Sequence record: MW584180.1
DNA from: Mycobacterium phage prophiGD15-1
Reading direction: 5' to 3' (one strand)
Length of the DNA: 64,000 bases
Shown here: piece after piece, positions 1-64,000 of the stretch
How positions within the stretch are numbered: position 1 is the first letter of the stretch
How the letters are laid out: each line of letters opens with the position of its first letter
Translations under genes and position numbers: made by a program
The notes under the pieces: generated by a model
The model's input: only the letters and a program-made list of their open reading frames with translations
Database searches by the model: none
What the model was told of the DNA's origin: nothing

Positions 1-43
1 CCGGAGAGACCGCAGTAAACAACGTTATGCGAGGGAGAGGGTA

Positions 44-436
44 GTGAAGGGTCACGTGAAGCGCACACTGGAAGTGCTGGAGGCGCTGGGGTTCACGCGC
101 GAAGACGACATGTTCGGGCGGCGCAAGTGGACTTTCCATCATTCATTCGCCCCCGACGAACAGCTGAAAGTATGGGAGGGCCAATCCGAGGCGGCATGCA
201 TAGCCGTGCAACAGAAGGCGCATGCCATTTCCGAAACCGGATCTTCCGGCCCATCCATGCCGAAAACCGTTGGGCGGCGCAAGCATCGCGTCAAAGCGGC
301 GTCATCGGGGCCGACCATCATGGAACTTGCTCGACAGGACCGTGAAGCCGCGCGCAAGGAACGGGACGCTGCACGGATCGAGGCGCGCCACGATCGCGAG
401 ATCAAGTCGCTAATGCAACCCGGTTGGGGGAGGTGA
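44..436 (+). CDS. hypothetical protein (GTG start), basic Arg/Lys-rich C-terminus
   Basis: 130-aa ORF directly upstream of and co-oriented with the Xis-like gene; no recognisable motif. Confidence 0.3.
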   Translation: MKGHVKRTLEVLEALGFTREDDMFGRRKWTFHHSFAPDEQLKVWEGQSEAACIAVQQKAHAISETGSSGPSMPKTVGRRKHRVKAASSGPTIMELARQDREAARKERDAARIEARHDREIKSLMQPGWGR

Positions 437-440
437 CGGC

Positions 441-683
441 ATGAGCATCTCTGAATCCCGCCTACGGGAGATTGTTCGACAAGAGATAGAGCGGTCAGCC
501 GGCGGTGCGCTACCCGCAGATGAGGCAGCCAAGTATTGCGGCATCTCGAGGTCAACACTCGATAGGCATCGGCAGGCTGGACACGTGCTGCCGCGTCACC
601 CCGGAAGCCGACCCGTCTACCTCATCTCTGAGCTCAACCGATTTCTTGAAGACCTGCCGTCAGAACCCAAGGGGGCGGCATGA
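441..683 (+). CDS. xis: excisionase-like / MerR-type HTH DNA-binding protein
   Basis: 80 aa; segment AAKYCGISRSTLDRHRQAG is a classic helix-turn-helix; size and position typical of phage Xis/AlpA family. Confidence 0.5.
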   Translation: MSISESRLREIVRQEIERSAGGALPADEAAKYCGISRSTLDRHRQAGHVLPRHPGSRPVYLISELNRFLEDLPSEPKGAA

Positions 684-1369
684 CGACAAAGGGTGTGCCG
701 ACACCATTGGGTGTTCGCGTCCGCACGCTACGTAAACAGCGTGGGTGGAGTGCGCAGAAGTTGTCCGATGAGACTGGCGGCTCGGTAACCCGTTGCGTGA
801 TTGCGGATTTGGAACTAGGCCGTAAAAAAGATCTATCACTAACCGCGGGAGCGGCTATCGCCTCCGCGTTTGGGATGAGCGTAGATCAGCTGATCTACTA
901 CGCCGTACCTGCGGGGGCGTATGCGGCCGCGCGGGAAATCGTGGATACAAAGCTCCGACTGGAATCAATTCTCGCCCTCAAGGCTGTTGCTGTTTGGCCG
1001 AAAGAGCCGTGGCCGCCACCCGATCCAGCTTCATCAGCATCAATAGCCGACGGCCTAGCCGAGTACGGACGCAGTGAAAGTGTGTCTAGTGACTGGCTTG
1101 CGGTTCCAGAAGCGCCCCTGAGGCGTATCAAGGCTCTCCTACAGCGCAGCGTTCGCGCACTGAATGAGGCAACCAGCGACGGCTCCACGGTGGGTAGGAA
1201 CTACTGGAAGGGCGCGCATGACAGCCTGCGACAAGTGCTACTTGGTCTCGGTCTATCACACATAGACATCGCCGCAGTGGAAGAAGATTCTTACCCCGCA
1301 CGTCAGGCACAGCGACGCGCGTTCGATGAGTTGCGAGAACTAGACGAAGAGATCGGCCTGGAGCCATGA
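680..1369 (+). CDS. XRE-family helix-turn-helix DNA-binding protein
   Basis: N-terminal segment VRVRTLRKQRGWSAQKLSDETGGSVTRCVIADLELG is an XRE HTH; ATGA overlap with upstream gene. Confidence 0.55.
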   Translation: MTTKGVPTPLGVRVRTLRKQRGWSAQKLSDETGGSVTRCVIADLELGRKKDLSLTAGAAIASAFGMSVDQLIYYAVPAGAYAAAREIVDTKLRLESILALKAVAVWPKEPWPPPDPASSASIADGLAEYGRSESVSSDWLAVPEAPLRRIKALLQRSVRALNEATSDGSTVGRNYWKGAHDSLRQVLLGLGLSHIDIAAVEEDSYPARQAQRRAFDELRELDEEIGLEP

Positions 1370-1548
1370 AGGAATTTTCTGTGGATGATCAGGTTCGGCA
1401 GATGATCGAGCGCCTGACACGCGAGGCGGACCGCCTTGATGCGGACAGCTCTGCGCGGATAGCAGCGTTTCATCGCGACGAAACACGCCAGGCCAAGAAA
1501 CGTAGAGAAGCCCATCTCATTGCCGCCGGCCGACGAATACACAACTGA
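1366..1548 (+). CDS. hypothetical protein
   Basis: 60-aa ORF with 4-nt ATGA overlap to upstream gene. Confidence 0.35.
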   Translation: MKEFSVDDQVRQMIERLTREADRLDADSSARIAAFHRDETRQAKKRREAHLIAAGRRIHN

Positions 1549-1559
1549 ATAACCCCCGA

Positions 1560-1598
1560 ACGCTGGGGCGGGACATCTTGGCGGAAGACCGCCCCAGC
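1560..1598 (+). promoter_or_regulatory. perfect 11-bp inverted repeat (CGCTGGGGCGG ... CCGCCCCAGCG) stem-loop without U tract
   Basis: seen directly in intergenic sequence between two gene blocks; could be a U-tract-less terminator or an operator. Confidence 0.35.
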
Positions 1599-1629
1599 GC
1601 CACTGCAACCAACACCTTGGAGGTGTGGC

Positions 1630-1938
1630 GTGTTCAAGCATAGATCCATCACGGCGGTAGCCGTAACAGTCCTAGCGGTTTCATGTGCTCCACCAGCCCA
1701 CGCGGACTCGGCTCAAGACCTAGCCGAAAAGTACGGCATCTCGGTGTGCCGCAGTCTGGACGCTGATCCCACGATCGATGGGGTTCTCAACACCGGGATA
1801 TCACTCACCAAAAAAGCGAACATCGACCCGTATGTAGCGGGACAAGTGTTGGCATACAGCGCCATCTGGTTTTGCCCCACGCACATCACTCTCTTGAAGC
1901 GGTTCGCCGACTACTACAAGGGAGGGCGAGAAGCATGA
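1630..1938 (+). CDS. secreted DUF732-like protein (signal peptide, two conserved Cys)
   Basis: N-terminal hydrophobic signal AVAVTVLAVSCAPPAHA followed by mature domain with Cys...Cys-Pro architecture typical of mycobacterial DUF732; GGAGG RBS upstream of GTG. Confidence 0.55.
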   Translation: MFKHRSITAVAVTVLAVSCAPPAHADSAQDLAEKYGISVCRSLDADPTIDGVLNTGISLTKKANIDPYVAGQVLAYSAIWFCPTHITLLKRFADYYKGGREA

Positions 1939-2282
1939 ACCCCAGTGGTTTCCATCTTCATTGTGATGGTGCATATCCGTTGCCGCCGTTGAAGATTTAC
2001 GGGCCTAGAGCTGCTGGAACTCGCAACGTTCTTGACTGCATCGCAGAGATGGATTTGGAGGACATCGAGGAGATGTTGGCCTCTGTCCGTAGCCAACTAC
2101 CCAACCCGGAGTCGGTGTTGTGGCGGTACGACAAGTGCGAGTTGGAGACCTACACGGCGCTAAGCGCTGAACTCAAGGTCAACCCACGGGCATTGAATGC
2201 CGAACTCAAGCACGGATGCGAATTCAACTGGGACTCAGATGGCCCCGAGTATTCCGAAGATGAAGAAGGGGAGGCGGCGTGA
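1935..2282 (+). CDS. hypothetical protein, acidic C-terminus
   Basis: ATG overlapping upstream stop (ATGA); 115 aa. Confidence 0.4.
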   Translation: MNPSGFHLHCDGAYPLPPLKIYGPRAAGTRNVLDCIAEMDLEDIEEMLASVRSQLPNPESVLWRYDKCELETYTALSAELKVNPRALNAELKHGCEFNWDSDGPEYSEDEEGEAA

Positions 2283-2434
2283 TGTTCGCCCTACTCATAG
2301 CTGTATGCGCGATCGTCTTCCTTGCAGTCATTCTCGGCGGGCTTGGGCTTGGCGGGTGGGCGATGTGGGAGTGCTGGAAAACCGCACACCGTCCTGGCTA
2401 TCAGTCCCCGCTAGTGCACGGTTGGGAGGACTGA
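2282..2434 (+). CDS. small membrane protein (50 aa)
   Basis: single predicted TM helix FALLIAVCAIVFLAVILGGLGLGGW; below ORF-table cutoff, found by reading sequence. Confidence 0.3.
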   Translation: MFALLIAVCAIVFLAVILGGLGLGGWAMWECWKTAHRPGYQSPLVHGWED

Positions 2435-2610
2435 TGCGCGAGCTATTCACGTTCCCAATCTGCCACGCACACCAAGTGTTCCACCCATGTAGGCCGTGCG
2501 AGAGGGAGCAGGCCCGTAACCAGGTCAAGAACTGGACCGCTATCGGGTGGCTGCTCACGTTCTCGGTGTTTTTCATGGTCGTTCTATGGTACTCGGCAGG
2601 TGGGCGATGA
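2434..2610 (+). CDS. small membrane protein (58 aa)
   Basis: ATGA-coupled; C-terminal TM helix LLTFSVFFMVVLWY. Confidence 0.3.
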   Translation: MRELFTFPICHAHQVFHPCRPCEREQARNQVKNWTAIGWLLTFSVFFMVVLWYSAGGR

Positions 2611-2837
2611 ACATCCGAGAACTAGGCGCCGTGGACCAGCTGTTCGCGGCAGCCAACGACCACCTTTCCGAAGCGGTGATCACCGTGAAGGAAATGGTTG
2701 ATGCACATGGACCAGAAGAGGTGTGGGACAGATTCATCCGTGTGCTGACCGAACGTATTGAAGCAGGCGATTCGGATATCAAGACCATCGTCCATATTCA
2801 CGCTACAGCGTTGATCCGGTTAGCGAGGCAGTCATGA
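2607..2837 (+). CDS. hypothetical protein
   Basis: ATGA-coupled ORF, 76 aa. Confidence 0.35.
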   Translation: MNIRELGAVDQLFAAANDHLSEAVITVKEMVDAHGPEEVWDRFIRVLTERIEAGDSDIKTIVHIHATALIRLARQS

Positions 2838-2979
2838 GCCTGTATGAATTCCACTGGCGCAATGGTGTATCCGAAGAGCTGTATGGCGATAGTGCTGCCG
2901 ACGCTCTCGTCCGTGCTGGTTATGGAAGTGGCGCACTAGCCGCGCTCGACTACTACGAAGAGAAGCGGGGGGCGTCACA

Positions 2980-3177
2980 GTGAGGGATCAAATCATTGCC
3001 GTCATGGTTGTAGCTGTCCTCGCCCTGATGATCGCATGGCAGACATCCGATACTCGGGAGTGGCGTAAGGAAAACAAGGCCCTGCGCCGTGAAATCGCCC
3101 GCCTGTCAAAGCATCCCTCTACCTATGAGCCTGAACCACTCCCGTATATGCAGAGGTTGTATGCGGACGATGAGTAG
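2980..3177 (+). CDS. small membrane protein
   Basis: N-terminal TM helix IIAVMVVAVLALMIAW, then charged tail. Confidence 0.35.
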   Translation: MRDQIIAVMVVAVLALMIAWQTSDTREWRKENKALRREIARLSKHPSTYEPEPLPYMQRLYADDE

Positions 3178-3367
3178 GTACACGATCAATCATGACGAGG
3201 CCGATGCGCGGGTGTTGTTGATGTGCGCGGAAATGCTCAAGCACCTTGACCTAGCCGGCCGTGGCGGTGTTGATGTGTCCGCTTCTATTGCCGAGGTTAT
3301 GGCCAGGCGTGATGAAGTGTTGCGTTCCAGGGGTATTGAGCCGAACGGGCAGGGGACATGCAAATGA
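3167..3367 (+). CDS. hypothetical protein
   Basis: overlapping coupled ORF. Confidence 0.3.
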   Translation, partial: TMSRYTINHDEADARVLLMCAEMLKHLDLAGRGGVDVSASIAEVMARRDEVLRSRGIEPNGQGTCK

Positions 3368-3634
3368 GTGGGTTGAGTGATGCGCAGCGCGGGGCGCTCA
3401 AGAGTTGCTTGGAAGAGATCTATTTCGGGTACGGCGAGAAGGATTGGGAACGCCTCGCTGGTGAAGCTACTGATCGGATCGCGTCTGCGGTGAGGACGGC
3501 GTCATGAGCGACTACATCAAGGATGTTCTTAAAGACGCTATCGAGGAAGAGCTTTCGTTGGGTGGTGATGCGGGGACTGTGATGGCCCGTATCGGTGAGG
3601 TGTTGTCAGAAGAGGGCTACAGGGTGGTGGCGTT

Positions 3635-4837
3635 GTGAAGCTGGAACCGACCGAAGCGCAGCGGAAAGCCATGAGGCACATAGCGGGGATTCGGCTCGAT
3701 GCAGCCGCGCACCACCGCTTTAAGCCTGATCCTGAAGAGTTCCTTACTGAGCTAATCGCTGCCGCTAACAGCATCCCTGAGGGGCCACCTGTTGGCACCA
3801 TCGCACGACGACCAGACGGGGAGTGGATTGCATGGCGCACCGAAGACGGTTGGGGGTACCGGTTCATCGGGGATGAGGAACCGAACGAATGGCCTCCCGG
3901 TAGTAGCATCGCCGACTTTTGGCCGCAGATCCGCCCCGACGAGTGGCCCGAACAAGTAGGGTTGGATTGGTTCCCACCTGGCGAAGAGCCGATTGTGCCT
4001 CGGCCCGACCCAACAGCACAACAGGAACCGGGGGCGTTCAACCGCTTTCCGGGAATTGAGAATCCCACCACCTCCGACTACATCGGGGCGGCTGTTGCCG
4101 ATGAGCAGCTGAAGTTGGTGTTCGCTCTCCGCGATGTGCGTAAAGAGCGGGGTCTGGAAATAGCGGAAGTGGCAGAGGCCGCAGACGTGCCCGCCTCTGA
4201 GATCTCCATGTTTGAGAGCGGTTCGAGTAATCCGACTTTGTCGTTGGTTCGCCGTTACGCCAAGGCGGTGGGGGCGGTTTTCACGGTTGATGTGCGTAAG
4301 TGGGAAGACACTCAGCCACAACGGGAACCGGCGCTACGCGAACGGTTTCCCGAGCAGGCATCGGCTTACGTGGCCGACCCCGAGTTAGCCGAGGTTGACG
4401 ATGAACCACTCCCATCCGGGTCACTGATCACCCCCAAGCCCCGTACACCCCGTGTCGTTGACCGTCTAGGGGTAGACGAGCAGGGATCACGGTGGCGGGA
4501 TGAGAACGGATTAATCCACTCGTTCACGGAGGGTGCAGACGGTGGGCGATGGAAGACGCAGATTGGTGGGTCCTGGTACCCGTGGGCGAAGGGTGTAGTG
4601 CCGCATGGCGGCGAGTACACCGAAATCCTTGAGCCCCGTGTACTAGCCAGCCTGGCCTATAACGAGGCGCGCGAGGGCGCGGTGTGGAGCATCGTCACCA
4701 AAGCGGGGGTTAGGCGCCTGTTTCAGTGTCAATCCGACAGGTGGCACACGCGACTCGACCTTCCTGGTACGCACTGGACACTATGCGAGAACTTCGGTGA
4801 CGGCCCCTACACCGAAGTTCTCGGTGATCCCTCATGA
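3635..4837 (+). CDS. helix-turn-helix domain protein (400 aa)
   Basis: central segment LKLVFALRDVRKERGLEIAEVAEAADVPASEISMFESG...LSLVRRYAKAVG is an XRE-type HTH. Confidence 0.5.
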   Translation: MKLEPTEAQRKAMRHIAGIRLDAAAHHRFKPDPEEFLTELIAAANSIPEGPPVGTIARRPDGEWIAWRTEDGWGYRFIGDEEPNEWPPGSSIADFWPQIRPDEWPEQVGLDWFPPGEEPIVPRPDPTAQQEPGAFNRFPGIENPTTSDYIGAAVADEQLKLVFALRDVRKERGLEIAEVAEAADVPASEISMFESGSSNPTLSLVRRYAKAVGAVFTVDVRKWEDTQPQREPALRERFPEQASAYVADPELAEVDDEPLPSGSLITPKPRTPRVVDRLGVDEQGSRWRDENGLIHSFTEGADGGRWKTQIGGSWYPWAKGVVPHGGEYTEILEPRVLASLAYNEAREGAVWSIVTKAGVRRLFQCQSDRWHTRLDLPGTHWTLCENFGDGPYTEVLGDPS

Positions 4838-4958
4838 CTCGTGGTGTCCGTATGTCCGATTGGCTCGCAACCGATTACCGGCGTCTGTCTGATCCTGGTC
4901 CTGCTGTTCCTGACTGGTTTTGGGTTGATGACGAGTACGACGAGAAGGGGAACCCGCG

Positions 4959-5456
4959 GTGAGTGAGACGGCTAGAGCGGCGGTTGCTTATCTTGCCGCA
5001 CTGAACGTGTTGGGCAAGGCCGCGCCGGCCGCGAAAGAAGCAGTGAAGGCTGAGCTTGTCCAGGGCGACGGACTGGCCGGGTTTATTGACGGACACAAGG
5101 TCGGCACCGCCACATGGGTCACCTCGAACCGTGTCGCCACAGTCGCCGACGAAGCGGGATTTGTGCAGTGGGTCAAAGACCACTGCGGCGAAACCGAAAT
5201 CGTTGAGGTTGTGCGCGAAGCGTTCCGCAAGCACCTGTTAGTCAATGCCCTTGAGCAGGACGGCCAAGTGTGGCTGCGCGGCGAGGTATGCCCTTATGTG
5301 GTGTTCGAACAACTCAAAGAGCCCTACGTGAAGATCACCCCCACTAAGGATGCCGCCGAGATCGTGTCAAACGCACTCGCCAGTGGGCGGCTATCGCTTG
5401 ACGGAACCGTGAAAGCCCTGGAATCCAACATTATTGATGCGGAGGTTGAATCATGA
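4959..5456 (+). CDS. hypothetical protein
   Basis: 165-aa ORF, coupled to downstream ERF-like gene. Confidence 0.45.
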   Translation: MSETARAAVAYLAALNVLGKAAPAAKEAVKAELVQGDGLAGFIDGHKVGTATWVTSNRVATVADEAGFVQWVKDHCGETEIVEVVREAFRKHLLVNALEQDGQVWLRGEVCPYVVFEQLKEPYVKITPTKDAAEIVSNALASGRLSLDGTVKALESNIIDAEVES

Positions 5457-6091
5457 CCACCATCTACCAAGCGCTATCCGAGGTGATGAAGGATGTCGGA
5501 GCCGTCCGCAAGGGTGAGCGGAACCAGCAGCAAGGCTTCTCATTCCGCGGGATCGATGCAGTCACATCGGCGGTGTATCCAGCTCTCACGAAGCACGGCG
5601 TGATCGTTGTACCGAAGGTCTTGGACTACGAGTACGGGACTGTTGAGGTGGGCCGCAACCGCACCCTCATGGGGCATGCACGGCTGACAGTAGAGTTCAC
5701 CTGGTATGGACCAGATGGTGACTCGATCACCTCTGTCGCCGCAGCAGAGTCAATGGATGCCGGCGACAAAGCTACCGCTAAAGCGCACTCAGTGGCTTTC
5801 CGTACTGCAATGCTACAAACCCTCTGCCTACCAACGGATGAGCCGGACCCAGACTCACAGGTGTATGAGAGGTCATCGGCACCCCCAGAGCGCACCGACG
5901 TAGACGACGCACTCGACGAGCTCGCCGCGGCCTGCACCGAGAACGGGTGGGACCAACGTGAGACCGCAGGGAAGTTCTTCTCTGAGCATGGCAAGCCCCC
6001 GCGGCAGTGCACCGCAGATGTGATCCGCAAGTTCATTGGCGATTTGATCAAGCCTCACCCCGCGGAGCGAGCGGAGGCCGCTAGTGCCTAG
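5453..6091 (+). CDS. ERF-superfamily single-strand annealing protein (recombinase)
   Basis: N-terminal region ...KGERNQQQGFSFRGIDAVTSAVYPALTKHGVIVVP resembles the conserved ERF core (K..N..g.y.y.s.edi...v.p.L). Confidence 0.5.
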   Translation: MTTIYQALSEVMKDVGAVRKGERNQQQGFSFRGIDAVTSAVYPALTKHGVIVVPKVLDYEYGTVEVGRNRTLMGHARLTVEFTWYGPDGDSITSVAAAESMDAGDKATAKAHSVAFRTAMLQTLCLPTDEPDPDSQVYERSSAPPERTDVDDALDELAAACTENGWDQRETAGKFFSEHGKPPRQCTADVIRKFIGDLIKPHPAERAEAASA

Positions 6092-6509
6092 GCCGGATAT
6101 CGGGGATGTGCGCGCCGGCCTGCTAACAGTGAAGCAGGCGGCCAGGATCCGAGGATGTAAACCCAAATATCTTGAGCAGTTGGTATGGCAGGCGGTAAAG
6201 GCGGATGTCCTGGAACGGGATGGGGCCTGTGTTATCTGCTCCCGCCCGGACGGGGTGTTGGACGTTCACCACCGCATGGCCCGCGGGAGCGGCGGAACTT
6301 CCGTGGCCCATATCGCTTTCGGTATGGCCAATCTGATCACTTTATGCAGAGAGCACCACATGTGGGTGGAGGGTAACCCCGACGAGGCTCGCGAGCATGG
6401 CTGGAAGTTAGACCATGGCGACACCCTGCCGGCGGATCTTGAGGTTCTGAGGTTCGGCGCAACAGTCCGTCTCTTTGACGACGGCTCTTTCTTGGCGGTG
6501 GTGGCGTGA
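6084..6509 (+). CDS. HNH endonuclease
   Basis: CVIC...HH...N LITLCREHH motif (Cys pair, His-His, Asn, Cys/His). Confidence 0.6.
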   Translation: MPRPDIGDVRAGLLTVKQAARIRGCKPKYLEQLVWQAVKADVLERDGACVICSRPDGVLDVHHRMARGSGGTSVAHIAFGMANLITLCREHHMWVEGNPDEAREHGWKLDHGDTLPADLEVLRFGATVRLFDDGSFLAVVA

Positions 6510-6922
6510 TGGCAACGTTTGATCCGCTGAATGTGGAGGCCGCTCTTCAGGGATATCCGGTGTCGTTGTCAAAACCGGATCGTGTGGTGGCGGCGAAAGC
6601 CCTAACCGCTCAAGGGTTGTCCGGGACAGAGGTGGCGCGCCGACTGAATGTTACCGACCGCCAGATCGAGCGGTATAAGGCTGAGCCGATGCCTGAACCT
6701 GAAGGCCCTCCAGAGGTGGATTACGAGTTCTGCGGCAACGAAAACGTTTTGGTTCGTAAAGCCACCGAGTTGATCCGGTCTCTGCGAACCAAGGATCACT
6801 TGGAGGTGTTGGGGGATTGTGTGGACTTCTGTGCCTGGCATCCGGGTGTAGCGGCACAGGTTATGTGTGCGTTGGCGTTGTGGGCTGATTCGGGGGAGTG
6901 GGCGTTGGGGAGGTCGGCGTGA
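6506..6922 (+). CDS. HTH DNA-binding protein
   Basis: LTAQGLSGTEVARRLNVTDRQIERYKAE helix-turn-helix. Confidence 0.45.
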   Translation: MMATFDPLNVEAALQGYPVSLSKPDRVVAAKALTAQGLSGTEVARRLNVTDRQIERYKAEPMPEPEGPPEVDYEFCGNENVLVRKATELIRSLRTKDHLEVLGDCVDFCAWHPGVAAQVMCALALWADSGEWALGRSA

Positions 6923-7061
6923 CTGTTTGGCCTACCTACCACTTCTGCCGTTGTGGTCATCAGAGATACCAGCATAACGGTCAATCAGCTGAGTGTTACG
7001 GGGCTTTGGATGACGGTGTGACCCTTTGTGATTGCGGAGGGTTTGTTGAAGACAAGAAGGA

Positions 7062-7328
7062 ATGCGCATGAGCGAGCCTAAGAACGCCAATGAGATCATC
7101 ACGCAAGCCGCGATCAGATGGTACGGCCCCGCCTTCACCCTTGGCAGCGCCGGATTTGGTGGCTTCATCCTTGAAGAACTGAAGGCCAACGGATACGCAG
7201 TAGTAGAACTACCGAGATCCCTGCCGGTAACACCGGAGGTGCAATCCGGGTGTGAGCACACATGCCTTATTGGGTCTGATCTTCTCGCCGCTGCTGCTGC
7301 GGCTGCACGTGATTCGGAGGAGCGATGA
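7062..7328 (+). CDS. hypothetical protein
   Basis: 88-aa ORF, coupled to PAPS reductase-like gene. Confidence 0.35.
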   Translation: MRMSEPKNANEIITQAAIRWYGPAFTLGSAGFGGFILEELKANGYAVVELPRSLPVTPEVQSGCEHTCLIGSDLLAAAAAAARDSEER

Positions 7329-8428
7329 GCGACCTGCGGGAAGGGCTACTTTTTCCCAACCTCCTAACCCGTTCTGAACGTCGTGAATTGGATCGCGAAC
7401 CAGAGCCCAGATTCCTGTATCAGAGCATGGGCGCGGGGTGGCAGTCGACGGCTATAGCGCTCTTAGCGGCGCAGGGGGTCATTGAGAAGCCCCGGTTTGC
7501 GGTATTCGCCGATACCGGCTGGGAGCCACCGGAGGTATACGCGCATCTCGCTCGTCTAGATGAGGAGGTGTTGGCGCCGGCTGGGATAGCCCTGGTGCGC
7601 GTTCGGGCAGGGAGTATCTACGACGAGGCTTTGGACCCCCACTTTCCAAGATCCCTGCCGTTGTACACGAGGGACCCAAAGACTGGCGAGCCAGGCGGTA
7701 TTACCAGCCGGGCCTGCACAACCAACTTCAAGATGATCGCCATCTATCGGTGGTTGCGTGAGCAGTTGGGAGCCAAGGTAAGCGAGGGGTCCTGCACTTT
7801 CTGTAGCGGCGAGGGGCAGCGCAATGCCCCCTGGTTGGTGAAGTATGGACACGAAAAACCCTGGGGTATCTGCTCGGTCTGCCGGGGGACTGGCACTGTC
7901 CGGAAGGTTGGCGCGCCACCACAAGGGGTGTGGGCGCGCAGCTACGTGGGCTTCTCTGCTGATGAGATGGGCCGGATATCGCCGTCGCGCGTGTCCTACG
8001 CCTTCGACACTTTCCCTTTGGTTGGCAGGGATCAAAACGGCGAGGTTGTGCCGCCTGATCTTTCAATGTCTCGGCACGACTGCGGTGAGTACAACACGCG
8101 TCACGGATTCCCTGAGGTGATGAAGTCGGCGTGTATCGGCTGTCCGTGGCATTCGGACGCTGAGTGGATCCGCATCAAACAAGATGAGCGGCAGTGGCAG
8201 CAGGTTGTTGATCTGGACCGCAGTATCCGAAACACCCCCGGTTTAGACAACGAAGCCTTTCTCCATAAGAGCCGCATTCCTATTGAGGATGTGACTTTCG
8301 AGTCGGCGGATGACGTTGAGCGTCCCAGCTGCTCTCCGTACGGATGCCGTAGCGGGCTGGATACCGATTCCGTGGCACCGCCCTCGCTTTTCGATGACGA
8401 CTGGATCGATCTAGAGGAGACCGCATGA
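7325..8428 (+). CDS. phosphoadenosine phosphosulfate (PAPS) reductase-like protein
   Basis: N-terminal PP-loop-like segment FLYQSMGAGWQSTAIALL and overall similarity to the PAPS-reductase fold found in actinophages; C-terminal Cys cluster. Confidence 0.6.
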   Translation: MSDLREGLLFPNLLTRSERRELDREPEPRFLYQSMGAGWQSTAIALLAAQGVIEKPRFAVFADTGWEPPEVYAHLARLDEEVLAPAGIALVRVRAGSIYDEALDPHFPRSLPLYTRDPKTGEPGGITSRACTTNFKMIAIYRWLREQLGAKVSEGSCTFCSGEGQRNAPWLVKYGHEKPWGICSVCRGTGTVRKVGAPPQGVWARSYVGFSADEMGRISPSRVSYAFDTFPLVGRDQNGEVVPPDLSMSRHDCGEYNTRHGFPEVMKSACIGCPWHSDAEWIRIKQDERQWQQVVDLDRSIRNTPGLDNEAFLHKSRIPIEDVTFESADDVERPSCSPYGCRSGLDTDSVAPPSLFDDDWIDLEETA

Positions 8429-8560
8429 CCGACCTTTGTTCCTGCGGCCACGATCTCGATGAGCATCAACGTCACTACGGCACTTGTAAAGCCACTATCC
8501 CTGGTTCTTTTGAGCCTCTTTACCGGTACTGCCCTTGTGGGGGATTTGATAGGAGTGACG

Positions 8561-8713
8561 ATGAGTGACGAGCGTCTGGATTCCTTGGCGAAAGAACTCT
8601 GCGAGAAGCGTTCTGTGTCCGCGCCGCTGCGATGGGATTCGCTCACATCTGACCAGAAAGACACATGGCGGCGGATGGCTGCGCAGCGCCTCAACGACCA
8701 GGAGGCGGTGTAG
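8561..8713 (+). CDS. hypothetical protein
   Basis: small ORF with RBS-like GGAG upstream. Confidence 0.3.
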   Translation: MSDERLDSLAKELCEKRSVSAPLRWDSLTSDQKDTWRRMAAQRLNDQEAV

Positions 8714-9649
8714 ATGGGCTGGATACGCGTCTCTGATGACTTCTACGACAACGACAAGTTCAGTGAAGTCGGACCACTGGGGGTGGCGCTGCACTTCGCG
8801 GCGATGGGTTTCTGTAACCGGAACCTAACGGACGGATTCTTCAAAAAGAACAAGGCTCGACTTTTCCTTGACTTCGACGGCATCGGTATCACCACTAGTC
8901 AATCGGATTGCTTCGGTGTTGGCGTCGACGGTGATGACGCGGTGAAGTTGGTCATCGAATGGATGATGGCATCAGAGCTTTGGCACGAGTGTGGCCATGG
9001 GTGCGAGGAATGTCATTCCCGCGAAGACGGCGGCGAACCTGGCGGCGATGAGTACCTGATCCACGACTACCTGAAGTTCCAGTTTTCGCGTCAGGAAATC
9101 GAGGAGAAGGCCGAGAAAGCTAGGGCGCGCAAGGAGGCCTGGAAGGCTAGGCAGGCGGTAGAACGTAGTTCGGAACAGCGTTCGGAACGGGGGAAGAACG
9201 GCGTTCGGAACGCTGCAGGAACGCTGGCGGAACACGACAACCCAACCCCAACCCCAACCCCAACCCCAACCCCAACGAAAGATTCATTCTTCGTTCCTCA
9301 GAATGAATCTTTAGGGGGGTCACCAAAACCGGGAACCTCACCAGAGCCCGAGTCGGCGTCAGCCCCGCGCTGCGCGCGCCACCCCTACGGAAATCCCGAA
9401 GACGAAAACTGCCGGGGCTGCAAGCGAGTCAAAGACGCCGAGAAGGCACAGGAACTCCAGGCCGAAATCGCAGAGAAGGCGGCACGCACAGCAGCAGCCG
9501 AGCGGCGACGCAACTGCAAGCTCTGCGGCGGCAGCGGATGGATCGACCTCCCTGACGATTCCGGCGTCATCGACTGCGAATGCAAGACGCCCATCCCAAA
9601 TCTCCAGCTTGTCCATGACGCCACAAACCAAAGGAGGTCGGCATCGTGA
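8714..9649 (+). CDS. putative replication initiation / replisome-organiser-like protein with (PT)7 linker and C-terminal Cys4 zinc-finger motifs
   Basis: N-terminus MGWIRVSDDFYDNDKFSEVGPLGVALHFAAMGF resembles phage replisome organiser/DnaD-like N-termini; CRGCKRV and CKLCGGSG...CEC motifs. Confidence 0.4.
   Translation: MGWIRVSDDFYDNDKFSEVGPLGVALHFAAMGFCNRNLTDGFFKKNKARLFLDFDGIGITTSQSDCFGVGVDGDDAVKLVIEWMMASELWHECGHGCEECHSREDGGEPGGDEYLIHDYLKFQFSRQEIEEKAEKARARKEAWKARQAVERSSEQRSERGKNGVRNAAGTLAEHDNPTPTPTPTPTPTKDSFFVPQNESLGGSPKPGTSPEPESASAPRCARHPYGNPEDENCRGCKRVKDAEKAQELQAEIAEKAARTAAAERRRNCKLCGGSGWIDLPDDSGVIDCECKTPIPNLQLVHDATNQRRSAS
9240..9283 (+). repeat. hexanucleotide tandem repeat (CCAACC)x7 encoding PTPTPTPTPTPT
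   Basis: seen directly in sequence. Confidence 0.85.
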
Positions 9650-9933
9650 CTACCCAAGCCATAACAGACATCAAAGAACTCGTAGGAGAAATGCCAGCGA
9701 GGGGATGTGAGTGGCCCAGCCACGCGTGTGATTCGCAGGCGCACTGGATCGCTCGCTGTCATTGCATGCGCGGATGGGTCTGCGTGTCGCTCGTGCTGGA
9801 GTTATGCGACCGCCACAAAGATGAAGCCCTGTCTATTGCGACGGAGGCCGTCACCGAACGTCGTTTCTGCTACAGCTGCGGCGTCGCGGCATTGAGCTCG
9901 TCTGACGTGGTCGGTCCGGTGATGCCGCTATGA
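9646..9933 (+). CDS. Cys-rich hypothetical protein
   Basis: GTGA-coupled 95-aa ORF with many Cys/His. Confidence 0.4.
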   Translation: MTTQAITDIKELVGEMPARGCEWPSHACDSQAHWIARCHCMRGWVCVSLVLELCDRHKDEALSIATEAVTERRFCYSCGVAALSSSDVVGPVMPL

Positions 9934-10274
9934 CCGCCTGGTTTAAACGCACACAGCCCAAACCCCAACCAGTGGTGTCACTACAACCCCGAACCGGTGA
10001 AGAGACCCCTACGGCGTTCCTAGCCCGATTAAAGATCGAATGCACACCCCCATGCGAAGACTGCTACAGGCCCGCGGACTTCATGGTCACCATCCACCTC
10101 GTAGACCACTGCGACAGACCAGCCGTTGAAGTGTTCATCTGTGCTGCGCATGTATCCACGATCGGGAACTGGGTACAAGCCTCGATAGAGACAAGACGCA
10201 GAGGACGCTGCACCTGCTGCGGGCATGAAGTAACAGCACCACACGACCTCATAGAAGACGTGGTGAAGCTATGA
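9930..10274 (+). CDS. hypothetical protein, Cys-rich
   Basis: ATGA-coupled. Confidence 0.4.
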   Translation: MTAWFKRTQPKPQPVVSLQPRTGEETPTAFLARLKIECTPPCEDCYRPADFMVTIHLVDHCDRPAVEVFICAAHVSTIGNWVQASIETRRRGRCTCCGHEVTAPHDLIEDVVKL

Positions 10275-10453
10275 GCGATCACGTCGGGCGCGGTGGTGGC
10301 GGCCGGAACAAGTGGTGGAAGATTCGGAAGCTGGGAACCGGGTGGGAAATATGGCAATTCGAGACTGGAACATCCCGAATTCTCATGATATGCCAAGGGA
10401 TCTACCCCTCTGGTGCTGAGGCTATAGCAGCATTCGCGGCAGGTGGAAGATGA
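10271..10453 (+). CDS. hypothetical protein
   Basis: ATGA-coupled 60-aa ORF. Confidence 0.3.
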   Translation: MSDHVGRGGGGRNKWWKIRKLGTGWEIWQFETGTSRILMICQGIYPSGAEAIAAFAAGGR

Positions 10454-10585
10454 GCGACCCATCCGAATCCGCAGTGATAAAGCTCATGGGGTACGCCCAC
10501 GGCTTCATGAACCCCGAGTACATCCACCTGACGAGGGAAGAGGCGCAGGTGATTTTGCAGGCGCTGGAAAGGTTGGCTGATCTAA

Positions 10586-10891
10586 GTGTCTGATCCTGCA
10601 ATCGAAGCCGCACGCAAGGTATTCACCGAGTACTGGCCGGATCAAGGCGACTTTGAGTTCAACTACAGCAACGAGGGCCGCTTCGGTATCGAGGTCGCCC
10701 GTGAGATGGCTAAGTCGGTACAGGAACAACTGGCCGTCATCCGTGAACGCTACGAATTGGTACGTACGTGGATGCTCGCAGCTGAGACATCAGCGGAACT
10801 ATCCCGGCACTCAAGCGAAATGGCTGGTCTCAAGTACGCATACGACCTGATAGCACCCACGGTTTACCCAAGTGAGGAACTAGAGCGATGA
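10586..10891 (+). CDS. hypothetical protein
   Basis: 101-aa ORF. Confidence 0.4.
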   Translation: MSDPAIEAARKVFTEYWPDQGDFEFNYSNEGRFGIEVAREMAKSVQEQLAVIRERYELVRTWMLAAETSAELSRHSSEMAGLKYAYDLIAPTVYPSEELER

Positions 10892-11184
10892 GTGAGCTTG
10901 TAGACCGCGCTAAAGCATCCCTAGAAGGCGTAACCGGAGGACCGTGGGAGACCCGTCCTGGTGCTACCGGTGATCCGACGACGACAAGTGCATCGGTACA
11001 TTCCGGCCACCGTTCAATTCTCGTGTCTAGTGACGGCTACCACTACGGATATGCCGACAAGGCGGATGCCCGATTCATCGCCGCTGCAAGGCAGTTGGTT
11101 CCTGAACTCATCGCGGAAGTAGAGCGGCTGGAGGAACGTATCGCTGAGCAGGACCAAGAGCTTAGGTACTGGAGTAACCGATGA
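10888..11184 (+). CDS. hypothetical protein
   Basis: ATGA-coupled. Confidence 0.4.
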   Translation: MSELVDRAKASLEGVTGGPWETRPGATGDPTTTSASVHSGHRSILVSSDGYHYGYADKADARFIAAARQLVPELIAEVERLEERIAEQDQELRYWSNR

Positions 11185-11498
11185 GTGACGAACCTTCGGA
11201 CGCACAGAAGCTCATAGCGGAAGTGATAGCCACGCACCGCGCTTTATTCGATGGAGAGGCTTGCGACGCCTGCGACTGGAAGTTCACCAATGAGTATTAC
11301 GGGCACGACGAACACGTTGCCGTAGAGGTGGATAAAGCCCTTGGAGGACTCACGCGGAAGCGGCGGATTGACTATCAATGGCGCGAGACGGGCGAGGTGC
11401 ATCACGACCGATTCTTTGAAGGGAAGCCCGTCCCCAAGACGCGGCTGCACTATGTGCAGCAGTCCCGTTGGGCGTCTGGCTGGACGGTGACCGAATGA
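11181..11498 (+). CDS. hypothetical protein
   Basis: ATGA-coupled. Confidence 0.4.
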   Translation: MSDEPSDAQKLIAEVIATHRALFDGEACDACDWKFTNEYYGHDEHVAVEVDKALGGLTRKRRIDYQWRETGEVHHDRFFEGKPVPKTRLHYVQQSRWASGWTVTE

Positions 11499-11616
11499 GC
11501 TACATCGACATGTTCGGAATCGAGTATGGCGGCTGCGGTGACTGTGATTGTGATCATGGTTGTCAGGGCGTTGGCTCCGACGATGAGGCCAAGTTCTACC
11601 CCGAGGCTTCCGATGA

Positions 11617-11801
11617 CTGACTACCAAGACACCGGTAGCCGACGGAAACCTACGGCATACACCGAAACGGGGGCCGCTGAGCGGGTGTGCCCGGACTGTA
11701 GTGCCCCAGAAGGACATCCCTGTAGATGGATAGCCATGGATGGGCAGGGGGATTTAGGGAAACCAAGGCATTGGCCGCATGAGACACGTTGGAGGAAATG
11801 A
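11617..11801 (+). CDS. hypothetical protein
   Basis: small ORF. Confidence 0.3.
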
Positions 11802-11802
11802 A

Positions 11803-12120
11803 ATGCGTGACGATATTCACCCTGGACCGCGCATCATCTCCGGTAAAGCGGAACTACCCTGCCTGAAACCGGAGCCCTGGATGATCCAGGCGTCCTGCGC
11901 CACCGCAGACCCGGACGCGTTTTTCCCCCATAAGCGTGGCGACGGTGATAGCGAGTCGATCACCGTGCAGTACCAATACGCCAAGAAGATATGCCGCTCA
12001 TGCCCAGTCAGGGTTGAGTGTTTGACCTACGCGATCGTCAACGACGAACGCGACGGGATCTACGGCGGCTTAGGCCCTCGTGAGCGCGCGAAGATCATGC
12101 GTAACAGGGAGGCAAGCTGA
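11803..12120 (+). CDS. whiB: WhiB-family transcriptional regulator
   Basis: four-Cys Fe-S motif C..C-x2-C-x5-C (CATAD...CRSCPVRVEC) and G(I)YGG turn; GGAGG RBS upstream. Confidence 0.65.
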   Translation: MRDDIHPGPRIISGKAELPCLKPEPWMIQASCATADPDAFFPHKRGDGDSESITVQYQYAKKICRSCPVRVECLTYAIVNDERDGIYGGLGPRERAKIMRNREAS

Positions 12121-12434
12121 TGCCGCACTCAAGCCCTACCGACTGGATAGCCGGTGGAAGTGTCGCCGCAGACATCGTTGGATGCCTCACCGGTCTGGTC
12201 GCGGACCTGTCCTGGCAGGATAAAGCGGCGTGCCGTGGACTCCCTACGGAGTGGTGGTTCCCGGACCAAGGCGGCAGCCGGGAATGTAAGCGGGCCAAGG
12301 AAATCTGCCACGGCTGCCCAGTCAAACTCCAATGCCTCCAATTCGCGATAGAGGTACACGACCAGCACGGAATTTACGGGGAGCTGTCATTGAAGGACAG
12401 GCGCAGGTGGAACCAGGAAAGGAAAGCGGGCTAG
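12120..12434 (+). CDS. whiB: WhiB-family transcriptional regulator (second, tandem copy)
   Basis: CRGLPTEWWFPD...CHGCPVKLQC...GIYGE motif; ATGA overlap with upstream WhiB. Confidence 0.65.
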   Translation: MPHSSPTDWIAGGSVAADIVGCLTGLVADLSWQDKAACRGLPTEWWFPDQGGSRECKRAKEICHGCPVKLQCLQFAIEVHDQHGIYGELSLKDRRRWNQERKAG

Positions 12435-12475
12435 ACACCGCGAATGTCAGTGTATCGGAGGATAATTGAGGTATG
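12432..12475 (+). repeat. conserved stop-to-start intergenic motif copy 1 (TAGACACCGC-N-GATAATTGAGGTATG)
   Basis: seen in sequence; 41-nt stop-to-start spacing. Confidence 0.7.
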
Positions 12476-12904
12476 GGAATGACTGATTTACAGAACGTCC
12501 ACGAGCGCATTGCGGGCAAGCGTATAGCCTCCGTCGAGGCCGACGGTACGAGGCTGGTGCTAAACGATGGCACTGTGCTGCATCTCTACATGTCAGACAG
12601 TGACTGTTGTGCTTCCGCCGATGGGAAGTGGGTAATCCAGCCGGACGCGCTGGAGGCGATTATTACCGGCGTTCAGGTTACACCAGACGCGGATCGGAGC
12701 GGTTATGACGGTGACGGAAATACCAACTACGCCACCATCTCAATTCTGCACAACCAGAACCCCATTGCCCTTGCAGACTGCTATGCCAATGACGGTAATG
12801 GGGGCTACTACTTCTCCGTGCTATCCCTCCGTGTTGTCATGCCCGGTGACGAAGATGACGTCAAGGTGGAAGTCCTGAACTCTGACTCCTCGTCCAGCGA
12901 TTGA
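12473..12904 (+). CDS. hypothetical protein
   Basis: 143-aa ORF initiated from the conserved motif ATG. Confidence 0.45.
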   Translation: MGMTDLQNVHERIAGKRIASVEADGTRLVLNDGTVLHLYMSDSDCCASADGKWVIQPDALEAIITGVQVTPDADRSGYDGDGNTNYATISILHNQNPIALADCYANDGNGGYYFSVLSLRVVMPGDEDDVKVEVLNSDSSSSD

Positions 12905-12918
12905 GGAGGTAGTGAGAG

Positions 12919-13212
12919 TTGAGTGCTGAACCGCTGCAATGGGACCACAACCCAGATATTCGCGTCCCAAAGAATGGGTGCCGCGCCGAAGTTGACGGCG
13001 GTGCTTACATTCTGTTCAAGTACGGCGCTAGTTCGTGGCAGGTGCTTTTCAGCACTGGGTGGCATATACCCGATGAGGTCTATCTCGGCGACAGCGAATC
13101 AGACGCACTAGCCGCAGCAGAAGCTCACCATATCGCCATTAGGCAGAGAACGATCTACCGTCGAACGGGCAGGAGTGACGATGCCGCAGCGGATTCAGCG
13201 GAAGCGCACTAG
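12919..13212 (+). CDS. hypothetical protein
   Basis: 97-aa ORF. Confidence 0.35.
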   Translation: MSAEPLQWDHNPDIRVPKNGCRAEVDGGAYILFKYGASSWQVLFSTGWHIPDEVYLGDSESDALAAAEAHHIAIRQRTIYRRTGRSDDAAADSAEAH

Positions 13213-13549
13213 GGGTTGGCGAATGCCCGAGGGTGCTATCTACGTCGGGCGACCGAGCCAATGGGGCAACCCGTTTCGACCTGTTCTCGTCGGTGGCGAG
13301 TGGCTCATAGAGGATGACAACGGCGTCCAGTACGACGGGTTCGGGAGCAAGGTAAGCGCTATCGGTCGGTGCGTTGCGCTCTACCGGTCGCTCGATATGA
13401 CGTTCATGACAGACGCAGACCTAGACGAGTTCGTCGCGCCGCTACGGGGCCACGATCTCGCCTGCTGGTGCTCTCTCGATTCCCCTTGTCATGCAGACGT
13501 GCTGCTTGAACTCGCTAACGATCCACCGTCGAACGGAGAAGCTTTGTGA
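13175..13549 (+). CDS. DUF4326-domain protein
   Basis: N-terminal IQRKRTRGWRMPEGAIYVGRPSQWGNPF is the hallmark of DUF4326 found in many actinophages. Confidence 0.5.
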   Translation: MTMPQRIQRKRTRGWRMPEGAIYVGRPSQWGNPFRPVLVGGEWLIEDDNGVQYDGFGSKVSAIGRCVALYRSLDMTFMTDADLDEFVAPLRGHDLACWCSLDSPCHADVLLELANDPPSNGEAL

Positions 13550-13688
13550 GCGAACTACGTAGAGCACTGTTGGTAGCCAAAGCGGAAGCGGCACTTATCC
13601 CCACCGGCCGACGGGCTGAGCTCGACCGCAGATTCACTGCGGCCCAGAAGGCGGCACAGGCTCACGCCACGTACAGGAGGTCCGCTTA

Positions 13689-14366
13689 GTGTCCGTCTCC
13701 GACAGCTTCTTTCTCGATAAAGGCTCCCAACACAAGCTCCGTGAAGAGTTGGCCAGCATCCCCCGCATGATCGGGGAGCTGTCCGTCACCCTCACCCGCC
13801 AGGCTCGCATCCAGAGGCCAGGGTTGAGTATGTCCCGAAGGCCCAAGCCTGAGTCTCAGGTCCCCATCCATATCGGGGCACACAACGCCGCTGACGTACT
13901 GCACAACTGCCTAGGTACGTGGGTGAGGCTGGTATGCGAACAACGAGCGATCGTGTGGGATAAGGGCAACGACATCATCACGCTGGCCAAGTGGCTGCGA
14001 GTCAACATGATCGCCCTAGCCCTCACTGAAGGTTCAGAAGAAGCGTACGAGGACATCAAAGCCGCTATCGATGACTGCTGGCGACAGATAGACATCCCCG
14101 CCGACGATGACATTGTGATCGACCGAGGACGAGTACATGAAGCGAACAAACACATCGTCACCGCCGACACCATCGAACCTATCGCCCGCCGGATAGGGGA
14201 GATGGGAAAGAAGCTGAATGCGCAGCGGGTGCACTCGCTTACCCGTGGTGGGCATCTGCGTCCAGTCTCTAGCGACCCGGACACGGGTAAGAAGTTCTAC
14301 CGACTGGGGGATGTGCTGCACGCGCACAACAACTGCGAGAAACGAGACCGAAAGAAGGGCGCATGA
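13689..14366 (+). CDS. hypothetical protein (225 aa)
   Basis: GTG-start ORF. Confidence 0.45.
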   Translation: MSVSDSFFLDKGSQHKLREELASIPRMIGELSVTLTRQARIQRPGLSMSRRPKPESQVPIHIGAHNAADVLHNCLGTWVRLVCEQRAIVWDKGNDIITLAKWLRVNMIALALTEGSEEAYEDIKAAIDDCWRQIDIPADDDIVIDRGRVHEANKHIVTADTIEPIARRIGEMGKKLNAQRVHSLTRGGHLRPVSSDPDTGKKFYRLGDVLHAHNNCEKRDRKKGA

Positions 14367-14563
14367 GCGACGGACGCGGCATGTACATGAAGTACCGAGT
14401 TGAGCGGATGGACGGCAAGGATATGGGGCCATGTTTCATCCTTGAATACAAGAAGGATCGCCACGCGCGGGTGGCACTTGCGGCGTATGCCGACGCGTGC
14501 GCCGAGGACAATCCTGGACTAGCCCAAGACCTGCGGTGGACGCTAGAGGAGCTGGAGCGGTGA
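14363..14563 (+). CDS. hypothetical protein
   Basis: ATGA-coupled. Confidence 0.35.
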   Translation: MSDGRGMYMKYRVERMDGKDMGPCFILEYKKDRHARVALAAYADACAEDNPGLAQDLRWTLEELER

Positions 14564-14709
14564 GGGTCGGGACCTGTCCGAAGTGTAAGCACTTGGAAGG
14601 TCGACACATCCAGTCCACGTACTTCGATGAAGAGACGTGGACTGGCCGATTCGTGTACGCCAGGTGCGATTGTGGCTGCACCCACTACGTCGTAGTGGAG
14701 CCGGTCTAG
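14560..14709 (+). CDS. zinc-ribbon miniprotein
   Basis: CPKC ... CDCGC motifs. Confidence 0.35.
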   Translation: MRVGTCPKCKHLEGRHIQSTYFDEETWTGRFVYARCDCGCTHYVVVEPV

Positions 14710-14858
14710 TGTCGGCCCTCGACTGTGAGGGGAGTGACCTAGATCCTGGTTGGTGCTGCACCCATAGATGCGATTTCAGGGACCCTAGGCATCCGCACTG
14801 CTGGCAGAACTGTGACGAAGAAGATTGCGCCGCCCCTGAGTGTGATTGGGTTGAGTAG
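14709..14858 (+). CDS. Cys-rich miniprotein
   Basis: CC.H.C...HC...C...C...C pattern. Confidence 0.3.
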   Translation: MSALDCEGSDLDPGWCCTHRCDFRDPRHPHCWQNCDEEDCAAPECDWVE

Positions 14859-14859
14859 T

Positions 14860-15139
14860 TCACGCTGGTCGCACATACTGCGCAGGCCAAGGTATCTCAC
14901 GCATCTTCCACGCCTGCGTAGGGTTGGCCGCAGTGACCCAAACGATAGGCATATCGCGTCCGGGAACTACCCGAGTGGTAGTTAGACACTCAACTTCACC
15001 ACCGGTTGCGGTGGTTACGTAGACACGCATTCTAGCTTCAATACCCATACGTCTAGCGTCGGTCTTGCCAAAAGATCTGTAAAGAAAAATCTATGCGACA
15101 CCGCGTTATGGCAGTGCCTTATGGCAAGCCGCAAAGGGA
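14860..15139. promoter_or_regulatory. lower-GC intergenic region with direct CTTATGGCA repeats and a strong RBS; probable promoter/operator region upstream of the toxin-antitoxin moron
   Basis: AT-rich stretch ...aaaagatctgtaaagaaaaatctatg...ttatggcagtgccttatggcaag; 62-aa antisense ORF here judged unlikely to be coding. Confidence 0.3.
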
Positions 15140-15400
15140 GTGAAACTGATGAACGTATGGATAGTCTCTGCGCATCGGTCCTGGGGCGACAGGATTGAAT
15201 ACCACGGACACAGGGGGGATACCCACCGCTGGATGGGCTGGACGCGACCCATACCCAAGGTGGGGGAAGTTATTGAAACTGAATTGAAGTCCGGACGGGC
15301 GGCCCGCTTTCGGATAGTTGAGGTTGAGCGCGGGTACGGCACGGATGATATGTGGTGGGCCACAACCTCGGACGCGCCCATTTATGGAGCGACGACGTAA
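15140..15400 (+). CDS. hypothetical protein
   Basis: ATG with AAAGGGAG RBS; 86 aa. Confidence 0.4.
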   Translation: MKLMNVWIVSAHRSWGDRIEYHGHRGDTHRWMGWTRPIPKVGEVIETELKSGRAARFRIVEVERGYGTDDMWWATTSDAPIYGATT

Positions 15401-15446
15401 CTGCCTCCACCTTGCATAAGTATATCGGTTCTGATATATTAATGAG

Positions 15447-15779
15447 GTGACCGACGAAAAGCCTCTCCGCTGGATAGGTACCTCACTTGAGGACCTACGG
15501 GACTTCCCCGAAGCGGCACGGCAGGACGCCGGTTACCAACTGGATAGGGTTCAGCACGGCCTAGAGCCCCACGACTGGAAGCCAATGCCAACAGTCGGCA
15601 AGGGCTGCCGCGAGATACGCGTACGCACCGAAGACGGCGCGTACCGTGTGTTCTACGTAGCCACCCTTGGGGATGTGGTGTTCGTACTGCACAGCTTCGT
15701 CAAGAAGTCACAGAAGACTTCCCAGCAAGACATCAACACCGGTAAGGCTCGATACAAGAAAGCGCAGGAGGAACTATGA
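15447..15779 (+). CDS. higB: HigB/RelE-family (Gp49-like) toxin
   Basis: pattern KPL.W.G.S..DL..FP...R...G..L..VQ.G..P.D.KPM...G.G..E.R.....G.YRV.YV......VLH.F.KK.QKT matches Gp49-like/HigB toxins; upstream of HTH antitoxin with ATGA overlap. Confidence 0.6.
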   Translation: MTDEKPLRWIGTSLEDLRDFPEAARQDAGYQLDRVQHGLEPHDWKPMPTVGKGCREIRVRTEDGAYRVFYVATLGDVVFVLHSFVKKSQKTSQQDINTGKARYKKAQEEL

Positions 15780-16027
15780 GCGTATGGGACGACATCGCCG
15801 ACACCCCGCGCGAAGCGGAGAACCTTCGCGTGCGGTCTGAGCTGATGATGGCAATCGAAAAGAAGATCAACGAGCGCGAATGGACCCAGGTCCAGGCCGC
15901 CGAAGCACTCGGACTGACCCAGCCTCGGGTGTCGGATCTGCTGCGCGGCAAGATCTCCAAGTTCTCCTTGGATGCTCTCGTGGACATCGCTTCCGGGTTG
16001 GATGTGCACGTGAAGGTGTGCGTCTGA
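15776..16027 (+). CDS. higA: HigA-like XRE-HTH antitoxin
   Basis: QVQAAEALGLTQPRVSDLLRGKISKFSLDALVDIA is a typical HigA HTH; toxin-first gene order typical of HigBA. Confidence 0.6.
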   Translation: MSVWDDIADTPREAENLRVRSELMMAIEKKINEREWTQVQAAEALGLTQPRVSDLLRGKISKFSLDALVDIASGLDVHVKVCV

Positions 16028-16122
16028 TTGCGACACGCCGACCAGGGGATATACCCCTTAACCGCTGTCAAGTAGTAAACTGCGCATAGGCGCGACTTAC
16101 ACCCATTCTTTTAAACCCCCAT

Positions 16123-16157
16123 CGACATTTGTTCGGTGGGGGTTTTTCTATGCCCAA
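16123..16157 (+). terminator. rho-independent terminator (AACCCCC-loop-GGGGGTT + TTTTT)
   Basis: seen in sequence immediately downstream of higA. Confidence 0.6.
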
Positions 16158-16181
16158 ACGGAGGTTCCCTTATGCCTCTGT

Positions 16182-16322
16182 CTCGTGTCCGCTGCTGCAT
16201 CCCCTGTGGCCGTATCCGCTACGCCCCCTGCTCTGCAGGGTGTCGAGTAGATCCCGAGAACGACCCAACAAGCTGGACAGAACAGGTGCCGCCGAGCGAT
16301 GAAGCTGAGTAAGGAAGCGCGC
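16182..16322 (+). CDS. zinc-ribbon miniprotein (46 aa)
   Basis: CC.PCGRIRY..C..GC; GGAGG RBS. Confidence 0.35.
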
Positions 16323-16523
16323 AATACCGTCGCCGACTGCATCAGTAAGGGCATCCACCTGACGCTGGACGTTCAGTGCGATGGCGAGCCGATGGGCGGC
16401 TGGTGCGATAAGTGCGAGAAACCGTCGATGGTCGAAGTGCAACTGCGTGGCATCTCCACTGACGCCGTGTACGACCTCGGACCCGCCGTCGTATGTGCAA
16501 ACCATGAGGCTGGCGATGATTGA
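16299..16523 (+). CDS. Cys-rich hypothetical protein
   Basis: 74-aa ORF, CDGEPMGGWCDKCEK. Confidence 0.35.
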   Translation: MKLSKEARNTVADCISKGIHLTLDVQCDGEPMGGWCDKCEKPSMVEVQLRGISTDAVYDLGPAVVCANHEAGDD

Positions 16524-16767
16524 ATGTCTTGGTTGCGGCTCGACGGTGGGGCAAGACGGCGATTGCCCGCGCCCCGAACACTGCGGAAACTGCCCACCTT
16601 GGGACTGTGACGAATGCGGCCAGCAGTGCTCGATCAACACCCCTTGCGGGTGCTGGATTTTCCTTGAAGGCATGAACCTCGCCGACATCAAGGCGGTACT
16701 CGCCGCAGCCGATCTGAGTGTCAATGTGGAGGTGCCGCCATGCTCGACAGATTCTTCGCGGCACTAG
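16504..16767 (+). CDS. Cys-rich hypothetical protein
   Basis: CLGCGS...CPRPEHCGNCPPWDCDECGQQC...CGCW. Confidence 0.35.
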   Translation: MRLAMIECLGCGSTVGQDGDCPRPEHCGNCPPWDCDECGQQCSINTPCGCWIFLEGMNLADIKAVLAAADLSVNVEVPPCSTDSSRH

Positions 16768-17036
16768 CCGGCGCCATGGCCCCTCCACTCGTGGCCATGT
16801 GTGAGCGCATCGCGGATAAGAAGATCCCTGACGACACCGTGCCGAAGTTCATGGACGGCCTGCTGGATATCGCCCGCGACGGCGTTGACCGCGCCGTGAG
16901 TGTGGTGCAGACGTCCGCTGACGGTATTGCCGGTAGCGCGGAAGCTGAACTAGGTCAGCTCGGCTCGGAGATTAGGGGAGTGGTCAAAGCGGCCAACCCC
17001 ATAGATATTCTCGGCAGCCTGTTCGGGCGACGCTAG
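16740..17036 (+). CDS. hypothetical protein
   Basis: 98-aa ORF terminating in the conserved TAGACACCGC motif. Confidence 0.4.
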   Translation: MLDRFFAALAGAMAPPLVAMCERIADKKIPDDTVPKFMDGLLDIARDGVDRAVSVVQTSADGIAGSAEAELGQLGSEIRGVVKAANPIDILGSLFGRR

Positions 17037-17077
17037 ACACCGCTGATGTCGCTGCACCGCAGTAAAATTGAGGTATG
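17034..17077 (+). repeat. conserved stop-to-start intergenic motif copy 2
   Basis: TAGACACCGCTGATGTCGCTGCACCGCAGTAAAATTGAGGTATG. Confidence 0.7.
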
Positions 17078-17251
17078 AGCATTGAGACCGAGCGGCAGTT
17101 GAATCGCCGCTGCATTGAGCTGCAAGACGAGATAATCCGCTGGGGCGAGAAGGCGCAGTGGGCGCTTGAGCAAGATGACACCGGATGGTGGGGCGATGTC
17201 CTCGGTGGCATCGTCAAGCGCGGCAAGCTGATGGCAGAGAAGGGCACCTAA
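17075..17251 (+). CDS. hypothetical 58-aa protein
   Basis: ORF starting at motif ATG; below ORF-table cutoff. Confidence 0.35.
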   Translation: MSIETERQLNRRCIELQDEIIRWGEKAQWALEQDDTGWWGDVLGGIVKRGKLMAEKGT

Positions 17252-17253
17252 CG

Positions 17254-17361
17254 ATGTGCCCTCCACGCTGTCAGAACTGCATCCATCCGCAGCATGACCA
17301 CGAAGGCTGGTTTGGTCGCTGCACCCGCGACGACTGCGAATGTAAGGCAATGCAGGACTGA
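17254..17361 (+). CDS. Cys/His-rich miniprotein (35 aa)
   Basis: MCPPRCQNCIHPQHDHEGWFGRCTRDDCEC. Confidence 0.25.
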   Translation: MCPPRCQNCIHPQHDHEGWFGRCTRDDCECKAMQD

Positions 17362-17398
17362 CTTGCCCCTACAGCCTCTCCGTTCTACTATCGAACAC

Positions 17399-17644
17399 AT
17401 GTTCGACAAGGTGTCATACCGTATCGAAGGTGATGGACCCGTCACAGCGGTACTCACTTACCAAAACCGGGAGTACCGGCACACCTCCCGAACCATGTGG
17501 CTCGGACACGAAGACGGCATGCCCCAAGGCTCCATCCAACTCGACGAGCATGTGTGGGCGCGGCTACAGCGCATCAACGGAACCATAGAAGCCACCATCA
17601 CCGACTCTAAGACTGGTGAAAGCTACACCCTCACACCTGAATAG
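17399..17644 (+). CDS. hypothetical protein
   Basis: ends in TAGACACCGC motif. Confidence 0.35.
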   Translation: MFDKVSYRIEGDGPVTAVLTYQNREYRHTSRTMWLGHEDGMPQGSIQLDEHVWARLQRINGTIEATITDSKTGESYTLTPE

Positions 17645-17685
17645 ACACCGCGACTTACGCTGTAGCTCGGTAAAATTGAGGTATG
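17642..17685 (+). repeat. conserved stop-to-start intergenic motif copy 3
   Basis: TAGACACCGCGACTTACGCTGTAGCTCGGTAAAATTGAGGTATG. Confidence 0.7.
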
Positions 17686-17919
17686 GATGATCCCGAGATT
17701 GAAGTCGCTGAGGCGGTGTGTAAACGGCACAACTGGGACGGCATGATGTTTTGCGCTTGCACTGCCGCTGCTCGTGAAGCTTTGAAGCGAGTGGGCGCCG
17801 ATCTGCAATCCGTCGATGGCGTCTTAGGTCTGCTTCATCATCGAGGGCTTGTTGACTCCGAGCGCAATAGAGCTGATGTGAAAGCTGCCCTCGAAATCGT
17901 ACAGAGGTACACCCGATGA
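17683..17919 (+). CDS. hypothetical protein
   Basis: 78-aa ORF from motif ATG. Confidence 0.4.
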   Translation: MDDPEIEVAEAVCKRHNWDGMMFCACTAAAREALKRVGADLQSVDGVLGLLHHRGLVDSERNRADVKAALEIVQRYTR

Positions 17920-18191
17920 CTGAACCATCTCAAGCCCATATAGACCGGGCACGTGAACTCGGCCTCTCTTTCGATCCTTCTGATACATCGGATGAAGAGT
18001 TAAGCCGTGCTATCGCAACGTATGAGCGGGTTTACATCGAGGCGATGACCGAGAATGCTGGTAGGGACACTGATACTCCTACTGAGCGCCGCAAGATGCT
18101 GGGCGTATGGACTCAGCGCGATGAAGAAGAGGCCAAGGAAGCCGCTGAACGGCGGCGGATGTTCGGCTCCCGACGAATCCCACCCGCCTAG
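17916..18191 (+). CDS. hypothetical protein
   Basis: ATGA-coupled; ends in motif TAG. Confidence 0.4.
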   Translation: MTEPSQAHIDRARELGLSFDPSDTSDEELSRAIATYERVYIEAMTENAGRDTDTPTERRKMLGVWTQRDEEEAKEAAERRRMFGSRRIPPA

Positions 18192-18233
18192 ACACCGCTG
18201 ATTCCTCTGAAACGTCGGATAATTGAAGGTATG
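18189..18233 (+). repeat. conserved stop-to-start intergenic motif copy 4
   Basis: TAGACACCGCTGATTCCTCTGAAACGTCGGATAATTGAAGGTATG. Confidence 0.7.
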
Positions 18234-18503
18234 GACATCACCGAGAAGCCATTGACCAACCTGGCTGACACAATACATACAGCCCTGATCGGACACAGGC
18301 CGGACGACTACGCCTGCTACTACAAGCAGCTTTTCAATGTGTTTGGAGCGCCCGGCATCCCGAACACCTACGAGGCGGTACTCAAGCGTTACGGCAGGGT
18401 AATCCATCGAGAGACATTCTGGCGGCGCAAGAGCGCAGAGAAGCAATGCATCGCATGGAAGCGCTTGTATGACGCCGTCGTACTACCACCTCCACAGTCC
18501 TAG
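18231..18503 (+). CDS. hypothetical protein
   Basis: 90-aa ORF between two motif copies. Confidence 0.4.
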   Translation: MDITEKPLTNLADTIHTALIGHRPDDYACYYKQLFNVFGAPGIPNTYEAVLKRYGRVIHRETFWRRKSAEKQCIAWKRLYDAVVLPPPQS

Positions 18504-18544
18504 ACACCGCTGATCCCGTTGAAACGCGGGATAATTGAGGTATG
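18501..18544 (+). repeat. conserved stop-to-start intergenic motif copy 5
   Basis: TAGACACCGCTGATCCCGTTGAAACGCGGGATAATTGAGGTATG. Confidence 0.7.
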
Positions 18545-18709
18545 AACGACGAATTGAGCTTCCTGCTTGAGGCGTCGCCGGAAGAGTGGGATACCTTCAT
18601 TGGATGCCCACATACAGGCAAGTCCTACACGGAAGTGGGACGGCTAACCGGCGAGGTGTTCACGCGCTGCTGCGACTGTCACACGGCTTTGCCTAATCTC
18701 CCGTCCTAG
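18542..18709 (+). CDS. hypothetical 55-aa protein with C..C / C.C motifs
   Basis: ORF from motif ATG. Confidence 0.35.
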   Translation: MNDELSFLLEASPEEWDTFIGCPHTGKSYTEVGRLTGEVFTRCCDCHTALPNLPS

Positions 18710-18983
18710 CTGAATCCCTTTGGGAGGTAATCATGCTTGATGGTCAACCGTTGGGCGAGTACCCGGAACTGGGGCCGACGCACACCGCCGAGTATTTCGA
18801 GCTCCTAACACTGGCCTACTTAGCCAGGCTCATGGGTTACCACATCTAGTGCCATGCCCCTCACTGCTAACCAGCTCCGCATCCTAGAGGCGTTGCAGCG
18901 GTTACGTATAGCCCGTACTGAGGGCGATGTTGACGCCGAGCTCGTGGCCTACAGCCGCATGGATGAGCTACTGGATCGTGAAC

Positions 18984-19286
18984 CTAGGGGCATAGGTTCC
19001 GTTTCGCCGATCGCGCCATAGCCAACAGATTGGCTGGTGTCGCGTTCGGATAGTTGGAGTGCGAGGCGACCTGCTCGGGGGTTTCCCCGTTGCGCAAGTC
19101 ATTGCACATGCCGTTCCCGGCGGCCAGTAGGAACGGCCGGGACTGCCACATCACTTGAAAACCCTGCCCGGACAGTTCGTCCAGGTAGGCGTCATCGTCC
19201 GCGTACGCCGCGGGCGCGAAAACAATGCTGGCCGCTACGGCGGCTGCAGCTGCGATCTTGATCATTGGCGGATCGTAGACCTCCAC
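18984..19286 (-). CDS. secreted DUF732-like protein (minus strand)
   Basis: signal peptide IKIAAAAAVAASIVFAPAAYA, mature domain with Cys...Cys-Pro end; only confident minus-strand gene inside the phage body. Confidence 0.55.
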   Translation of the reverse strand: MEVYDPPMIKIAAAAAVAASIVFAPAAYADDDAYLDELSGQGFQVMWQSRPFLLAAGNGMCNDLRNGETPEQVASHSNYPNATPANLLAMARSAKRNLCP

Positions 19287-19394
19287 CCCGACGGGTACAG
19301 GCGAAACGGGAGATCAGATGGCCGTGCAGCACTGCGAGTACTGCGGCCGCCGCCTCCGGTACGACTGCTGCCCGCACTGTGAAGAGGGTGAGTA

Positions 19395-20657
19395 GTGCTC
19401 GGGGTAGCGATCACCACCCACAACCGCCGAGATGTCCTCCTCAACGCGTTAACGCACTGGATCGAGCACACCTCGGCTGATGTGCCAATTGTCGTTGTGG
19501 ACGACGGCAGCGACGAGCCCCTATGCCTTGAAGGCTGGCGCGGTATCCCGGTGCATCGAGTTCCTAGCGTGAGCGTTGTTCGCCATCCACAACCTATGGG
19601 GATAGCGGTGGCGAAAAACCGTTGCATCGCCGAGCTCATGGACTTGGGGTGCGACCACCTGTTTCTCGCTGACGACGATGTGTGGCCCACCGTAGACGAG
19701 TGGTGGAAGCCTTACGTTGAGTCGCCGGAACCGCATCTGTCGTTCCAGTGGCCCAGCGGCGGCCGACACAGCGTCACCCACCAAGACGAGCAGCATTTCG
19801 CCATCGGATTCCCCCGCGGAGTTCTCCTATACGCCGAACGCCGAGTGATCGACACGGTGGGCGGCATGGACACCGGATATGGGGCGCACGGCGGCGAACA
19901 CGTCGACTGGTCACAGAGAATCCACGACGCAGGGTTGACGCGATGGCCGTTCGCCGATGTCCGAGGATCACACAACTTGATCTACTCCCGCGACAAAGCC
20001 GAAGGAAACCGAACAGGTTCTTCCCGGTTTGAGCTTCCCGAGCGTGCCCGGATGTGTGAGGCCAATGGAAACCGTTGGGGCCACAAGCACCCAACATGGC
20101 CGTACTTTCCATTCCGGGGAGGCGAGGGCGTCCAGGACTACCAGTTAGGCCCGTACTTCCCGCCCGCGGAGCATTATTCGCTGCTGCGGCATGTGGTCGG
20201 TTTGAGACCTTCCGGTGTGGCTTTGGAGTTTGGGGTGGGTAAAGGCGAATCGACCCGCATCATTGCCGAGCACATGCCGGTGATCGGATTCGACAGCTTC
20301 ACCGGACTGCCTGAGGATTGGCGCGACGGATTCCCTAAGGGGTCGTTCGCGCATAAACCACCAGCCATCAACAACACTCGCCTAGTGATAGGTCGGTATG
20401 CCGACACCCTGCCAGGGTTCACGTTCCCTGAGTGTGGTTTGGTGCATATCGACTGCGACCTGTACTCGTCCACGGCAACAGCTCTGGAATATCTACAGCT
20501 CAAGCCTGGAACTTATGTCGTTTTTGATGAGTGGCACAGCTACGACGGCTGCGAAGACCACGAGATGAAAGCCTGGCGCGAATATGCCGACCGCACCGGC
20601 ATCAACTGGTGTGTGGTTGGGCATTCGCATGAGGCTTGGGCGATTCGGATCACCTAG
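19395..20657 (+). CDS. bifunctional family-2 glycosyltransferase / TylF-MycF-type SAM-dependent O-methyltransferase fusion
   Basis: N-terminus GVAITTHNRRDVLLNALTHWIEHTSADVPIVVVDDGSDEP (GT-A, DxD); C-terminal half LEFGVGKGESTRIIAEH...VHIDCDLYSSTATALEYL...LKPGTYVVFDEW (class I MT, macrocin-O-MT like). Confidence 0.65.
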   Translation: MLGVAITTHNRRDVLLNALTHWIEHTSADVPIVVVDDGSDEPLCLEGWRGIPVHRVPSVSVVRHPQPMGIAVAKNRCIAELMDLGCDHLFLADDDVWPTVDEWWKPYVESPEPHLSFQWPSGGRHSVTHQDEQHFAIGFPRGVLLYAERRVIDTVGGMDTGYGAHGGEHVDWSQRIHDAGLTRWPFADVRGSHNLIYSRDKAEGNRTGSSRFELPERARMCEANGNRWGHKHPTWPYFPFRGGEGVQDYQLGPYFPPAEHYSLLRHVVGLRPSGVALEFGVGKGESTRIIAEHMPVIGFDSFTGLPEDWRDGFPKGSFAHKPPAINNTRLVIGRYADTLPGFTFPECGLVHIDCDLYSSTATALEYLQLKPGTYVVFDEWHSYDGCEDHEMKAWREYADRTGINWCVVGHSHEAWAIRIT

Positions 20658-20663
20658 GGAGTT

Positions 20664-21485
20664 GTGTTGCGAGTCATCCTCTTTGTGTTCGCGGGCCGTA
20701 AAGCCAATATGCAACTCCAGGTACCGTACATCAAACGCATCCTGGCTGAGCATCCGAATGTTGAATACGACATCTGGAACCTCGCCCGCGACCCCAAGGA
20801 CGCGGAGTATCTGCAAACCATCACGGGCGAGCGGATCACCGTCCGTAACGACTTCCATGGCGGATGCCATTGGACCGGTTTCAACAAGGTGTGGTGGTAC
20901 TACGCCCAACCCGAGTATCGGGACTGTTTGTTCGTCAAGGTCGATGACGATGACGTGTTCTTCGAGACCGCACGCTTCGGTGAATACCTTGAGGCGATAG
21001 ACAACAACCGCGGCAGCGTTGTCTCCGCGCTGACCGTGAACAACGGCGCCTCAACATGGTTGGAGCCGCTGATTTGGCGCGGCTTCGAGAACCTGAACAT
21101 CCCTTTGTTGGATGTGCACATGTCCGGCGACTACGCCCACATGTCACACGAGCATTTCCTGACCAATTGGCGGGATGTGACTGGTCAACCCAACCAGGTC
21201 ATCCCGACGACGGACTGGTTGTCGATCAACTGCATCGGACTCGACCACCCCACCCTGAAACGCATCGCAGACCTACTGGACACCCCTTCGCCTGCCCATA
21301 TCGCAGGCAGGGATTGGCCGCACGGCTTCAAGATCGGTGACGAAGGTGCAGCCAATATGCAGCCCCGAGTCATCCATAGAGGGTTTGTGGTGTCGCACCT
21401 ATCGTTTGGACCTCAAGAACTCCCCGATGAGACGTGGGACCAGCTGCGCGCTGGTTATGCGAAGGTCGCAGGGGAGTACCTGTGA
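20664..21485 (+). CDS. putative glycosyltransferase
   Basis: 273-aa ORF in glycosylation cluster, DDDD acidic motif (KVDDDDVFF); family not assignable by eye. Confidence 0.4.
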   Translation: MLRVILFVFAGRKANMQLQVPYIKRILAEHPNVEYDIWNLARDPKDAEYLQTITGERITVRNDFHGGCHWTGFNKVWWYYAQPEYRDCLFVKVDDDDVFFETARFGEYLEAIDNNRGSVVSALTVNNGASTWLEPLIWRGFENLNIPLLDVHMSGDYAHMSHEHFLTNWRDVTGQPNQVIPTTDWLSINCIGLDHPTLKRIADLLDTPSPAHIAGRDWPHGFKIGDEGAANMQPRVIHRGFVVSHLSFGPQELPDETWDQLRAGYAKVAGEYL

Positions 21486-22177
21486 ACGTCGCCGTGATCA
21501 TCCCGTTCCGGGACCGCGGTAAGGACCCTCTAAGGCCCGCGAATCTGCGACGCGTCCTGATGGGCATGGAGGGGCTGTACCGCATCCATGTTGTTGATGA
21601 CGGCCGCTCAGGCTATGAGTCGTTCAATCGATCCGCCGCATATAACCGCGGTGCCGACATGGTTGACGCCGATGTACTTATCTACTGCGAATCAGATCTG
21701 CTGGTCGACCCTATCCAGATTCGGGAAGCGGTCGCGCTGGCTTCGTTGACACCAGGTTTAGTCGTTCCGTTCTCACGCTTCATGGCCATTGCCCCCGAGG
21801 ACTCGGTTCGCGTCCGAGACCTTGAGTTAGAGCCCGAAGAAGCTGTATCGCATCAGGTCCGAGGCGACCGTCAGTCGATCGGTGCCGTCAATGTCGTCTC
21901 CCGGGAATCACTCTCACTGATCGGTCAATACGACGAGTCGTTTGAGGGTGCTTGGTATGACGATGACGCGATGTGCCGAGCGTTTGAGGTGTGCTGCGGC
22001 CCAACCCGCTTCATAGACGGCCCCGGATATCACCTGTACCACCTACCCGGCGCCAGCGGCGATCATTTGACCGACGCTGATCGTGCCGCCACTGAACGCA
22101 ACAAGGCCCGCTACCAGCTGTACCGGCAGGCAACAACACCGGAACGTATCCGCGAACTCACCGCAGGGGGTGTGTGA
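21482..22177 (+). CDS. GT-A fold glycosyltransferase (family 2 / galactosyltransferase-like)
   Basis: VAVIIPFRDRG start and DxD-like HVVDDG; GTGA overlap with upstream gene. Confidence 0.55.
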   Translation: MNVAVIIPFRDRGKDPLRPANLRRVLMGMEGLYRIHVVDDGRSGYESFNRSAAYNRGADMVDADVLIYCESDLLVDPIQIREAVALASLTPGLVVPFSRFMAIAPEDSVRVRDLELEPEEAVSHQVRGDRQSIGAVNVVSRESLSLIGQYDESFEGAWYDDDAMCRAFEVCCGPTRFIDGPGYHLYHLPGASGDHLTDADRAATERNKARYQLYRQATTPERIRELTAGGV

Positions 22178-22422
22178 TGGCCGACCATCTCATCACCGGC
22201 CCTGACGGCATCCAGTACACCTTGGCGGAGTGGGTGAACTCCCACATCGTTGGAACTTTCGAGCAGATGCTCCCCGGCGGGAAGACCCGCAAGGGCGGTG
22301 CCTGCTCGTGTGGGTGGCGCACCCCGCCTTTCGATCCTGTCGGTGATCGCGCTAAAGCGATGGCCGATGAACATAAGCGTCTAGAAGACCTCGCTGATGA
22401 GATGCGAAGGGAGAATGGTTAA
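22174..22422 (+). CDS. hypothetical protein
   Basis: ATGA-coupled 82-aa ORF. Confidence 0.35.
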   Translation: MMADHLITGPDGIQYTLAEWVNSHIVGTFEQMLPGGKTRKGGACSCGWRTPPFDPVGDRAKAMADEHKRLEDLADEMRRENG

Positions 22423-22838
22423 TGGCAGCCTTCGTGTACTTCACTGTGGCCGACACCTATCAGGCCATCGTCTCTGATGGGTCTGATGAGGGTAGCGAGC
22501 CGGATCTGAAGATGATTTCCGGCACGGTCACTTTCACTCCGTCGGTGAAGGAAGTGCTGGCCACCATCTCCGATATCCCCACCACGGTGCGTTTGGAGCC
22601 GATCATTGGCCGCATCGAGGAAGACGGTGTGCTGAAGACTCTCGATTCCACACCAGGTGTGAAGCTGCTCGCCAACACCGAAGCAATCGGGCCACTGCCT
22701 GAGCTGACGTATCGGGTGGACTTCACGAACGTGGTCTACAACCGCAAGACCAACCAGCGCATCGAACCGTTCCGGTTCGCCGCTGCCACAAGCGCCACCA
22801 CGCTGCGCTTGTCTTCGGTTGAGCGCCTGCCGCTTTAG
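22422..22838 (+). CDS. hypothetical protein
   Basis: 138-aa ORF. Confidence 0.4.
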   Translation: MAAFVYFTVADTYQAIVSDGSDEGSEPDLKMISGTVTFTPSVKEVLATISDIPTTVRLEPIIGRIEEDGVLKTLDSTPGVKLLANTEAIGPLPELTYRVDFTNVVYNRKTNQRIEPFRFAAATSATTLRLSSVERLPL

Positions 22839-22912
22839 GCACACGTACTAGGCGCCCCTACCCGTCCAAAGGTAGGACCAGTTAAGTCAAGTCGAGAATT
22901 GAGGGAACAACT

Positions 22913-23281
22913 ATGTCTGTCGACGTGATCCATGTGCCAGGCGGTATCGGTGGCCGCTACGAGGATTACTACTTTCCTGTCCAAGCGGCGCAGGTCCGAA
23001 ACCTGCTAGGCAAGATCCTGACCCATATCGAGGCCATGAACCTTCCACCGCGCGTTGAGAAGGCCAACAAAGACCTGGTCCGCCAATCCATCTGGGACTG
23101 GTGGTCCGACGCCATGGAGAACTCCACCACCTCAGCGGGCGGATGCATTGGGCCGATCGAGAACATTCGGGAAGCCCGCACATCTGACGACAAGCCAAAC
23201 CGATATGTGTGGCACACGACGGTTGGAGAGCTGGCGCCCAAGGCGCCGAAGATGTTCGTCACATACAGAGACAAGCGCTGA
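22913..23281 (+). CDS. hypothetical protein
   Basis: 122-aa ORF with RBS. Confidence 0.4.
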   Translation: MSVDVIHVPGGIGGRYEDYYFPVQAAQVRNLLGKILTHIEAMNLPPRVEKANKDLVRQSIWDWWSDAMENSTTSAGGCIGPIENIREARTSDDKPNRYVWHTTVGELAPKAPKMFVTYRDKR

Positions 23282-23499
23282 TGAGCGACGAGCAGTACTT
23301 CGGCCCCTTCTGGGTCGGCATCAAGACTCGAGATTTCTGCGGTAAGCGCCTACCGAAGCGAGATCATAAGCCGTGGATCGACGACGGCGTCTATGGGGAG
23401 ATCTACTGGGGCGATAGCGCGGGGGCCCGCGAGCTCGCGCAACATCTACTCGACGCAGCGGACGCCTATGACGCACTCGCTTCGGAGTTCAACTCATGA
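23281..23499 (+). CDS. hypothetical protein
   Basis: TGATG-coupled. Confidence 0.35.
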   Translation: MSDEQYFGPFWVGIKTRDFCGKRLPKRDHKPWIDDGVYGEIYWGDSAGARELAQHLLDAADAYDALASEFNS

Positions 23500-23699
23500 G
23501 ACCCGACGAACGCATGAACCAGCTCCAGCGAAGAGTGGTTAACCATGCCCTGGCGGATCGGATGCTGAAAGTATCGCGGGGCGAGCCGATATCCGTTATG
23601 CGGGGATGGGCCAAGGATGGAAAGACCTTTCACTTCCTTGAGCCAGACCTATCTGGCGTGGATTGGCACCATGAGATGCAGAGGCTTTGGTGGGCTTGA
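23496..23699 (+). CDS. hypothetical protein
   Basis: ATGA-coupled. Confidence 0.35.
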   Translation: MRPDERMNQLQRRVVNHALADRMLKVSRGEPISVMRGWAKDGKTFHFLEPDLSGVDWHHEMQRLWWA

Positions 23700-24328
23700 C
23701 CTACCGCATCGGCATAGTTGGCCATAACAAGCGGGCCGCCGCGGCCCATAACCTGATGGAAGCTACTGGTGCAGCGTTCCTGTCGTTAGACAACGGATCT
23801 AAGGGCTGCAACGGCAACCACCGCCATGTACTCGAGTGGCTATCCACCAGCCCTACTGAGTGGGTAGTTGTCCTTGAGGATGACGCCCAACCCATAGACG
23901 ACTTCCGCACACAGCTCGATAAAGCGCTCACCGCGGCCCCTTGTGACATTGTGTCCCTGTATTTGGGGACCAACTATCCGCGTCTATGGCAGCGCGGCAT
24001 ACAACGCGCCACAACCCAAGCCGACCAAACTGATTCGCCCTGGCTGGTATCCGAGCATCTACTACACGCAGTGGGGTATTGCATCCGCACCACCCTGGTA
24101 CCTGATCTTCTCGACGCCCTACCTGAGATGCCCATTGACGACGCCATCACCACATGGGCCAGAGACCAAGAGCACCGCATCGCCTACACATGGCCAAGCC
24201 TCGTAGACCACGAGGATGCGGACACCTTGATCTCCAAGCGCCCCACACGTAACGCCCCACGCAAGGCCCACCGCACAGGCACACGCACCCAATGGGCTGG
24301 CCCCACCGTAGAACTGGAGTACTGCTGA
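23687..24328 (+). CDS. putative glycosyltransferase (GT-A-like)
   Basis: VVVLEDDAQP acidic motif after a Rossmann-like N-terminus; assignment tentative. Confidence 0.3.
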   Translation: MVGLTYRIGIVGHNKRAAAAHNLMEATGAAFLSLDNGSKGCNGNHRHVLEWLSTSPTEWVVVLEDDAQPIDDFRTQLDKALTAAPCDIVSLYLGTNYPRLWQRGIQRATTQADQTDSPWLVSEHLLHAVGYCIRTTLVPDLLDALPEMPIDDAITTWARDQEHRIAYTWPSLVDHEDADTLISKRPTRNAPRKAHRTGTRTQWAGPTVELEYC

Positions 24329-24469
24329 TGCCCGAAGAGATGACTACGGCCGCCTTTCATGTCGATGCGGGCACGTCCCGTACGGAGCGCACCACAGTAA
24401 GTGCAACGTTCGAAGTCGTGGGTTGCGAAGCCGTGATTGATCTAGGTACCTCCTAAGGGGGATTCACTA

Positions 24470-24754
24470 ATGCCCGTCCTAGTCTGCTCACGAGGCAAGG
24501 AATACGTACACCCATCAGGCACGCACTACCTGTCCAGTCCCACCAATGTGCTGCACATCTTCAATGGTGAAACCAACGTCGCGTCCTACCGCGAATGGGA
24601 CTATGCCTGGATACCCAACGGAGAACCCGGCACAGGCCAACACGTCGACAACTCGATCAACTTCAACAGGCCAGTCGGTGTCACCACCGTGGAGGAGCAG
24701 CAGAAGCGCGCGCGTCTGCAGTTGTCCCGAGATGGCCATGCCCCGCGCACCTAG
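24470..24754 (+). CDS. hypothetical protein
   Basis: 94-aa ORF with AAGGGGG RBS. Confidence 0.35.
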   Translation: MPVLVCSRGKEYVHPSGTHYLSSPTNVLHIFNGETNVASYREWDYAWIPNGEPGTGQHVDNSINFNRPVGVTTVEEQQKRARLQLSRDGHAPRT

Positions 24755-25085
24755 AGTCTGCGCACACCCTGACTGCACAGAGCTGGTGCATGGCGCTAGG
24801 CGCTGCCCCCAGCATCAGGTAAGCGGCTGGTCCTCTAGTCCACGCACCGCATCCGCAGGACGCACAGGAACCAGCGCATGGAGACGCACCAGAGCCTACG
24901 TCCTACACCGCGACAACCACACATGCCAGATACGCGGACCACGATGCACCACCCACGCCACCGAAGTCGACCACATCAAACCAGTCAGCCTCGGCGGCAC
25001 AGACTTCGCAATCAACTGCCAAGCAACCTGCCACACCTGCCACGCCTGGAAAACCGCACAGGAAGCCAACACGGCCCGGCAATGA
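24732..25085 (+). CDS. HNH endonuclease (terminase-associated)
   Basis: CAHPDC...C..H...HTC...THATEVDHIKPVSLGG...N.QATCHTCH; immediately upstream of terminase genes. Confidence 0.6.
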   Translation: MAMPRAPRVCAHPDCTELVHGARRCPQHQVSGWSSSPRTASAGRTGTSAWRRTRAYVLHRDNHTCQIRGPRCTTHATEVDHIKPVSLGGTDFAINCQATCHTCHAWKTAQEANTARQ

Positions 25086-25211
25086 CCCCCTGGGGACCAC
25101 CCCCACCCCACCCCACGCCCCGACATCGGCCAGACGCCGTCTTTTCGGCCTGTACGGGTTCCCCAGCTTTTCCGGCCCCGAAACGGGGCGTCCAAGTCCC
25201 GAAACGGGAGG

Positions 25212-25673
25212 TTGATGATGCCTGGACCCACCAAGAAAGATCCGAGTCTGGTTGCTCGGCGCAATAAGACGACGACCAGGGCTGTTTTGTCTGCCGATCA
25301 CGACATTGAAGCGCCCGAGCTCCCTGCGGAGATCGCGTGGCATTCGATGACGAAGCGTTGGTGGGCTGATATTTGGTCGTCTCCGATGGCTCCCGAGTAT
25401 GCGGAGTCGGACATCAACGGTTTGTTGCGTGTGGCGATGTTGTACAACGACTTTTGGTTGGCGGAGACAGCGAAAGAGCGGGCTGAGATTCAGGTTCGGC
25501 TCGAGAAGGCCGATGTCGACTACGGAACTAACCCGATGGCTCGGCGCCGGCTGGAATGGCAGATCGAGCAGTCGGAGGATTCGAAGGCAAAGGGACAGAA
25601 GCGCCGCGGCGTCCCCAACCCCGCCCCGATGCCAGAACCCGACTCCGATCCGCGGCTCAAGCTAGTCCAATAG
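25212..25673 (+). CDS. terS: terminase small subunit
   Basis: position directly upstream of TerL; size ~150 aa; W-rich DNA-binding region. Confidence 0.5.
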   Translation: MMMPGPTKKDPSLVARRNKTTTRAVLSADHDIEAPELPAEIAWHSMTKRWWADIWSSPMAPEYAESDINGLLRVAMLYNDFWLAETAKERAEIQVRLEKADVDYGTNPMARRRLEWQIEQSEDSKAKGQKRRGVPNPAPMPEPDSDPRLKLVQ

Positions 25674-25680
25674 TCCCGCC

Positions 25681-27333
25681 ATGGCGGTTCTGATTGTTCC
25701 GCCGCTCGACCTGTCCTACCCGACATTGGGGCCGCAGGTCTGCCAGTTCATCGAAGAGCGGATGGTGTTCGGCCCCGGATCCCTATCGGGGCAGCCGGCA
25801 CGCCTCGATGACGAGAAGCGCGGCATCATCTACCGCCTCTACGAGATCTACCCGCAAGGGCACCGGCTTGCGGGGCGGCGCAGGTTTCAGCGTGGAGCCA
25901 TTGAGGTCCGTAAGGGGCTGGCGAAAACCGAGCTCGCCGCTTGGATATCGGGTTGCGAGCTGCACCCCGAGGCTCCGGTTCGGTGCGACGGGTTCGACGC
26001 CAGCGGCAATCCGGTCGGCCGGCCCGTGGAGTCGCCCGTCATTCCGATGATGGCGGTCACCGAGGAGCAGGTGGAAGAGCTCGCGTACGGCGTGCTCAAG
26101 TATGTGCTCGAAAATGGGCCTGACGCGGAACTGTTCGTGATCACTAAAGAGAAGATCATCCGAAAGGGCTGGAACGGAACCGAAGACGGCTTTGTCGTCG
26201 CGGTATCCAACGCCCCCGGATCCCGAGACGGTGCACGAACCACCTTCCAGCACTTCGATGAACCACACCGATTGTTCATGCAGCGGATGCGGGACGCGCA
26301 CGAAACGATGCTCCAGAACATGCCGAAGCGGCCCCTCGAGGATCCGTGGACGCTGTACACCTCCACCGCGGGCCAGCCGGGGCAGAACAGCATCGAAGAG
26401 GATGTTCTCGCCGAAGCGGAAGCTATCGACAAAGGTGAGGTTGACGACCCCAGCCTGTTCTTCTTCCGCCGATGGGCCGGCGACGAGCACCGCGACCTAT
26501 CCACTGTGGAGAACCGGATCGCAGCCGTCGCAGACGCCACCGGCCCCGTAGGGGAGTGGGGCGTCGGCCAGTTTGAGCGGATCGCAAAGGACTACGACCG
26601 CAAGGGCATCGACAAAGCCTACTGGGAACGGGTGTGGCTGAATCGGTGGCGCAAATCTGGCTACCAAGCGTTCGACATGCTCAAAGTCGAATCCCTGCGC
26701 TTCGAGGACGAAGACAAACCGTGGGGTCCGATACCGGACGCCGCGTTCGTCACCGCAGGGTTTGACGGCGCGAGGTTCCGTGACGCCACTGCACTCACCA
26801 TCACGGATATCGAGACCGGACGGCAGATGCTTTTGGGCTGCTGGGAGCGCCCTGAAAACGCTGAGGACTGGGAAATCCCAGAGGATGAGGTCACGGACCT
26901 AGTCACGGACATGATGTCCCGGTATGAGGTGTGGCGCATGTACTGCGACCCGCCCCACTGGACAGAAACCGTTGCTTCATGGGCGGCCCGATTCCCCGAT
27001 CAAGTTGTCGAGTGGTTCACCCAACGCAAAACGCCTATGGCCGCCGCGGTTAGGGCGTATGTCGAGGCTATCGATTCCGGGATTGTCACTTATGGCGAAA
27101 ACGCCTGGCAAGAGACGCTGATCAAGCATATGGGAAACGCTGGCAGACACGAGTTGAAGCTCCTTGACGACCAGGGAGCGCCGCTGTGGATCCTCCAGAA
27201 GCAAGACGGGCGCCTCGAGGACAAGTTCGACGCAGCAATGTCCGCGGTCCTGTCCTGGACAGCCTGTGTCGATGCTCGACGATCCGGGGCTAAGCCGCGG
27301 CCGAAATCTTATGTGCCGAGGCGCATCTACTAA
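25681..27333 (+). CDS. terL: terminase large subunit
   Basis: 550 aa; Walker-like ATPase N-domain and acidic nuclease C-domain; canonical position. Confidence 0.8.
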   Translation: MAVLIVPPLDLSYPTLGPQVCQFIEERMVFGPGSLSGQPARLDDEKRGIIYRLYEIYPQGHRLAGRRRFQRGAIEVRKGLAKTELAAWISGCELHPEAPVRCDGFDASGNPVGRPVESPVIPMMAVTEEQVEELAYGVLKYVLENGPDAELFVITKEKIIRKGWNGTEDGFVVAVSNAPGSRDGARTTFQHFDEPHRLFMQRMRDAHETMLQNMPKRPLEDPWTLYTSTAGQPGQNSIEEDVLAEAEAIDKGEVDDPSLFFFRRWAGDEHRDLSTVENRIAAVADATGPVGEWGVGQFERIAKDYDRKGIDKAYWERVWLNRWRKSGYQAFDMLKVESLRFEDEDKPWGPIPDAAFVTAGFDGARFRDATALTITDIETGRQMLLGCWERPENAEDWEIPEDEVTDLVTDMMSRYEVWRMYCDPPHWTETVASWAARFPDQVVEWFTQRKTPMAAAVRAYVEAIDSGIVTYGENAWQETLIKHMGNAGRHELKLLDDQGAPLWILQKQDGRLEDKFDAAMSAVLSWTACVDARRSGAKPRPKSYVPRRIY

Positions 27334-27351
27334 ATGACAGAAGGGAGTCCC

Positions 27352-28716
27352 ATGGCGTCTACACCAGAAGAATGGCTCCCCATCCTGACCAAGCGCATCG
27401 ACGACAACATGCCGCGAGTCCGGCTCCTGGACCGGTATGTGTCCGGCGACGCACCGCTACCGGAGCAGTCGAAGAACACGAAAGCATCCTGGAAAGCGTT
27501 CCAGAAGATGTCCCGCACCAACTGGGGCATGCTGATACGAGACTCAGTTTCTGATCGCATCGTGCCGAACGGAATCACAGTCGACGGGTCCGCGGACTCG
27601 GAGACTGCTAAGCAGGCGCAACGCATCTACCGCGACAACCGCATGGATGCCGTTGTGCGGCAGTGGCTCGACTACGGGCTGACCTTCCGCGATTCATACC
27701 TGACTTGCTGGCAGGGAAATGACGGCCAGGCAATAATCACCGCCGATTCCCCCGAAACCATGTACGCCGCAGTAGATCCCCTGCAGCCTTGGCGAGTGCG
27801 TGCCGCGATCCGCTACTGGCGCGACATAGACGAAGAGAAAGACTTTGCGTTCGTTTGGGTGAACGGTGCGCGCCAGAAGTTCTCACGCCCCTGCTACGTG
27901 CAGAACATCAACTCCAAGCGCCTCATGACCAGAATCTCGGGCGGTTGGGAGCCTGAAACCGACCTGATCGAGACTGACGGCGCCCCACCTGTGGTTGTGT
28001 ACACCAACCCGGGCGGTGCTGGGGTTTTCGAGACCCATATAGATCTCATCAACCGCATCAACTCCGGCGTTCTGCAGCGCTTGTCGACGATGGCGATGCA
28101 AGCGTTCCGTCAGCGCGCTCTAAAGAAGGAGGGAGACAAGCCCCTACCGGCGGTCGATGACAAAGGCAACGCCATCGACTATGCGGCCATCTTTGAACCA
28201 GCCCCCGGAGCGCTGTGGGATCTCCCACCAGGTGTTGACATTTGGGAATCTGCCACAACCGATGCAAGCCCCATGCTCGCCGCGTCGAAAGAAGACATCC
28301 GGCATCTCTCGGCGGCCACGAAAACGCCCCTTCCCATGCTGATGCCCGATGGCGCAAATCAGACGGCGGAAGGCGCGATGAACACCGAGAAGGGCTTCAT
28401 TTTCAAGTGTGAAGCATGCCTAGCGGTAGTGAAACTCGGCCTCGAAGCCATCATCGTTAAGGCGCTAGAGACCGAAGGTGTCGCAGACGTAGGCAATGTT
28501 GAGGTGTCATTCGAGGCGCCAGCCCGTGTGACACTCTCTGAGAAGTACTCTGCCGCAGCACAAGCGGCGGCAGCAGGGGAGCCGTGGGGCTCAATTGCGC
28601 GGAACATCCTCAAGTACTCACCCGACCAGATTGCACAAGTCGAAAAGGATCGGGCCAAGGAAGAGGCGATGGCGCCACAAGTAGCGCCACCTGCTCCACA
28701 AGACTTCCCCCAGTAG
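27352..28716 (+). CDS. portal protein
   Basis: ~455 aa directly after TerL; GAAGGGAG RBS before ATG 27352. Confidence 0.75.
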   Translation: MASTPEEWLPILTKRIDDNMPRVRLLDRYVSGDAPLPEQSKNTKASWKAFQKMSRTNWGMLIRDSVSDRIVPNGITVDGSADSETAKQAQRIYRDNRMDAVVRQWLDYGLTFRDSYLTCWQGNDGQAIITADSPETMYAAVDPLQPWRVRAAIRYWRDIDEEKDFAFVWVNGARQKFSRPCYVQNINSKRLMTRISGGWEPETDLIETDGAPPVVVYTNPGGAGVFETHIDLINRINSGVLQRLSTMAMQAFRQRALKKEGDKPLPAVDDKGNAIDYAAIFEPAPGALWDLPPGVDIWESATTDASPMLAASKEDIRHLSAATKTPLPMLMPDGANQTAEGAMNTEKGFIFKCEACLAVVKLGLEAIIVKALETEGVADVGNVEVSFEAPARVTLSEKYSAAAQAAAAGEPWGSIARNILKYSPDQIAQVEKDRAKEEAMAPQVAPPAPQDFPQ

Positions 28717-28766
28717 GGGGTTCGCCCGTACGGGCGCCACCAATGCGAAACGCAAAGGAATTTCAC

Positions 28767-29381
28767 ATGTCTGATGTGACCCCGAATGACATGCCGGGAG
28801 CCGTAACGGAACCGGGCGAACCAGAAGGAACCGTAGACGCCATCAAGGCGCCGAAATCCGAAGCCAAAACCGATGGTTTGACCGCTGAGGAACGGCAAGA
28901 GCTGGACAGACTTCGCGCCACCCGCGTTGAGGAACGACGCTGGGAAAAGCGCGCGAAGGAAAACTACGACGACGCCACCAAGTGGCGTGAGCTCATCGAG
29001 AAGAGCGGCGGAGACAAGAAAGAGTTCGACCCAAGGGCCGAAATCGACAAGATCCGAGCCGAACTGACCACCGAACGCACCGAACGGTTGCGATCAGAGG
29101 TCGCCAGAACCACCGGAGTTGACCCTGAGGACATCAAGGGCGGCACCGAAGAAGAGATGCGCGAATCCGCCGAACGGTGGAAGGTGCGTTTCAACGCTCG
29201 ACTCGAAGAAGCGATCAAGTCGAAGTCCGCACCGGCCGCAGCGCCGGCAGCCGAGGTTACTTCAGACAAGAAAGTCACCGGTCCCAAGCAGTTGACCCGT
29301 GATGACCTCAAAAACATGTCCCCCAAGGCGATTCGAGAAGCCCGCGAGAGCGGGCAGCTCGACGAGCTGATGGGGAAGTAA
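28767..29381 (+). CDS. capsid scaffolding protein
   Basis: highly charged, helical, E/K/R-rich 204-aa protein between portal and major capsid. Confidence 0.6.
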   Translation: MSDVTPNDMPGAVTEPGEPEGTVDAIKAPKSEAKTDGLTAEERQELDRLRATRVEERRWEKRAKENYDDATKWRELIEKSGGDKKEFDPRAEIDKIRAELTTERTERLRSEVARTTGVDPEDIKGGTEEEMRESAERWKVRFNARLEEAIKSKSAPAAAPAAEVTSDKKVTGPKQLTRDDLKNMSPKAIREARESGQLDELMGK

Positions 29382-29402
29382 GCATAGGAAGGAGCCAGTC
29401 AG

Positions 29403-30233
29403 ATGGCTGTTACCCATTTCATCCCCGAAATCTGGTCGTCCTACATTCTTGAGCGCTACATGGCCAAGAATGTGTTCGCCTCCCTCGTTGACCGCAAGTA
29501 CGAAGGTGAAGCCCGCAAGGGCAACACCATCCACATCCCCGGTGTGGTCGCCCCGGCGGTCAAGGACTACAAGGCGGCTAGCCGCACCACGTCGGCAGAC
29601 GCCATCAGCGACACCGGAATCGACATCCTGATCGATCAGGAGAAGAACTTCGACTTCTACGTCGACGACATCGACAACGCGCAGTCGAACGAAAACCTGC
29701 TGCCGCTGTACACCGACGCCGCCGGTGACTCGCTGGCCACCGACGCCGACCAGTTCATCGCCAACCTGCTTGTCGCCAACGCCACCGGCATGCCATGGTC
29801 GTCCAACCCCACCACGGGAGATGGCGCGTTCAACGTCGTCAAGGACGCCCGCAAGCTGATGAACAAGGCCAACGTTCCTGACGACGATCTGCGTGTCGCG
29901 GTTGTGAACGCCGAGTTCGAAGCCTTGCTGGTCGGTGCTGATTCGAAGCTCACCAGCTTCGATTCGTCCGGCGACACCGCTGGTCTGCGCAACGCCACTG
30001 TTGGAAAGCTGCTCGGATTCCGTGTGGTTACCTCGAACAACCTGCCTGAGTCTGACTCGCCGCAGGCCGTGTTCTTCCACCAGCGTGCCGCAGCGTTCGT
30101 GTCTCAGATTGACGAGGTCGAAGGCATGCGCGCACAGGACAAGTTCGCCGACCGCATCCGCGGCCTGCATGTGTACGGCGGCAAGGTCGTTCAGGCCCCC
30201 GGCGTGCTCGTCTTCAACCGGGCCGGCAGCTAG
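29403..30233 (+). CDS. major capsid protein
   Basis: 276 aa following scaffold, GGAAGGAG RBS; canonical position. Confidence 0.75.
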   Translation: MAVTHFIPEIWSSYILERYMAKNVFASLVDRKYEGEARKGNTIHIPGVVAPAVKDYKAASRTTSADAISDTGIDILIDQEKNFDFYVDDIDNAQSNENLLPLYTDAAGDSLATDADQFIANLLVANATGMPWSSNPTTGDGAFNVVKDARKLMNKANVPDDDLRVAVVNAEFEALLVGADSKLTSFDSSGDTAGLRNATVGKLLGFRVVTSNNLPESDSPQAVFFHQRAAAFVSQIDEVEGMRAQDKFADRIRGLHVYGGKVVQAPGVLVFNRAGS

Positions 30234-30805
30234 TGCTGGCATCTCCCGCTGACGTCGCCCACGCCCTAGGGCTGGAAGACGAGAACGAGCTCACCGCCTC
30301 CCAGCAGGCCCGTGTCGAGGGCCTGCTGGAGAGGGTGTCTCGAAGGTTTCAGCGGGAGGCCGGACGAACCCTGACCGCAGGGGCGGTGACCGTGCGTGCA
30401 CTCACGGTGGAGGGCCGGGTACATCTACCGGACCCCCCGTCTGGAGACACTGTTACGGTCACCGACCTCTGTGGTAACACGCTCGAAGGTGTCATCGAGG
30501 GCGACTACGTTGATGTCACCCGCAACGGGTGCCCTGTCGCCACGGGTGAAATCCTTGTCGTCGAATACACCCGAGATGAGCCGCCCCAGGCCGCAATAGA
30601 TGCGGTAGCGGCGATGGTCGCGCGCCACCTCACGGTGGAACCCGGTTCACCCGAATCGAAGTCCACCGACCTCACCGCGGGCGCGGATTTTCGGCAGCGT
30701 CTTGCCGACTGGGTGTCTGACACATCCTTGTTCACCGACGAGGAACTAGCGGAGGCGAGAAGCTACCGCTACCCCGTCCCTAATGTGATCATCCACCGCC
30801 TGTGA
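30233..30805 (+). CDS. head-to-tail adaptor
   Basis: position and size. Confidence 0.45.
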   Translation: MLASPADVAHALGLEDENELTASQQARVEGLLERVSRRFQREAGRTLTAGAVTVRALTVEGRVHLPDPPSGDTVTVTDLCGNTLEGVIEGDYVDVTRNGCPVATGEILVVEYTRDEPPQAAIDAVAAMVARHLTVEPGSPESKSTDLTAGADFRQRLADWVSDTSLFTDEELAEARSYRYPVPNVIIHRL

Positions 30806-31137
30806 CCTTCGAATCACTGGCCAGGATCCCGGTCACGTACACCCCATACACGGGTGTCACTCAGGATTCCCTAGGGAACGATGTTCCCTCATTCGGCCCC
30901 ACAGTGGACCTGAAGGCGTACTCGTATGCCCCGCACCGGACTGAAGACACGGACGGGCACACCTCACGCGATATCGCAGAAGTCGATCTAGCCATGCCCC
31001 CCATGACCGTTGATCTGATGTCCCGATTCGGGATCAATGGGAAAACCTACGAGGTGGTGGGTGAACGCGACGAAACAGGCGGATTCCACGGCTGGAAGCC
31101 AGGAATCATCGTCGAGCTGAAAAGGGTGACCGGATAG
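30802..31137 (+). CDS. head-to-tail connector / stopper protein
   Basis: position, GTGA coupling. Confidence 0.4.
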   Translation: MTFESLARIPVTYTPYTGVTQDSLGNDVPSFGPTVDLKAYSYAPHRTEDTDGHTSRDIAEVDLAMPPMTVDLMSRFGINGKTYEVVGERDETGGFHGWKPGIIVELKRVTG

Positions 31138-31403
31138 TGGCCAAGTTCAGGCTGAATCGTAAGGCGCAGAGCGAATTGACGAAGGAAATCGTCGAGAAGG
31201 TCTGCGTTCCCATGATGCAGCGGGTCGCTGACGCCTGCAACCAAGAAGCGGGACTGGAAGACGGTTTCCGCGTCTCGGTAGAAGGCGATGATCCTTTGGA
31301 TAAGCGCGACTACCGGGCAACAGCTATCGCCGCAACGGCAGAGGCCATCCGGTACGACCACAAGCACGACGCACTGCTACACAACTTTGGCGAGGCTGGC
31401 TGA
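31137..31403 (+). CDS. head-tail joining protein
   Basis: position. Confidence 0.35.
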   Translation: MAKFRLNRKAQSELTKEIVEKVCVPMMQRVADACNQEAGLEDGFRVSVEGDDPLDKRDYRATAIAATAEAIRYDHKHDALLHNFGEAG

Positions 31404-31780
31404 TGTTCGCCTACCACGCCCAAGTGGTCAGGGACTGGCTGGACGAAAACATGCCGGTTCGGGTGTCCACTGACGTGCCGAAAACGCGCCCAGCGCAGCT
31501 GATCACAATCGATTCAGCGCCAATCTCTAGCGGATACTCGGGAACCAAAGCCCGCGTACTCGCACGGCGCCGACTGATCATCTACTCATGGGGCGCCAAC
31601 GAACTGGACGCATACAACCTGATCGAGCAGACGCGTGAATGGCTCCTCAAACTCCCCGGCAAGGGCCGCGGAGTGCACGCTGTAGACATCGCAGGGGAAC
31701 CTGCCCGCCGCGATGACATCGAAAGCGAAACGCGACGGTTCGTGATGACCGTCGATGTATTAATGCGTTCAAATCCCTGA
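31403..31780 (+). CDS. tail terminator protein
   Basis: position before major tail gene. Confidence 0.35.
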   Translation: MFAYHAQVVRDWLDENMPVRVSTDVPKTRPAQLITIDSAPISSGYSGTKARVLARRRLIIYSWGANELDAYNLIEQTREWLLKLPGKGRGVHAVDIAGEPARRDDIESETRRFVMTVDVLMRSNP

Positions 31781-31846
31781 ATTTACAACTAAATACACCC
31801 TTTCAAAGGCTCGGCTGCACCGATCTGCTTCTGAAAGGGGCACATC

Positions 31847-32434
31847 ATGGCTGAAGAAGTCGGCAACGTTTTCGCCGCAGAGCCGTCCGCCGCTGGGGCC
31901 GCGTTCGTCGCCCCGCTCGGAACTACCCTCCCAACCAGTGTCGACGGAGTGCTCGATGCCGCGTTCGTCGGTCTTGGGTATGTCGGCGAGGACGGTATCA
32001 CTGAAACATCGGAGCGGTCCACCGATGAGAAGAAAGACATGGGTGGCCGCATCGTCAAGGTGCTGCAGACCGAGTACAACCACTCGTTCAAATTCGTCCT
32101 CCTGGAATCGCTGAATGCCGATGTCCTCAAGGCGATCTACGGTGCTTCAAACGTCACCGTCACCCCCGCTGACGGTACTCACGGCACCCAGGTGAAGGTC
32201 CGCAAGACCAGCAAGAAGCTGCCCCACCAGACGTGGGTGTTCGACACCATCGACTCGGAGCTGTCCGCGAAGTACCGCAACTGCGTCGCAGACGGGCAGG
32301 TCATCTCTGTTGGTGATGTGACCTTGGCTAGCAAGGACACCATCGAATACGAGGTGGAACTGAAGGTCTTCGAGTCGTCCACCGGTGAATACGTGACCAC
32401 GTACACCGACGACGGGCGGATCGCGGGCTCCTAA
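31847..32434 (+). CDS. major tail protein
   Basis: 195 aa, strong RBS, position before chaperones/TMP. Confidence 0.65.
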   Translation: MAEEVGNVFAAEPSAAGAAFVAPLGTTLPTSVDGVLDAAFVGLGYVGEDGITETSERSTDEKKDMGGRIVKVLQTEYNHSFKFVLLESLNADVLKAIYGASNVTVTPADGTHGTQVKVRKTSKKLPHQTWVFDTIDSELSAKYRNCVADGQVISVGDVTLASKDTIEYEVELKVFESSTGEYVTTYTDDGRIAGS

Positions 32435-32438
32435 TAGA

Positions 32439-32482
32439 CGCGGCGGGGCCGAATTCCCCTGCAGCCGAGCGCGGCCCCGCCG
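32439..32482 (+). promoter_or_regulatory. perfect 12-bp inverted repeat stem-loop (GCGGCGGGGCCG...CGGCCCCGCCGC) after major tail gene
   Basis: seen in sequence; likely transcription attenuator / mRNA-stabilising hairpin. Confidence 0.45.
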
Positions 32483-32528
32483 CTCTCCAAGCGCTACGGC
32501 TGCACACAAACCCCTTGAAAGGGCGCTC

Positions 32529-32795
32529 ATGGCTGCAAAAAACGCAACACCCTACGTCCACATCGTGGAAATCGAAGGCGTCGAAAAGAAGATCAACCTC
32601 AAACCCTTCGGGTCCGTTCCATCCGGTGTCATTCGGCGAAACCGCAAGAACCCCGAAGAGGGTATGTGGGAAATCTTTGAGTGGGGCGCGGTCTCGGAAG
32701 CCGATCTTGCTGTGTTCGACGAGCTGCCCCTAACTGAGGTGGAAGACCTTTTCACCGCCTGGCAGGAGGCCGGACAGGTCACCGTGGGGGAATAG
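32529..32795 (+). CDS. tail assembly chaperone (G)
   Basis: 88 aa directly upstream of TMP. Confidence 0.55.
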   Translation: MAAKNATPYVHIVEIEGVEKKINLKPFGSVPSGVIRRNRKNPEEGMWEIFEWGAVSEADLAVFDELPLTEVEDLFTAWQEAGQVTVGE

Positions 32796-33223
32796 TCGCG
32801 CTTCTCGACCTCATCGAGAAGCATGGCACCGCACTAGAATACGACCTGATCAAAGACGGGCTACGCCTACGTGACTGCCCGTCTGACGAATTCAACTGGC
32901 GCGATCTGTGGGTGTATGTCAATCACCCGGAAGAGACAAGCGCGCTATGGAAGTCCAGGAACCCGAAGTATGCGGGCTGGACTCTGACTACCCGCCTTCT
33001 GGCGATTATCGCCAATGCGCTGCGCTGGCTGGTGTGGGCGAAAACCAAGGACGGACACCGTAACCGGAACCGTCCGGTGCCAATCGGCCCTGATATGGGC
33101 GATCAGCAGTCACGCCCCGGCCTGAAAGTCAAAGCCGCGCCCCTCTCGAAGGTCAAAGAGCTACTCGGCCTTTCAGGCGAAGAGCGGCGCGAGAAGAAAC
33201 TGCGAAACCTGTTCGGAAATTAG
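32529..33223 (+). CDS. tail assembly chaperone -1 frameshift fusion product (GT)
   Basis: frame -1 is open from ~32750 to 33223 and overlaps the end of G; run GTGGGGGAA at 32783-32791 is a plausible slippery site. Confidence 0.45.
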
Positions 33224-33233
33224 GAGGTGACAC

Positions 33234-36200
33234 ATGGCTGTTGAACTTTCATCGGGATATGTGTCTGCCACCGTCAGGTTCGATGGGGTCAACAGGGGCA
33301 TCAGCAAGCTCTTTGACAACGTCCAGAAGCAGGCAGTCAGCGCGGGAAAGAGGACCGGCTCCGCATACGCTAAAGCCCTTGCCGACGAGGCGAAAACCGC
33401 TGCGGATCAAGTTAAAAAGATCTCCGAAACGGTCGCTAAGTCTCGCGACAAAGAAGCTGACGCCGCGGGCAAGCTCAAGGTGGCCCTTGAGAAGCTGAAT
33501 GAGGCTCGCGAGGCGGGAACCAAGGGCTCGAAGCTCACCGCTTTGTCGGAAGCGCATGCGTCGGCGATGCGTAAGCAGCAGGCCGCGGCGAGTGAACTCG
33601 CCAAGGACTTGGATGCGGTAGCACGCGCCCAGAAGCGTGCCTCCGACGCGCAGTCCGCGATCGACAAGTCGTCCAAGCCGATACGTAACCAGGTATCCAA
33701 GCTCCTCTCTGGCTCATCTGACGCCGCAGGACGTGAAGGCGGACTTGCGGGGCGCAGGTTTGGCGATTCATTCTCCAGTGCGCTACGCACAACCGGGATT
33801 GTTGCTGCGGGTACCGCGGTAGGGAACCTGGCTGCTAATGCGATGACTAAGGCTGCGAGCCTGGCCACGAGCGGTGTTTCAGCGGTTGTCACCAAGGGCT
33901 TGGACTTCGAGAAGACCATGAACACCCTCTCGGGTGTCACAGGTGCTTCGGCAGACGTGATGCAGCGGTTCCGCGACACCGCCAAGGCCCTCGGTAACGA
34001 CATGACGTTGTCGAATACCTCGGCTGCTGATGCGGCGCAGGCCATGACGGAGCTTGCCAAAGCCGGTTTCTCGGTGGATGAGTCAATAACCGCGGCCAAG
34101 GGCACCCTGCAACTAGCCGCCGCCGCACAGGTGAGCGCCGGACAAGCTGCCGAGATCCAAGCCAACGCGCTACAGGCATTCGGATTGAAGGCCGACTACG
34201 CCTCTAAAGCTGCCGATGTGCTGTCCAATGCCGCCAATGCATCATCGGCAGAGATAACCGATGTCGCGTTCGCTCTTCAGGCTGGCGGTTCTGTCGCACG
34301 CCAGACGGGGGTGTCCCTCGAGGACACCGCGGCAAGTATCGCACTGTTGGCCAACAACGGAATTAAGGGTAGCGACGCTGGAACCCTGTTGAAGTCGGCG
34401 CTTTTGAAGCTCTCCGCCCCGAGTGATCAAGCCTCGGGGGCGCTGCAAGAACTGGGCGTGAGCGCTTTCGATGCGCAGGGCAACTTCGTTGGCATGGAAG
34501 CCCTGTTCGGGCAGCTGCAGGCCGCATCCAAGCGCATGACGCCCGAAATGTATGCGATGAACACCGCCCTCGCGTTCGGATCGGATGCCGCACGTCTGGC
34601 AGGTGTGGCGGCCAAGGACGGCGCAGCAGGATTCGACAAGATGCGCGACGCCATGAACCAGGAAGGTTCAGCGTCGAAGCTGGCGGCAGCCCAAAATCAG
34701 GGCCTACCTGGCGTAATTGAGCGGCTGAAGAACGCTGCGGAAACCCTCGCCATCACGTTGTTCGAGAAGATCCAAGGCCCCCTGTCAAGCATCGGCGATG
34801 GACTGACCGGATTCACGAACAAGATGCAGGACGCTTTCGAGAACCCTGCCGTGAGCCAAGCCGCGGGGAATATCGGTTCAGCTCTGTCGACCATCGGAAC
34901 CGCCTTCGGAAACGTCCTGTCTGCGGTCGGTCCGTCGTTGGTGAGCGGACTATCCGATGCGGTCAACCTGATCGTCCGGTTCAAAGATTTCCTCATCCCA
35001 CTAGTGGCCGGTTTGGCCGCCTACAAGACGGTGATGCTCGCCATCACTGTCGCCACTAAGGCGTGGGCTGCCGTGCAAGCACTGTTGAATATTGCACTCA
35101 CAGCCAACCCGATCGGCCTGATAATCGCCGCAATCGCCGGTTTGGTCGCCGGAATTGTGGTGCTGTACAAGCGCAACGAGACATTCAGAAACATCGTCCA
35201 GGCCACGTGGACCGCCATCAAGAACGTTATCGGGGCGGTGTGGGGCTGGCTATCCACCACCGTATTCCCGGCACTGAAAACCGCGTTCACCGCCATCGGC
35301 ACAGGGGCGATGTGGCTGTGGAACAACGCCATTAAGCCAGCTTGGAACGGAATCAAGGAAGTTATCGGCCTCGCGTGGGAGGTCGCCTCCGATCTGTTCG
35401 CGAACTGGAAGCGCGCAATGGACCTGCTGGGTCAGGGCGCATTGTGGCTGTGGAATAACGCGATTTCCCCGGCATGGGAAGGCATCAAGACCGCTATCAG
35501 TGCGGCCTGGAGATTCGTGTCACCAATCTTGGATAAGTTCTCCGAGGGGTGGGACGCGCTCAAGTCCGGCATCTCTGGCGCTTCAAGCGCGATTAAAGAC
35601 GCTGTTACCTCGGCATTCTCGGGTCTCGCAGCGGTCATCAAGGCACCCCTGAAAGTCCTAGGAACGTTCCTCGCCGCAATCCCATCCGAGGTGTTCGGAT
35701 TCCAGATTCCCGGCGCAGACAAACTCAACTCGTGGGGTAAGTCGCTACAAGGCTTCGCTGCGGGTGGCATGGTCCGCGGCGCCGGCACGGGCACAAGCGA
35801 CTCCATCTTGGCGTGGCTGTCTAACGGTGAGGGTGTTGTCACTGCCAAGGGGATGAAGAACGGCGGCGCGGGCATCGTCGCTGCCCTCAACTCAGGCTGG
35901 GTGCCATCTGCCGCATATCTGCACGACATGATGCGTGCCCCCGGATACGCCCAGGGCCTCAACCCTGGCGCCGACTATCTGCGGTCACTGGTCATGAAGA
36001 TGTGGCCCCAGATCAAAGACATTGGCGGCCGACGGGCTGAAGATGGCTTCGGGGAGCACTCATCCGGCAACGCCATCGACATCATGATCCCCGGCTGGGA
36101 CACGCCCCAAGGCAAGGCGCTGGGTGACGCGGTCGCGGCGTTCATCGCCAAGAACGCGTCAGCGCTGGGGCTTGACGGATTCATTTGGCGTCAGCAGAGC

Positions 36201-37247
36201 TACGGATATGGCGGCTCGCTCACCTCCGGTAAGCAGATGCCCGACCGGGGTAGCAGCACCCAGAACCACATGGATCACGTGCACGTGATGCTAGGCAAGG
36301 GCCGGGGTGCCGGCGCCGCGGCTGTGGGGCTCCCGACAAGCAGCATCTCCCTTCCCTCAGGTGGTGGTTCGGTATCCGCTTTGGGATTCGGGGGCTCATC
36401 GGGATCTGCGGGGTCCTCGGGTGCCAGCCCGAAGCAGGTGCGCGAAGCCGACGACCGTATCAATGATCTGTCCAACCGCCTGGACGTGACCGAGCAGGAG
36501 CTAGCCGACCTCGAGTCCAATCCTAAGGCGAAAGAAACGACCAAGCAGCGTAAACGCGACATGGTCGACAAGCTCAAGCGGGATCTTCAGCAGGCGAAAG
36601 ACGACCGAAATGCCCTCGGTTCAAGCGGGTCTGGCGGTGGATTCGGGGGCGGCAACAACCCGTACGCCAAGATCGCCGAAGGACTAGCTGAAATCATGCC
36701 GGATGCCGGGGGCCTCGCTGACATCGGCATCGGCGGACTCAAAGAGTCCCTTCTGCCGCCAGGATTCTCCGACCCCACCCAATGGGGATTGGTACAAGCG
36801 GGCTCAACTCTGCTGAAGTTCTTTGGCGGGCTGCGCAATAACTCGGATGGAAAACCGCTACTAGGTGAGGGCGGGGCGCTGTTCGCCAATATCGCCGGAT
36901 CTGCCATGACTGGATCTGGCAGCGGAATCGTCGACGCGATCAAGACAATCATTCCGGCCCCGTTCGGGAGCATGGATGCTGCGCAACTCCAAGGCGCCCC
37001 AGGGGACATCAACCCCGTCATTGCAGGTGCTCAAATCCCAGGCACCGGCTTCGGCGATATGGGCTCCGCTTTCTCCAGCGGCAGCGCCGGTCCCGCACAG
37101 GGCGGAAATGGCGCAAACGTCGACCAGTCCATCAACTTCAACGCCCCCGTAGGAACCGGCGTCGATCAGGCGATGCAGAAGTCGCAATCCGCCCAAAACC
37201 AACAGTGGCGCCAGAACTTCGGAACACGAACCGGACCGGTGGGGTAG
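33234..37247 (+). CDS. tape measure protein
   Basis: 1337 aa, Ala/Gly-rich helical with W-rich internal repeats; embedded SxHxxGxAxD ... HVHV zinc-peptidase-like motif. Confidence 0.85.
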   Translation: MAVELSSGYVSATVRFDGVNRGISKLFDNVQKQAVSAGKRTGSAYAKALADEAKTAADQVKKISETVAKSRDKEADAAGKLKVALEKLNEAREAGTKGSKLTALSEAHASAMRKQQAAASELAKDLDAVARAQKRASDAQSAIDKSSKPIRNQVSKLLSGSSDAAGREGGLAGRRFGDSFSSALRTTGIVAAGTAVGNLAANAMTKAASLATSGVSAVVTKGLDFEKTMNTLSGVTGASADVMQRFRDTAKALGNDMTLSNTSAADAAQAMTELAKAGFSVDESITAAKGTLQLAAAAQVSAGQAAEIQANALQAFGLKADYASKAADVLSNAANASSAEITDVAFALQAGGSVARQTGVSLEDTAASIALLANNGIKGSDAGTLLKSALLKLSAPSDQASGALQELGVSAFDAQGNFVGMEALFGQLQAASKRMTPEMYAMNTALAFGSDAARLAGVAAKDGAAGFDKMRDAMNQEGSASKLAAAQNQGLPGVIERLKNAAETLAITLFEKIQGPLSSIGDGLTGFTNKMQDAFENPAVSQAAGNIGSALSTIGTAFGNVLSAVGPSLVSGLSDAVNLIVRFKDFLIPLVAGLAAYKTVMLAITVATKAWAAVQALLNIALTANPIGLIIAAIAGLVAGIVVLYKRNETFRNIVQATWTAIKNVIGAVWGWLSTTVFPALKTAFTAIGTGAMWLWNNAIKPAWNGIKEVIGLAWEVASDLFANWKRAMDLLGQGALWLWNNAISPAWEGIKTAISAAWRFVSPILDKFSEGWDALKSGISGASSAIKDAVTSAFSGLAAVIKAPLKVLGTFLAAIPSEVFGFQIPGADKLNSWGKSLQGFAAGGMVRGAGTGTSDSILAWLSNGEGVVTAKGMKNGGAGIVAALNSGWVPSAAYLHDMMRAPGYAQGLNPGADYLRSLVMKMWPQIKDIGGRRAEDGFGEHSSGNAIDIMIPGWDTPQGKALGDAVAAFIAKNASALGLDGFIWRQQSYGYGGSLTSGKQMPDRGSSTQNHMDHVHVMLGKGRGAGAAAVGLPTSSISLPSGGGSVSALGFGGSSGSAGSSGASPKQVREADDRINDLSNRLDVTEQELADLESNPKAKETTKQRKRDMVDKLKRDLQQAKDDRNALGSSGSGGGFGGGNNPYAKIAEGLAEIMPDAGGLADIGIGGLKESLLPPGFSDPTQWGLVQAGSTLLKFFGGLRNNSDGKPLLGEGGALFANIAGSAMTGSGSGIVDAIKTIIPAPFGSMDAAQLQGAPGDINPVIAGAQIPGTGFGDMGSAFSSGSAGPAQGGNGANVDQSINFNAPVGTGVDQAMQKSQSAQNQQWRQNFGTRTGPVG

Positions 37248-37250
37248 TAG

Positions 37251-38360
37251 ATGGCTCTGTCTAACCCTTGGATCCACGGCCCGGAAACCGGCGAAGACTT
37301 CACACAGCTCCCGCCGCACCTGCAAGGCGTGGAAACGAAGATCGTCTACATCGGCGTCGTGCATCCGATCCACAAGAAGCGGTTCACCTGGAACCTCTTG
37401 GGTTCACACAAGGGCCGCGAGGGCATTGTGATGGCGCCCGTCGCCACCGGGTTGTTCCACACCCCGTTCGAAACTCTCATGTCCGAGGGCCCGTACCAGA
37501 TCGGTGCCGAACCAGAGCGCACCGACTGGAAGAAGCGCATGATTTCCATCGGCGTTCACGTGAATCCCGATATCGCCCCCTGGATAAGCGGCAGTAGTAG
37601 CAGGGTCATTGACACCCCGTTCCGGTATCGGATGATTGAGGAACGCTGGTGGGGTTCATGGTCGGCCACCGAAGACGGCTACCTGGGAGTGTTTACCCGC
37701 ACCCATGGGTGGCGGTGGCTGCGGGTCAGGCTCGCTGAAGAGCCCAAAGACCCGTGGGAACTCGACCCGGTGGCATTCGGCAACAACTTCATGACCTGGA
37801 GCATGAACATCGTTGCCACGCAGCCCTATTTCGCTAAGCGAACCGAGTTCAAGACGTGGCAGAACGATGTCGAAACCTCCACCCTGTGGGACAAGATTGA
37901 GGACCTGCTCAACGAGTTCATTCCCGGGCTGGATGTGGGTGAAGGCGCCATTCGTGTGCCGAACCGCGGAGACATCGCCGTCTACCCGAAGTTCTTGGTG
38001 TCCTCGCCAGGCAAATGCTGGATTCAAGAGGGTGACCGGTGGGTCCAGCTGCCGCTACTGAGCCCGCAAGACGGCTACGTGATGGTAGATACCGACCCGA
38101 ACGCGCAAACACTCACCGCAACAACAGATCCAGTGGACCCGCTGTTCATGCGGATCCTGCGAAACTCTCAACTCCTAGATGTCCTTCTGCATGACCTGCT
38201 TTCCATCACCCTGCCGGTGTGGAGGCGTATGGAGGACCGATTCACCGAAGCATCCAAGATCCCGCCACGCACGCTCGCGGCGGTCAAGGTGCGCCACTCC
38301 AACGCTGACGGGCGGGTCACCATGTTTGTTCCCCAACGCTATTCGAAGGGCTTCGCGTAG
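37251..38360 (+). CDS. distal tail protein (Dit-like minor tail protein)
   Basis: position immediately after TMP. Confidence 0.55.
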   Translation: MALSNPWIHGPETGEDFTQLPPHLQGVETKIVYIGVVHPIHKKRFTWNLLGSHKGREGIVMAPVATGLFHTPFETLMSEGPYQIGAEPERTDWKKRMISIGVHVNPDIAPWISGSSSRVIDTPFRYRMIEERWWGSWSATEDGYLGVFTRTHGWRWLRVRLAEEPKDPWELDPVAFGNNFMTWSMNIVATQPYFAKRTEFKTWQNDVETSTLWDKIEDLLNEFIPGLDVGEGAIRVPNRGDIAVYPKFLVSSPGKCWIQEGDRWVQLPLLSPQDGYVMVDTDPNAQTLTATTDPVDPLFMRILRNSQLLDVLLHDLLSITLPVWRRMEDRFTEASKIPPRTLAAVKVRHSNADGRVTMFVPQRYSKGFA

Positions 38361-38362
38361 CA

Positions 38363-40159
38363 GTGTCGGGTGATTGGTCGGTCGATCTGACCGACTTCAC
38401 AAGCCTGCAAGGAATCCTGGACCGGCTGCTCCGCGAGACGCAGACCACCCCAGACCTTGGCGACCCCATGGTGGCGTACCGCTACCTCAATGCGCGCCGC
38501 AAGGCCATGCGGGACGCCTACAAGCAGCGACCTTTGCTGAGGATCTGGGACAAGCACCACCGCCCGATCGCCGACCTAGCGGGCGAGAAATCGGTTGTTG
38601 TAGAGGAAGTCATGGCGGACTCAGGTACCGCCACGGTGGTCATCAGGCATTCGAACTGGCTGTCAAAGTTCCTTCTCTATGACCGCCGCGCTGAAGAAGA
38701 TATCCAGTTCACGCTAGATCCGAACCCTACTGATCGGTCTTGGAAAACCCGTTGGGGCGGAAAGATCGTGAACGTCAACGCAGTGCGCGACAAAGACGGG
38801 TTGCACACCGTTGAGCTCGAGATGATGCACAACCGGGAGCACGCCAAACACATCCTGGGTGGCGCGAATCCTCTGTTACCGCCTGAAATTCAGTTCCCGA
38901 AGATGTTCTTCCTTCCCTGGAACATGCGCACTGCCGGTTCGATCATCATGTTCTTGAACCTGGCTCGCCAGTTCTTTCCGCTATTGAGTATCCCCACGAA
39001 CATTTTCAACCCTGGCGCCTGGCTAGGGGTTCGGGACATCATCGGCGGCCTGAACCCGTTGGCGTGGCCTATCCAGGTCCAATTCGTCAACCCACTGTTC
39101 GATCAGTCTCGTACCACGATCCTGTCGTCCCGCTGGCAAGACCTGCACACCGTTTTGGCTGCACCGATGCAGGACGCCGGCTGCATGCTGCGCGCCTACA
39201 CCTGGCTGACCGAAGATGACACCTCGCCGCACCCAGAACTGGGGGCACTCGGGGATGCGCTGGCGCGCCCCACCCGCAACTGCGTGGTCTTCGCATTCGA
39301 AGACAAGTCCGGGGTTACTGGACCCACGGGGACCTTAATTGACGGTCCTCTCCGCCTAATCGCTGAGACCGCCGACGATTTGATCACCAACGCCATCGTC
39401 CCGCCCGACATGTACGACGAAGACGGCGACGGCAAAACCGATCCACTGATCAGGAAGTGGTTGGGATTCGCCCCCGCTAAGCCCAAGGTTGTTTTCCGCG
39501 AGGGTGAATACACCGGGATCATCGACGCTAAACGGTCCATGAAGGGCTCAACAGCGAAGACCGTGATGACGGGCTCCCGGTCACCGGCCTGGCTGAATCA
39601 ACTCCAAACATTCGGCATCAAGTACGGGCTGTCCCAGCTATCCGCTGTCATTTCATACGGTTTGGGTGCTTACCAGCAGCCGGGAACCCCCGGTTTGGAG
39701 GAGCTGTACCAAGGGCAGCTGGATAACACGCTGTTCGCATGGCAACGATTCACCGATCCGCGCCGCGTACTTCTCATGGGCGATCTGGGGTATCTGGAGC
39801 ATTTCGAACAAGGTCAAGGGACCGCCTACACGTCAGCGGGAATCCTGGATCTACGGAACGGGCATTGGAAGACAAGGGCGTTCGTCAGCTTCAAGACAAG
39901 CATCCGCAACGGGATGCCTTGGATAGCCGATGAGCATTTCACCCTCGGCGACAGGGTGGCCTTCCAGTTGGGAAGCGTCCTGCACGTCGACCAAGTGTCG
40001 GCGATCCGCCGCTCCTACGATGCGGACTCGCCACTACTGGTTGAACTATCGCTCGGCCAGGACTTGGACGAAGAAGACCCAGTAGCCAAGTCGATGCGCA
40101 CCCTCGCGGGCTTCTGGAACCTCGCCGGAACCTTCTTCGGTTCCGACTCAATGTTCTGA
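38363..40159 (+). CDS. minor tail protein (Tal-like)
   Basis: 598 aa after Dit. Confidence 0.5.
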   Translation: MSGDWSVDLTDFTSLQGILDRLLRETQTTPDLGDPMVAYRYLNARRKAMRDAYKQRPLLRIWDKHHRPIADLAGEKSVVVEEVMADSGTATVVIRHSNWLSKFLLYDRRAEEDIQFTLDPNPTDRSWKTRWGGKIVNVNAVRDKDGLHTVELEMMHNREHAKHILGGANPLLPPEIQFPKMFFLPWNMRTAGSIIMFLNLARQFFPLLSIPTNIFNPGAWLGVRDIIGGLNPLAWPIQVQFVNPLFDQSRTTILSSRWQDLHTVLAAPMQDAGCMLRAYTWLTEDDTSPHPELGALGDALARPTRNCVVFAFEDKSGVTGPTGTLIDGPLRLIAETADDLITNAIVPPDMYDEDGDGKTDPLIRKWLGFAPAKPKVVFREGEYTGIIDAKRSMKGSTAKTVMTGSRSPAWLNQLQTFGIKYGLSQLSAVISYGLGAYQQPGTPGLEELYQGQLDNTLFAWQRFTDPRRVLLMGDLGYLEHFEQGQGTAYTSAGILDLRNGHWKTRAFVSFKTSIRNGMPWIADEHFTLGDRVAFQLGSVLHVDQVSAIRRSYDADSPLLVELSLGQDLDEEDPVAKSMRTLAGFWNLAGTFFGSDSMF

Positions 40160-40173
40160 GTAAAGGAACGAAA

Positions 40174-40692
40174 TTGGCTGCAGATAAGTACGTTCCGCGT
40201 GCCTTACAAGCCTATGCGGAGAAGCAGAAGGCCCAGGACGCGCAGAAAGCGGAGATGGAAAGCGCCTATCAGGACTTTCTGACGGACTGCCACTACCCGC
40301 AGGACAAAGACGGAAACCGCATGGACTCGGCGCATTTCGTGTGGCTTGTGGGTTACCACATGATCAGGTGCGGGTGGCGGCGCTCGGCGCAACCCCTCAT
40401 CAAACCGCGGGCCGTTGAAGCGCCCGGGGTAGTCGAAGGCGCAATCGAATGGGTTCCTATCGACGCACCCGACGACCCCTTAGAGGGCGTCGAGAACATG
40501 ACGTTCGCACAGATCAACGCCCTACCGGAGTGGCTGAAACGCAAAGCGATACAGCGACTCAACGGCAACCAAGACGCAGATGACGACCTACCCGAAATGG
40601 CCGAACCGGCATGGCGGGTGACTCCGAACATCGCCATCAAGGATGAGCGACCCATCGGGGATGACTTCGTGAAGGGAATCGAGAATGGCTGA
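40174..40692 (+). CDS. minor tail protein
   Basis: position. Confidence 0.4.
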   Translation: MAADKYVPRALQAYAEKQKAQDAQKAEMESAYQDFLTDCHYPQDKDGNRMDSAHFVWLVGYHMIRCGWRRSAQPLIKPRAVEAPGVVEGAIEWVPIDAPDDPLEGVENMTFAQINALPEWLKRKAIQRLNGNQDADDDLPEMAEPAWRVTPNIAIKDERPIGDDFVKGIENG

Positions 40693-41770
40693 ACCGGGCG
40701 ATACCCCCTACCTTGGGTCGATCCTTGCGCGCCTGCACTTCTGGGGTGTCGTCTCCGATATGGACGTACCTGGCGGCGTCACAGGCACATTCGAGCTCGC
40801 CGACCAAGACGGCGCAGTCACCATGGACGCCCTCGTAGGGCCTCCTGGTCCCGCTGGTGAGAATGCCCCCATCGTCAAGATGCAGTACCAGTCCAGCATC
40901 GACGACCCCGCCGATCTTCCCCAAAACCTCACCGACGATCCGATCGATATCGGAAAAGCCTGGTGGGTAGGCAACATCGTCTACCTGTGGGACGGCGAAC
41001 ACTACGTCCAGAAGCAGATGGGCACACAAGGCCCCCCGGGACCGCTGCCGAACATCACTCCCACGGTCCAACTGCTGGACCCGGACAACCCCAGTTTGAC
41101 CTCGGAGATCATCGTTTCGGGTACCTCCGCCAACCCGACATGGCTCCTGAAGCTCAAAGCACCGCGGGGTCCGCAGGGCGATAACGCCACCATCCGAGAC
41201 GCAACCGACTATGACGACTCGGTCGCGCCCGCCGCGGGACAGGTCATTGCCTGGAACGGTGTCGACTACGCGCCAGCCGACTTCAACCCCTTGGCGACAA
41301 GGTTCTACACCGTCCCCGAGTCTGCGTTCACCGACTTCACGGGTCTAGCCACGCGACAGACGATCGGCTCATTCATCATCCCGCCGATGCCGTTCGACTA
41401 CGTACCCGTAGTGCACGGGCATTTCAAGGCCAACGGCATCGAACTCGACGCCGACCCATTCATCATCGGCTCCGAGGTCCGCATAGGGAATGCCACAAGC
41501 GGCCAGCTGATCGCCAAGGGCGCCGGCAACATGTCCTCCTGGTCCGCCCTGTTCCCGCACGCCTCATCCACGGGCTCCCCGAACACCGCTATCACCCCCG
41601 ACAACGGGATAGGCATGATCCCGGCATACAGCACCGGTACAACGTCAACTTTGTACGTGAACCTCGTCAACGAGGGCATGGCGGGCTTCTACTCCTTCAA
41701 CAAAGCAGGCGCACAGCTCTCAATCCTCATCGTCCCCGTCTCTCCGTTGAAGCCTGAGGACGGCTCCTAG
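40685..41770 (+). CDS. minor tail protein with collagen-like G-P-P/G-P-A triplets
   Basis: VGPPGPAGENAP and GTQGPPGPLP segments. Confidence 0.5.
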   Translation: MAEPGDTPYLGSILARLHFWGVVSDMDVPGGVTGTFELADQDGAVTMDALVGPPGPAGENAPIVKMQYQSSIDDPADLPQNLTDDPIDIGKAWWVGNIVYLWDGEHYVQKQMGTQGPPGPLPNITPTVQLLDPDNPSLTSEIIVSGTSANPTWLLKLKAPRGPQGDNATIRDATDYDDSVAPAAGQVIAWNGVDYAPADFNPLATRFYTVPESAFTDFTGLATRQTIGSFIIPPMPFDYVPVVHGHFKANGIELDADPFIIGSEVRIGNATSGQLIAKGAGNMSSWSALFPHASSTGSPNTAITPDNGIGMIPAYSTGTTSTLYVNLVNEGMAGFYSFNKAGAQLSILIVPVSPLKPEDGS

Positions 41771-44700
41771 TGCCACGGTCTTTCGACCGAATCCCGCTGC
41801 CGTTCAACGACCCTAACCAGGGGCTCGAGTTCCATATCGGCACCGCTTTCCAGCAAGGGCTGGAAATGTGGAAGGCAATCATCGATGGAATCATCGAGTA
41901 CGCCGAAAGCCTGATCAAGGAACTCATCCAGAAACTCCTGGGCTTGGATGTTGACCCGGAGCAGGCGCTCGAGGATCTGTGGAATCTACTCACCGGCTGG
42001 GTAGATGACATCCCGATCATCGGCGACATCATCGAGATCATCAAGGACTTCCTGAACGGGAACCTGTTCGGGCGTGACGGATTCATTCTGTCGAACCTGA
42101 TCCCGGCGTTGTCGTTCAGCTGGATCACTGATGAGCAGCCGAACCTGTTGGTGGCGGGCAATTTCCAGGACGGCTCCAGCATCGCCGACAACCCGTACTG
42201 GACCTGGGAATCCGGGGTTACGCATAGTGCGGACAGTTCCGGCAGTGTGAAAGTCACCGCGAATGGTGTCACGAAAGCGTTGCGGTCCAACGAGATCCTT
42301 GCCAATCCTGGCCAAACCATGTCGCTGGAGATGTGGGTTAAGTGGTCCGGGTACGCGGGCACTAATTCGCCGATCAAGTTGCAGATGGTCGAGTTCTCCG
42401 GTCGCGGGGATAGCGCTGTACAGGTTGGGGTTGAGGACGTTGCGACGCTGAACCCGAACACGTCAACGGGGGATTGGCGTCAAATGGTCGGGAACTACAC
42501 GGTTCCCGACGGTGTGCATGCGGTGCGTGTGCGGATCCTGGTGACCAAGGACGCCACCTCGGGTGTTTTCAACTTTGATGACGGTGTTGGTAAGAAGACC
42601 AACAAGATTCAGCAGGGCTGGATCGACGGGTTGTCGAACACGTTCCAGGAAGTTCTGTCTCGGTGGCAGTTGATCATCGACACCGTAGTCAACGGGATCA
42701 CGGGATCCAACAACGCGTTACACACCCTGGAAGATCTGTTCGACGCTGTCACTCATATCCCGTTGTTCAAGATCCTCGGCTTCGGTGGCCCGGGGGATGC
42801 GAACACAACTTTCGAGGAGTTCCTTTCACATCTTCTCGGGGGAATGTCGGGATCGACTGACCCGAACTCCAATGGCGGTTTCGCTGACCTGTTCAACGTT
42901 GCCAAGCTGCTACAGACCGCGGCGGCGATGGGGGAGAGCGCCTTCCAGATCCTCTCTATCCGCAACAACACCCCCGTCAACACCGGTTTGTTGCCGTCGG
43001 GTAGGTCGAACTACGGCCTGACCAGCGTCAACACCACCCTGTCTGCCACACAGAGTGCGTCACTGATCGCGACAATGCGCGTGGAGCAAGACATCGCTTT
43101 GGGCGTGGTGTCGTGGCTGGGCTGCGGCACCAGCGGCATCACAGCGTTCTACGTCAACATCTGGAAACTCGACGGGGTTTCCGGGGACTGGGCTTTGGTG
43201 CATCACTCCCCGAACATCCTGTCCGAGCTGACCGCCGGTACTACACCGAACTGGACGTTCTACCAGCTCGACACCCCAGTTGATCAGAAGGCGGGGGAAA
43301 TCTACGCCTACGAACTCGTCCCCGTCGGCGGAACCCACAGTGTCCGCGGCATTTCCACCACGGACGATATTCCTGATCACCCGTTCGCGCAGGTCGTTGG
43401 CTTGGCCGCGACACGGGATAACTCGTCGTCCCCGAACACACCTCCCTCGACCATCGCCAAGGCGAGCGTTGTTCGGTCCGGGAACATCCCGTGGATTGAA
43501 ACAGCTATCGACACCGGAAACGGTGTGGGCTACTACGACCCCATCTCGGTGTATGCCGTTGACGATGGCACGATTCCGATCCCGTCGTGGTGCAACTTCG
43601 TTGATGTTGTAGCAGTAGGTGGTGCCGGTGGCGGCCAGATGGGGTTCACCGTCGGATTCCACGGAGAACCGGGATCTCCGGGTCTCTACAAGGCCGCAAC
43701 GTGGCAACGGGGCGTGCACTTCGCCGACGACACGGTTCTCACGTTCACCAAGGGTCCCGGCGGACTAGGTGGACGCCTCGGCCACGATGACGGCGAAGAC
43801 GGCACGGCTACTAGTTGGTCAATTCCTGACTACAGCATCACGGCGGAACCCGGAATCGGCGGTACTGAACTACAGCTGGGCTACAACCCCATTGGTCGCG
43901 GTCCCGGGAATTTCGAGTACAAGGGCGAGAACCATGTCGGTGGCGCGGACCAAAAGATACCCGGCCGCGACGGTGTATCCCCGGGCGGTGGCGGTAACGG
44001 CGGCAATGGGCTGACGTTCCAGAACGGCGGTAAGGGGGCCGACGGCGCAGGCTGGGTGAGATTCCGGCAGAACCCACTCGAGGGGGAAGAGGTCATCGGC
44101 GGCCCCGGCCAAGTCTTGGTCCCCAGCATCGAATCCACCGCATCGCTGGGCACACCGACCGTCTCGGGTGGGTTGTCGCTGCTTCCGCTGGAGGATCAGG
44201 CCGCTATCGACGCGATCGTGGCCGCGAACATGACCGCCCCGGGTGGGGTGTTGGCCATCCAGTCCCCAGACGGGTACTACACGAAGGCGTACGGCAAGGT
44301 CTCCACCGCCGCAGGGGCGCGGAACGTGATCCCGGAGGACCACTTCCGTATCGGTTCCTGCACCAAGTCGTTCACCGCAACCATGATCTTGCAGGCAGTT
44401 GATCGTGGCTTGTTGTCGTTGGACGATCCGCTGGAGAAGTTCCTTCCCGGCGTTCCGGGCGGCACCAAGATAACGGTCCGCCACATGATGTGTCTGCGGT
44501 CGGGTCTGTTCAACGAACAAACCGACCTCGGCATGATGATGCGCTACTTCCTGATGCCGACCTCTGACTGGACGGACGAAGAAACACTCGCGATCGTCAA
44601 ACAGCACGAACCGTCATTCGAACCCGGCCAAGGTTGGGCGTACGTCAACTCCAACTACTTCCTGCTGGGGATGATCGTTTCGATCGTCAACGGCCGCCCC

Positions 44701-45894
44701 ACGAGAGACGTGCTACAGACGGACATTCTGGATCCGCTGGGTTTGACGCAAACCAGCTGGCCCACCACCGCGAAGATGCCCGAACCGTATGCGAACGGAC
44801 ACGCCTGGGCCACCGGAATTTTCGGTGGCGGGGCCTGGCAGGATGCCACCGAAACCGGGCCGGGATATGCGAGCGCCGCCGGTGTCATGATTTCCACCGC
44901 CCACGATCTGCTGCTGTGGGCCAAGGAATTACGCGACGGCACCCTATTGAGTCCTGAGCTGCATGAGCTGAGAACCAAATGCTACTGGCCTGTCCCGTGG
45001 GGCAATGATGACCAGCTGACCTATTTCGGGTACGGGCACGGCATGTTCGAGCTTGGGCAGTGGCGCGGCCATGGCGGGTCGTGGCGCGGGTACGAAGTCT
45101 CGGTCTACTACCTGCCGAACGGCACCTTGTTCGCGATGTGTGAGAACGCCCAGACACCGACCGTTGAGGTTGAGGTGTCGATGATGTTCAAAATCGGCAA
45201 GTACCTTTACCCGGATTCTCTGACGGTCCCTGATTATCAGGCGAATCGGGTGTTCGGTATCCCATCGAAAGCCTCGGTCGGTAAACCGATCGTCGGCAGT
45301 ATTGATGTCAAGTTCGACAACAAGAGCACCTTGGGTACAAGTCAGGCGACGATCCCGGAATTCACGCTGGACCCCGAAGCGAACATTGTGTTCGCCTATC
45401 TGGCAACGCAATCCGGCATTGATCTGTCTGTAGTGACGGCGAAAATCGGCGGCGTCACCATGAACAGGCTACCGATTATGTCCAATGGGTCGAACCAACT
45501 GGTGGTGTGGTGGCTGCTCGATCCGCCCACAGGGGCTAGGTCGATCAACCTGCTCAATGCCCCGTATGGGTCGAACTATGCAACCGGTGCGGCGTCCTAC
45601 AAACTCGCCGCACCTGCAGGGATTGAAACACCCGTGATCACTCAGGGCTACAGCGCGTCCCCATCGGTCAGTGCTACCACCAATAGCCACGGCAGGATCG
45701 TCAACGCCTTCCTGTATGGGGGACAGACCAGCGCCTACAACCAAACCGAGCGTGGACATTTGGATGCCGTCGCGTTCGGTGCCGGACTGATATTCGGCGA
45801 CGCACCAGGCGGTTCGGTGACGTTCACCCAAACCCTCACAGCTGCCGCCCCATGGATCGGTATCGCGATCCCCATCGTCTCCAACGCGGAATAG
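41770..45894 (+). CDS. large minor tail protein with C-terminal serine beta-lactamase / DD-peptidase (S12-like) domain
   Basis: 1374 aa; SCTKSFTAT (SxxK) motif in a ~350-aa region with the overall pattern of class C beta-lactamase/D-Ala-D-Ala carboxypeptidases (..YVNSNYFLLG.., ..GYGHG..). Confidence 0.65.
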   Translation: MPRSFDRIPLPFNDPNQGLEFHIGTAFQQGLEMWKAIIDGIIEYAESLIKELIQKLLGLDVDPEQALEDLWNLLTGWVDDIPIIGDIIEIIKDFLNGNLFGRDGFILSNLIPALSFSWITDEQPNLLVAGNFQDGSSIADNPYWTWESGVTHSADSSGSVKVTANGVTKALRSNEILANPGQTMSLEMWVKWSGYAGTNSPIKLQMVEFSGRGDSAVQVGVEDVATLNPNTSTGDWRQMVGNYTVPDGVHAVRVRILVTKDATSGVFNFDDGVGKKTNKIQQGWIDGLSNTFQEVLSRWQLIIDTVVNGITGSNNALHTLEDLFDAVTHIPLFKILGFGGPGDANTTFEEFLSHLLGGMSGSTDPNSNGGFADLFNVAKLLQTAAAMGESAFQILSIRNNTPVNTGLLPSGRSNYGLTSVNTTLSATQSASLIATMRVEQDIALGVVSWLGCGTSGITAFYVNIWKLDGVSGDWALVHHSPNILSELTAGTTPNWTFYQLDTPVDQKAGEIYAYELVPVGGTHSVRGISTTDDIPDHPFAQVVGLAATRDNSSSPNTPPSTIAKASVVRSGNIPWIETAIDTGNGVGYYDPISVYAVDDGTIPIPSWCNFVDVVAVGGAGGGQMGFTVGFHGEPGSPGLYKAATWQRGVHFADDTVLTFTKGPGGLGGRLGHDDGEDGTATSWSIPDYSITAEPGIGGTELQLGYNPIGRGPGNFEYKGENHVGGADQKIPGRDGVSPGGGGNGGNGLTFQNGGKGADGAGWVRFRQNPLEGEEVIGGPGQVLVPSIESTASLGTPTVSGGLSLLPLEDQAAIDAIVAANMTAPGGVLAIQSPDGYYTKAYGKVSTAAGARNVIPEDHFRIGSCTKSFTATMILQAVDRGLLSLDDPLEKFLPGVPGGTKITVRHMMCLRSGLFNEQTDLGMMMRYFLMPTSDWTDEETLAIVKQHEPSFEPGQGWAYVNSNYFLLGMIVSIVNGRPTRDVLQTDILDPLGLTQTSWPTTAKMPEPYANGHAWATGIFGGGAWQDATETGPGYASAAGVMISTAHDLLLWAKELRDGTLLSPELHELRTKCYWPVPWGNDDQLTYFGYGHGMFELGQWRGHGGSWRGYEVSVYYLPNGTLFAMCENAQTPTVEVEVSMMFKIGKYLYPDSLTVPDYQANRVFGIPSKASVGKPIVGSIDVKFDNKSTLGTSQATIPEFTLDPEANIVFAYLATQSGIDLSVVTAKIGGVTMNRLPIMSNGSNQLVVWWLLDPPTGARSINLLNAPYGSNYATGAASYKLAAPAGIETPVITQGYSASPSVSATTNSHGRIVNAFLYGGQTSAYNQTERGHLDAVAFGAGLIFGDAPGGSVTFTQTLTAAAPWIGIAIPIVSNAE

Positions 45895-45905
45895 GGAGAA
45901 CCTTA

Positions 45906-46304
45906 ATGGTAAACGCTTTGTACGATCACGCCCGAGAAGCATTCCTTAAGGGCGACCTCGACTGGGAAGTGCACAACTTCAAAGTCTGCGGAGTGGACGC
46001 CACATACACACCCAATATCGCAACCCACCAGTATCTTTCGCACATCACGGGAATTGTGTGCACATCCTCGAACCTGTCCGGTAAGTCATGGACCGCCGGT
46101 GTCGCAGATGCCGCTGATGTCGTATTCCCGACAGTCACGGGTGCAACGATCGTGCGCTGGATCATCTACCAAGACACCGGCACCGCGGGCACATCGCAGC
46201 TTGTCGCGTTATACGACACAGCATCCGGGCTGCCGGTGATCCCCGATGGCACCAATATAACGGTCACCTGGGACAACGGGGCTAGTCGGATCCTCCGCAT
46301 CTAG
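45906..46304 (+). CDS. minor tail protein
   Basis: position. Confidence 0.4.
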   Translation: MVNALYDHAREAFLKGDLDWEVHNFKVCGVDATYTPNIATHQYLSHITGIVCTSSNLSGKSWTAGVADAADVVFPTVTGATIVRWIIYQDTGTAGTSQLVALYDTASGLPVIPDGTNITVTWDNGASRILRI

Positions 46305-46306
46305 CT

Positions 46307-47704
46307 ATGGCTGGTGTAACCGGCTGGTGGGCTGAAACATTCAGTGAACCGGCCCCTAAAGTGCTCGCCCTAGCCGGGGGCGTTCCTGGGGTTGCGGTGA
46401 CGCACGACGTATACGCGTTCACGACCGGGGCAACCTTGACCCTGACGGGATCTGAGCCACCCGTCATTGGTCCACCACTGCGGCCGGGTTCGCCGGAACT
46501 CACCCTTACAGGCGGGGTCCCTGGCATTCGGGTCGGCAACGTTCTGTCGCCGGACGACGGCGAGATGGCATTGGCTGGCGATATCCCCACGATCGTTCAG
46601 TCCAACAACAACCTTGTATTCCCCACGGCAGCTGCGGGTTCACTCACCGGGGGAACGCCGACGATCATCACCGGCCCAATCCTTATCCCGACCGCCGCCA
46701 CACCGTCGCTTACCGGCGGAACTCCCGCGTTGGCGCATCGTTTGGTGCCCACCGCTGCCACACCGACACTCACTGGTGTACGCCCGCTGATCAACGTGAC
46801 CTACCCGCCACCCACGGTGCAGCTCACCCTCACGGGCGGCACCCCACGGATTGCCATCACAGTCACCCCGACTGGCGCAGCCCCAACCGTCACGGGCGGT
46901 ATACCGTCCATAGCCCTGTCACTGGCCCCCACAGCTTCGCTGACTATTACCGGTGGGACGCCGCGCATAGTGCAGACCCTCGCACCGCCAGCAGCAGCAC
47001 CGACGCTTACCGGCGGGGCTCCGCTGATTGCCGCGAAGGTAGCACCCACAGGTGCGACCCCATCCTTGACTGGCGGCACACCGGTAGTCACCACCATCCA
47101 CACAGTCTCTTTCGTTGCCGCCAACGGGAACGCGAGCAGTTCTGTCACCATCCCCACTCATCAAATCGGGGATCTGATCGTCCTGTTCGCGTACAACCCG
47201 TTCTCAACCTCCGCGCCCACCAAGCCGTCGGCGGGCGGCACGGTCCCGGACTACACCTATATCGACAACGCCAACAGCGGAAGCGGATCAGGCTGCACCA
47301 CCGCGTATTTCAAGGCGACAGCTACTAACACGACATCGGGGACTTGGGGCAGTGCGTCCCACATGATCGCGGTCATTGTGCGTGACCAGAACACAAGCTC
47401 GCCGATCGGTGGTCATGGCCAAGCTGCGGGAACGAGCGCCTCGTCCACTGCGCCGTCGGTGACGTTGACCCACACCGACGGGTCCTCGGTACTGCTGCAT
47501 TTCCACGGCCACTCCAGCTTGGGTGCGAGCGGATGGGATGCCGCGCCAGCCGGTTACACACGCCAAGCCTCATCGGGCGCGGCGTTCGGTTCAGCGACCG
47601 CCCTCAACACCAAGAACATCACCACCACCGATGGATCTGTAGCCCAGACGGGCGGCCAGTCCGGCCAAAGCTACGCGGCAGCCACTGTCGAAATCATCAA
47701 CTAA
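46307..47704 (+). CDS. minor tail protein with ~10 tandem ~14-aa P.A..P(S/T)LTGGTP repeats
   Basis: repeats read directly from translation. Confidence 0.5.
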   Translation: MAGVTGWWAETFSEPAPKVLALAGGVPGVAVTHDVYAFTTGATLTLTGSEPPVIGPPLRPGSPELTLTGGVPGIRVGNVLSPDDGEMALAGDIPTIVQSNNNLVFPTAAAGSLTGGTPTIITGPILIPTAATPSLTGGTPALAHRLVPTAATPTLTGVRPLINVTYPPPTVQLTLTGGTPRIAITVTPTGAAPTVTGGIPSIALSLAPTASLTITGGTPRIVQTLAPPAAAPTLTGGAPLIAAKVAPTGATPSLTGGTPVVTTIHTVSFVAANGNASSSVTIPTHQIGDLIVLFAYNPFSTSAPTKPSAGGTVPDYTYIDNANSGSGSGCTTAYFKATATNTTSGTWGSASHMIAVIVRDQNTSSPIGGHGQAAGTSASSTAPSVTLTHTDGSSVLLHFHGHSSLGASGWDAAPAGYTRQASSGAAFGSATALNTKNITTTDGSVAQTGGQSGQSYAAATVEIIN

Positions 47705-47719
47705 CGAAAGGGCACTACC

Positions 47720-48151
47720 TTGACCGCAGGCACATGGACGTTCCCCAATGGGGCACGCACCAATCTACTTAACGGAACGTTCGACATCGACTCCGACACC
47801 TGGCGGGTCGCCCTCGTCACTTCGTCATCCAATATCGGTTCCTCCACCACCACTTGGGCTGGTGTCACCAATGAGGTTGCTCAGGCGAACGGCTACACCA
47901 CGGGCGGTGTGGCTGTGACCCTCACCCTTTCGGGCACCACGAGTGTTACGGCGTCGTTCTCCACGAACCCAACCTGGACCGCATCAGGCGGCAGCATCAC
48001 CGCAAGGTGGGCCGTCCTTTACGAGCTCGGCGGAAACGTGCTGTGCTACGTGCTCCTGGACAACACCCCAGCCGATGTGACAACCACCAACGGCAACAGT
48101 TTGACGATTGACAGCGATGGGGCACCGGCTCCCGTCTTCACCTTGTCGTAG
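47720..48151 (+). CDS. minor tail protein
   Basis: position. Confidence 0.4.
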   Translation: MTAGTWTFPNGARTNLLNGTFDIDSDTWRVALVTSSSNIGSSTTTWAGVTNEVAQANGYTTGGVAVTLTLSGTTSVTASFSTNPTWTASGGSITARWAVLYELGGNVLCYVLLDNTPADVTTTNGNSLTIDSDGAPAPVFTLS

Positions 48152-48171
48152 CACTCTCACCTCCTTGTGGG

Positions 48172-48196
48172 CCTCGCTAGTGCGGGGTCTTTTTTA
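48172..48196 (+). terminator. rho-independent terminator (CCTCGC-TAGT-GCGGGG + TCTTTTTT)
   Basis: seen in sequence at the end of the tail gene block. Confidence 0.45.
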
Positions 48197-48214
48197 ATGC
48201 CCGAAAGAGGTCGC

Positions 48215-48355
48215 ATGTTCTCTCAACTGCTGCGTTACCCCGCCTACTACGCCGTTATCGGGTTGGCGGGGTTCGGGTTCGGAGTGTGGTTCCGGCGCTC
48301 CCGCTGGGTGACGGCGGGTCGACCAGGGCTCGATCCCCGGATCGGAGGCATCTAG
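48215..48355 (+). CDS. small membrane protein (46 aa)
   Basis: TM helix AYYAVIGLAGFGFGVWF; AAAGAGG RBS. Confidence 0.3.
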   Translation: MFSQLLRYPAYYAVIGLAGFGFGVWFRRSRWVTAGRPGLDPRIGGI

Positions 48356-48413
48356 TGAATTGGTTGCGCCGCAAGATCAATGAGTGGCTGGCCGCGATCT
48401 GGTGGTCGTACTA

Positions 48414-49787
48414 ATGGCCGTCCTACGCGCGAATGTTGAGTTCGCGAAGCGGATTTTCCAGGACCGCGTCGGCAACGACTACGTGTACGGCGGCAACTGG
48501 AATCCGTTCAACCTCAAGGTCGGTACCGACTGCTCCGGTCTGGTCATTGACATCTGCGACGCTGTGCGCAACGGGACCGCGATGGCCTGGACCCGGCATG
48601 GGATGTCCACCGAGAGCTGGCGTCCGATCGAGGTAGGTCAGACCGGAACGATCTTCAACACCATATGCGTGGCGTCGCCGAATGACTTCCCGGCTGATGC
48701 TGCGGTGAAGATCGCCATCCATCACGGCCCCGGCGGTGGGGCGAACAGTCACATGTGGTGTGAGGTTGAGGGAATCCGCATGGAGTCCAACGGCTCCGAT
48801 GGGTGTGTGACCGGGAACCAGGCGCGGTCCGTGTACGACACGAGCTATGCGAACGACTGGCACTACCTGCCCGGACCCATCACAGGCCAGGTAGGTGTCG
48901 ATCCCGCAGGAGTGCTGGCACGTGCCACCGGGCTAAGTGTCGCGAGGGCTTCGCAGATCCTACCCGCGGTGTCGGACGGGCTCAAGGCTAGTCAGTGCAC
49001 GAACGTCAATCGGATCGCGATGTGGCTGGCGCAGGTCGGCCACGAGTCAGCCGGCTTCAATGCCACCGAAGAGTATGCCTCCGGTGCCGCCTATGAAGGG
49101 CGTGCAGATCTGGGTAACACCCAACCCGGGGATGGGGTGCGGTTCAAGGGCCGCAGCTGGATTCAGATCACCGGCCGCAACAACTACGCAGCGTTCTCGC
49201 GGTGGTGTTCGGGTAAAGGACTCGTTCTGTCGCCAACGGAATTCGTTGATAACCCGAACCGACTGGCCGAACTGCGGTGGGCCGGTATAGGTGCGGCTTG
49301 GTACTGGACGGTCGCCCGCCCGGACATCAACGCCCTGTCGGATCGGCAGGACTTAGAGACCGTCACGCGCCGAATCAACGGCGGCACCAACGGCTTGGCT
49401 GATCGTCGCGACCGATACAACCGCGCCCTACTCCAGGGCGATGCGCTTCTGCAACTACTCACTGAACCGCTGGACCCGATTGAGGAGCTACTGATGTCAG
49501 ACCTTCAGGTCGAATCCCTATCCATCTACGCCACCCCAGGTGAGCCGTTGATCCCGATTGTTCGCATGGTGCAGGCCATCGACGCCGCGGAGCACCGCAA
49601 GCTCGTCGAGGACTGGGCGCGCACCGGGGATGCAGACGCACTATCCCGTATCGCCCGCACCGCGGCGGGGCAAGGGAAGTTCCGTGACGCCGCCACCATC
49701 GCACACGCCAAAGCCGTGCTCGCTGACATTGAAGCCACTAACCCTGCAGTCCTGCAGGAGTTCATCTCTCAGAAGGGACAATCATGA
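48414..49787 (+). CDS. lysA: endolysin LysA (N-terminal cysteine peptidase, central GH19-like glycosidase, C-terminal domain)
   Basis: GTDCSGLV catalytic Cys motif; WLAQVGHESAGFNATEEYASG resembles GH19 catalytic region. Confidence 0.75.
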   Translation: MAVLRANVEFAKRIFQDRVGNDYVYGGNWNPFNLKVGTDCSGLVIDICDAVRNGTAMAWTRHGMSTESWRPIEVGQTGTIFNTICVASPNDFPADAAVKIAIHHGPGGGANSHMWCEVEGIRMESNGSDGCVTGNQARSVYDTSYANDWHYLPGPITGQVGVDPAGVLARATGLSVARASQILPAVSDGLKASQCTNVNRIAMWLAQVGHESAGFNATEEYASGAAYEGRADLGNTQPGDGVRFKGRSWIQITGRNNYAAFSRWCSGKGLVLSPTEFVDNPNRLAELRWAGIGAAWYWTVARPDINALSDRQDLETVTRRINGGTNGLADRRDRYNRALLQGDALLQLLTEPLDPIEELLMSDLQVESLSIYATPGEPLIPIVRMVQAIDAAEHRKLVEDWARTGDADALSRIARTAAGQGKFRDAATIAHAKAVLADIEATNPAVLQEFISQKGQS

Positions 49788-50200
49788 CCGCCCAGATTCG
49801 CAAGTGGTACTACCTCATCGGCGCACTGGTGACAGCGCTCGTGCCGATTCTGGTGACCTCCGGTGTCGTCAGTGACACCCAGGGCAATGCGTGGATCAAC
49901 GCCGTTGTAGCTATCGGTGGCGTTCTGGGTGCTGCGGGTCTCGGCACTGCCGGTGTGGTCTTGGGCAAGCAGATCAAGGGAGCCCCCGGTGCCGCAGCGG
50001 ACAAGGCCGTCACAAGCCTGCAGGACATCCAGGCTCAGCTGAACTCCACCGCGCAGGCCGCGCAGGACCAGCTTGCCGCCGCCACCCAGGTTGCCGTGGA
50101 CAGCATCACCAAGATTCAGGCCACCGTAGGCAATGTCGTCGGCCCGCAGGTTTCCCTCGGCCCGCTGGCTGCCGAGGTCATCAAGAGCGTGACTGAGTGA
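49784..50200 (+). CDS. holin-like membrane protein
   Basis: 138 aa, 2 TM helices, between LysA and LysB. Confidence 0.4.
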   Translation: MTAQIRKWYYLIGALVTALVPILVTSGVVSDTQGNAWINAVVAIGGVLGAAGLGTAGVVLGKQIKGAPGAAADKAVTSLQDIQAQLNSTAQAAQDQLAAATQVAVDSITKIQATVGNVVGPQVSLGPLAAEVIKSVTE

Positions 50201-51165
50201 TCCTCACCCTCGGTTCTCACGGGGAGGTAGTAGCGAGGTGGCAGCGGGTCATGTTGGCCCGCTTCGCCTCCTACGCCAAAGCCGCCGATGGGGGACCACT
50301 GAAGGTCGACTCGTATTTCGGGTACGACGACCAAGCCGTCCAGAAGGAATATCAGCGCCGCACGAACCAACCTCAGACGGGTGAGGTCTCGCAAGCGGAT
50401 CTGGTGAAGCTGGGTTTGACGCCGCTGTTCTTCACGGTCGAGGGACACCTGTCCGACATGTACCAGGGGCCTTGTGCTTTCGTGGCCTCTACTTTGGAGC
50501 GTGAAGGGCGGGCGGTGTGGCGGCCCACCGGCTATGACAACGTGCGGTTGCCGTTCAACAACCAGTCCGGTGTGGACGAACTCGTCAACCGTCTGGATAC
50601 CAAGCTGTTCGACGACGGCACACCCTTCCCTGAAGGAACACCCTGGAATCTGGCGATCTTCAGCCAGGGCGCGATGGTCGGCTGCGAGGTCATGGAAAAG
50701 CACGTCCTACCGACTAATGGCAGGTTGCATTACCGGCTCAAGGACTTCCGCAAGGGTATTGCATTTGGGAACCCCTACCGCCTGATCAACCAGTGCGCCC
50801 CTTGGGTTCCCGACCCGCCCCAGCCCAACACGCAGGGAATCATGGACTGGCACTTTGACTTCCTGAAATACCCCGAGCTGGCGGGGAAGTGGCAAGAGCA
50901 TGCCCGCACCCGCGACTGGTACGCCGAGAACCGGTTGGACGAGGCAGGTCAGAACATGACCGCGATCGCAAAGATCATCACCCAATCCTCCTGGACCGGT
51001 GGGGCTTCCTCGATAGTTGCCCGAATCATGGACCTATTCATCAACCCATTCGACGGGTTGATCGACATCGTGTGGGCGATCGTCCGAACCTTCCAGGGCA
51101 TCGCCCACTTGGAGGCCCACGGCACGTACGACCTGAATCCAGTCCTTGACTGGTTCCGTGCTTAA
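50197..51165 (+). CDS. lysB: LysB mycolylarabinogalactan esterase
   Basis: G-x-S-x-G lipase motif (IFSQGAM) in an alpha/beta-hydrolase-sized protein after LysA. Confidence 0.7.
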   Translation: MILTLGSHGEVVARWQRVMLARFASYAKAADGGPLKVDSYFGYDDQAVQKEYQRRTNQPQTGEVSQADLVKLGLTPLFFTVEGHLSDMYQGPCAFVASTLEREGRAVWRPTGYDNVRLPFNNQSGVDELVNRLDTKLFDDGTPFPEGTPWNLAIFSQGAMVGCEVMEKHVLPTNGRLHYRLKDFRKGIAFGNPYRLINQCAPWVPDPPQPNTQGIMDWHFDFLKYPELAGKWQEHARTRDWYAENRLDEAGQNMTAIAKIITQSSWTGGASSIVARIMDLFINPFDGLIDIVWAIVRTFQGIAHLEAHGTYDLNPVLDWFRA

Positions 51166-51213
51166 CAACTGAATAGAGCCCTCGAAGCGCCCCATGAAAG
51201 GCGGTTCAAACAA

Positions 51214-51435
51214 ATGTCCATCCGGGAACAACTGGCCGAGGCCGCCAAGCCGAAGCAGCGCTGCACATGCTGTGCATGGGTCGCTACGCAGAGTGCAGAT
51301 GACCGTAAGGCTATTGAGGAATGGGTAGCCGAAGGGAAGTCGATTGAGGCGCTTGTCCGCGTGCTGCGGAATGAGGGTCTTCCGGTGGGGCCGGTGCAGT
51401 TCCGGCGTCACGTGCGAGAGTGTGTGCGCTCTTGA
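51214..51435 (+). CDS. hypothetical protein (CTCC ... HVREC)
   Basis: 73-aa ORF. Confidence 0.35.
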   Translation: MSIREQLAEAAKPKQRCTCCAWVATQSADDRKAIEEWVAEGKSIEALVRVLRNEGLPVGPVQFRRHVRECVRS

Positions 51436-52628
51436 GTATCCGTGACAGCCTCAATAGTCGCCGCCCCGTGCCGGAAGAGTCGGCACCAGAGCAGGCGAAA
51501 ATGCGCGCGGAGTGGGACGGCACCGCAGGTTTTATTCAGACGGGCAAGGTCTCAGATGACTTCGATGAGCAGGACTTCGAGGGCATCCTTCGCGAGTTCG
51601 CCGACGAACTGCACTACGACCCAGCCAAGGTTGAGATTGCCGGTAACCCACAGGTCGTGGTGTGGGAGACGGGCTTCCGCAACAAGGAGGGGGAGTGGGA
51701 GAAGCATAAGCACCACTCCTGGCGGTATCACCTCGCCGTCCGGCGTTGGGCTATAGACCTACCCGCCTTGTATGCGGAGGTCCGCAAGACGAGGCCGGTG
51801 CAGCCGAAGAAACCCACAGGGGAGTCGACGGTTGTGGTGTGCTGGGCAGACATTCAAACCGGGAAGGTCGACCACCTCGGCGGCGTCAAAGAGTTATTAC
51901 TGCGCCTTCAGGAAAAGCGGGAAAACCTGAACGCCTACCTGAAACGTTCAAGGTTTGATCGCATCATCATCGCGGACGTGGGCGACATTGTGGAGGGCTT
52001 CGACAACGTCACAGCCCAAACCCGCACCAACGGCCTATCTCTCATGGATCAGGTCGAGGTTGCCGCCACGGAGTTCTGGAAGACCATCACCCTGTGCGCC
52101 AAGCACGCCCCGGTGGATGTGCTGTCCATCCCGTCCAATCACGGCCAGTGGCGCCGCGGGAAGGATCTAATCGGGAAGCCCACCGACGACTGGGGATTGG
52201 CTATCTCGAAACGTCTTGAATGGCACAACAACCCCGACAACCAAGGCCCGAACCTGCCGGTAGATTTCCACCGGCCGCCCGAGTGGTGCGAGACACTGCA
52301 GTTCGATGTACGCGGCACCAGGTTGGGGTTGGCGCATGGCCACCAAGCCTCCGGCGCTGACCGGGTTAAGACGTGGTGGGAGAAGATGACCCACGGCGGC
52401 GTCATGGACTGCCACGTCCTCTTGACTGGACATTTCCACTACGCCAGCCTGCGCCCCCATGGGCGGGATCAAGTAACGGGTAAGGCGCGCTGGCACATCC
52501 AAGCCTCAACCCTGGACAACGGCTCCGCATGGGTGATGAACAAGATGGGCGAAGACGGAGATCCGGCACTGACGGTGTTCCAGATCAACAACGACGGCTT
52601 CGACGTACAGAGCTTCGCCCTCCTATGA
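51420..52628 (+). CDS. calcineurin-like metallophosphoesterase
   Basis: IIIADVGDIVEG and GHFH motifs. Confidence 0.55.
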   Translation: MCALLSIRDSLNSRRPVPEESAPEQAKMRAEWDGTAGFIQTGKVSDDFDEQDFEGILREFADELHYDPAKVEIAGNPQVVVWETGFRNKEGEWEKHKHHSWRYHLAVRRWAIDLPALYAEVRKTRPVQPKKPTGESTVVVCWADIQTGKVDHLGGVKELLLRLQEKRENLNAYLKRSRFDRIIIADVGDIVEGFDNVTAQTRTNGLSLMDQVEVAATEFWKTITLCAKHAPVDVLSIPSNHGQWRRGKDLIGKPTDDWGLAISKRLEWHNNPDNQGPNLPVDFHRPPEWCETLQFDVRGTRLGLAHGHQASGADRVKTWWEKMTHGGVMDCHVLLTGHFHYASLRPHGRDQVTGKARWHIQASTLDNGSAWVMNKMGEDGDPALTVFQINNDGFDVQSFALL

Positions 52629-52706
52629 AACGTCACGATACGATTCAAGTAGGCGCCAACGCTGAAAAGCGCTGCCCGAGATGCGAAACCGTCAAGCCCG
52701 TCACGG
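52625..52706 (+). pseudogene. 5' portion of HNH endonuclease gene disrupted by transposon insertion
   Basis: MKRHDTIQVGANAEKRCPRCETVKPVTAFS... reads through to 61497-62057 in frame once the element and one TSD copy are removed. Confidence 0.7.
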
Positions 52707-52710
52707 CATT

Positions 52711-52780
52711 CTCGGTTGTCAGTTCTCAAATGACCTGTCGCATTCTCATCTAATCTGTCGCAACCGCGTGTCGTTCTCAT
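52711..52780 (+). repeat. three direct 20-bp subterminal repeats (GTTCTCAAATGACCTGTCGC / ATTCTCATCTAATCTGTCGC / GTTCTCATTTGATCTGTCGT), putative TnsB binding sites, tnsA-proximal end
   Basis: seen in sequence. Confidence 0.75.
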
Positions 52781-52806
52781 TTGATCTGTCGTACGCCTCT
52801 TAACAT

Positions 52807-53565
52807 TTGGGTGTGCAAGCGTCTCGGGCGCTGGTTGCGCCGCAGATTGCTAGTGACGTTGACGTGGAGTTCGTCGCCGATGGTCAACGCCACAGAGTAC
52901 CGCTGGTTGAGTGCGCGATGCTCAGATTTGATTTGGATTGCTCACCTGCCCGCAACTTCCCGAATTTTAGAGGTCAAAGCAACTACCCAGGCCTGTGGTG
53001 GTTTGCTACGACTGGCCAGCATGTAGGTCATGAATCCTGGCTGGAACGTGATCATCTGATGCTGCTCGATGCTGATCCGCACGTTGTGGGTGTGGCGTCG
53101 CAGCCATTTCGGCTGCATTGGCCTGGTGGCACTCACCATGTCCCGGACTACTTTGCTAGATATGCCGATGGCGGTGTGACGGTTCTTGACGTGCGCGATG
53201 ACAAGCGCATCACTGAGGATGATCAGCTCAAGTTTGATCTTTCGGAAATTGCTTGTCGCACAGTGGGTTGGGGTTACCGCCAGTTAGGTGTGCCTGATCA
53301 GGTGTTGGTGGCGAACATTCGGTGGCTATCGGGGTATAGACACCCCCGAGTGTGCCGCGAGGATGTGGCGGAGTCGTTGCTCGCGGTGTTCGCCGAACCG
53401 GCGCGGCTATTGTCTGGCGCTCAAATCGTCGGTGATCGGCTGCATGTGTTGCCGGTGCTGTTTCATTTGTTGTGGCACAGGCAGTTGTCGACAGATTTGG
53501 CTGGCGCGTTGCTATCGGAGTCGGCGGTGGTCGGCCCTGCCGGATGGTGGGCGCATTCGTGTTGA
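52807..53565 (+). CDS. tnsA: TnsA-like endonuclease
   Basis: restriction-endonuclease-like E...D...(V/L)DVRDDK signature, gene position next to the transposon end and upstream of tnsB. Confidence 0.55.
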   Translation: MGVQASRALVAPQIASDVDVEFVADGQRHRVPLVECAMLRFDLDCSPARNFPNFRGQSNYPGLWWFATTGQHVGHESWLERDHLMLLDADPHVVGVASQPFRLHWPGGTHHVPDYFARYADGGVTVLDVRDDKRITEDDQLKFDLSEIACRTVGWGYRQLGVPDQVLVANIRWLSGYRHPRVCREDVAESLLAVFAEPARLLSGAQIVGDRLHVLPVLFHLLWHRQLSTDLAGALLSESAVVGPAGWWAHSC

Positions 53566-55634
53566 GGGCAGCTGCGGTACGCGTGGGTGATGAGATCCGT
53601 TTAGCTGGTGAACGTTTCACGGTCTTATCGATCACCGATGGTGCGGCGCGATTAATCAGTGCTGTCGGCGAGCGCAGTTCGGTGCCACTGCCGGCGTTGT
53701 GCACGGACCCGTCGTTGGAATTGGTGGCAACGTCATGGCCGCCATTGTGCTCCGAAGAGGCTTTGACTGGCGTACCCCAAGAGGTGGTGGAACGGGCACG
53801 CTGGTGGGAACAGCATCTGCTTGACGTGATCACCGGCCGCTCCGGGACCGGCATGGACACTGACAGTGCTGATTTCGACCCCGCGGTGACGACGCTGCGC
53901 CGCCGGGAGATGGCCAAGCTCGCCGAACTTGCCGATGAAGGTCATGTTTTGACGTTGCGGACGCTGCAGCGCCAACGCAAGGCCTACCAGCGTGACGGGC
54001 TGCTGGGTGTGCTGGATGGGCGTTACCGGCCGAACCGGCCCGTGCATGGGCGAGTCGATCCGCGGGTGAGCGAGACGGTAGTTGGTCTTATCGAGGCCGA
54101 AACTGAGTTGTCGACGGGCACGGTGCGCCGCATGCAGCGCAAGACCGCACGGGCGTTGAAGGCTCAGTACGGCGATGAGGCACCGCAAATGCCCTCGAAG
54201 GCAACATTTTATCGTCTGGTGGGCCGATTATCTGCGGGCAAGCACACGTTCGGGTCAGCCCGCACGCGCAGGTCGTTGGCCAAGCAGCCAGACAAACCGT
54301 TCGGGACGTTGACAGTGGCCCGCCCCGGCGAGGTGGTGGAGGTCGATTCCACACCCCTGGATGTAGCGGTGCGCTTCGATGACGGCACCGTTGGCCGGGT
54401 CGAGTTGATTGGGATGGTCGACTGTGCCACCCGCACGATCGCCGCAGCGGTATTGCGGCCAACAACCACGGCGGTGGATGCGGCGCTGCTGTTGGCGCGA
54501 TCGTTGACCCCGGAGCCGATGCGCCCAGGCTGGTCTGATGCGGTGCGGATGACGGCCTCAGTGCTACCCCATCACAGTTTGACCACTCTGGATCAGCGGT
54601 TCGCGGCCGCCGCTGCCCGGCCCGTGATCGCCCCAGAAACCATTGTGATCGATCACGGCAAAGCGTATCTGTCGCAGACATTTTCGCAGGCCTGCTGCAC
54701 GCTGGGGATCAATTTGCAGCCCGCGCACCCGGATGAGCCGACGGACAAACCGAAGATCGAACGCACTATCGAGTCGGTCGGCACGATGTTCGCCTCCGAG
54801 GTGGCCGGATATCTGGGGTCCTCGGTGGAGCGGCGCGGCAAGCACGCCGAAAAACGTGCCGTGTGGTCGATCGTGCAGTTGCAAGCGCTACTGGATGAAT
54901 GGATTGTCACCGCCTGGCAGAACCGGCCCCACGACGGGCTGCGCGACCCCTTAACTCCGGGAAAGACGTTGACTCCCAATGAGAAATACGCAGCCCTGGT
55001 CGAGGTGGCCGGGTATGTGCCGGTGGCCTTGAGCGGTGATGACTACATCGAACTGCTGCCGACGCGGTGGCGCAAGATCAACTCCTACGGGGTGCGGATC
55101 AACAATCGCCACTACGACGCCAAAGCCTTCAACCCCTACCGCGGCCAATCTTCGGGGGTCGGTAAGAAGAACAATAGGTGGGAAGTGCATTTCGACCCGT
55201 GCGATGTGTCCCGGGTTTGGGTGCGCAATCACCACGAATCGGGCTGGATCCAGGCCAACTGGACGCACCTGCGGACCGCGCCGGTGCCGTTCGGGGAAAC
55301 GATCTGGAAGCAGAGCCAACAGATCCTGGCCGAGCGCGGCCAGCGTGCCGCGACGCAAGCCGAGATCGCCGAAGCGGCCGAAGAATTGCTGACTCGGGCC
55401 GCTGCCGGGCCGCCAGAGCAGCTCGTGGACAAGAAGATCCGCCGGAAGCTGGTTCGCGCCCAGCACTCCACCGTGACACCGCTGTGGCCACGCCCAGCAC
55501 CCGATTTACCCGCCGACGGCCCTGTGGTGGCCGATCGCGGCGATAGGGACAACGACGATGTGATTGATGTGGCGGCAGTGGTGCCGCTTCCGGTGTTCGA
55601 TGCCCGCAAGGAGGCCAAATTGTGGCGACTGTAA
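53545..55634 (+). CDS. tnsB: TnsB/TniA-like DDE transposase (Mu-type, rve core)
   Basis: VVEVDSTPLDV (D) ... VIDHGKAYLS (D) ... E; ~700 aa. Confidence 0.75.
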
Positions 55635-56671
55635 ATAGATTCGAGGCCGTCAACCCGCTCGATGATCGCCGCCAGCCCACCACCACCTTGGAGGGCTGGC
55701 GGCGTTTCGTTGAGGCCGATCCACCCGAGTTCACGCTCCTGGACGATACGCAGTGGCGCAGTCTGGATGTGCGGGACCGGATGCTCTACGACGAGGCCCG
55801 AATCGCCCATCACTCCGAACTGGTCGTGGTCACCACGTCGGCGATCGCCCGGATCAACAACGAAGGCCGGCTGCTGACCCTGCTCAATCAGTGCGAGATC
55901 GGAGCCCGCCGCGGTTTGATCATTTCCGGGGATGCGGCCACCGGGAAGACCACGGCCATCAAACAGATGGGCCGCACCCATGAACTGCGGGTGCGGGGAC
56001 GCCTGACCTACGACGCCACGTACGACGCCGTCGCGGGCCGTATCCCGGTGGTATACGTGACGGCCCCGCCCAAGGGCTCACCACGCAAACTGGCGATGGA
56101 ATTCGCCCGTTTCCTGGGGCTGCCGATGACTATGAACGCCCGTGCGAACGTCACCGACATCGCCGACGCGGTCTGCCAAGTCCTCATCGATGCCCGCACC
56201 GACATCGTGGTTGTCGACGAGATCCACAACCTGAACCTGGAAACCCGCGCCGGAGAAGACCTCTCGGATCATCTCAAATATTTCACCGAACACCTGCCCG
56301 CTACGTTCATCTACGCCGGCATCGACGTCGAACGTTCCGGGGTATTCACAGGTACCCGCGGAAAACAACTCGCTGGACGCTGCGGAGTTATCCACACCCA
56401 GGCCTTCCCCTACAACGAGGAATGGATCTCGCTGGTGGCAGGGATGGAGAACACGTTGCGACTGCACCACCACGAACCCGGAACCCTTGTCGCCGACGCC
56501 AAATACTTGCATCGGCGCACCAACGGCATGATCGGCTCGCTGGCGCACCTGATCCGCTCAGCAGCTATCCGTTCCATCATCGACGAGACCGAAGCCGTCA
56601 CCCGGGCACTGATGGATGCCACCCTGCTCGACTACGCCGCGCAAAGCGCTGCGGCCCGAACCGCCAGCTGA
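55622..56671 (+). CDS. tnsC: TnsC/TniB-like AAA+ ATPase
   Basis: Walker A LIISGDAATGKTTAI, Walker B VVVDEIHNL. Confidence 0.7.
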   Translation: MATVNRFEAVNPLDDRRQPTTTLEGWRRFVEADPPEFTLLDDTQWRSLDVRDRMLYDEARIAHHSELVVVTTSAIARINNEGRLLTLLNQCEIGARRGLIISGDAATGKTTAIKQMGRTHELRVRGRLTYDATYDAVAGRIPVVYVTAPPKGSPRKLAMEFARFLGLPMTMNARANVTDIADAVCQVLIDARTDIVVVDEIHNLNLETRAGEDLSDHLKYFTEHLPATFIYAGIDVERSGVFTGTRGKQLAGRCGVIHTQAFPYNEEWISLVAGMENTLRLHHHEPGTLVADAKYLHRRTNGMIGSLAHLIRSAAIRSIIDETEAVTRALMDATLLDYAAQSAAARTAS

Positions 56672-57510
56672 TGAACACCGCCACCGCCGCAGGACGCGCC
56701 TGGCCGGCCGGGCCGCGTCAACGCTTACCACGTGTAGTGACCCCATTCCGCACCGAGACAGTGAGTTCGTATATCGACCGGCTAGCCCACGCCAACCACC
56801 TCACCCGAGGCCGGTTGCAGTACCACGTCGCCGCAGGCACCTACCAGACCCGCGCCGACTGGCTCGCCGTCGCCACCGGAATCGCCGAAAACATCCTGCG
56901 CGAACGGCTCATTGGGTTCGGAGCGGCCAACGGCACCAACGCCAAACAACAAGCCCGGGTACGGCCCGCCTGCCGGCTGTGCATGGCCCGTCGCGGTGTC
57001 TACGAGCCCGTCCACTGCTGGCTGCCCGCGTACGAAACTGTATGTTTTCGCCACTTACGCTGGATCGGCCCCGGCGCGGCCACCTGGGAAGACCAACACG
57101 ACCTGAGCAATCACCCCGATATCGTGGTCGCCGCCCGCCGCCACCGCCAGCTGATCCGAGCCCACCGCGACCTCGCCGGCAGCGCCTTGTCCGAGGCCCG
57201 CCACATCCTGACCTGGTGGTCCCGGGTCAACCAAGACAGCGGCGACGACCAGACAGACCCGACCACGTATCTGCAGGCCTACCCAGACCTGATCACGATC
57301 GCTACCGTGCTGGCCGATCACCGCCACCAAGTCGCCGCCGGTCCCTGCACCAGGCATCCGATCTGGTCTGAGCACCTGCTGGGTTTGATCAACACACACG
57401 CAACCACCATCCGCGACGACCCCCGGCCTCTACAGCACTGGATCGACGACCAACGCATCATCGCCCGCATCCGGCCACCACGGCACAAATCCGCCTGGTC
57501 AGCACCCTGA
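56671..57510 (+). CDS. tniQ: TniQ/TnsD-like target-selection protein
   Basis: N-terminal PFRTETVSSYIDRLAHANHL is the TniQ signature; followed by Cys/His cluster (CRLC...C...H). Confidence 0.55.
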   Translation: MNTATAAGRAWPAGPRQRLPRVVTPFRTETVSSYIDRLAHANHLTRGRLQYHVAAGTYQTRADWLAVATGIAENILRERLIGFGAANGTNAKQQARVRPACRLCMARRGVYEPVHCWLPAYETVCFRHLRWIGPGAATWEDQHDLSNHPDIVVAARRHRQLIRAHRDLAGSALSEARHILTWWSRVNQDSGDDQTDPTTYLQAYPDLITIATVLADHRHQVAAGPCTRHPIWSEHLLGLINTHATTIRDDPRPLQHWIDDQRIIARIRPPRHKSAWSAP

Positions 57511-58051
57511 TTTCCGCCTCGAGCACCTGCTGGCAACGACACGCGACCTGAGGAAGCACAAGCTGATTTCTCTTTTCTTCCTATTACCAGCCGAAGAAGG
57601 GTACGGCGGCACCCGCAACTGGGGAGAGTGATGTGCCGCTTGTTGTGTCGCCCCGCTGCTATCTGCTGGCCTGCTTGTAGGGAGCCGCATCGGGTCGCCG
57701 CTGATGCCAGATCGGTGGGATCGATCGGGTTCTTTTCAGTGTGCCGGGATGCTTCTGAGGTTCTCGTGAGGCTGTTTCTGTAGCTGTTGACGCTGTTGAG
57801 TGTGTCCGGTTAGGGAGGTCCGTCAGTAGTGCGTGGCATGCGCAAAATCGTTCCAAGGACTCTCAATCACCCAAGTGATGTTGTCGCCGCGATTCGTGCA
57901 CGGTGAGAGCGCCTGAAACCGCGCTACCCGACCTGGGCTGTCCAAGCCGGAGTATCCTGGACGTAGACGGATATCTAGTACCTGCCTACTCATAGGCGCG
58001 GCACCGTCGAACTATTCGGCACCGATTACGGGCCGAGGCTAGGAGCGTCTC
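57511..58051 (+). other. 540-bp non-coding region inside transposon (lower GC), candidate promoter/ncRNA region upstream of cargo operon
   Basis: no ORF with codon bias; T-rich patches. Confidence 0.3.
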
Positions 58052-58477
58052 ATGGCGCATCAGATATTTTGTCCACAACCACTCCAGTCGGCTCTGCGCC
58101 TTCATCTGGATCCGAAAACTGGATACGCCGATGGAGCTTGGTGCCCACGATCGAAGGATCTATCGGTCGAGGTTCTGCCGTTGCTTACGCGACTTAGCCT
58201 CGATTTGGGTCCCATTGATCGGATTACCTATCGAGCTGGGGAGTGGGCACCCTCCTCGCGGAGGGTACTTTTCCTCAACCGTCTGGTTCACCTGGGTTGG
58301 TCACTTCTGCAGCCCGCCAGCACCATTAGCGTTCGAGGGACGAACGGCGCACATTTGACCCTGCTGATTGTCCCCCCTTCCAGGAAATCGCATTCGGAAG
58401 CAGAGGATCAATGCGATTTTGGCGGTAGATCCGACCGGGTGCCTAAGTCGCAATCAGCCGGACCGACAACATCATGA
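58052..58477 (+). CDS. DUF5994-like protein, paralogue A (DGAWCPRS motif)
   Basis: shares LRL.L.P...DGAWWPRS.DL...LP.LL..L...LG.I.R..YR..EW ... LLV.PP with three neighbours. Confidence 0.55.
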   Translation: MAHQIFCPQPLQSALRLHLDPKTGYADGAWCPRSKDLSVEVLPLLTRLSLDLGPIDRITYRAGEWAPSSRRVLFLNRLVHLGWSLLQPASTISVRGTNGAHLTLLIVPPSRKSHSEAEDQCDFGGRSDRVPKSQSAGPTTS

Positions 58478-58944
58478 TCAGCGCGGTCACATCGGCGGTA
58501 GAGACACTCGACTGCGACTGCGACGACTCGATTCGTCTTCGACTAAAGCCCGATGGTGACTGGAGCGGACATATCGACGGCGCATGGTGGCCGCGCTCAC
58601 AGGACCTAAATCAAGACTTACCAGCAGTTTTGGATGCTGTAGCTTCCCGGTTAGGGACCATCAAGCGCGTGATCTACCGCATCACCGAATGGGACACAGC
58701 GCCGAAACAACTGTGCTACTGGGGTCGTATGGTGTCGTTAGACGGGTACCGTTACCAGAGGCCAGACACCATCTACATCAGCGATCTAGACCATCGTCGA
58801 CTGGTACTGCTGGTTGTCCCTCCGATGACCGACCCGCATCATGCCCACGACGTGATGACTAGAGCTGCCGAACCGGGCAGCACATGTAGCCCAACAGCAT
58901 TGCTGTCAATCGAACCATTGGCGGCAGCACGCAGAACAGGGTGA
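58474..58944 (+). CDS. DUF5994-like protein, paralogue B (DGAWWPRS motif)
   Basis: ATGA-coupled to A; same family motif. Confidence 0.55.
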   Translation: MISAVTSAVETLDCDCDDSIRLRLKPDGDWSGHIDGAWWPRSQDLNQDLPAVLDAVASRLGTIKRVIYRITEWDTAPKQLCYWGRMVSLDGYRYQRPDTIYISDLDHRRLVLLVVPPMTDPHHAHDVMTRAAEPGSTCSPTALLSIEPLAAARRTG

Positions 58945-59014
58945 TGACCTTCACGGGCTGCCTGGATCGCAGACCCGGGATCGAAAGTCGACCCCGGCTT
59001 TGAGTAGTTATCGC

Positions 59015-59095
59015 ATGGCACAAGGCACCGTGGAGTGGTTCAACGCCGAAAGGGATTCGGGTTCATCACTCCCTGACAGTGGCAGTCAGCTTTGA
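59015..59095 (+). pseudogene. remnant of cold-shock protein gene (CspA N-terminus MAQGTVEWFNAE then 1-bp deletion)
   Basis: atggcacaaggcaccgtggagtggttcaacgccgaa matches the conserved csp 5' end; frame breaks in the A-run. Confidence 0.5.
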
Positions 59096-59415
59096 CGAAC
59101 AAGCCGGTGATCGTGGCCCGCAGGCTGTTTTCAGTGCAAACTGTCTAAATCGTCGGCACGAATCGAGCTGGCTGTTCCAGTGGCAGCCAGCTCGATCGCG
59201 GAGCATCGTTAATACCGTTGCCCGATCGCGACCCTTTGGGCGCGGCCCCGCCGCGCGAATCCCATCATGAAATTGGCACAGTTGGCGAACTTTGTTGTGG
59301 TCAAACGCATATGCCAGCTGGTCCCATCTGAGCTTGGCGGCACCTATCGATAGTCGTCGCGTCCGGGACTAACTAAGAATCTGGCATTGAGTAACCGTCA
59401 CGAGGGTTGAATCCC

Positions 59416-59862
59416 TCAAGCAGCCAAGATTATTCGTAGGGCCGCAGTCACCTGGTCCTGACTGGAGGAATCAAGTAGGGGCATCTGTGCAGTCAGACGC
59501 ATGATCCTTCGAGCGAGGAGCTTGTTGGTGCGTGCCGGCACCATGAGCATGCGGACCGTTCGATACTCGCCCCGGAGCGTGACCACCCAATGGAACGGCC
59601 GATTTGCGAGGTACTGAGGCATCGCAACCGACCTCATGCAGGAACGCGACGAGCCCGGCTTCCAGTTCAGTGAGACCTGACTGACAGTGCCAATGTGCTC
59701 GAATAGCTCGTCGATCAGGGGCGACAACTCCCGGGCAATCAGTCCGTCGTCCTGGGGCCACCAAGCCCCGTCCATTCTGCCGGTCCTGCTCGGCCCTAAC
59801 GTGAAGCGAACCGGTGAACCAGCATATTCAGCCTGCATCATACGTACTTCCCTGTCGCTCAA
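59416..59862 (-). CDS. DUF5994-like protein, paralogue C (DGAWWPQD motif)
   Basis: same family pattern, minus strand. Confidence 0.5.
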   Translation of the reverse strand: MSDREVRMMQAEYAGSPVRFTLGPSRTGRMDGAWWPQDDGLIARELSPLIDELFEHIGTVSQVSLNWKPGSSRSCMRSVAMPQYLANRPFHWVVTLRGEYRTVRMLMVPARTNKLLARRIMRLTAQMPLLDSSSQDQVTAALRIILAA

Positions 59863-59968
59863 CGGGACTCAGACAACGGACCTCAAACGCACCGCACCGC
59901 GATAGGATCGCTAACGGCACGGTTGGTGAATGGTTGACACTTTCAACAGATTCAAATCACAGCGCGGG

Positions 59969-60160
59969 TCATCGGATCTTCTCCGGAACCGAGTCCAGCG
60001 CGTGCAACACCTGGACTGCAGCGATCTGGGCAACATCGTTGTCAAGCGTTGACGATGCCATCAGCGCCTGGACCACCAATTCAACGCGCTTCTCGTAGGG
60101 AGTCTGGAACGTGATCGTAGAGTCCATGACCTTTGTCCTGTTCAGTCGGAACGGTTTCAA
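59969..60160 (-). CDS. hypothetical 63-aa protein between paralogues C and D
   Basis: ORF co-oriented with C and D. Confidence 0.3.
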   Translation of the reverse strand: MKPFRLNRTKVMDSTITFQTPYEKRVELVVQALMASSTLDNDVAQIAAVQVLHALDSVPEKIR

Positions 60161-60196
60161 GTACCGCGATGGTGCGGTTGTTGTGACTGCCGCGCA

Positions 60197-60736
60197 TTAT
60201 CGGCGCCTGGTGCTCACAGAGCGATTGGTTCGATGTTCAGCGCCTAACGTCCCACCTTCGGTGTCCCATCGGTCTTGCGCCTCAAACATGTCGGTACAGA
60301 CGGGCATGTCGTGAGCTGGTAGCAGCTGAGCGACAGTTGCGCAGCTGCCCGGTGCTGCCGCAGCCATCATGGCGCTGTGAGCACCACTTGCCTGGGCATC
60401 GGGGGCGATTACCAAGAGGTTCAGATGGATCCCATGAGCACCTTGGATACTGATTGTGTTAGCTGGCTGAATGAGTGACCAGTTCAAATGTGCGAGGCGA
60501 TCCCGAAACAGCATGCGCCGCGAGCTCGATGTCCACTCTGACACTCGGTAAACCACGCGGTCAATGGTGCCCAAGCGAACAGTAAGTACCCGGAGCAGCG
60601 ATGGCAGCTCGATCATCAAGTCTTTCGAGTAAGGCCACCAGGCGCCGTCGACATATCCACTAGGTGACGCTTTTGGCTTTAACCGAAGACGCACGGCAGG
60701 CCCGCATCGTGGTTTTGAAAACAGCTGACGCGTCAT
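60197..60736 (-). CDS. DUF5994-like protein, paralogue D (DGAWWPYS motif)
   Basis: closest paralogue of A (VRLRLKP...DGAWWP.SKDL...LP.LL..L...LG.IDR..YR..EW.SSSRR.LF..RL.HL.WSL.QPA.TISI.G..G.HL.LLVI.P). Confidence 0.55.
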   Translation of the reverse strand: MTRQLFSKPRCGPAVRLRLKPKASPSGYVDGAWWPYSKDLMIELPSLLRVLTVRLGTIDRVVYRVSEWTSSSRRMLFRDRLAHLNWSLIQPANTISIQGAHGIHLNLLVIAPDAQASGAHSAMMAAAAPGSCATVAQLLPAHDMPVCTDMFEAQDRWDTEGGTLGAEHRTNRSVSTRRR

Positions 60737-61371
60737 CGGACGCTCCTTGCTTTGGCTCCGCGCACGGGGCCGAATCGTCGGCACGGTCACACCCATGGAT
60801 GAGCGGGCACCAAATATCTCGCCGTACCCTCACCCTACCCCCATTCCTCTGGAAGGAGCACATAAGCAGCGGACTAGTTTCGGGCAGCACTTGCGGATTG
60901 CACCTTGTGCCGCTGACAATTTACGGTCAGGGCCCCGCTGACCCGGTCGGGTGCGTCTCGGCTGGCCTGTATGGGCTGCGATGCGTGGACGGTTGCTTGT
61001 TTTCCACCGACGACAGCCCAGGACACAACGATTAGTTCAAAATCGAGTACGCAAGATTATTCGTACACGAATGGCAAACGGACAACAGATCAAGTCAAGC
61101 TGCCTTAGATCAAACTGATCAAGGAACCAAGCGCCAATATCTTCAATCGATCTGCGGTACCGCAGGTCAAGTACCGACAGCACCTGCCTTGGCCGTAGCC
61201 TTGGCAGGAAACTGACTGGTTCAACGTCAATCCGAGGTCACCGCTGGTTTCAAACACCCGACACAAGACCCTCGCCTCAGGTGCGCTCCACCGCAACACC
61301 ACCGGATTGCGCGGAACCGTTCTGGCATCAAGCCAGTGACGTTGGCGACGCGAGCCCGCTCGAGTGGACTT

Positions 61372-61491
61372 GTGACAGATCAAATGAGAACCACTGGGCC
61401 ATCAACGGTGAAATGAGTTCTCGCTTAATCTGTCGCAACCCTGTTCAGTAGCGGCTTTTGTCGAATAATCTGCGACAGATCATTTGAGAAC
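61372..61491 (+). repeat. three 20-bp subterminal repeats at the distal transposon end (61372-61391 inverted, 61417-61436 direct, 61472-61491 inverted), spaced ~45-55 bp
   Basis: seen in sequence: reverse complements match GTTCTCATTTGATCTGTCAC and GTTCTCAAATGATCTGTCGC. Confidence 0.7.
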
Positions 61492-61496
61492 GGACA

Positions 61497-62057
61497 TCGG
61501 TTGACCGTAACCGAAAAAGCGGCCGAAACTGTTACTGCCTCGAATGTACGCGTAGGACCAACCGGGCGTCGTATAGCCGGAACTTCGAGGGTGGGAAAGC
61601 CCGGAAGGCGGCAGCCTACAAGCGTGACCGTGAGAAGTTTTTGGCGCGAAACAGGCGCTGGCGGGCTGATAATTACGAACGCGAGCTGGAAACGAACCGT
61701 AAGTACTACCACGATAACAAGGCTCAAGTTCGGGCCTGGCACAAGCGCTACTACGAAGCTAATAAGGATGCAGCTTTCGCGGCAAGTCAGCGGCGGCGAG
61801 CTCGCATGCGGTCCGCTGCTACCGCCCCGTTCTCCATGGACGATCTGCGGATGAAGTGGCGCTACTGGGGTAATAGGTGCTGGATCTGCGGCGGGAATCC
61901 CACTGCGACTGATCACGTCAAGCCACTGAGCAAAGGCGGTGCCCATATGCTGTGCAACCTCAGGCCGATCTGCAAACCTTGCAACTCGGCAAAGCATGAC
62001 AAGTGGCCGTATCAGCGTCCGATACCCGCTGATACTTCCGAAGATGTCGCGAGCTAG
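61497..62057 (+). pseudogene. 3' portion of the disrupted HNH endonuclease gene
   Basis: ...RWRYWGNRCWICGGNPTATDHVKPLSKGGAHMLCNLRPICKPCNSAKHD is the HNH motif; in frame with 52625-52706. Confidence 0.7.
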
Positions 62058-62059
62058 CT

Positions 62060-62284
62060 ATGAGTGAACACCCTGACGAACTCATACAGAAGTACGTCGA
62101 AGCAATGGATCAAGAACCGGGCTGGCGGGTATCAGATTTCGTGCTCATGGTCGGGTTCGAGAGAGTCCAAGCGGACGGCACCATAGAGCACACTTACGGC
62201 GTGCATGAAGGTGAGAACCAATCGCCCTGGGCTACACACGGTTTAGTCGCCAACGGTATAGAACACCTAGAACGAACTGAGTGA
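62060..62284 (+). CDS. hypothetical protein
   Basis: 74-aa ORF after HNH gene. Confidence 0.35.
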   Translation: MSEHPDELIQKYVEAMDQEPGWRVSDFVLMVGFERVQADGTIEHTYGVHEGENQSPWATHGLVANGIEHLERTE

Positions 62285-62605
62285 CTACGGCTGGCTGTTC
62301 CAATGGGCTAGGTCTTCATCGTCGATCAGTGTGACGACTATCTGGGCGATCCGCTCATCACTCTCGTCAGTGCCGTAGTCCACGATCCACGCCCAGATGT
62401 CGTAGCCGCCGTCGCCGAATCCTGCCGAAAACTGCACCCCGGACCCGTACTTACTGAATAGGTTGTGACCACTACCGATTCCTGGATACTTGGCTGGGGC
62501 AAAAGCGGGGTCGGTGATCGCGGCCATGGCCGAGTCGACCGAGACGCCGCCGATGCGTTCCCATCGACCGTTGCGGCCTGGGGCTGGTGTTGGTGGTTCA
62601 CCCAT
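62285..62605 (-). CDS. hypothetical protein (minus strand)
   Basis: 106-aa ORF, convergent with upstream + genes. Confidence 0.35.
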   Translation of the reverse strand: MGEPPTPAPGRNGRWERIGGVSVDSAMAAITDPAFAPAKYPGIGSGHNLFSKYGSGVQFSAGFGDGGYDIWAWIVDYGTDESDERIAQIVVTLIDDEDLAHWNSQP

Positions 62606-62659
62606 CCCTCAATTTTACGCCGTTGCAGTCGAAGTCGCGGTGTCTAGGCCCCGCGCGAG

Positions 62660-62702
62660 GAGAGCGCGCAGGGAACTAGCTCACCGTACCGCGCTCTTTT
62701 TT
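62660..62702 (+). terminator. candidate bidirectional terminator / boundary hairpin (GAGAGCGCG ... CGCGCTCT + TTTTTT)
   Basis: seen in sequence; long loop lowers confidence. Confidence 0.35.
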
Positions 62703-62785
62703 AGATGTATCTGGTGTTGCGTCGAAAAATAGCCCGCTGCCTGCATGTTTCTTTTTTATCCACAACCTAATCGGGGAGGGTTCCC

Positions 62786-63028
62786 ATGGCCTTACATCCA
62801 TCTGATTGGGCGTGGATCACTATGGCTGCTGGGATCGTCGCCTACGAGATAGCTTGCCCACCCGGGGAACTGCTATCGGACGCCACTGCACGGTACGGGC
62901 AGTCCCACATGTTCCTCAGCTCCGCCGTGATCGGGGTAGTGGCCGTTCATCTGCTGCGCACCACCGGACTGCTGCGGTTCATCCCCGAACAGCTCGACCT
63001 AATCCATTTGTTGGCTTCACTGAAATGA
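62786..63028 (+). CDS. small membrane protein
   Basis: 2 TM helices; GGGGAGG RBS. Confidence 0.4.
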   Translation: MALHPSDWAWITMAAGIVAYEIACPPGELLSDATARYGQSHMFLSSAVIGVVAVHLLRTTGLLRFIPEQLDLIHLLASLK

Positions 63029-63090
63029 GAGGACACCGCTATGTGCAGAGTTGAGACCTGGAAGTGTGAGCCGACAGTGGAGACTTCGCG

Positions 63091-63438
63091 GTGAACATGG
63101 CCGACTGGCAGCTGCCGCCACTTGCTCAAGACGGCTGGGGCCTAGCGACCTGGGTAGTAATAGCATTCGTCGTCATGTGTTTCCTCGGCATCCTGTGGAC
63201 GCTGCAACACTTCGACCTCAAAGCCATCCGGCACCAAACAGAGAACTCCCACGACACCAACCTGCGTGACGACATCGACGAGATACGCGAGATGGTCCGC
63301 GACGGAATGGCCGACATCCGCAGCGATATCTCCGGTATCCGAAAAGACATCGGAGGACTGCGCGGAGAGCTGCGCACCGAACGCGAAGAACGCATCGAAT
63401 CCGACGCCCGCATATGGCGGGGACCCTGGAAGGCTTAG
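63091..63438 (+). CDS. membrane protein with coiled-coil tail
   Basis: N-terminal TM helix WGLATWVVIAFVVMCFLGILW; heptad-like DI..I repeats. Confidence 0.4.
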   Translation: MNMADWQLPPLAQDGWGLATWVVIAFVVMCFLGILWTLQHFDLKAIRHQTENSHDTNLRDDIDEIREMVRDGMADIRSDISGIRKDIGGLRGELRTEREERIESDARIWRGPWKA

Positions 63439-63476
63439 ACCCCGCCGTTAGCGCTTACCGCCAATAGAATTGGGGT

Positions 63477-63731
63477 ATGACAGCGGGGCAATGGTTTGGA
63501 ACCGTTCTTATGATCGTGTTCGGAGTGTGGTTCGTTGGATTCAATATCCTCCTTTGGGTAGGCGACCGCATAGATAAACGGAACCGCGCCGAACTGGCAG
63601 ACATCAGTCGGGACTTCGACGCGCTAGGCCCAAATCCGAGCCTTGAGGAGATGCAGCCAGCGCTAGATCGTCTCGCCGCCTACCGAATCAGGTTTGAGAA
63701 CTGGCGCTCGCCCACCAGTAATCCGACCTGA
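63477..63731 (+). CDS. small membrane protein
   Basis: 2 TM helices at N-terminus. Confidence 0.4.
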   Translation: MTAGQWFGTVLMIVFGVWFVGFNILLWVGDRIDKRNRAELADISRDFDALGPNPSLEEMQPALDRLAAYRIRFENWRSPTSNPT

Positions 63732-63750
63732 GCCCCCTCGCTTCACAGCC

Positions 63751-63801
63751 GCCCCCGGCTCCCGTGCTTCCCCCCAGCATGGTTGAGCCGGGGGCTTTTT
63801 T
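63751..63801 (+). terminator. strong rho-independent terminator (GCCCCCGGCTC ... GAGCCGGGGGC + TTTTTT)
   Basis: perfect 11-bp stem then T6. Confidence 0.7.
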
Positions 63802-63958
63802 GCGTTGTGGACCTGCGGCGATGCTTCCCAGCAACGGGGTGCGGTGGCCCGTAAGGGCTCTCGGTATGCTCTCTAGGCTCGGAGCGAAAACCGTTAGGCT
63901 ACAGTCTAGGCTACAGTTGGCTTAGGATTTAGTCAGGAAATACGCCCTGAGCAGCGAT

Positions 63959-64000
63959 GGGGCGGTAGCTCAGTTGGTTAGAGCCGTGGACTCATAATCC
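63959..64000 (+). tRNA. tRNA-Met (CAT anticodon), 5' part only (runs off window end)
   Basis: GGGGCGG-TA-GCTC-AGTTGGTTA-GAGC-C-GTGGA-CTCATAA: acceptor, D-arm and anticodon stem-loop with CAT readable. Confidence 0.7.

Follow-up and report, generated by a model that had tools for sequence, protein, structure and literature searches.

A Tn7-like transposon in the HNH endonuclease gene of prophiGD15-1 and a palindrome associated with its insertion sites

Insertion in the HNH endonuclease gene

The window analysed here (64,000 nucleotides of Mycobacterium phage prophiGD15-1, MW584180.1) carries a Tn7-like transposon of 8,780 bp (52717–61496, + strand), inserted in codon 31 of a phage HNH endonuclease gene with a 5-bp duplication. 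The best explanation, which we hold with good confidence, is a recently active, heteromeric Tn7-like element in a prophage gene, which its TniQ, alone or with a host factor, would direct to the neighbourhood of a short palindrome. The insertion itself is already known, having been published in 2021; the association with the palindrome is possibly new, and suggests a candidate attachment motif for a clade of Tn7-like elements from actinobacteria that is still uncharacterised.

The insertion is confirmed by the empty site in a related phage with an intact HNH gene, prophiGD17-2 (MW584161), which lacks the element: once the element and one TCGGT are removed, positions 40000–64000 of the window are identical to it at 15,216/15,216 positions. 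The 5′ fragment of the gene (52625–52716, +; 30 codons and 2 nt), joined to the 3′ part (61502–62057, +; a 138-aa C-terminal fragment with the Pfam HNH domain), gives an open frame of 648 nt, identical to prophiGD17-2 gp108, the annotated intact HNH endonuclease. Excision thus restores the gene as the preliminary description had proposed, with a product of 215 aa where it gave about 214. Of the two copies of the duplicated pentamer, single in the empty site, the right one (61497–61501) and the right border (61496), read directly from the sequence, lie where they had been placed; on the left, the element starts at 52717, 10 bp from the 52707 first proposed, and TCGGT occupies 52712–52716, not 52702–52706. 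An origin other than insertion, with the segment being ancestral to the phage or a module that the phage carries, has next to no probability: no point was found in its support, and it is refuted by the 100% identical empty site with one TCGGT and an intact HNH gene, and opposed by the presence of the same element in chromosomes, flanked there by different duplications.

Dedrick et al. 2021 (mBio 12:e03431-20, PMC8092298) found the HNH-like gene of prophiGD20-1 to contain an 8,452-bp transposon, which has imperfect inverted repeats of 25 bp and is accompanied by a 5-bp duplication, and reported a similar transposon in that gene of prophiGD15-1, GD41-1, and GD59-1. The insertion in the window is the prophiGD15-1/41-1/59-1 copy of that transposon, so the earlier claim that a Tn7-family element in an actinophage was undescribed fails. 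The main text of PMC8092298 calls the element a transposon and does not use the term Tn7; the paper leaves the proteins, the end repeats, the copies in chromosomes, and the choice of target unanalysed. In GenBank, however, gp113 of prophiGD20-1, the first gene of its element copy, is already labelled TnsA. The prophiGD20-1 copy (8,452 bp, 98.9% identical to that in the window) lacks, by alignment, a 355-bp segment at 57549–57903. It lies in the same gene, 31 bp downstream of the window's insertion (from duplication start to duplication start), with ACTGT as its duplication; the offset is stated as 25 bp in PMC8092298. The host prophage belongs to the MabA1 cluster of Mycobacterium abscessus, and 12,527 bp of the window are identical in sequence to the GD59 chromosome.

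Ends, transposition genes and cargo

The element begins with TGT and ends with ACA. From 52717 onward, the left terminus reads TGTCAGTTCTCAA; the right terminus, TTGAGAACGGACA, has its last base at 61496, and the two form a 26-nt terminal inverted repeat, complementary at 24/26 positions. With ≤5 mismatches allowed over the whole 64-kb window, the 20-bp repeat GTTCTCAAATGATCTGTCGC occurs six times, every time at the element ends. At the tnsA-proximal end (52717–52792, +) three close copies, abutting or nearly so, fill 52722–52792, starting at 52722, 52742, and 52773 (all +); the distal end (61372–61496, −) has spaced copies at 61372 and 61472 (both −), 100 bp apart, and a reversed copy at 61417 (+). 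tnsA adjoins the densely packed end. The repeats are putative TnsB binding sites in asymmetric arrays. The arrays at both ends, the 5-bp duplication, and the Tn7-like layout of close and spaced repeats, all part of the preliminary description, are borne out by the repeat positions and the empty site.

The four transposition genes stand in Tn7 order on the + strand, as had been read from their translations, and profile searches place each in the expected family. tnsA (52807–53565, 252 aa; 250 aa in other gene calls, which start 6 nt downstream) matches NCBIfam NF033179, TnsA_like_Actin, at 3.2e-84, and the family profile matches the solved PseCAST TnsA structure at 8e-9. The protein is predicted to be a full-length restriction-endonuclease-like subunit with catalytic residues (an E…PD…(D/E)xK-type site): E76, D114, and D128 are present in 24/26 relatives, and position 130, the lysine site of the nuclease motif, is R here, as in 15 of the 26, and K in 10. 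tnsB (53562–55634, 690 aa) encodes a DDE transposase with matches to rve and Mu-transpos_C (PF09299, 2.9e-8); solved TnsB chains match at 2e-8 to 7e-7 (Tn6677 TnsB at 2.1e-8), and D262, D364, and E400 align with the solved TnsB of Tn6677. tnsC/tniB (55622–56671, 349 aa) encodes an AAA+ ATPase (Pfam TniB, PF05621, 2.4e-15; ShCAST TnsC, 3.4e-5) with Walker A GDAATGKT and Walker B IVVVDE.

The last gene, tniQ (56671–57510), encodes a small target selector of 279 aa with a C-x2-C…C…C-x2-H motif, conserved among relatives. Its match to Pfam TniQ (PF06527, 2.4e-4) scores 22.2 bits, under the 27-bit curated cut-off; 13/18 of its relatives match PF06527, and PADLOC TniQ is matched at 4.7e-7. The sole high-probability fold match of its AF2 model is ShCAST TniQ (7svu_X, probability 0.98, E 0.09). 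No Cas family was matched by the element's ORFs in Pfam or NCBIfam, or by the six ORFs searched against PADLOC, and the element has no array-like direct repeats and no Rfam match; in these searches it thus showed neither the cas genes nor the CRISPR array of a CRISPR-associated transposon.

The cargo includes four DUF5994 paralogues (Pfam PF19457): two on the + strand, at 58052–58477 (141 aa, 6.1e-24) and 58474–58944 (156 aa, 9.5e-35), and two on the − strand, at 59416–59862 (2.2e-15; 119 aa in other gene calls) and 60197–60796 (199 aa, 2.1e-32). A small DUF6307 protein (59969–60127, −; 52 aa) is assigned from precomputed Pfam matches (PF19826) on identical copies. The TnsA match to NF033179 likens the element to the Actinobacteria-dominated Tn7-like clade 2 of Benler et al. 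2021 (TnsA_like_Actin), in which relatives carry metal-resistance or transporter (MMPL) cargo downstream of tniQ rather than DUF5994. No member of clade 2 has been experimentally characterised (Benler et al. 2021), and the literature on the clade that we examined reports no attachment site for it.

Copies and insertion hot-spots

The element also occurs elsewhere, in M. abscessus chromosomes: AP028613 and CP063165 carry copies, at a chromosomal locus, that have 0/8,780 mismatches to that in the window. Each of eight complete insertions is flanked by a 5-bp duplication of its own (TCGGT in the window, and seven more), and a 5-bp duplication is also present at two relatives' insertions. Recent activity forms part of the explanation that we favour with confidence. 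Movement would be by cut-and-paste; the putative nuclease motif of TnsA has R, not K, at the lysine position.

The insertions cluster in two hot-spots of about 310 bp, one in the prophage and one in the chromosome. In the prophage, at least five independent insertions, all in a single orientation, fall inside 311 bp spanning the MRE11/HNH junction (52436, 52578, 52701, 52716, and 52747); the chromosomal positions are 3813, 3825, 4087, 4095, and 4123. Counting the element and five relatives, 16/20 junctions lie 53–108 bp from a palindrome, CGTCAC(N0-1)GTGACG, with AT-rich flanks, and four have none nearby. The tnsA-proximal end faces the palindrome in 10/13 cases, the distal end in 3/13. Targeting is clearly non-random, as shown by the two hot-spots and the palindrome association.

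In 78.9 kb of non-redundant flanks, 5/5 perfect palindromes counted lie 59–76 bp from an insertion (binomial 6e-9), a count that does not include two more palindromes, whose distances from insertions are 1.6 and 2.9 kb; the palindrome was first spotted in data that also fed part of these statistics. Among cases examined after the hypothesis was formed, the distance is 76.5 bp in prophiGD05-1, where the insertion is at the lysin A start, 82 bp in L028, 66 bp in L036, 60 bp in L038, and 53 bp in L043; neither the L015 site nor the M. franklinii copy has a palindrome nearby. In the window, the candidate attachment-site motif CGTCACGATACG (52631–52642, HNH codons 3–6) matches the palindrome CGTCACGTGACG at 10/12 positions and is one of only 3 matches with ≤2 mismatches in 55.2 kb of prophage. 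Four of the five prophage insertion positions are 60–108 bp from it, and 52436 is 202 bp away.

Target selection

In the mechanism that we propose, TnsC, the AAA+ adaptor, would join the transposase to the small TniQ, which, alone or with a host factor, would be directed to the AT-flanked palindrome. Integration would follow 53–108 bp away, usually with the tnsA-proximal end toward the motif, an orientation like that of Tn7R relative to the TnsD site. In the prophage, the 10/12 motif would have served as the target, and its presence is our proposed reason for the repeated insertions across the MRE11/HNH junction. We lean towards the view that the actinobacterial clade as a whole (TniQ identity about 42–100%) homes on the palindrome through its small TniQ, which would recognise the site itself, possibly as a dimer, or by way of a host protein bound there, and, as part of the same reading, that this homing would be distinct from the TnsD, TnsE, TnsF, and CRISPR-guided pathways.

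It is rather unlikely that the hot-spots are unrelated to the palindrome and reflect a regional bias, for example toward AT-richer or nucleoid-protein-bound DNA, or the survival only of insertions at harmless sites. The GC content is indeed somewhat low at the hot-spots, no k-mer is common to all target regions above shuffled controls, and the prophage motif is degenerate, besides the four junctions that lack a palindrome. However, five divergent relatives, in unrelated genomes and with different ends, each have a palindrome 53–82 bp from the tnsA-proximal end; a perfect 12–13-bp palindrome is expected by chance less than once per 5 Mb, and selection cannot account for five positions in 311 bp of a 60-kb prophage. 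On either account, the palindrome association would be a by-product of long regulatory intergenic regions.

The “res hunters” of the Tn5053 family require a res site occupied by resolvase. By analogy, the palindrome may be the operator of a host protein, with the transposon sensing the protein–DNA complex and not the bare sequence, a possibility that we regard as real but not as the probable one. It would suit the variable insertion distance, the operator-typical AT-rich flanks, and the small TniQ without a C-terminal DNA-binding extension; according to Faure et al. 2023 (PMC10293859), a small TniQ is characteristic of elements that rely on an additional selector. Against it, no partner gene is conserved beside tniQ in relatives, and our literature search found no known regulator with such a motif.

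The element can also be compared with Tn7 (TnsABC+D; attTn7 downstream of glmS). The likeness extends to the tnsA-tnsB-tnsC-selector order with tnsA next to one end, the TGT/ACA termini, the 5-bp duplication, repeats that are close together beside tnsA but spaced out at the opposite end, and the tnsA-proximal end usually lying toward the presumed selector site. Tn7, however, has a large TnsD and one conserved target gene, whereas here there is a 279-aa TniQ, no TnsE, and apparently a short, multi-copy palindrome. The insertion distance varies over about 55 bp, far more widely than in Tn7 or CASTs, insertions can fall inside genes, and there are many sites, and several copies, per genome.

The clustering of insertions near a short and presumably protein-bound stretch of DNA, instead of at one nucleotide, and the TniB/TniQ-type proteins also recall Tn5053/Tn402, elements that have TniA/TniB/TniQ and a serine resolvase, lack TnsA, and are replicative. 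Pfam does name TniB and TniQ, the clustered insertions resemble res-hunting, and hybrid junctions, which in some copies join prophage and chromosome flanks, could stem from replicative intramolecular events. Yet we give an element of this type hardly any chance, as a full-length TnsA with predicted catalytic residues is present, neither a resolvase nor a res site is encoded (no ORF of the element matched a serine resolvase in Pfam or NCBIfam), and homologous recombination involving two copies would account for the hybrids just as well.

The palindrome hypothesis is a concrete and cheaply testable account of target choice in an uncharacterised actinobacterial Tn7 branch. An attachment signal with many occurrences in each genome, and chance occurrences in phage genes, would lead to several copies per genome; it would explain the repeated hits in the same phage gene, a chromosomal hot-spot common to two different Tn7-like elements, and the presence in strains of copies that can cause megabase-scale rearrangements by recombination. 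A compact, protein-guided integration system working in mycobacteria might be a further outcome.

Effect on the phage

The preliminary description saw the phage as vehicle or target. It is a target, one of several; that it is a vehicle spreading the transposon between strains in virions is very improbable, even though, the element apart, the host prophage does not differ from one that appears intact. Identical copies are found in chromosomes away from the phage, and the element enlarges the prophage genome from 61,797 bp by 8,785 bp to 70,582 bp (61.8 to 70.6 kb), in agreement with the size of prophiGD15-1. The authors predicted this to be too large to package; loss of the transposon was needed for lytic growth, and the one phage obtained from a lysogen with the transposon had lost it by deletion (PMC8092298, PMC9934374). 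The element enlarges the genome and splits a gene that lytic growth does not require, and so disables the phage rather than riding on it. The published insertion is thus an example of a transposon disabling an M. abscessus prophage, and bears on calls of prophage viability and on phage therapy. Finally, the deletion endpoint of phage phiGD20-1 falls exactly at the distal terminus of the transposon, which, together with the identical copies at different loci, lends indirect support to transposition.

The insertion and its empty site

Read directly from the sequence, the right terminus of the element (TTGAGAACGGACA) has its last nucleotide at 61496, followed by TCGGT at 61497–61501, and the left terminus (TGTCAGTTCTCAA) has its first nucleotide at 52717, preceded by TCGGT at 52712–52716; these two boundaries give an element of 8,780 bp. 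The preliminary description had the right end and its duplication correctly, and placed the left boundary 10 bp too far left. The terminal inverted repeat is 26 nt long, complementary at 24/26 positions. A search of the whole 64-kb window for the 20-bp unit GTTCTCAAATGATCTGTCGC, tolerating up to 5 mismatches, returned six occurrences, all within 125 bp of the termini. The left end carries three closely packed copies at 52722, 52742, and 52773, while at the right end two inverted copies at 61372 and 61472 lie 100 bp apart. The sixth copy, at 61417 (61417–61436), is unexpectedly in the opposite orientation to its neighbours; together with the terminal repeat it forms an inverted repeat with 33 nt in between.

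The upstream 12.7 kb match, by megablast, a MabA1-cluster prophage of Mycobacterium abscessus, and the empty-site allele is found in prophiGD17-2 (MW584161). When 52717–61496 and one TCGGT are removed from window positions 40000–64000, the remainder is identical to prophiGD17-2 at 15,216/15,216 positions, up to the end of the prophiGD17-2 record. Both the insertion and its 5-bp duplication are therefore settled. The restored open reading frame, expected from the outset to encode an intact HNH endonuclease, is 648 nt long and equals the annotated HNH endonuclease gp108 of prophiGD17-2.

The insertion had been taken to be undescribed, which is wrong, because Dedrick et al. (2021, PMC8092298) describe it and the GenBank record of prophiGD20-1 labels gp113 “TnsA”. 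In their paper, the HNH-like gene of prophiGD20-1 is interrupted by an 8,452-bp transposon that has imperfect inverted repeats of 25 bp and a 5-bp duplication, and a similar transposon lies in the same gene of prophiGD15-1, its offset given as “25 bp to the left”; the insertions in GD41-1 and GD59-1 are identical to that of prophiGD15-1, and copies occur in three other genomes. The main text does not use the term Tn7. In our comparison, the window and the GD59 chromosome (CP065274) are identical across 12,527 bp. The observation is real and the classification correct, but both the element and its insertion were already covered by the literature and by GenBank annotation; what chiefly gives the finding its remaining value is the targeting hypothesis that the follow-up produced.

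Core proteins and classification

Profile searches match all four families that had been proposed. The tnsA reading frame (52807–53565) matches NCBIfam TnsA_like_Actin at 3.2e-84 and has no match in Pfam; a TnsA profile built from 26 relatives matches the solved PseCAST TnsA at 8e-9, with E76-S77, P113-D114, and D128-x-R130 opposite its nuclease motif (position 130 is R in 15/26 relatives and K in 10/26). TnsB (53562–55634) matches Mu-transpos_C and rve, and solved TnsBs at 2e-8, with which D262, D364, and E400 align. TnsC (55622–56671) matches TniB at 2.4e-15 and ShCAST TnsC at 3.4e-5, and carries Walker A and Walker B motifs. TniQ (56671–57510, 279 aa) taken alone falls under the Pfam cut-off; PF06527 is matched by 13/18 of its relatives, and the PADLOC TniQ model matches at 4.7e-7. 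The predicted TniQ structure (AF2, pLDDT 84) has ShCAST TniQ as its sole high-probability fold match. As single sequences or profile, TnsA and TniQ gave nothing useful against PDB sequences; recognition in the PDB came only via the family profile for TnsA and via the fold search for TniQ.

The element contains no resolvase, Cas protein, or CRISPR array, and an Rfam search of it at E up to 0.1 found no non-coding RNA; the window has no tRNAs. With the four protein families present and these features absent, the element is a Tn7-like transposon of the TnsABC+TniQ kind, most likely a member of the Actinobacteria-dominated Tn7-like clade, which has no experimentally characterised member (Benler et al., 2021).

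Mobility and clustering of insertions

The element appears to move between loci and is not phage-specific. In the assembly collection, 448 blocks are indexed as containing its exact TnsC protein, and the window's 8,780-bp copy matches, with 0 mismatches, chromosomal copies in AP028613 and CP063165, located at an intergenic locus, here called chrB, that is flanked by a DUF3297 gene and a two-component system. Eight complete insertions have eight different 5-bp duplications (TCGGT, ACTGT, GGTGT, TGTTC, CCAAC, CCAGC, CCGGT, and TTGGC), adjacent insertions serving as mutual empty-site controls. A scan with the terminal 25-mer over one genome per species gave a single match, in M. franklinii, and on this basis the element is essentially confined to Mycobacteroides.

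The insertions are clearly clustered. In the prophage, five positions (52436, 52578, 52701, 52716, and 52747), all in one orientation, span 311 bp over the junction of the MRE11 3′ end and the HNH 5′ end; in chrB, five positions lie within 311 bp and 4/5 share their orientation. In strain UC22 (CP012044; L017 10023–10330), chrB position 4083–4087 is occupied by a Tn7-like element of a second type, with end repeats that finish in GGGG, 275 bp from the strain's copy of the window's element. A GGGG-type element is also present in another M. abscessus prophage, prophiGD05-1 (MW584169; L035:7471–17196), with a duplication, ATGAG, that overlaps the start codon of lysin A; its tnsB is about 78% identical to that of the window at the DNA level. 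This element carries a two-component system, and its 246-aa TnsA reading frame (L035 7567–8307) is annotated merely as a 62-aa “transposase, C terminus”.

At the database locus L015/L020 (1243 and 10087–14471), the insertion with duplication TTGGC has entered a gene for a tyrosine-recombinase-like protein of about 458 aa, in the multi-CxxC region at its N terminus. Further integrase genes lie next to it, as does a third Tn7-like element with its left end near 12022. We consider the likeness between this zinc-ribbon target and the HNH zinc ribbon to be coincidental: the genes are oppositely oriented and share no DNA similarity.

Hybrid copies also occur. The loci L005, L011, and L012/L019 combine a left flank from the prophage (positions 52436, 52701, and 52716) with a right flank from a distant part of the chromosome, which in L011 and L012/L019 is chrB, ≈ 0.8 Mb away; large rearrangements between two copies are therefore implied. 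In these last two of the three hybrids, one junction coincides with that of a simple insertion already known and the second is new, a pattern that intramolecular replicative transposition also fits.

A palindrome as candidate attachment site

Over all target regions, no fixed-offset or common k-mer motif exceeded shuffled controls, and it was solely through inspection of the flanks that a palindrome, CGTCAC(N0-1)GTGACG, was found. In chromosomal flanks, the perfect form CGTCACNGTGACG lies 59–95 bp from insertions. In 78.9 kb of non-redundant flanks, 5/5 perfect palindromes are at 59–76 bp from an insertion, a count that leaves out two palindromes 1.6 and 2.9 kb from insertions and becomes 5/7 with both included; just 2.3% of the 78.9 kb is that close to an insertion (binomial probability 6e-9). 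The motif had first been noticed in part of the data behind this statistic, and was therefore tried on fresh cases. All five fit, with the motif proximal to tnsA in each: prophiGD05-1 (CGTCACGTGACG, 76.5 bp from the insertion), the metagenomic relative L028 (TGTCACAGTGACG, 82 bp; TniQ 42% identical, duplication TATGC on both sides), and the relatives L036 (CGTCACTGTGACG, 66 bp), L038 (CGTCACCGTGACG, 60 bp), and L043 (CGTCACAGTGACA, 53 bp). One more relative, whose contig ends at that flank, was left out.

In the prophage hot-spot the 13-bp palindrome is absent even at up to 3 mismatches, and the spacer-less 12-bp form alone matches, at 10/12. This best match, CGTCACGATACG, lies at 52631–52642 over HNH codons 3–6 and is one of only three with at most 2 mismatches in 55.2 kb of prophage. 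To its right, insertions at 62.5, 77.5 (the window's own), and 108.5 bp have the tnsA end facing the motif; to its left, one insertion at 60.5 bp has the distal end facing it. Misfits are the junction at prophage position 52436, 202 bp from CGTCACGATACG, the third element in L015, with a palindrome 344 bp away, and the L015 site and the M. franklinii copy, neither of which has a palindrome nearby. Hairpins in the hot-spot amount to a single 6-bp stem at 52712–52729. In every case the palindrome has AT-rich flanks, and a literature search turned up no mention of the motif in a bacterial context. Palindromes are frequently paired a few hundred bp apart (L039 3059/7482, L036 2482/2957, and L004 3730/4020), and the decayed relative in L039, of which just a TnsC fragment, TniQ, and the arsenic-resistance cargo are left, has palindromes on both sides.

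By analogy with Tn7 and CAST systems, TnsB and TnsA would between them cleave both strands at each end, TnsC would bridge to TniQ at the target, and the tnsA-proximal end would be placed toward the selector site. We lean, with modest confidence, toward the palindrome as this selector site. Small TniQs usually act with an extra selector (Faure et al., 2023, PMC10293859), and no selector gene beside TniQ is conserved among the relatives, so either TniQ would read the palindrome itself or a palindrome-bound host protein would be sensed. That the distances vary so widely speaks for a looser arrangement than the Tn7/CAST ruler. DUF5994 was considered as a conserved TniQ partner and extra target selector, and rejected: in the relatives its place is taken by mercury, arsenic, P-type-ATPase, or MMPL genes, and it is therefore cargo rather than transposition machinery.

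The phage as target

The HNH gene is split by this insertion, and MRE11 is also hit within the hot-spot, by other insertions. The lytic phage phiGD20-1 (L033, MW314858, about position 1388) carries a deletion whose right endpoint coincides precisely with the transposon's distal ACA terminus; at its other breakpoint, in gene 110, there is an overlap of 2 bp. Besides the transposon, this deletion takes away the 5′ end of HNH and the MRE11-like gene. These regions are missing from a viable phage, so they are dispensable for lytic growth. With the insertion, the prophage grows from 61,797 by 8,785 to 70,582 bp (70.6 kb), which likely explains why plaques appear only after loss of the element. The suggestion of a phage vehicle is not borne out by this size increase and the deletion of the transposon in phiGD20-1: the phage is a target.

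Directly outside the annotated right end of the prophage, beyond the window, the loci L014/L016 carry a tyrosine integrase gene and an HTH_17 gene (12603–14008), which suggests another integrated element beside the prophage or a different prophage boundary.

Cargo and size variants

The cargo has no PADLOC or PHROGs match as a known defence or phage protein, and a literature search found no paper mentioning DUF5994. The element exists in two size variants, of 8,452 and 8,780 bp, separated by 52 substitutions and a 355-bp indel; the latter is a non-coding segment downstream of tniQ (window 57549–57903) present only in the 8,780-bp variant. In UC22, the copy of the window's element is itself interrupted downstream of tniQ by an IS of the IS256 family (Transposase_mut), which lies between tniQ and DUF5994, as the 355-bp segment does.

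Follow-up and report, generated by a model that had tools for sequence, protein, structure and literature searches.

Why should a Tn7-like transposon, itself lodged in a prophage of Mycobacterium abscessus, carry four related genes of a single uncharacterized family? The question is raised by prophiGD15-1 (record MW584180.1), of which a stretch of 64,000 nucleotides, here termed the window, was analyzed. Between tniQ and the right end of the transposon, at positions 58052–60736, lie four paralogues of the DUF5994 family (PF19457). Defense genes are common in Tn7-like cargo and in prophage accessory regions, and a preliminary description of the array proposed that it is a transposon accessory system, perhaps a partner of TniQ or a targeting adaptor, or else a defense module. 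The evidence below makes it rather probable that the cargo instead consists of passenger genes, captured and kept under selection, that belong to an actinobacterial stress response and the products of which act as hetero-oligomers.

The transposon and its insertion site

The host of the transposon is a MabA1-cluster M. abscessus prophage, in which the insertion splits an HNH endonuclease gene. The features of the element outside its cargo are as follows.

52712–52716 and 61497–61501: left and right copies of TCGGT, the 5-bp target-site duplication, recognized by comparison with the empty site in L002
52717–61496: complete Tn7-like transposon, 8,780 bp, inserted in the prophage HNH endonuclease gene
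52723–52796, plus strand: left-end array of three ~23-nt repeats (TTCTCA..ATCTGTCGCA), repeat family D1
52807–53565, plus strand: tnsA-like endonuclease subunit (NCBIfam NF033179 TnsA_like_Actin, E 3e-84)
53562–55634, plus strand: tnsB-like DDE transposase (Pfam Mu-transpos_C and rve)
55622–56671, plus strand: tnsC/tniB-like AAA+ ATPase (Pfam TniB, E 2e-15; AAA_22)
56671–57510, plus strand: tniQ-like target selector (Pfam TniQ, E 4e-4, below the gathering score)
57549–57903: spacer segment of 355 bp, present in prophiGD15-1 and absent from the prophiGD20-1 copy
61374–61496: right-end array of TnsB-site-like repeats (families D1, I2, I4 and I10)

The two ends, at 52717 (TGTCAG...) and 61496 (...GGACA), form a 26-nt terminal inverted repeat that is 92% complementary, and the flanks are 100% identical to prophiGD22-1, where the sequence is uninterrupted. 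The left-end repeats are presumed to be TnsB binding sites, and the right-end units lie at 61374–61394, 61418–61440 and 61471–61496. The TniQ assignment is supported by the PADLOC TniQ profile (E 5e-7), and the tnsB-like gene is labeled a transposase in MW584158. A single operon thus holds a TnsA-type endonuclease, a DDE TnsB, an AAA+ TnsC/TniB and a TniQ/TnsD-type selector. The element shares with Tn7 and Tn7-like transposons the tnsA-tnsB-tnsC-tniQ order, TGT...ACA inverted ends with several internal transposase-site repeats at both ends, the 5-bp duplication and the position of the cargo between tniQ and the right end, and it falls in the actinobacterial subgroup defined by NF033179 TnsA_like_Actin. 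TnsE and CRISPR-Cas are both absent from it. No Rfam match was obtained between 52000 and 62000.

The element has been described before. The passages of Dedrick et al. (2021, mBio, PMC8092298) that deal with it report an 8.5–8.8-kb transposon in M. abscessus prophiGD20-1 and prophiGD15-1, with 25-bp imperfect inverted repeats, a 5-bp duplication and an HNH-gene target, all of which match the present analysis. They describe its insertion and imprecise loss, state that it must be lost before the phage grows lytically, and leave the cargo unanalyzed. The prophiGD20-1 copy is the same element, 99–100% identical to the window, and the insertion point found here is the one reported there for prophiGD15-1/41-1/59-1, which is identical to the locus in the GD59 chromosome (L106).

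Unlike Tn7, the element has no single orientation-specific site of the attTn7/glmS kind. Its insertions are grouped in two regions, with the exact base pair differing and either orientation in use, and six different 5-bp duplications are found across its copies. Two insertion points in the HNH gene are 32 bp apart by our measurement (25 bp in the relevant passage of PMC8092298), and at least four insertions, in both orientations, fall within one ~600-bp chromosomal region. Site- and orientation-specific insertion beside a conserved gene, as in the TnsD/TniQ pathway, is not what these copies display. This pattern concerns the mode of targeting and not the cargo.

The cargo genes

The cargo region contains five intact genes and one broken gene.

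58052–58477, plus strand: DUF5994 paralogue A, 141 aa, pI 9.3 (Pfam PF19457, E 6e-24, 84.6 bits)
58474–58944, plus strand: DUF5994 paralogue B, 156 aa, pI 5.7 (Pfam PF19457, E 1e-34, 119.4 bits)
~59016–59148, plus strand: csp (CSD) pseudogene, its reading frame broken by a frameshift and an internal deletion
59416–59841, minus strand: DUF5994 paralogue C, 141 aa, pI 10.4 (Pfam PF19457, E 2e-15, 57.1 bits)
59969–60127, minus strand: DUF6307 small protein, 52 aa, pI 4.65 (Pfam PF19826, E 9e-15, 55.3 bits)
60197–60736, minus strand: DUF5994 paralogue D, 179 aa, pI 10.1 (Pfam PF19457, E 2e-32, 111.9 bits)

This is the arrangement given in the preliminary description, with A and B on the plus strand, overlapping by ATGA and so translationally coupled, and D, a small ORF and C on the minus strand. 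The assignment to DUF5994 made there is borne out by the profile search, in which all four proteins score well above the PF19457 gathering threshold (26.3 bits) and cover positions 1–103 of the 112-position model. The small ORF, between C and D and downstream of D, exceeds the PF19826 threshold of 25 bits and covers all 43 positions of that model. The DGAWWP signature (R..L.P...DGAWWP...L...G...W) is real, with 14 columns invariant across A, B, C and D, and A and D, earlier called near-mirror paralogues, are indeed the closest pair (53% identity over 115 residues; 30–42% for other pairs).

Some starts allow alternatives. C could begin at an upstream TTG at 59862, giving 148 aa, and a longer form of the DUF6307 ORF reaches 60160. 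The ORF of D is open to 60796, and the start preceded by AGGAG is 60736, with AAGGAGCG just before it. D is a long form that ends in the motif RWDTEGG. An ORF annotated in prophiGD20-1 as gp119 is probably not a gene; a 4-bp indel shifts its frame in prophiGD15-1.

Pfam and NCBIfam annotation leaves the TnsA/TnsB/TnsC(TniB)/TniQ element with no intact cargo beyond the four DUF5994 genes and the DUF6307 gene, as the preliminary description had it for the DUF5994 array. Scans of the cargo proteins against NCBIfam, PADLOC and PHROGs gave no match, and none of A, B, C, D or DUF6307 matched a PADLOC-DB v2 profile at E ≤ 0.1. The cargo region, including the sequence upstream of the cargo genes, has no match to the SigF-type promoter pattern GTTT-N14-18-GGGTA, and a generic promoter and terminator scan found sites no more often than in shuffled sequence.

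Probable chromosomal origin of the cargo

The cargo is collinear with chromosomal loci that lack transposase genes and is 87–90% identical to them. The segment 57866–58945, comprising A, B and the region upstream, is 89.6% identical in nucleotides to positions 9390–10466 of an M. chelonae contig (L003), and 59971–61002, comprising DUF6307, D and the region upstream of D, is 87.1% identical to positions 10847–11891 of the same contig. The first of these blocks starts with the last 38 bp of the 355-bp spacer. At the protein level, B is 82% identical to its M. chelonae counterpart (P0002). The order in M. chelonae, A-B followed by DUF6307-D, is that of the transposon, and in six M. chelonae contigs the locus is bounded by a WYL regulator on one side and HSP20/MerR on the other, and tns genes are lacking nearby.

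C has its counterpart elsewhere. The segment 58968–59880 is 82–91% identical in nucleotides to an M. saopaulense sequence (L097), adjoining csp gene included, and the C gene itself is 85.5% identical to its chromosomal orthologue there. Orthologues of C are single-copy chromosomal genes that adjoin an acyl-ACP desaturase gene or CSD/HSP20/MerR genes. From this similarity, the cold-shock gene was captured together with C and has since decayed. C may have entered the A-B/D block as a separate insertion, or may have been captured within one contiguous donor locus. The convergent A-B/C arrangement also occurs in one contig without the transposon, and the M. saopaulense C-csp pair lies at what is apparently the same HSP20-MerR locus as A-B/DUF6307-D of M. 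chelonae.

The TnsA-TnsB-TnsC-TniQ element would thus have picked up a chromosomal gene block from bacteria of the Mycobacteroides chelonae group, and would now carry it among M. abscessus genomes, including into the prophage prophiGD15-1. As such it provides an example of how a Tn7-like element may capture a block of chromosomal genes and disseminate it, both across a species of clinical importance and into a prophage.

The DUF5994 family and its gene neighbors

The family comprises about 2,260 sequence clusters, with PF19457 as the only domain. Homologues are found in Mycobacteriaceae, Rhodococcus, Nocardia and Streptomyces, and A–D (141–179 aa) fit the actinobacterial single-domain profile of ~140–200 aa. 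In sequence, the cargo proteins do not differ from the uncharacterized actinobacterial families DUF5994 and DUF6307, and database copies already bear the name "DUF5994 family protein". A full-text literature search on DUF5994, DUF6307 and their motifs returned no relevant paper, experiment or expression data, in agreement with the earlier statement that DUF5994 has no assigned function.

Most members are chromosomal singletons or pairs in neighborhoods of stress genes. At 12 DUF5994 loci the neighbors include genes for CSD (4 loci), HSP20 (2), Usp (2), slipin/Band 7 (2) and fatty-acid desaturases (6), as well as Mn catalase, hemerythrin, GAF-ANTAR, CsbD and alanine dehydrogenase. In a control set of 1.36 Mb of actinobacterial DNA, the same probe proteins, minus MerR, matched only five genes, a comparison that is partly circular, as the probes were drawn from the same loci. 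The link to stress is guilt by association over about eight independent loci. These neighborhoods suggest that DUF5994 is probably part of how actinobacteria respond to temperature, membrane or stationary-phase stress; the lack of a SigF-type promoter upstream of the cargo genes counts against this.

Cargo, transposition and defense

A targeting adaptor that works with TniQ and replaces TnsE or CRISPR-Cas would account for the position of the DUF5994 genes directly downstream of tniQ, for their retention in every copy of the element, and for a regional target preference (the HNH pair and the ~600-bp cluster) for which TniQ alone is perhaps insufficient. Such an adaptor would be expected in related elements. 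A sample of 41 related elements was compiled, each with tnsABC-tniQ in collinear order and room for 5 kb or more of cargo after tniQ, and DUF5994 is found in only one; the other 40 do without it, and the family is therefore no conserved component downstream of tniQ. Their cargo varies widely, its 144 ORFs yielding 112 Pfam families, and a related M. abscessus prophage element bears a two-component system in place of DUF5994. As a family, these transposons do not require DUF5994. Moreover, the genes are a near-verbatim copy of the transposase-free chromosomal loci, most relatives reside in the stress neighborhoods described above, and DNA-binding or nuclease signatures are absent from the cargo proteins in Pfam and NCBIfam. 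In all likelihood the cargo genes contribute neither to transposition nor to the choice of target, and an accessory targeting system is very improbable indeed.

A module for anti-phage defense, superinfection exclusion or anti-defense, serving the transposon or the prophage, would fit the usual contents of such regions, the multi-gene make-up of the array, and the presence of similar modules on a second Tn7-like element and on a Nocardia plasmid of 41 kb that also contains phage-like genes. PADLOC and PHROGs are silent on these proteins, however, and no enzymatic or nucleic-acid-binding domain is recognized in them. Of 50,697 phage records, a single one contains DUF5994, by way of the same transposon. 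The chromosomal neighbors are stress and metabolic genes rather than restriction, toxin or abortive-infection genes. Enrichment of the family near transposases or defense islands, on which the preliminary description had staked its proposal, is essentially nil. A defense role is improbable, and the array is most probably not a new transposon-targeting or defense system; the practical value of this result is mostly negative but clarifying.

The family is mobile elsewhere. Pairs or triplets occur on an unrelated Tn7-like element of M. aquaticum (L026) and on the Nocardia plasmid, and the module is also present on several megaplasmids. Because DUF5994 is found on two unrelated Tn7-like elements and a plasmid, it could be selected for transfer for a reason other than stress. 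The DUF5994 pairs with DUF6307 might then be a self-contained, repeatedly mobilized module, for example a new small-protein system of stress tolerance or conflict. We regard this as rather unlikely; were it true, the fitness of the pathogen M. abscessus would be affected.

Paired genes and a candidate mode of action

DUF5994 genes also form coupled or convergent pairs in Nocardia, M. parmense, M. branderi and M. aquaticum, and one natural protein (P0260) is a tandem DUF5994-DUF5994 fusion. In the transposon, the isoelectric points are complementary, with A at 9.3 and B at 5.7, and D at 10.1 and DUF6307 at 4.65. The translational coupling of A and B, the opposite pI values, the recurring pairs and the fusion together lead to the proposal that DUF5994 proteins probably act as hetero-oligomers in which a basic protein joins an acidic one, A with B and D with DUF6307.

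Small pairs of opposite charge, translationally coupled in the case of A and B and present in multiple copies on mobile elements and plasmids, would also be expected of toxin-antitoxin-like addiction modules that stabilize the element. Unlike known toxin-antitoxin pairs, though, A and B are paralogues that share one fold; many DUF5994 genes are solitary or have an alanine dehydrogenase or slipin gene as their coupled neighbor; C has no partner; and no toxin-antitoxin family is matched in Pfam or NCBIfam. Addiction is thus decidedly improbable.

In the stress-passenger reading, the likely place for a ligand or partner to bind is the invariant Asp-Gly-Ala-Trp-Trp-Pro loop. The C-terminal RW(D/E)x(D/E)GG tail of long forms such as D, which occurs in 63 of 285 family members and lies outside the Pfam model, may add to this binding. 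The element would then supply M. abscessus with an extra, mobile dose of the DUF5994 module, and this mobile copy is a convenient natural gain of function for stress-phenotype tests. The pairing habit, the tandem fusion, the tail and the stress-gene neighborhood are new for DUF5994, and together with the basic/acidic pairs and the DGAWWP loop they give the family testable features.

Predicted structures

Structure models suggest that DUF5994 proteins are small, soluble, single-domain alpha/beta proteins, with a predicted fold of a beta-hairpin bearing the DGAWWP loop, a 16-residue helix, a five-stranded sheet and C-terminal helices. The AlphaFold model of B has a pLDDT of 82. A model of D was made to see whether its tail docks on the domain, and the RWDTEGG tail has a pLDDT below 55, too low a confidence for its position to be read.

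The fold search proposed in the preliminary description was run, and it returned no significant solved relative; a PDB sequence-profile search with the cargo proteins likewise gave no match. A fold with no significant solved relative offers no functional anchor. HK97-fold capsid and encapsulin shell proteins were retrieved by Foldseek at E 0.15 and a TM score of ~0.3, which is not significant; they are twice the size of DUF5994 proteins, share 2–14% sequence identity with them, and give no significant structural match over the A and P domains. The resemblance is a lead and not a classification. Within the mobilized-module reading, a fold faintly like the HK97 E-loop/P-domain may bind a partner or ligand through the DGAWWP loop together with the RW(D/E)x(D/E)GG tail.

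Selection on the cargo

The cargo might also be a neutral hitch-hiker, functionless in M. abscessus and heading for decay. Decay is visible in the element, as the csp gene that came in with C has become a pseudogene, the spacer varies among copies (the 355-bp indel and an IS256-family insertion), and M. franklinii has a decayed copy of the element without the cargo. The cargo genes themselves argue against this reading, to which we assign a low probability. The cargo is identical at seven distinct genomic places, and each copy examined has the five genes intact. Values of dN/dS are 0.30 for A, 0.35 for B, 0.14 for C, 0.13 for DUF6307 and 0.20 for D, although most of the divergence behind them may predate capture. 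The five genes have been kept intact by purifying selection while csp decayed, and between prophiGD15-1 and prophiGD20-1 the sole indel within a cargo gene, of 6 bp in B, is in frame.

The transposon and its cargo

The final 16 kb of the window form the right arm of a MabA1-cluster prophage of Mycobacterium abscessus, with genes for lysin A, holin, lysin B, an Mre11-like protein and HNH, and this arm is 99–100% identical to prophiGD20-1 (MW584158) and sister prophages. In sister prophages such as prophiGD22-1 the HNH gene is whole (648 bp), and alignment to this empty site delimits an insertion of 8,780 bp (52717–61496). The inserted element starts with TGTCAG and finishes with GGACA, its 26-nt terminal inverted repeats are accompanied by three more repeats of ~23 nt at each end, and it is bordered by a 5-bp target duplication, TCGGT (52712–52716 and 61497–61501). 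Its transposition genes code for a TnsA-like endonuclease (NCBIfam NF033179, E 3e-84), a TnsB of the Mu/rve type, a TnsC of the TniB/AAA+ type and a TniQ. In Dedrick et al. 2021 (PMC8092298), the sections on the element report a transposon of 8,452 bp within the prophiGD20-1 HNH gene, together with a similar one a few bp leftward in prophiGD15-1, 41-1 and 59-1; these sections contain no discussion of cargo. The window has the prophiGD15-1 type of junction, and in sequence it matches the GD59 chromosome locus exactly.

Features of the cargo
58052–58477, + strand: A, DUF5994 protein, ATGA overlap with B
58474–58944, + strand: B, DUF5994 protein, ATGA overlap with A
~59016–59148, + strand: cold-shock protein (csp) pseudogene, between B and C
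59416–59841/59862, − strand: C, DUF5994 protein
59969–60127: 52-aa DUF6307 protein, between C and D
60197–60736, − strand: D, DUF5994 protein

The four DUF5994 ORFs lie where the preliminary description had placed them, and their membership of DUF5994, which that description had suggested, is confirmed by search: all four score 57–119 bits against the 26.3-bit cutoff of PF19457. Fourteen alignment columns are invariant across A–D, DGAW.P among them, and A and D, proposed to be near-mirror paralogues, are the closest pair (53% identity over 115 residues). The csp pseudogene opens with MAQGTVEWFNAE, after which a frameshift follows; it has an internal deletion of 75 bp and is homologous to the csp adjoining the C orthologue in M. 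saopaulense. The spacer between tniQ and A varies: a 355-bp segment (57549–57903) is present in the window and missing from prophiGD20-1, and in strain UC22 (CP012044) the same spacer holds an IS256-family transposase (Transposase_mut; compared locus L107, 14765–16030).

Chromosomal origin and maintenance of the cargo

Tn7-like elements commonly bear passenger cargo, which is ordinary for them. B has its best homologue in M. chelonae (82% amino acid identity), and six contigs of that species have it in one locus order, namely an A-like gene, a coupled B-like gene, and then convergent DUF6307 and D-like genes. This locus is flanked by a WYL regulator on one side and HSP20/MerR on the other, with polA nearby, and no tns genes occur there in any of the six contigs. 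Two blocks of the window match it, 57866–58945 at 89.6% and 59971–61002 at 87.1% nucleotide identity, and both contain the non-coding DNA upstream of A and D. The intervening 1 kb, which comprises C and the csp remnant, matches a chromosomal locus of M. saopaulense at 82–91% identity, and at that locus a C orthologue adjoins csp, HSP20 and MerR. C orthologues are also found as lone genes next to an acyl-ACP desaturase in M. chelonae, M. abscessus and metagenomic relatives, and in one chromosomal contig C is convergent with B and A. Because of these matching loci, the cargo is a copy of ordinary M. chelonae-group chromosomal DNA. Taken as a whole, the reading as passenger cargo of chromosomal origin is very probable. 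Its source may have been either one unsampled donor locus or two.

Comparison of the five cargo genes with their chromosomal orthologues gives dN/dS values of 0.13–0.35, which indicates purifying selection. The sole intragenic indel relative to prophiGD20-1 is 6 bp long and in frame, the remaining indels being intergenic; all five genes are intact at seven distinct genomic places bearing the element, and proteins identical to B and to D are recorded on ~100 contigs each. It is quite unlikely that the cargo is a functionless hitch-hiker. The native chromosomal C-like gene of M. abscessus (the cluster of protein P0256) is often called as truncated, at 59–93 aa, unlike the transposon copies, which are full length; these calls may reflect decay of the native gene. 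The element would supply M. abscessus with a mobile extra copy of the DUF5994 module.

Cargo of related elements

For a survey of related elements, 22 TnsA-like proteins were aligned and one genome per species was scanned, yielding 80 loci. Collinear tnsA-B-C-tniQ genes detectable by the window's proteins are present at 49 of the 80, and 41 of these 49 extend at least 5 kb beyond tniQ. Only one of the 41 elements is positive for the DUF5994 profile; apart from it and the window's own element, none at the 80 loci bears the family. This one occupies an entire contig of Mycobacterium aquaticum RW6 (L026, 1–10792) as a complete, distinct 10.8-kb Tn7-like element, ~68% identical to the window's in the tns genes at the nucleotide level, with inverted repeats at either end and a cargo of a PhoU-like protein, a cold-shock protein and a divergent DUF5994 pair. 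In the other elements, the 144 proteins encoded beyond tniQ give hits to 112 different Pfam families, including TetR, GNAT, glyoxalase, methyltransferases, MerR, hydrolases, MFS and APH. DUF5994 was found by tblastn in 1 of 50,697 phage records, the one with this transposon; of 72,556 plasmids, 20 have it, and most of these are megaplasmids of Rhodococcus and Streptomyces.

The preliminary description had proposed that the array is an accessory system, for example a TniQ partner or targeting adaptor. With one DUF5994-positive element in 41 and no PADLOC or PHROGs match to any cargo protein, the family is essentially not enriched close to transposases or in defence islands, and the proposal is not supported. 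A targeting adaptor is extremely unlikely, and a defence or anti-defence module has a low probability. The cargo is instead a captured chromosomal block, maintained intact and dispensable for the transposon family. That DUF5994 is a self-contained, repeatedly mobilised module with a novel activity, as its plasmid occurrences and the M. aquaticum element might suggest, is unlikely.

Two other relatives were seen. In prophiGD05-1 (MW584169; L112, 8119–16469), a second related Tn7-like element of M. abscessus adjoins the lysis cassette; it has a truncated tnsA and a tnsB ~78% identical in nucleotides, and it carries a two-component system and a membrane protein as cargo. Mycobacteroides franklinii CV002 (L014, 9911–14077) holds a decayed relict of the window's element, with tnsA 97.5% and the right end 86% identical, the cargo gone, and tnsB, tnsC and tniQ mostly gone.

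The DUF5994 family

When 1.84 billion representative proteins were searched with a profile, 2,264 DUF5994 clusters matched at E <= 1e-3, and among the matches listed the proteins are of 100–300 aa with a single domain. The AlphaFold model of B (mean pLDDT 82, core >90) consists of a β-hairpin with the DGAWWP loop, a 16-residue helix, five strands and C-terminal helices, and the model of D has the same order at lower confidence. The DGAWWP loop is predicted as the likely site of binding. Of 285 family members, 63, D among them (residues ~150–162), carry a C-terminal motif, (A)AQxRW(D/E)x(D/E)GG, beyond the Pfam model and at a fixed distance of ~128 residues past the WWP motif. At the level of sequence it defines a long-form subtype, in which the tail may add to the putative binding; no publication on the RW(D/E)x(D/E)GG motif was found.

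Coupled or convergent DUF5994 pairs are also present in M. parmense, in M. aquaticum, in M. branderi, where DUF6307 is close by, and in N. farcinica, where a 41-kb plasmid has a coupled pair plus a third copy. Partners in the window have opposite charge, with pI values of 9.3 for A and 5.7 for B, and 10.1 for D and 4.65 for the DUF6307 protein. A 298-aa metagenomic representative, P0260, is a true tandem DUF5994–DUF5994 fusion with a DGAWWPR motif in each half, giving Rosetta-stone support for paired function. Together, the recurrent pairs, opposite pI and fusion suggest that DUF5994 proteins form hetero-oligomers. That such pairs are toxin–antitoxin-like is very unlikely. DUF5994 proteins would be small cytoplasmic proteins that assemble as basic/acidic hetero-oligomers.

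Stress-gene neighbourhoods

Twelve non-transposon DUF5994 loci were collected, several of them orthologous to one another. Fatty-acid desaturase genes are near DUF5994 at six of these and cold-shock protein genes at four, while HSP20 with MerR, Usp, and slipin/Band 7 each occur at two. Further neighbours are Mn catalase, hemerythrin, four GAF-ANTAR genes, WS/DGAT, CsbD and glutamate–cysteine ligase, and at one locus alanine dehydrogenase is translationally coupled to DUF5994. The same probe proteins, MerR excluded, matched only five genes in 1.36 Mb of control DNA around TnsA loci, a comparison that is indicative and carries no statistic, as the probes were drawn from DUF5994 loci and several loci are orthologous. 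DUF5994 may have a role in how actinobacteria respond to temperature, membrane or stationary-phase stress; such a role is possible, if tentative. The combined reading, captured passenger cargo encoding stress-response hetero-oligomers, is somewhat probable.

The element itself is published, and databases already label the proteins "DUF5994 family protein". New are the donor loci and csp pseudogene, the pairing, fusion, C-terminal motif and stress neighbourhood of the family, and the negative outcome for the accessory-system idea.

Insertion sites of the element

Element sites compared
Window: 52712–52716/61497–61501
L001 (locus with the same element): 2749 and 11200
L107–L111 (likewise): element at 9905–18684 or 9905–20067

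At least six independent insertions are distinguished, each with a different 5-bp duplication. The TCGGT and ACTGT insertions are in the phage HNH gene, 32 bp apart and in the same orientation. Those with AAGGG, CCAAC, CCAAA and CCAGC are in a single ~600-bp chromosomal region, in both orientations, flanked by DUF3297/yaeQ and a two-component system. BLAST found no similarity between the phage HNH and chromosomal target regions. The insertions show a regional preference, in contrast to classical Tn7, which uses a single attachment site in one orientation. In GCA_900141265.1 (L110, element at 9905–18684), the element is joined on its left to the prophage HNH gene (the TCGGT junction) and on its right to the chromosomal hot region, and the duplications do not match, which suggests that recombination between two element copies rearranged the chromosome.
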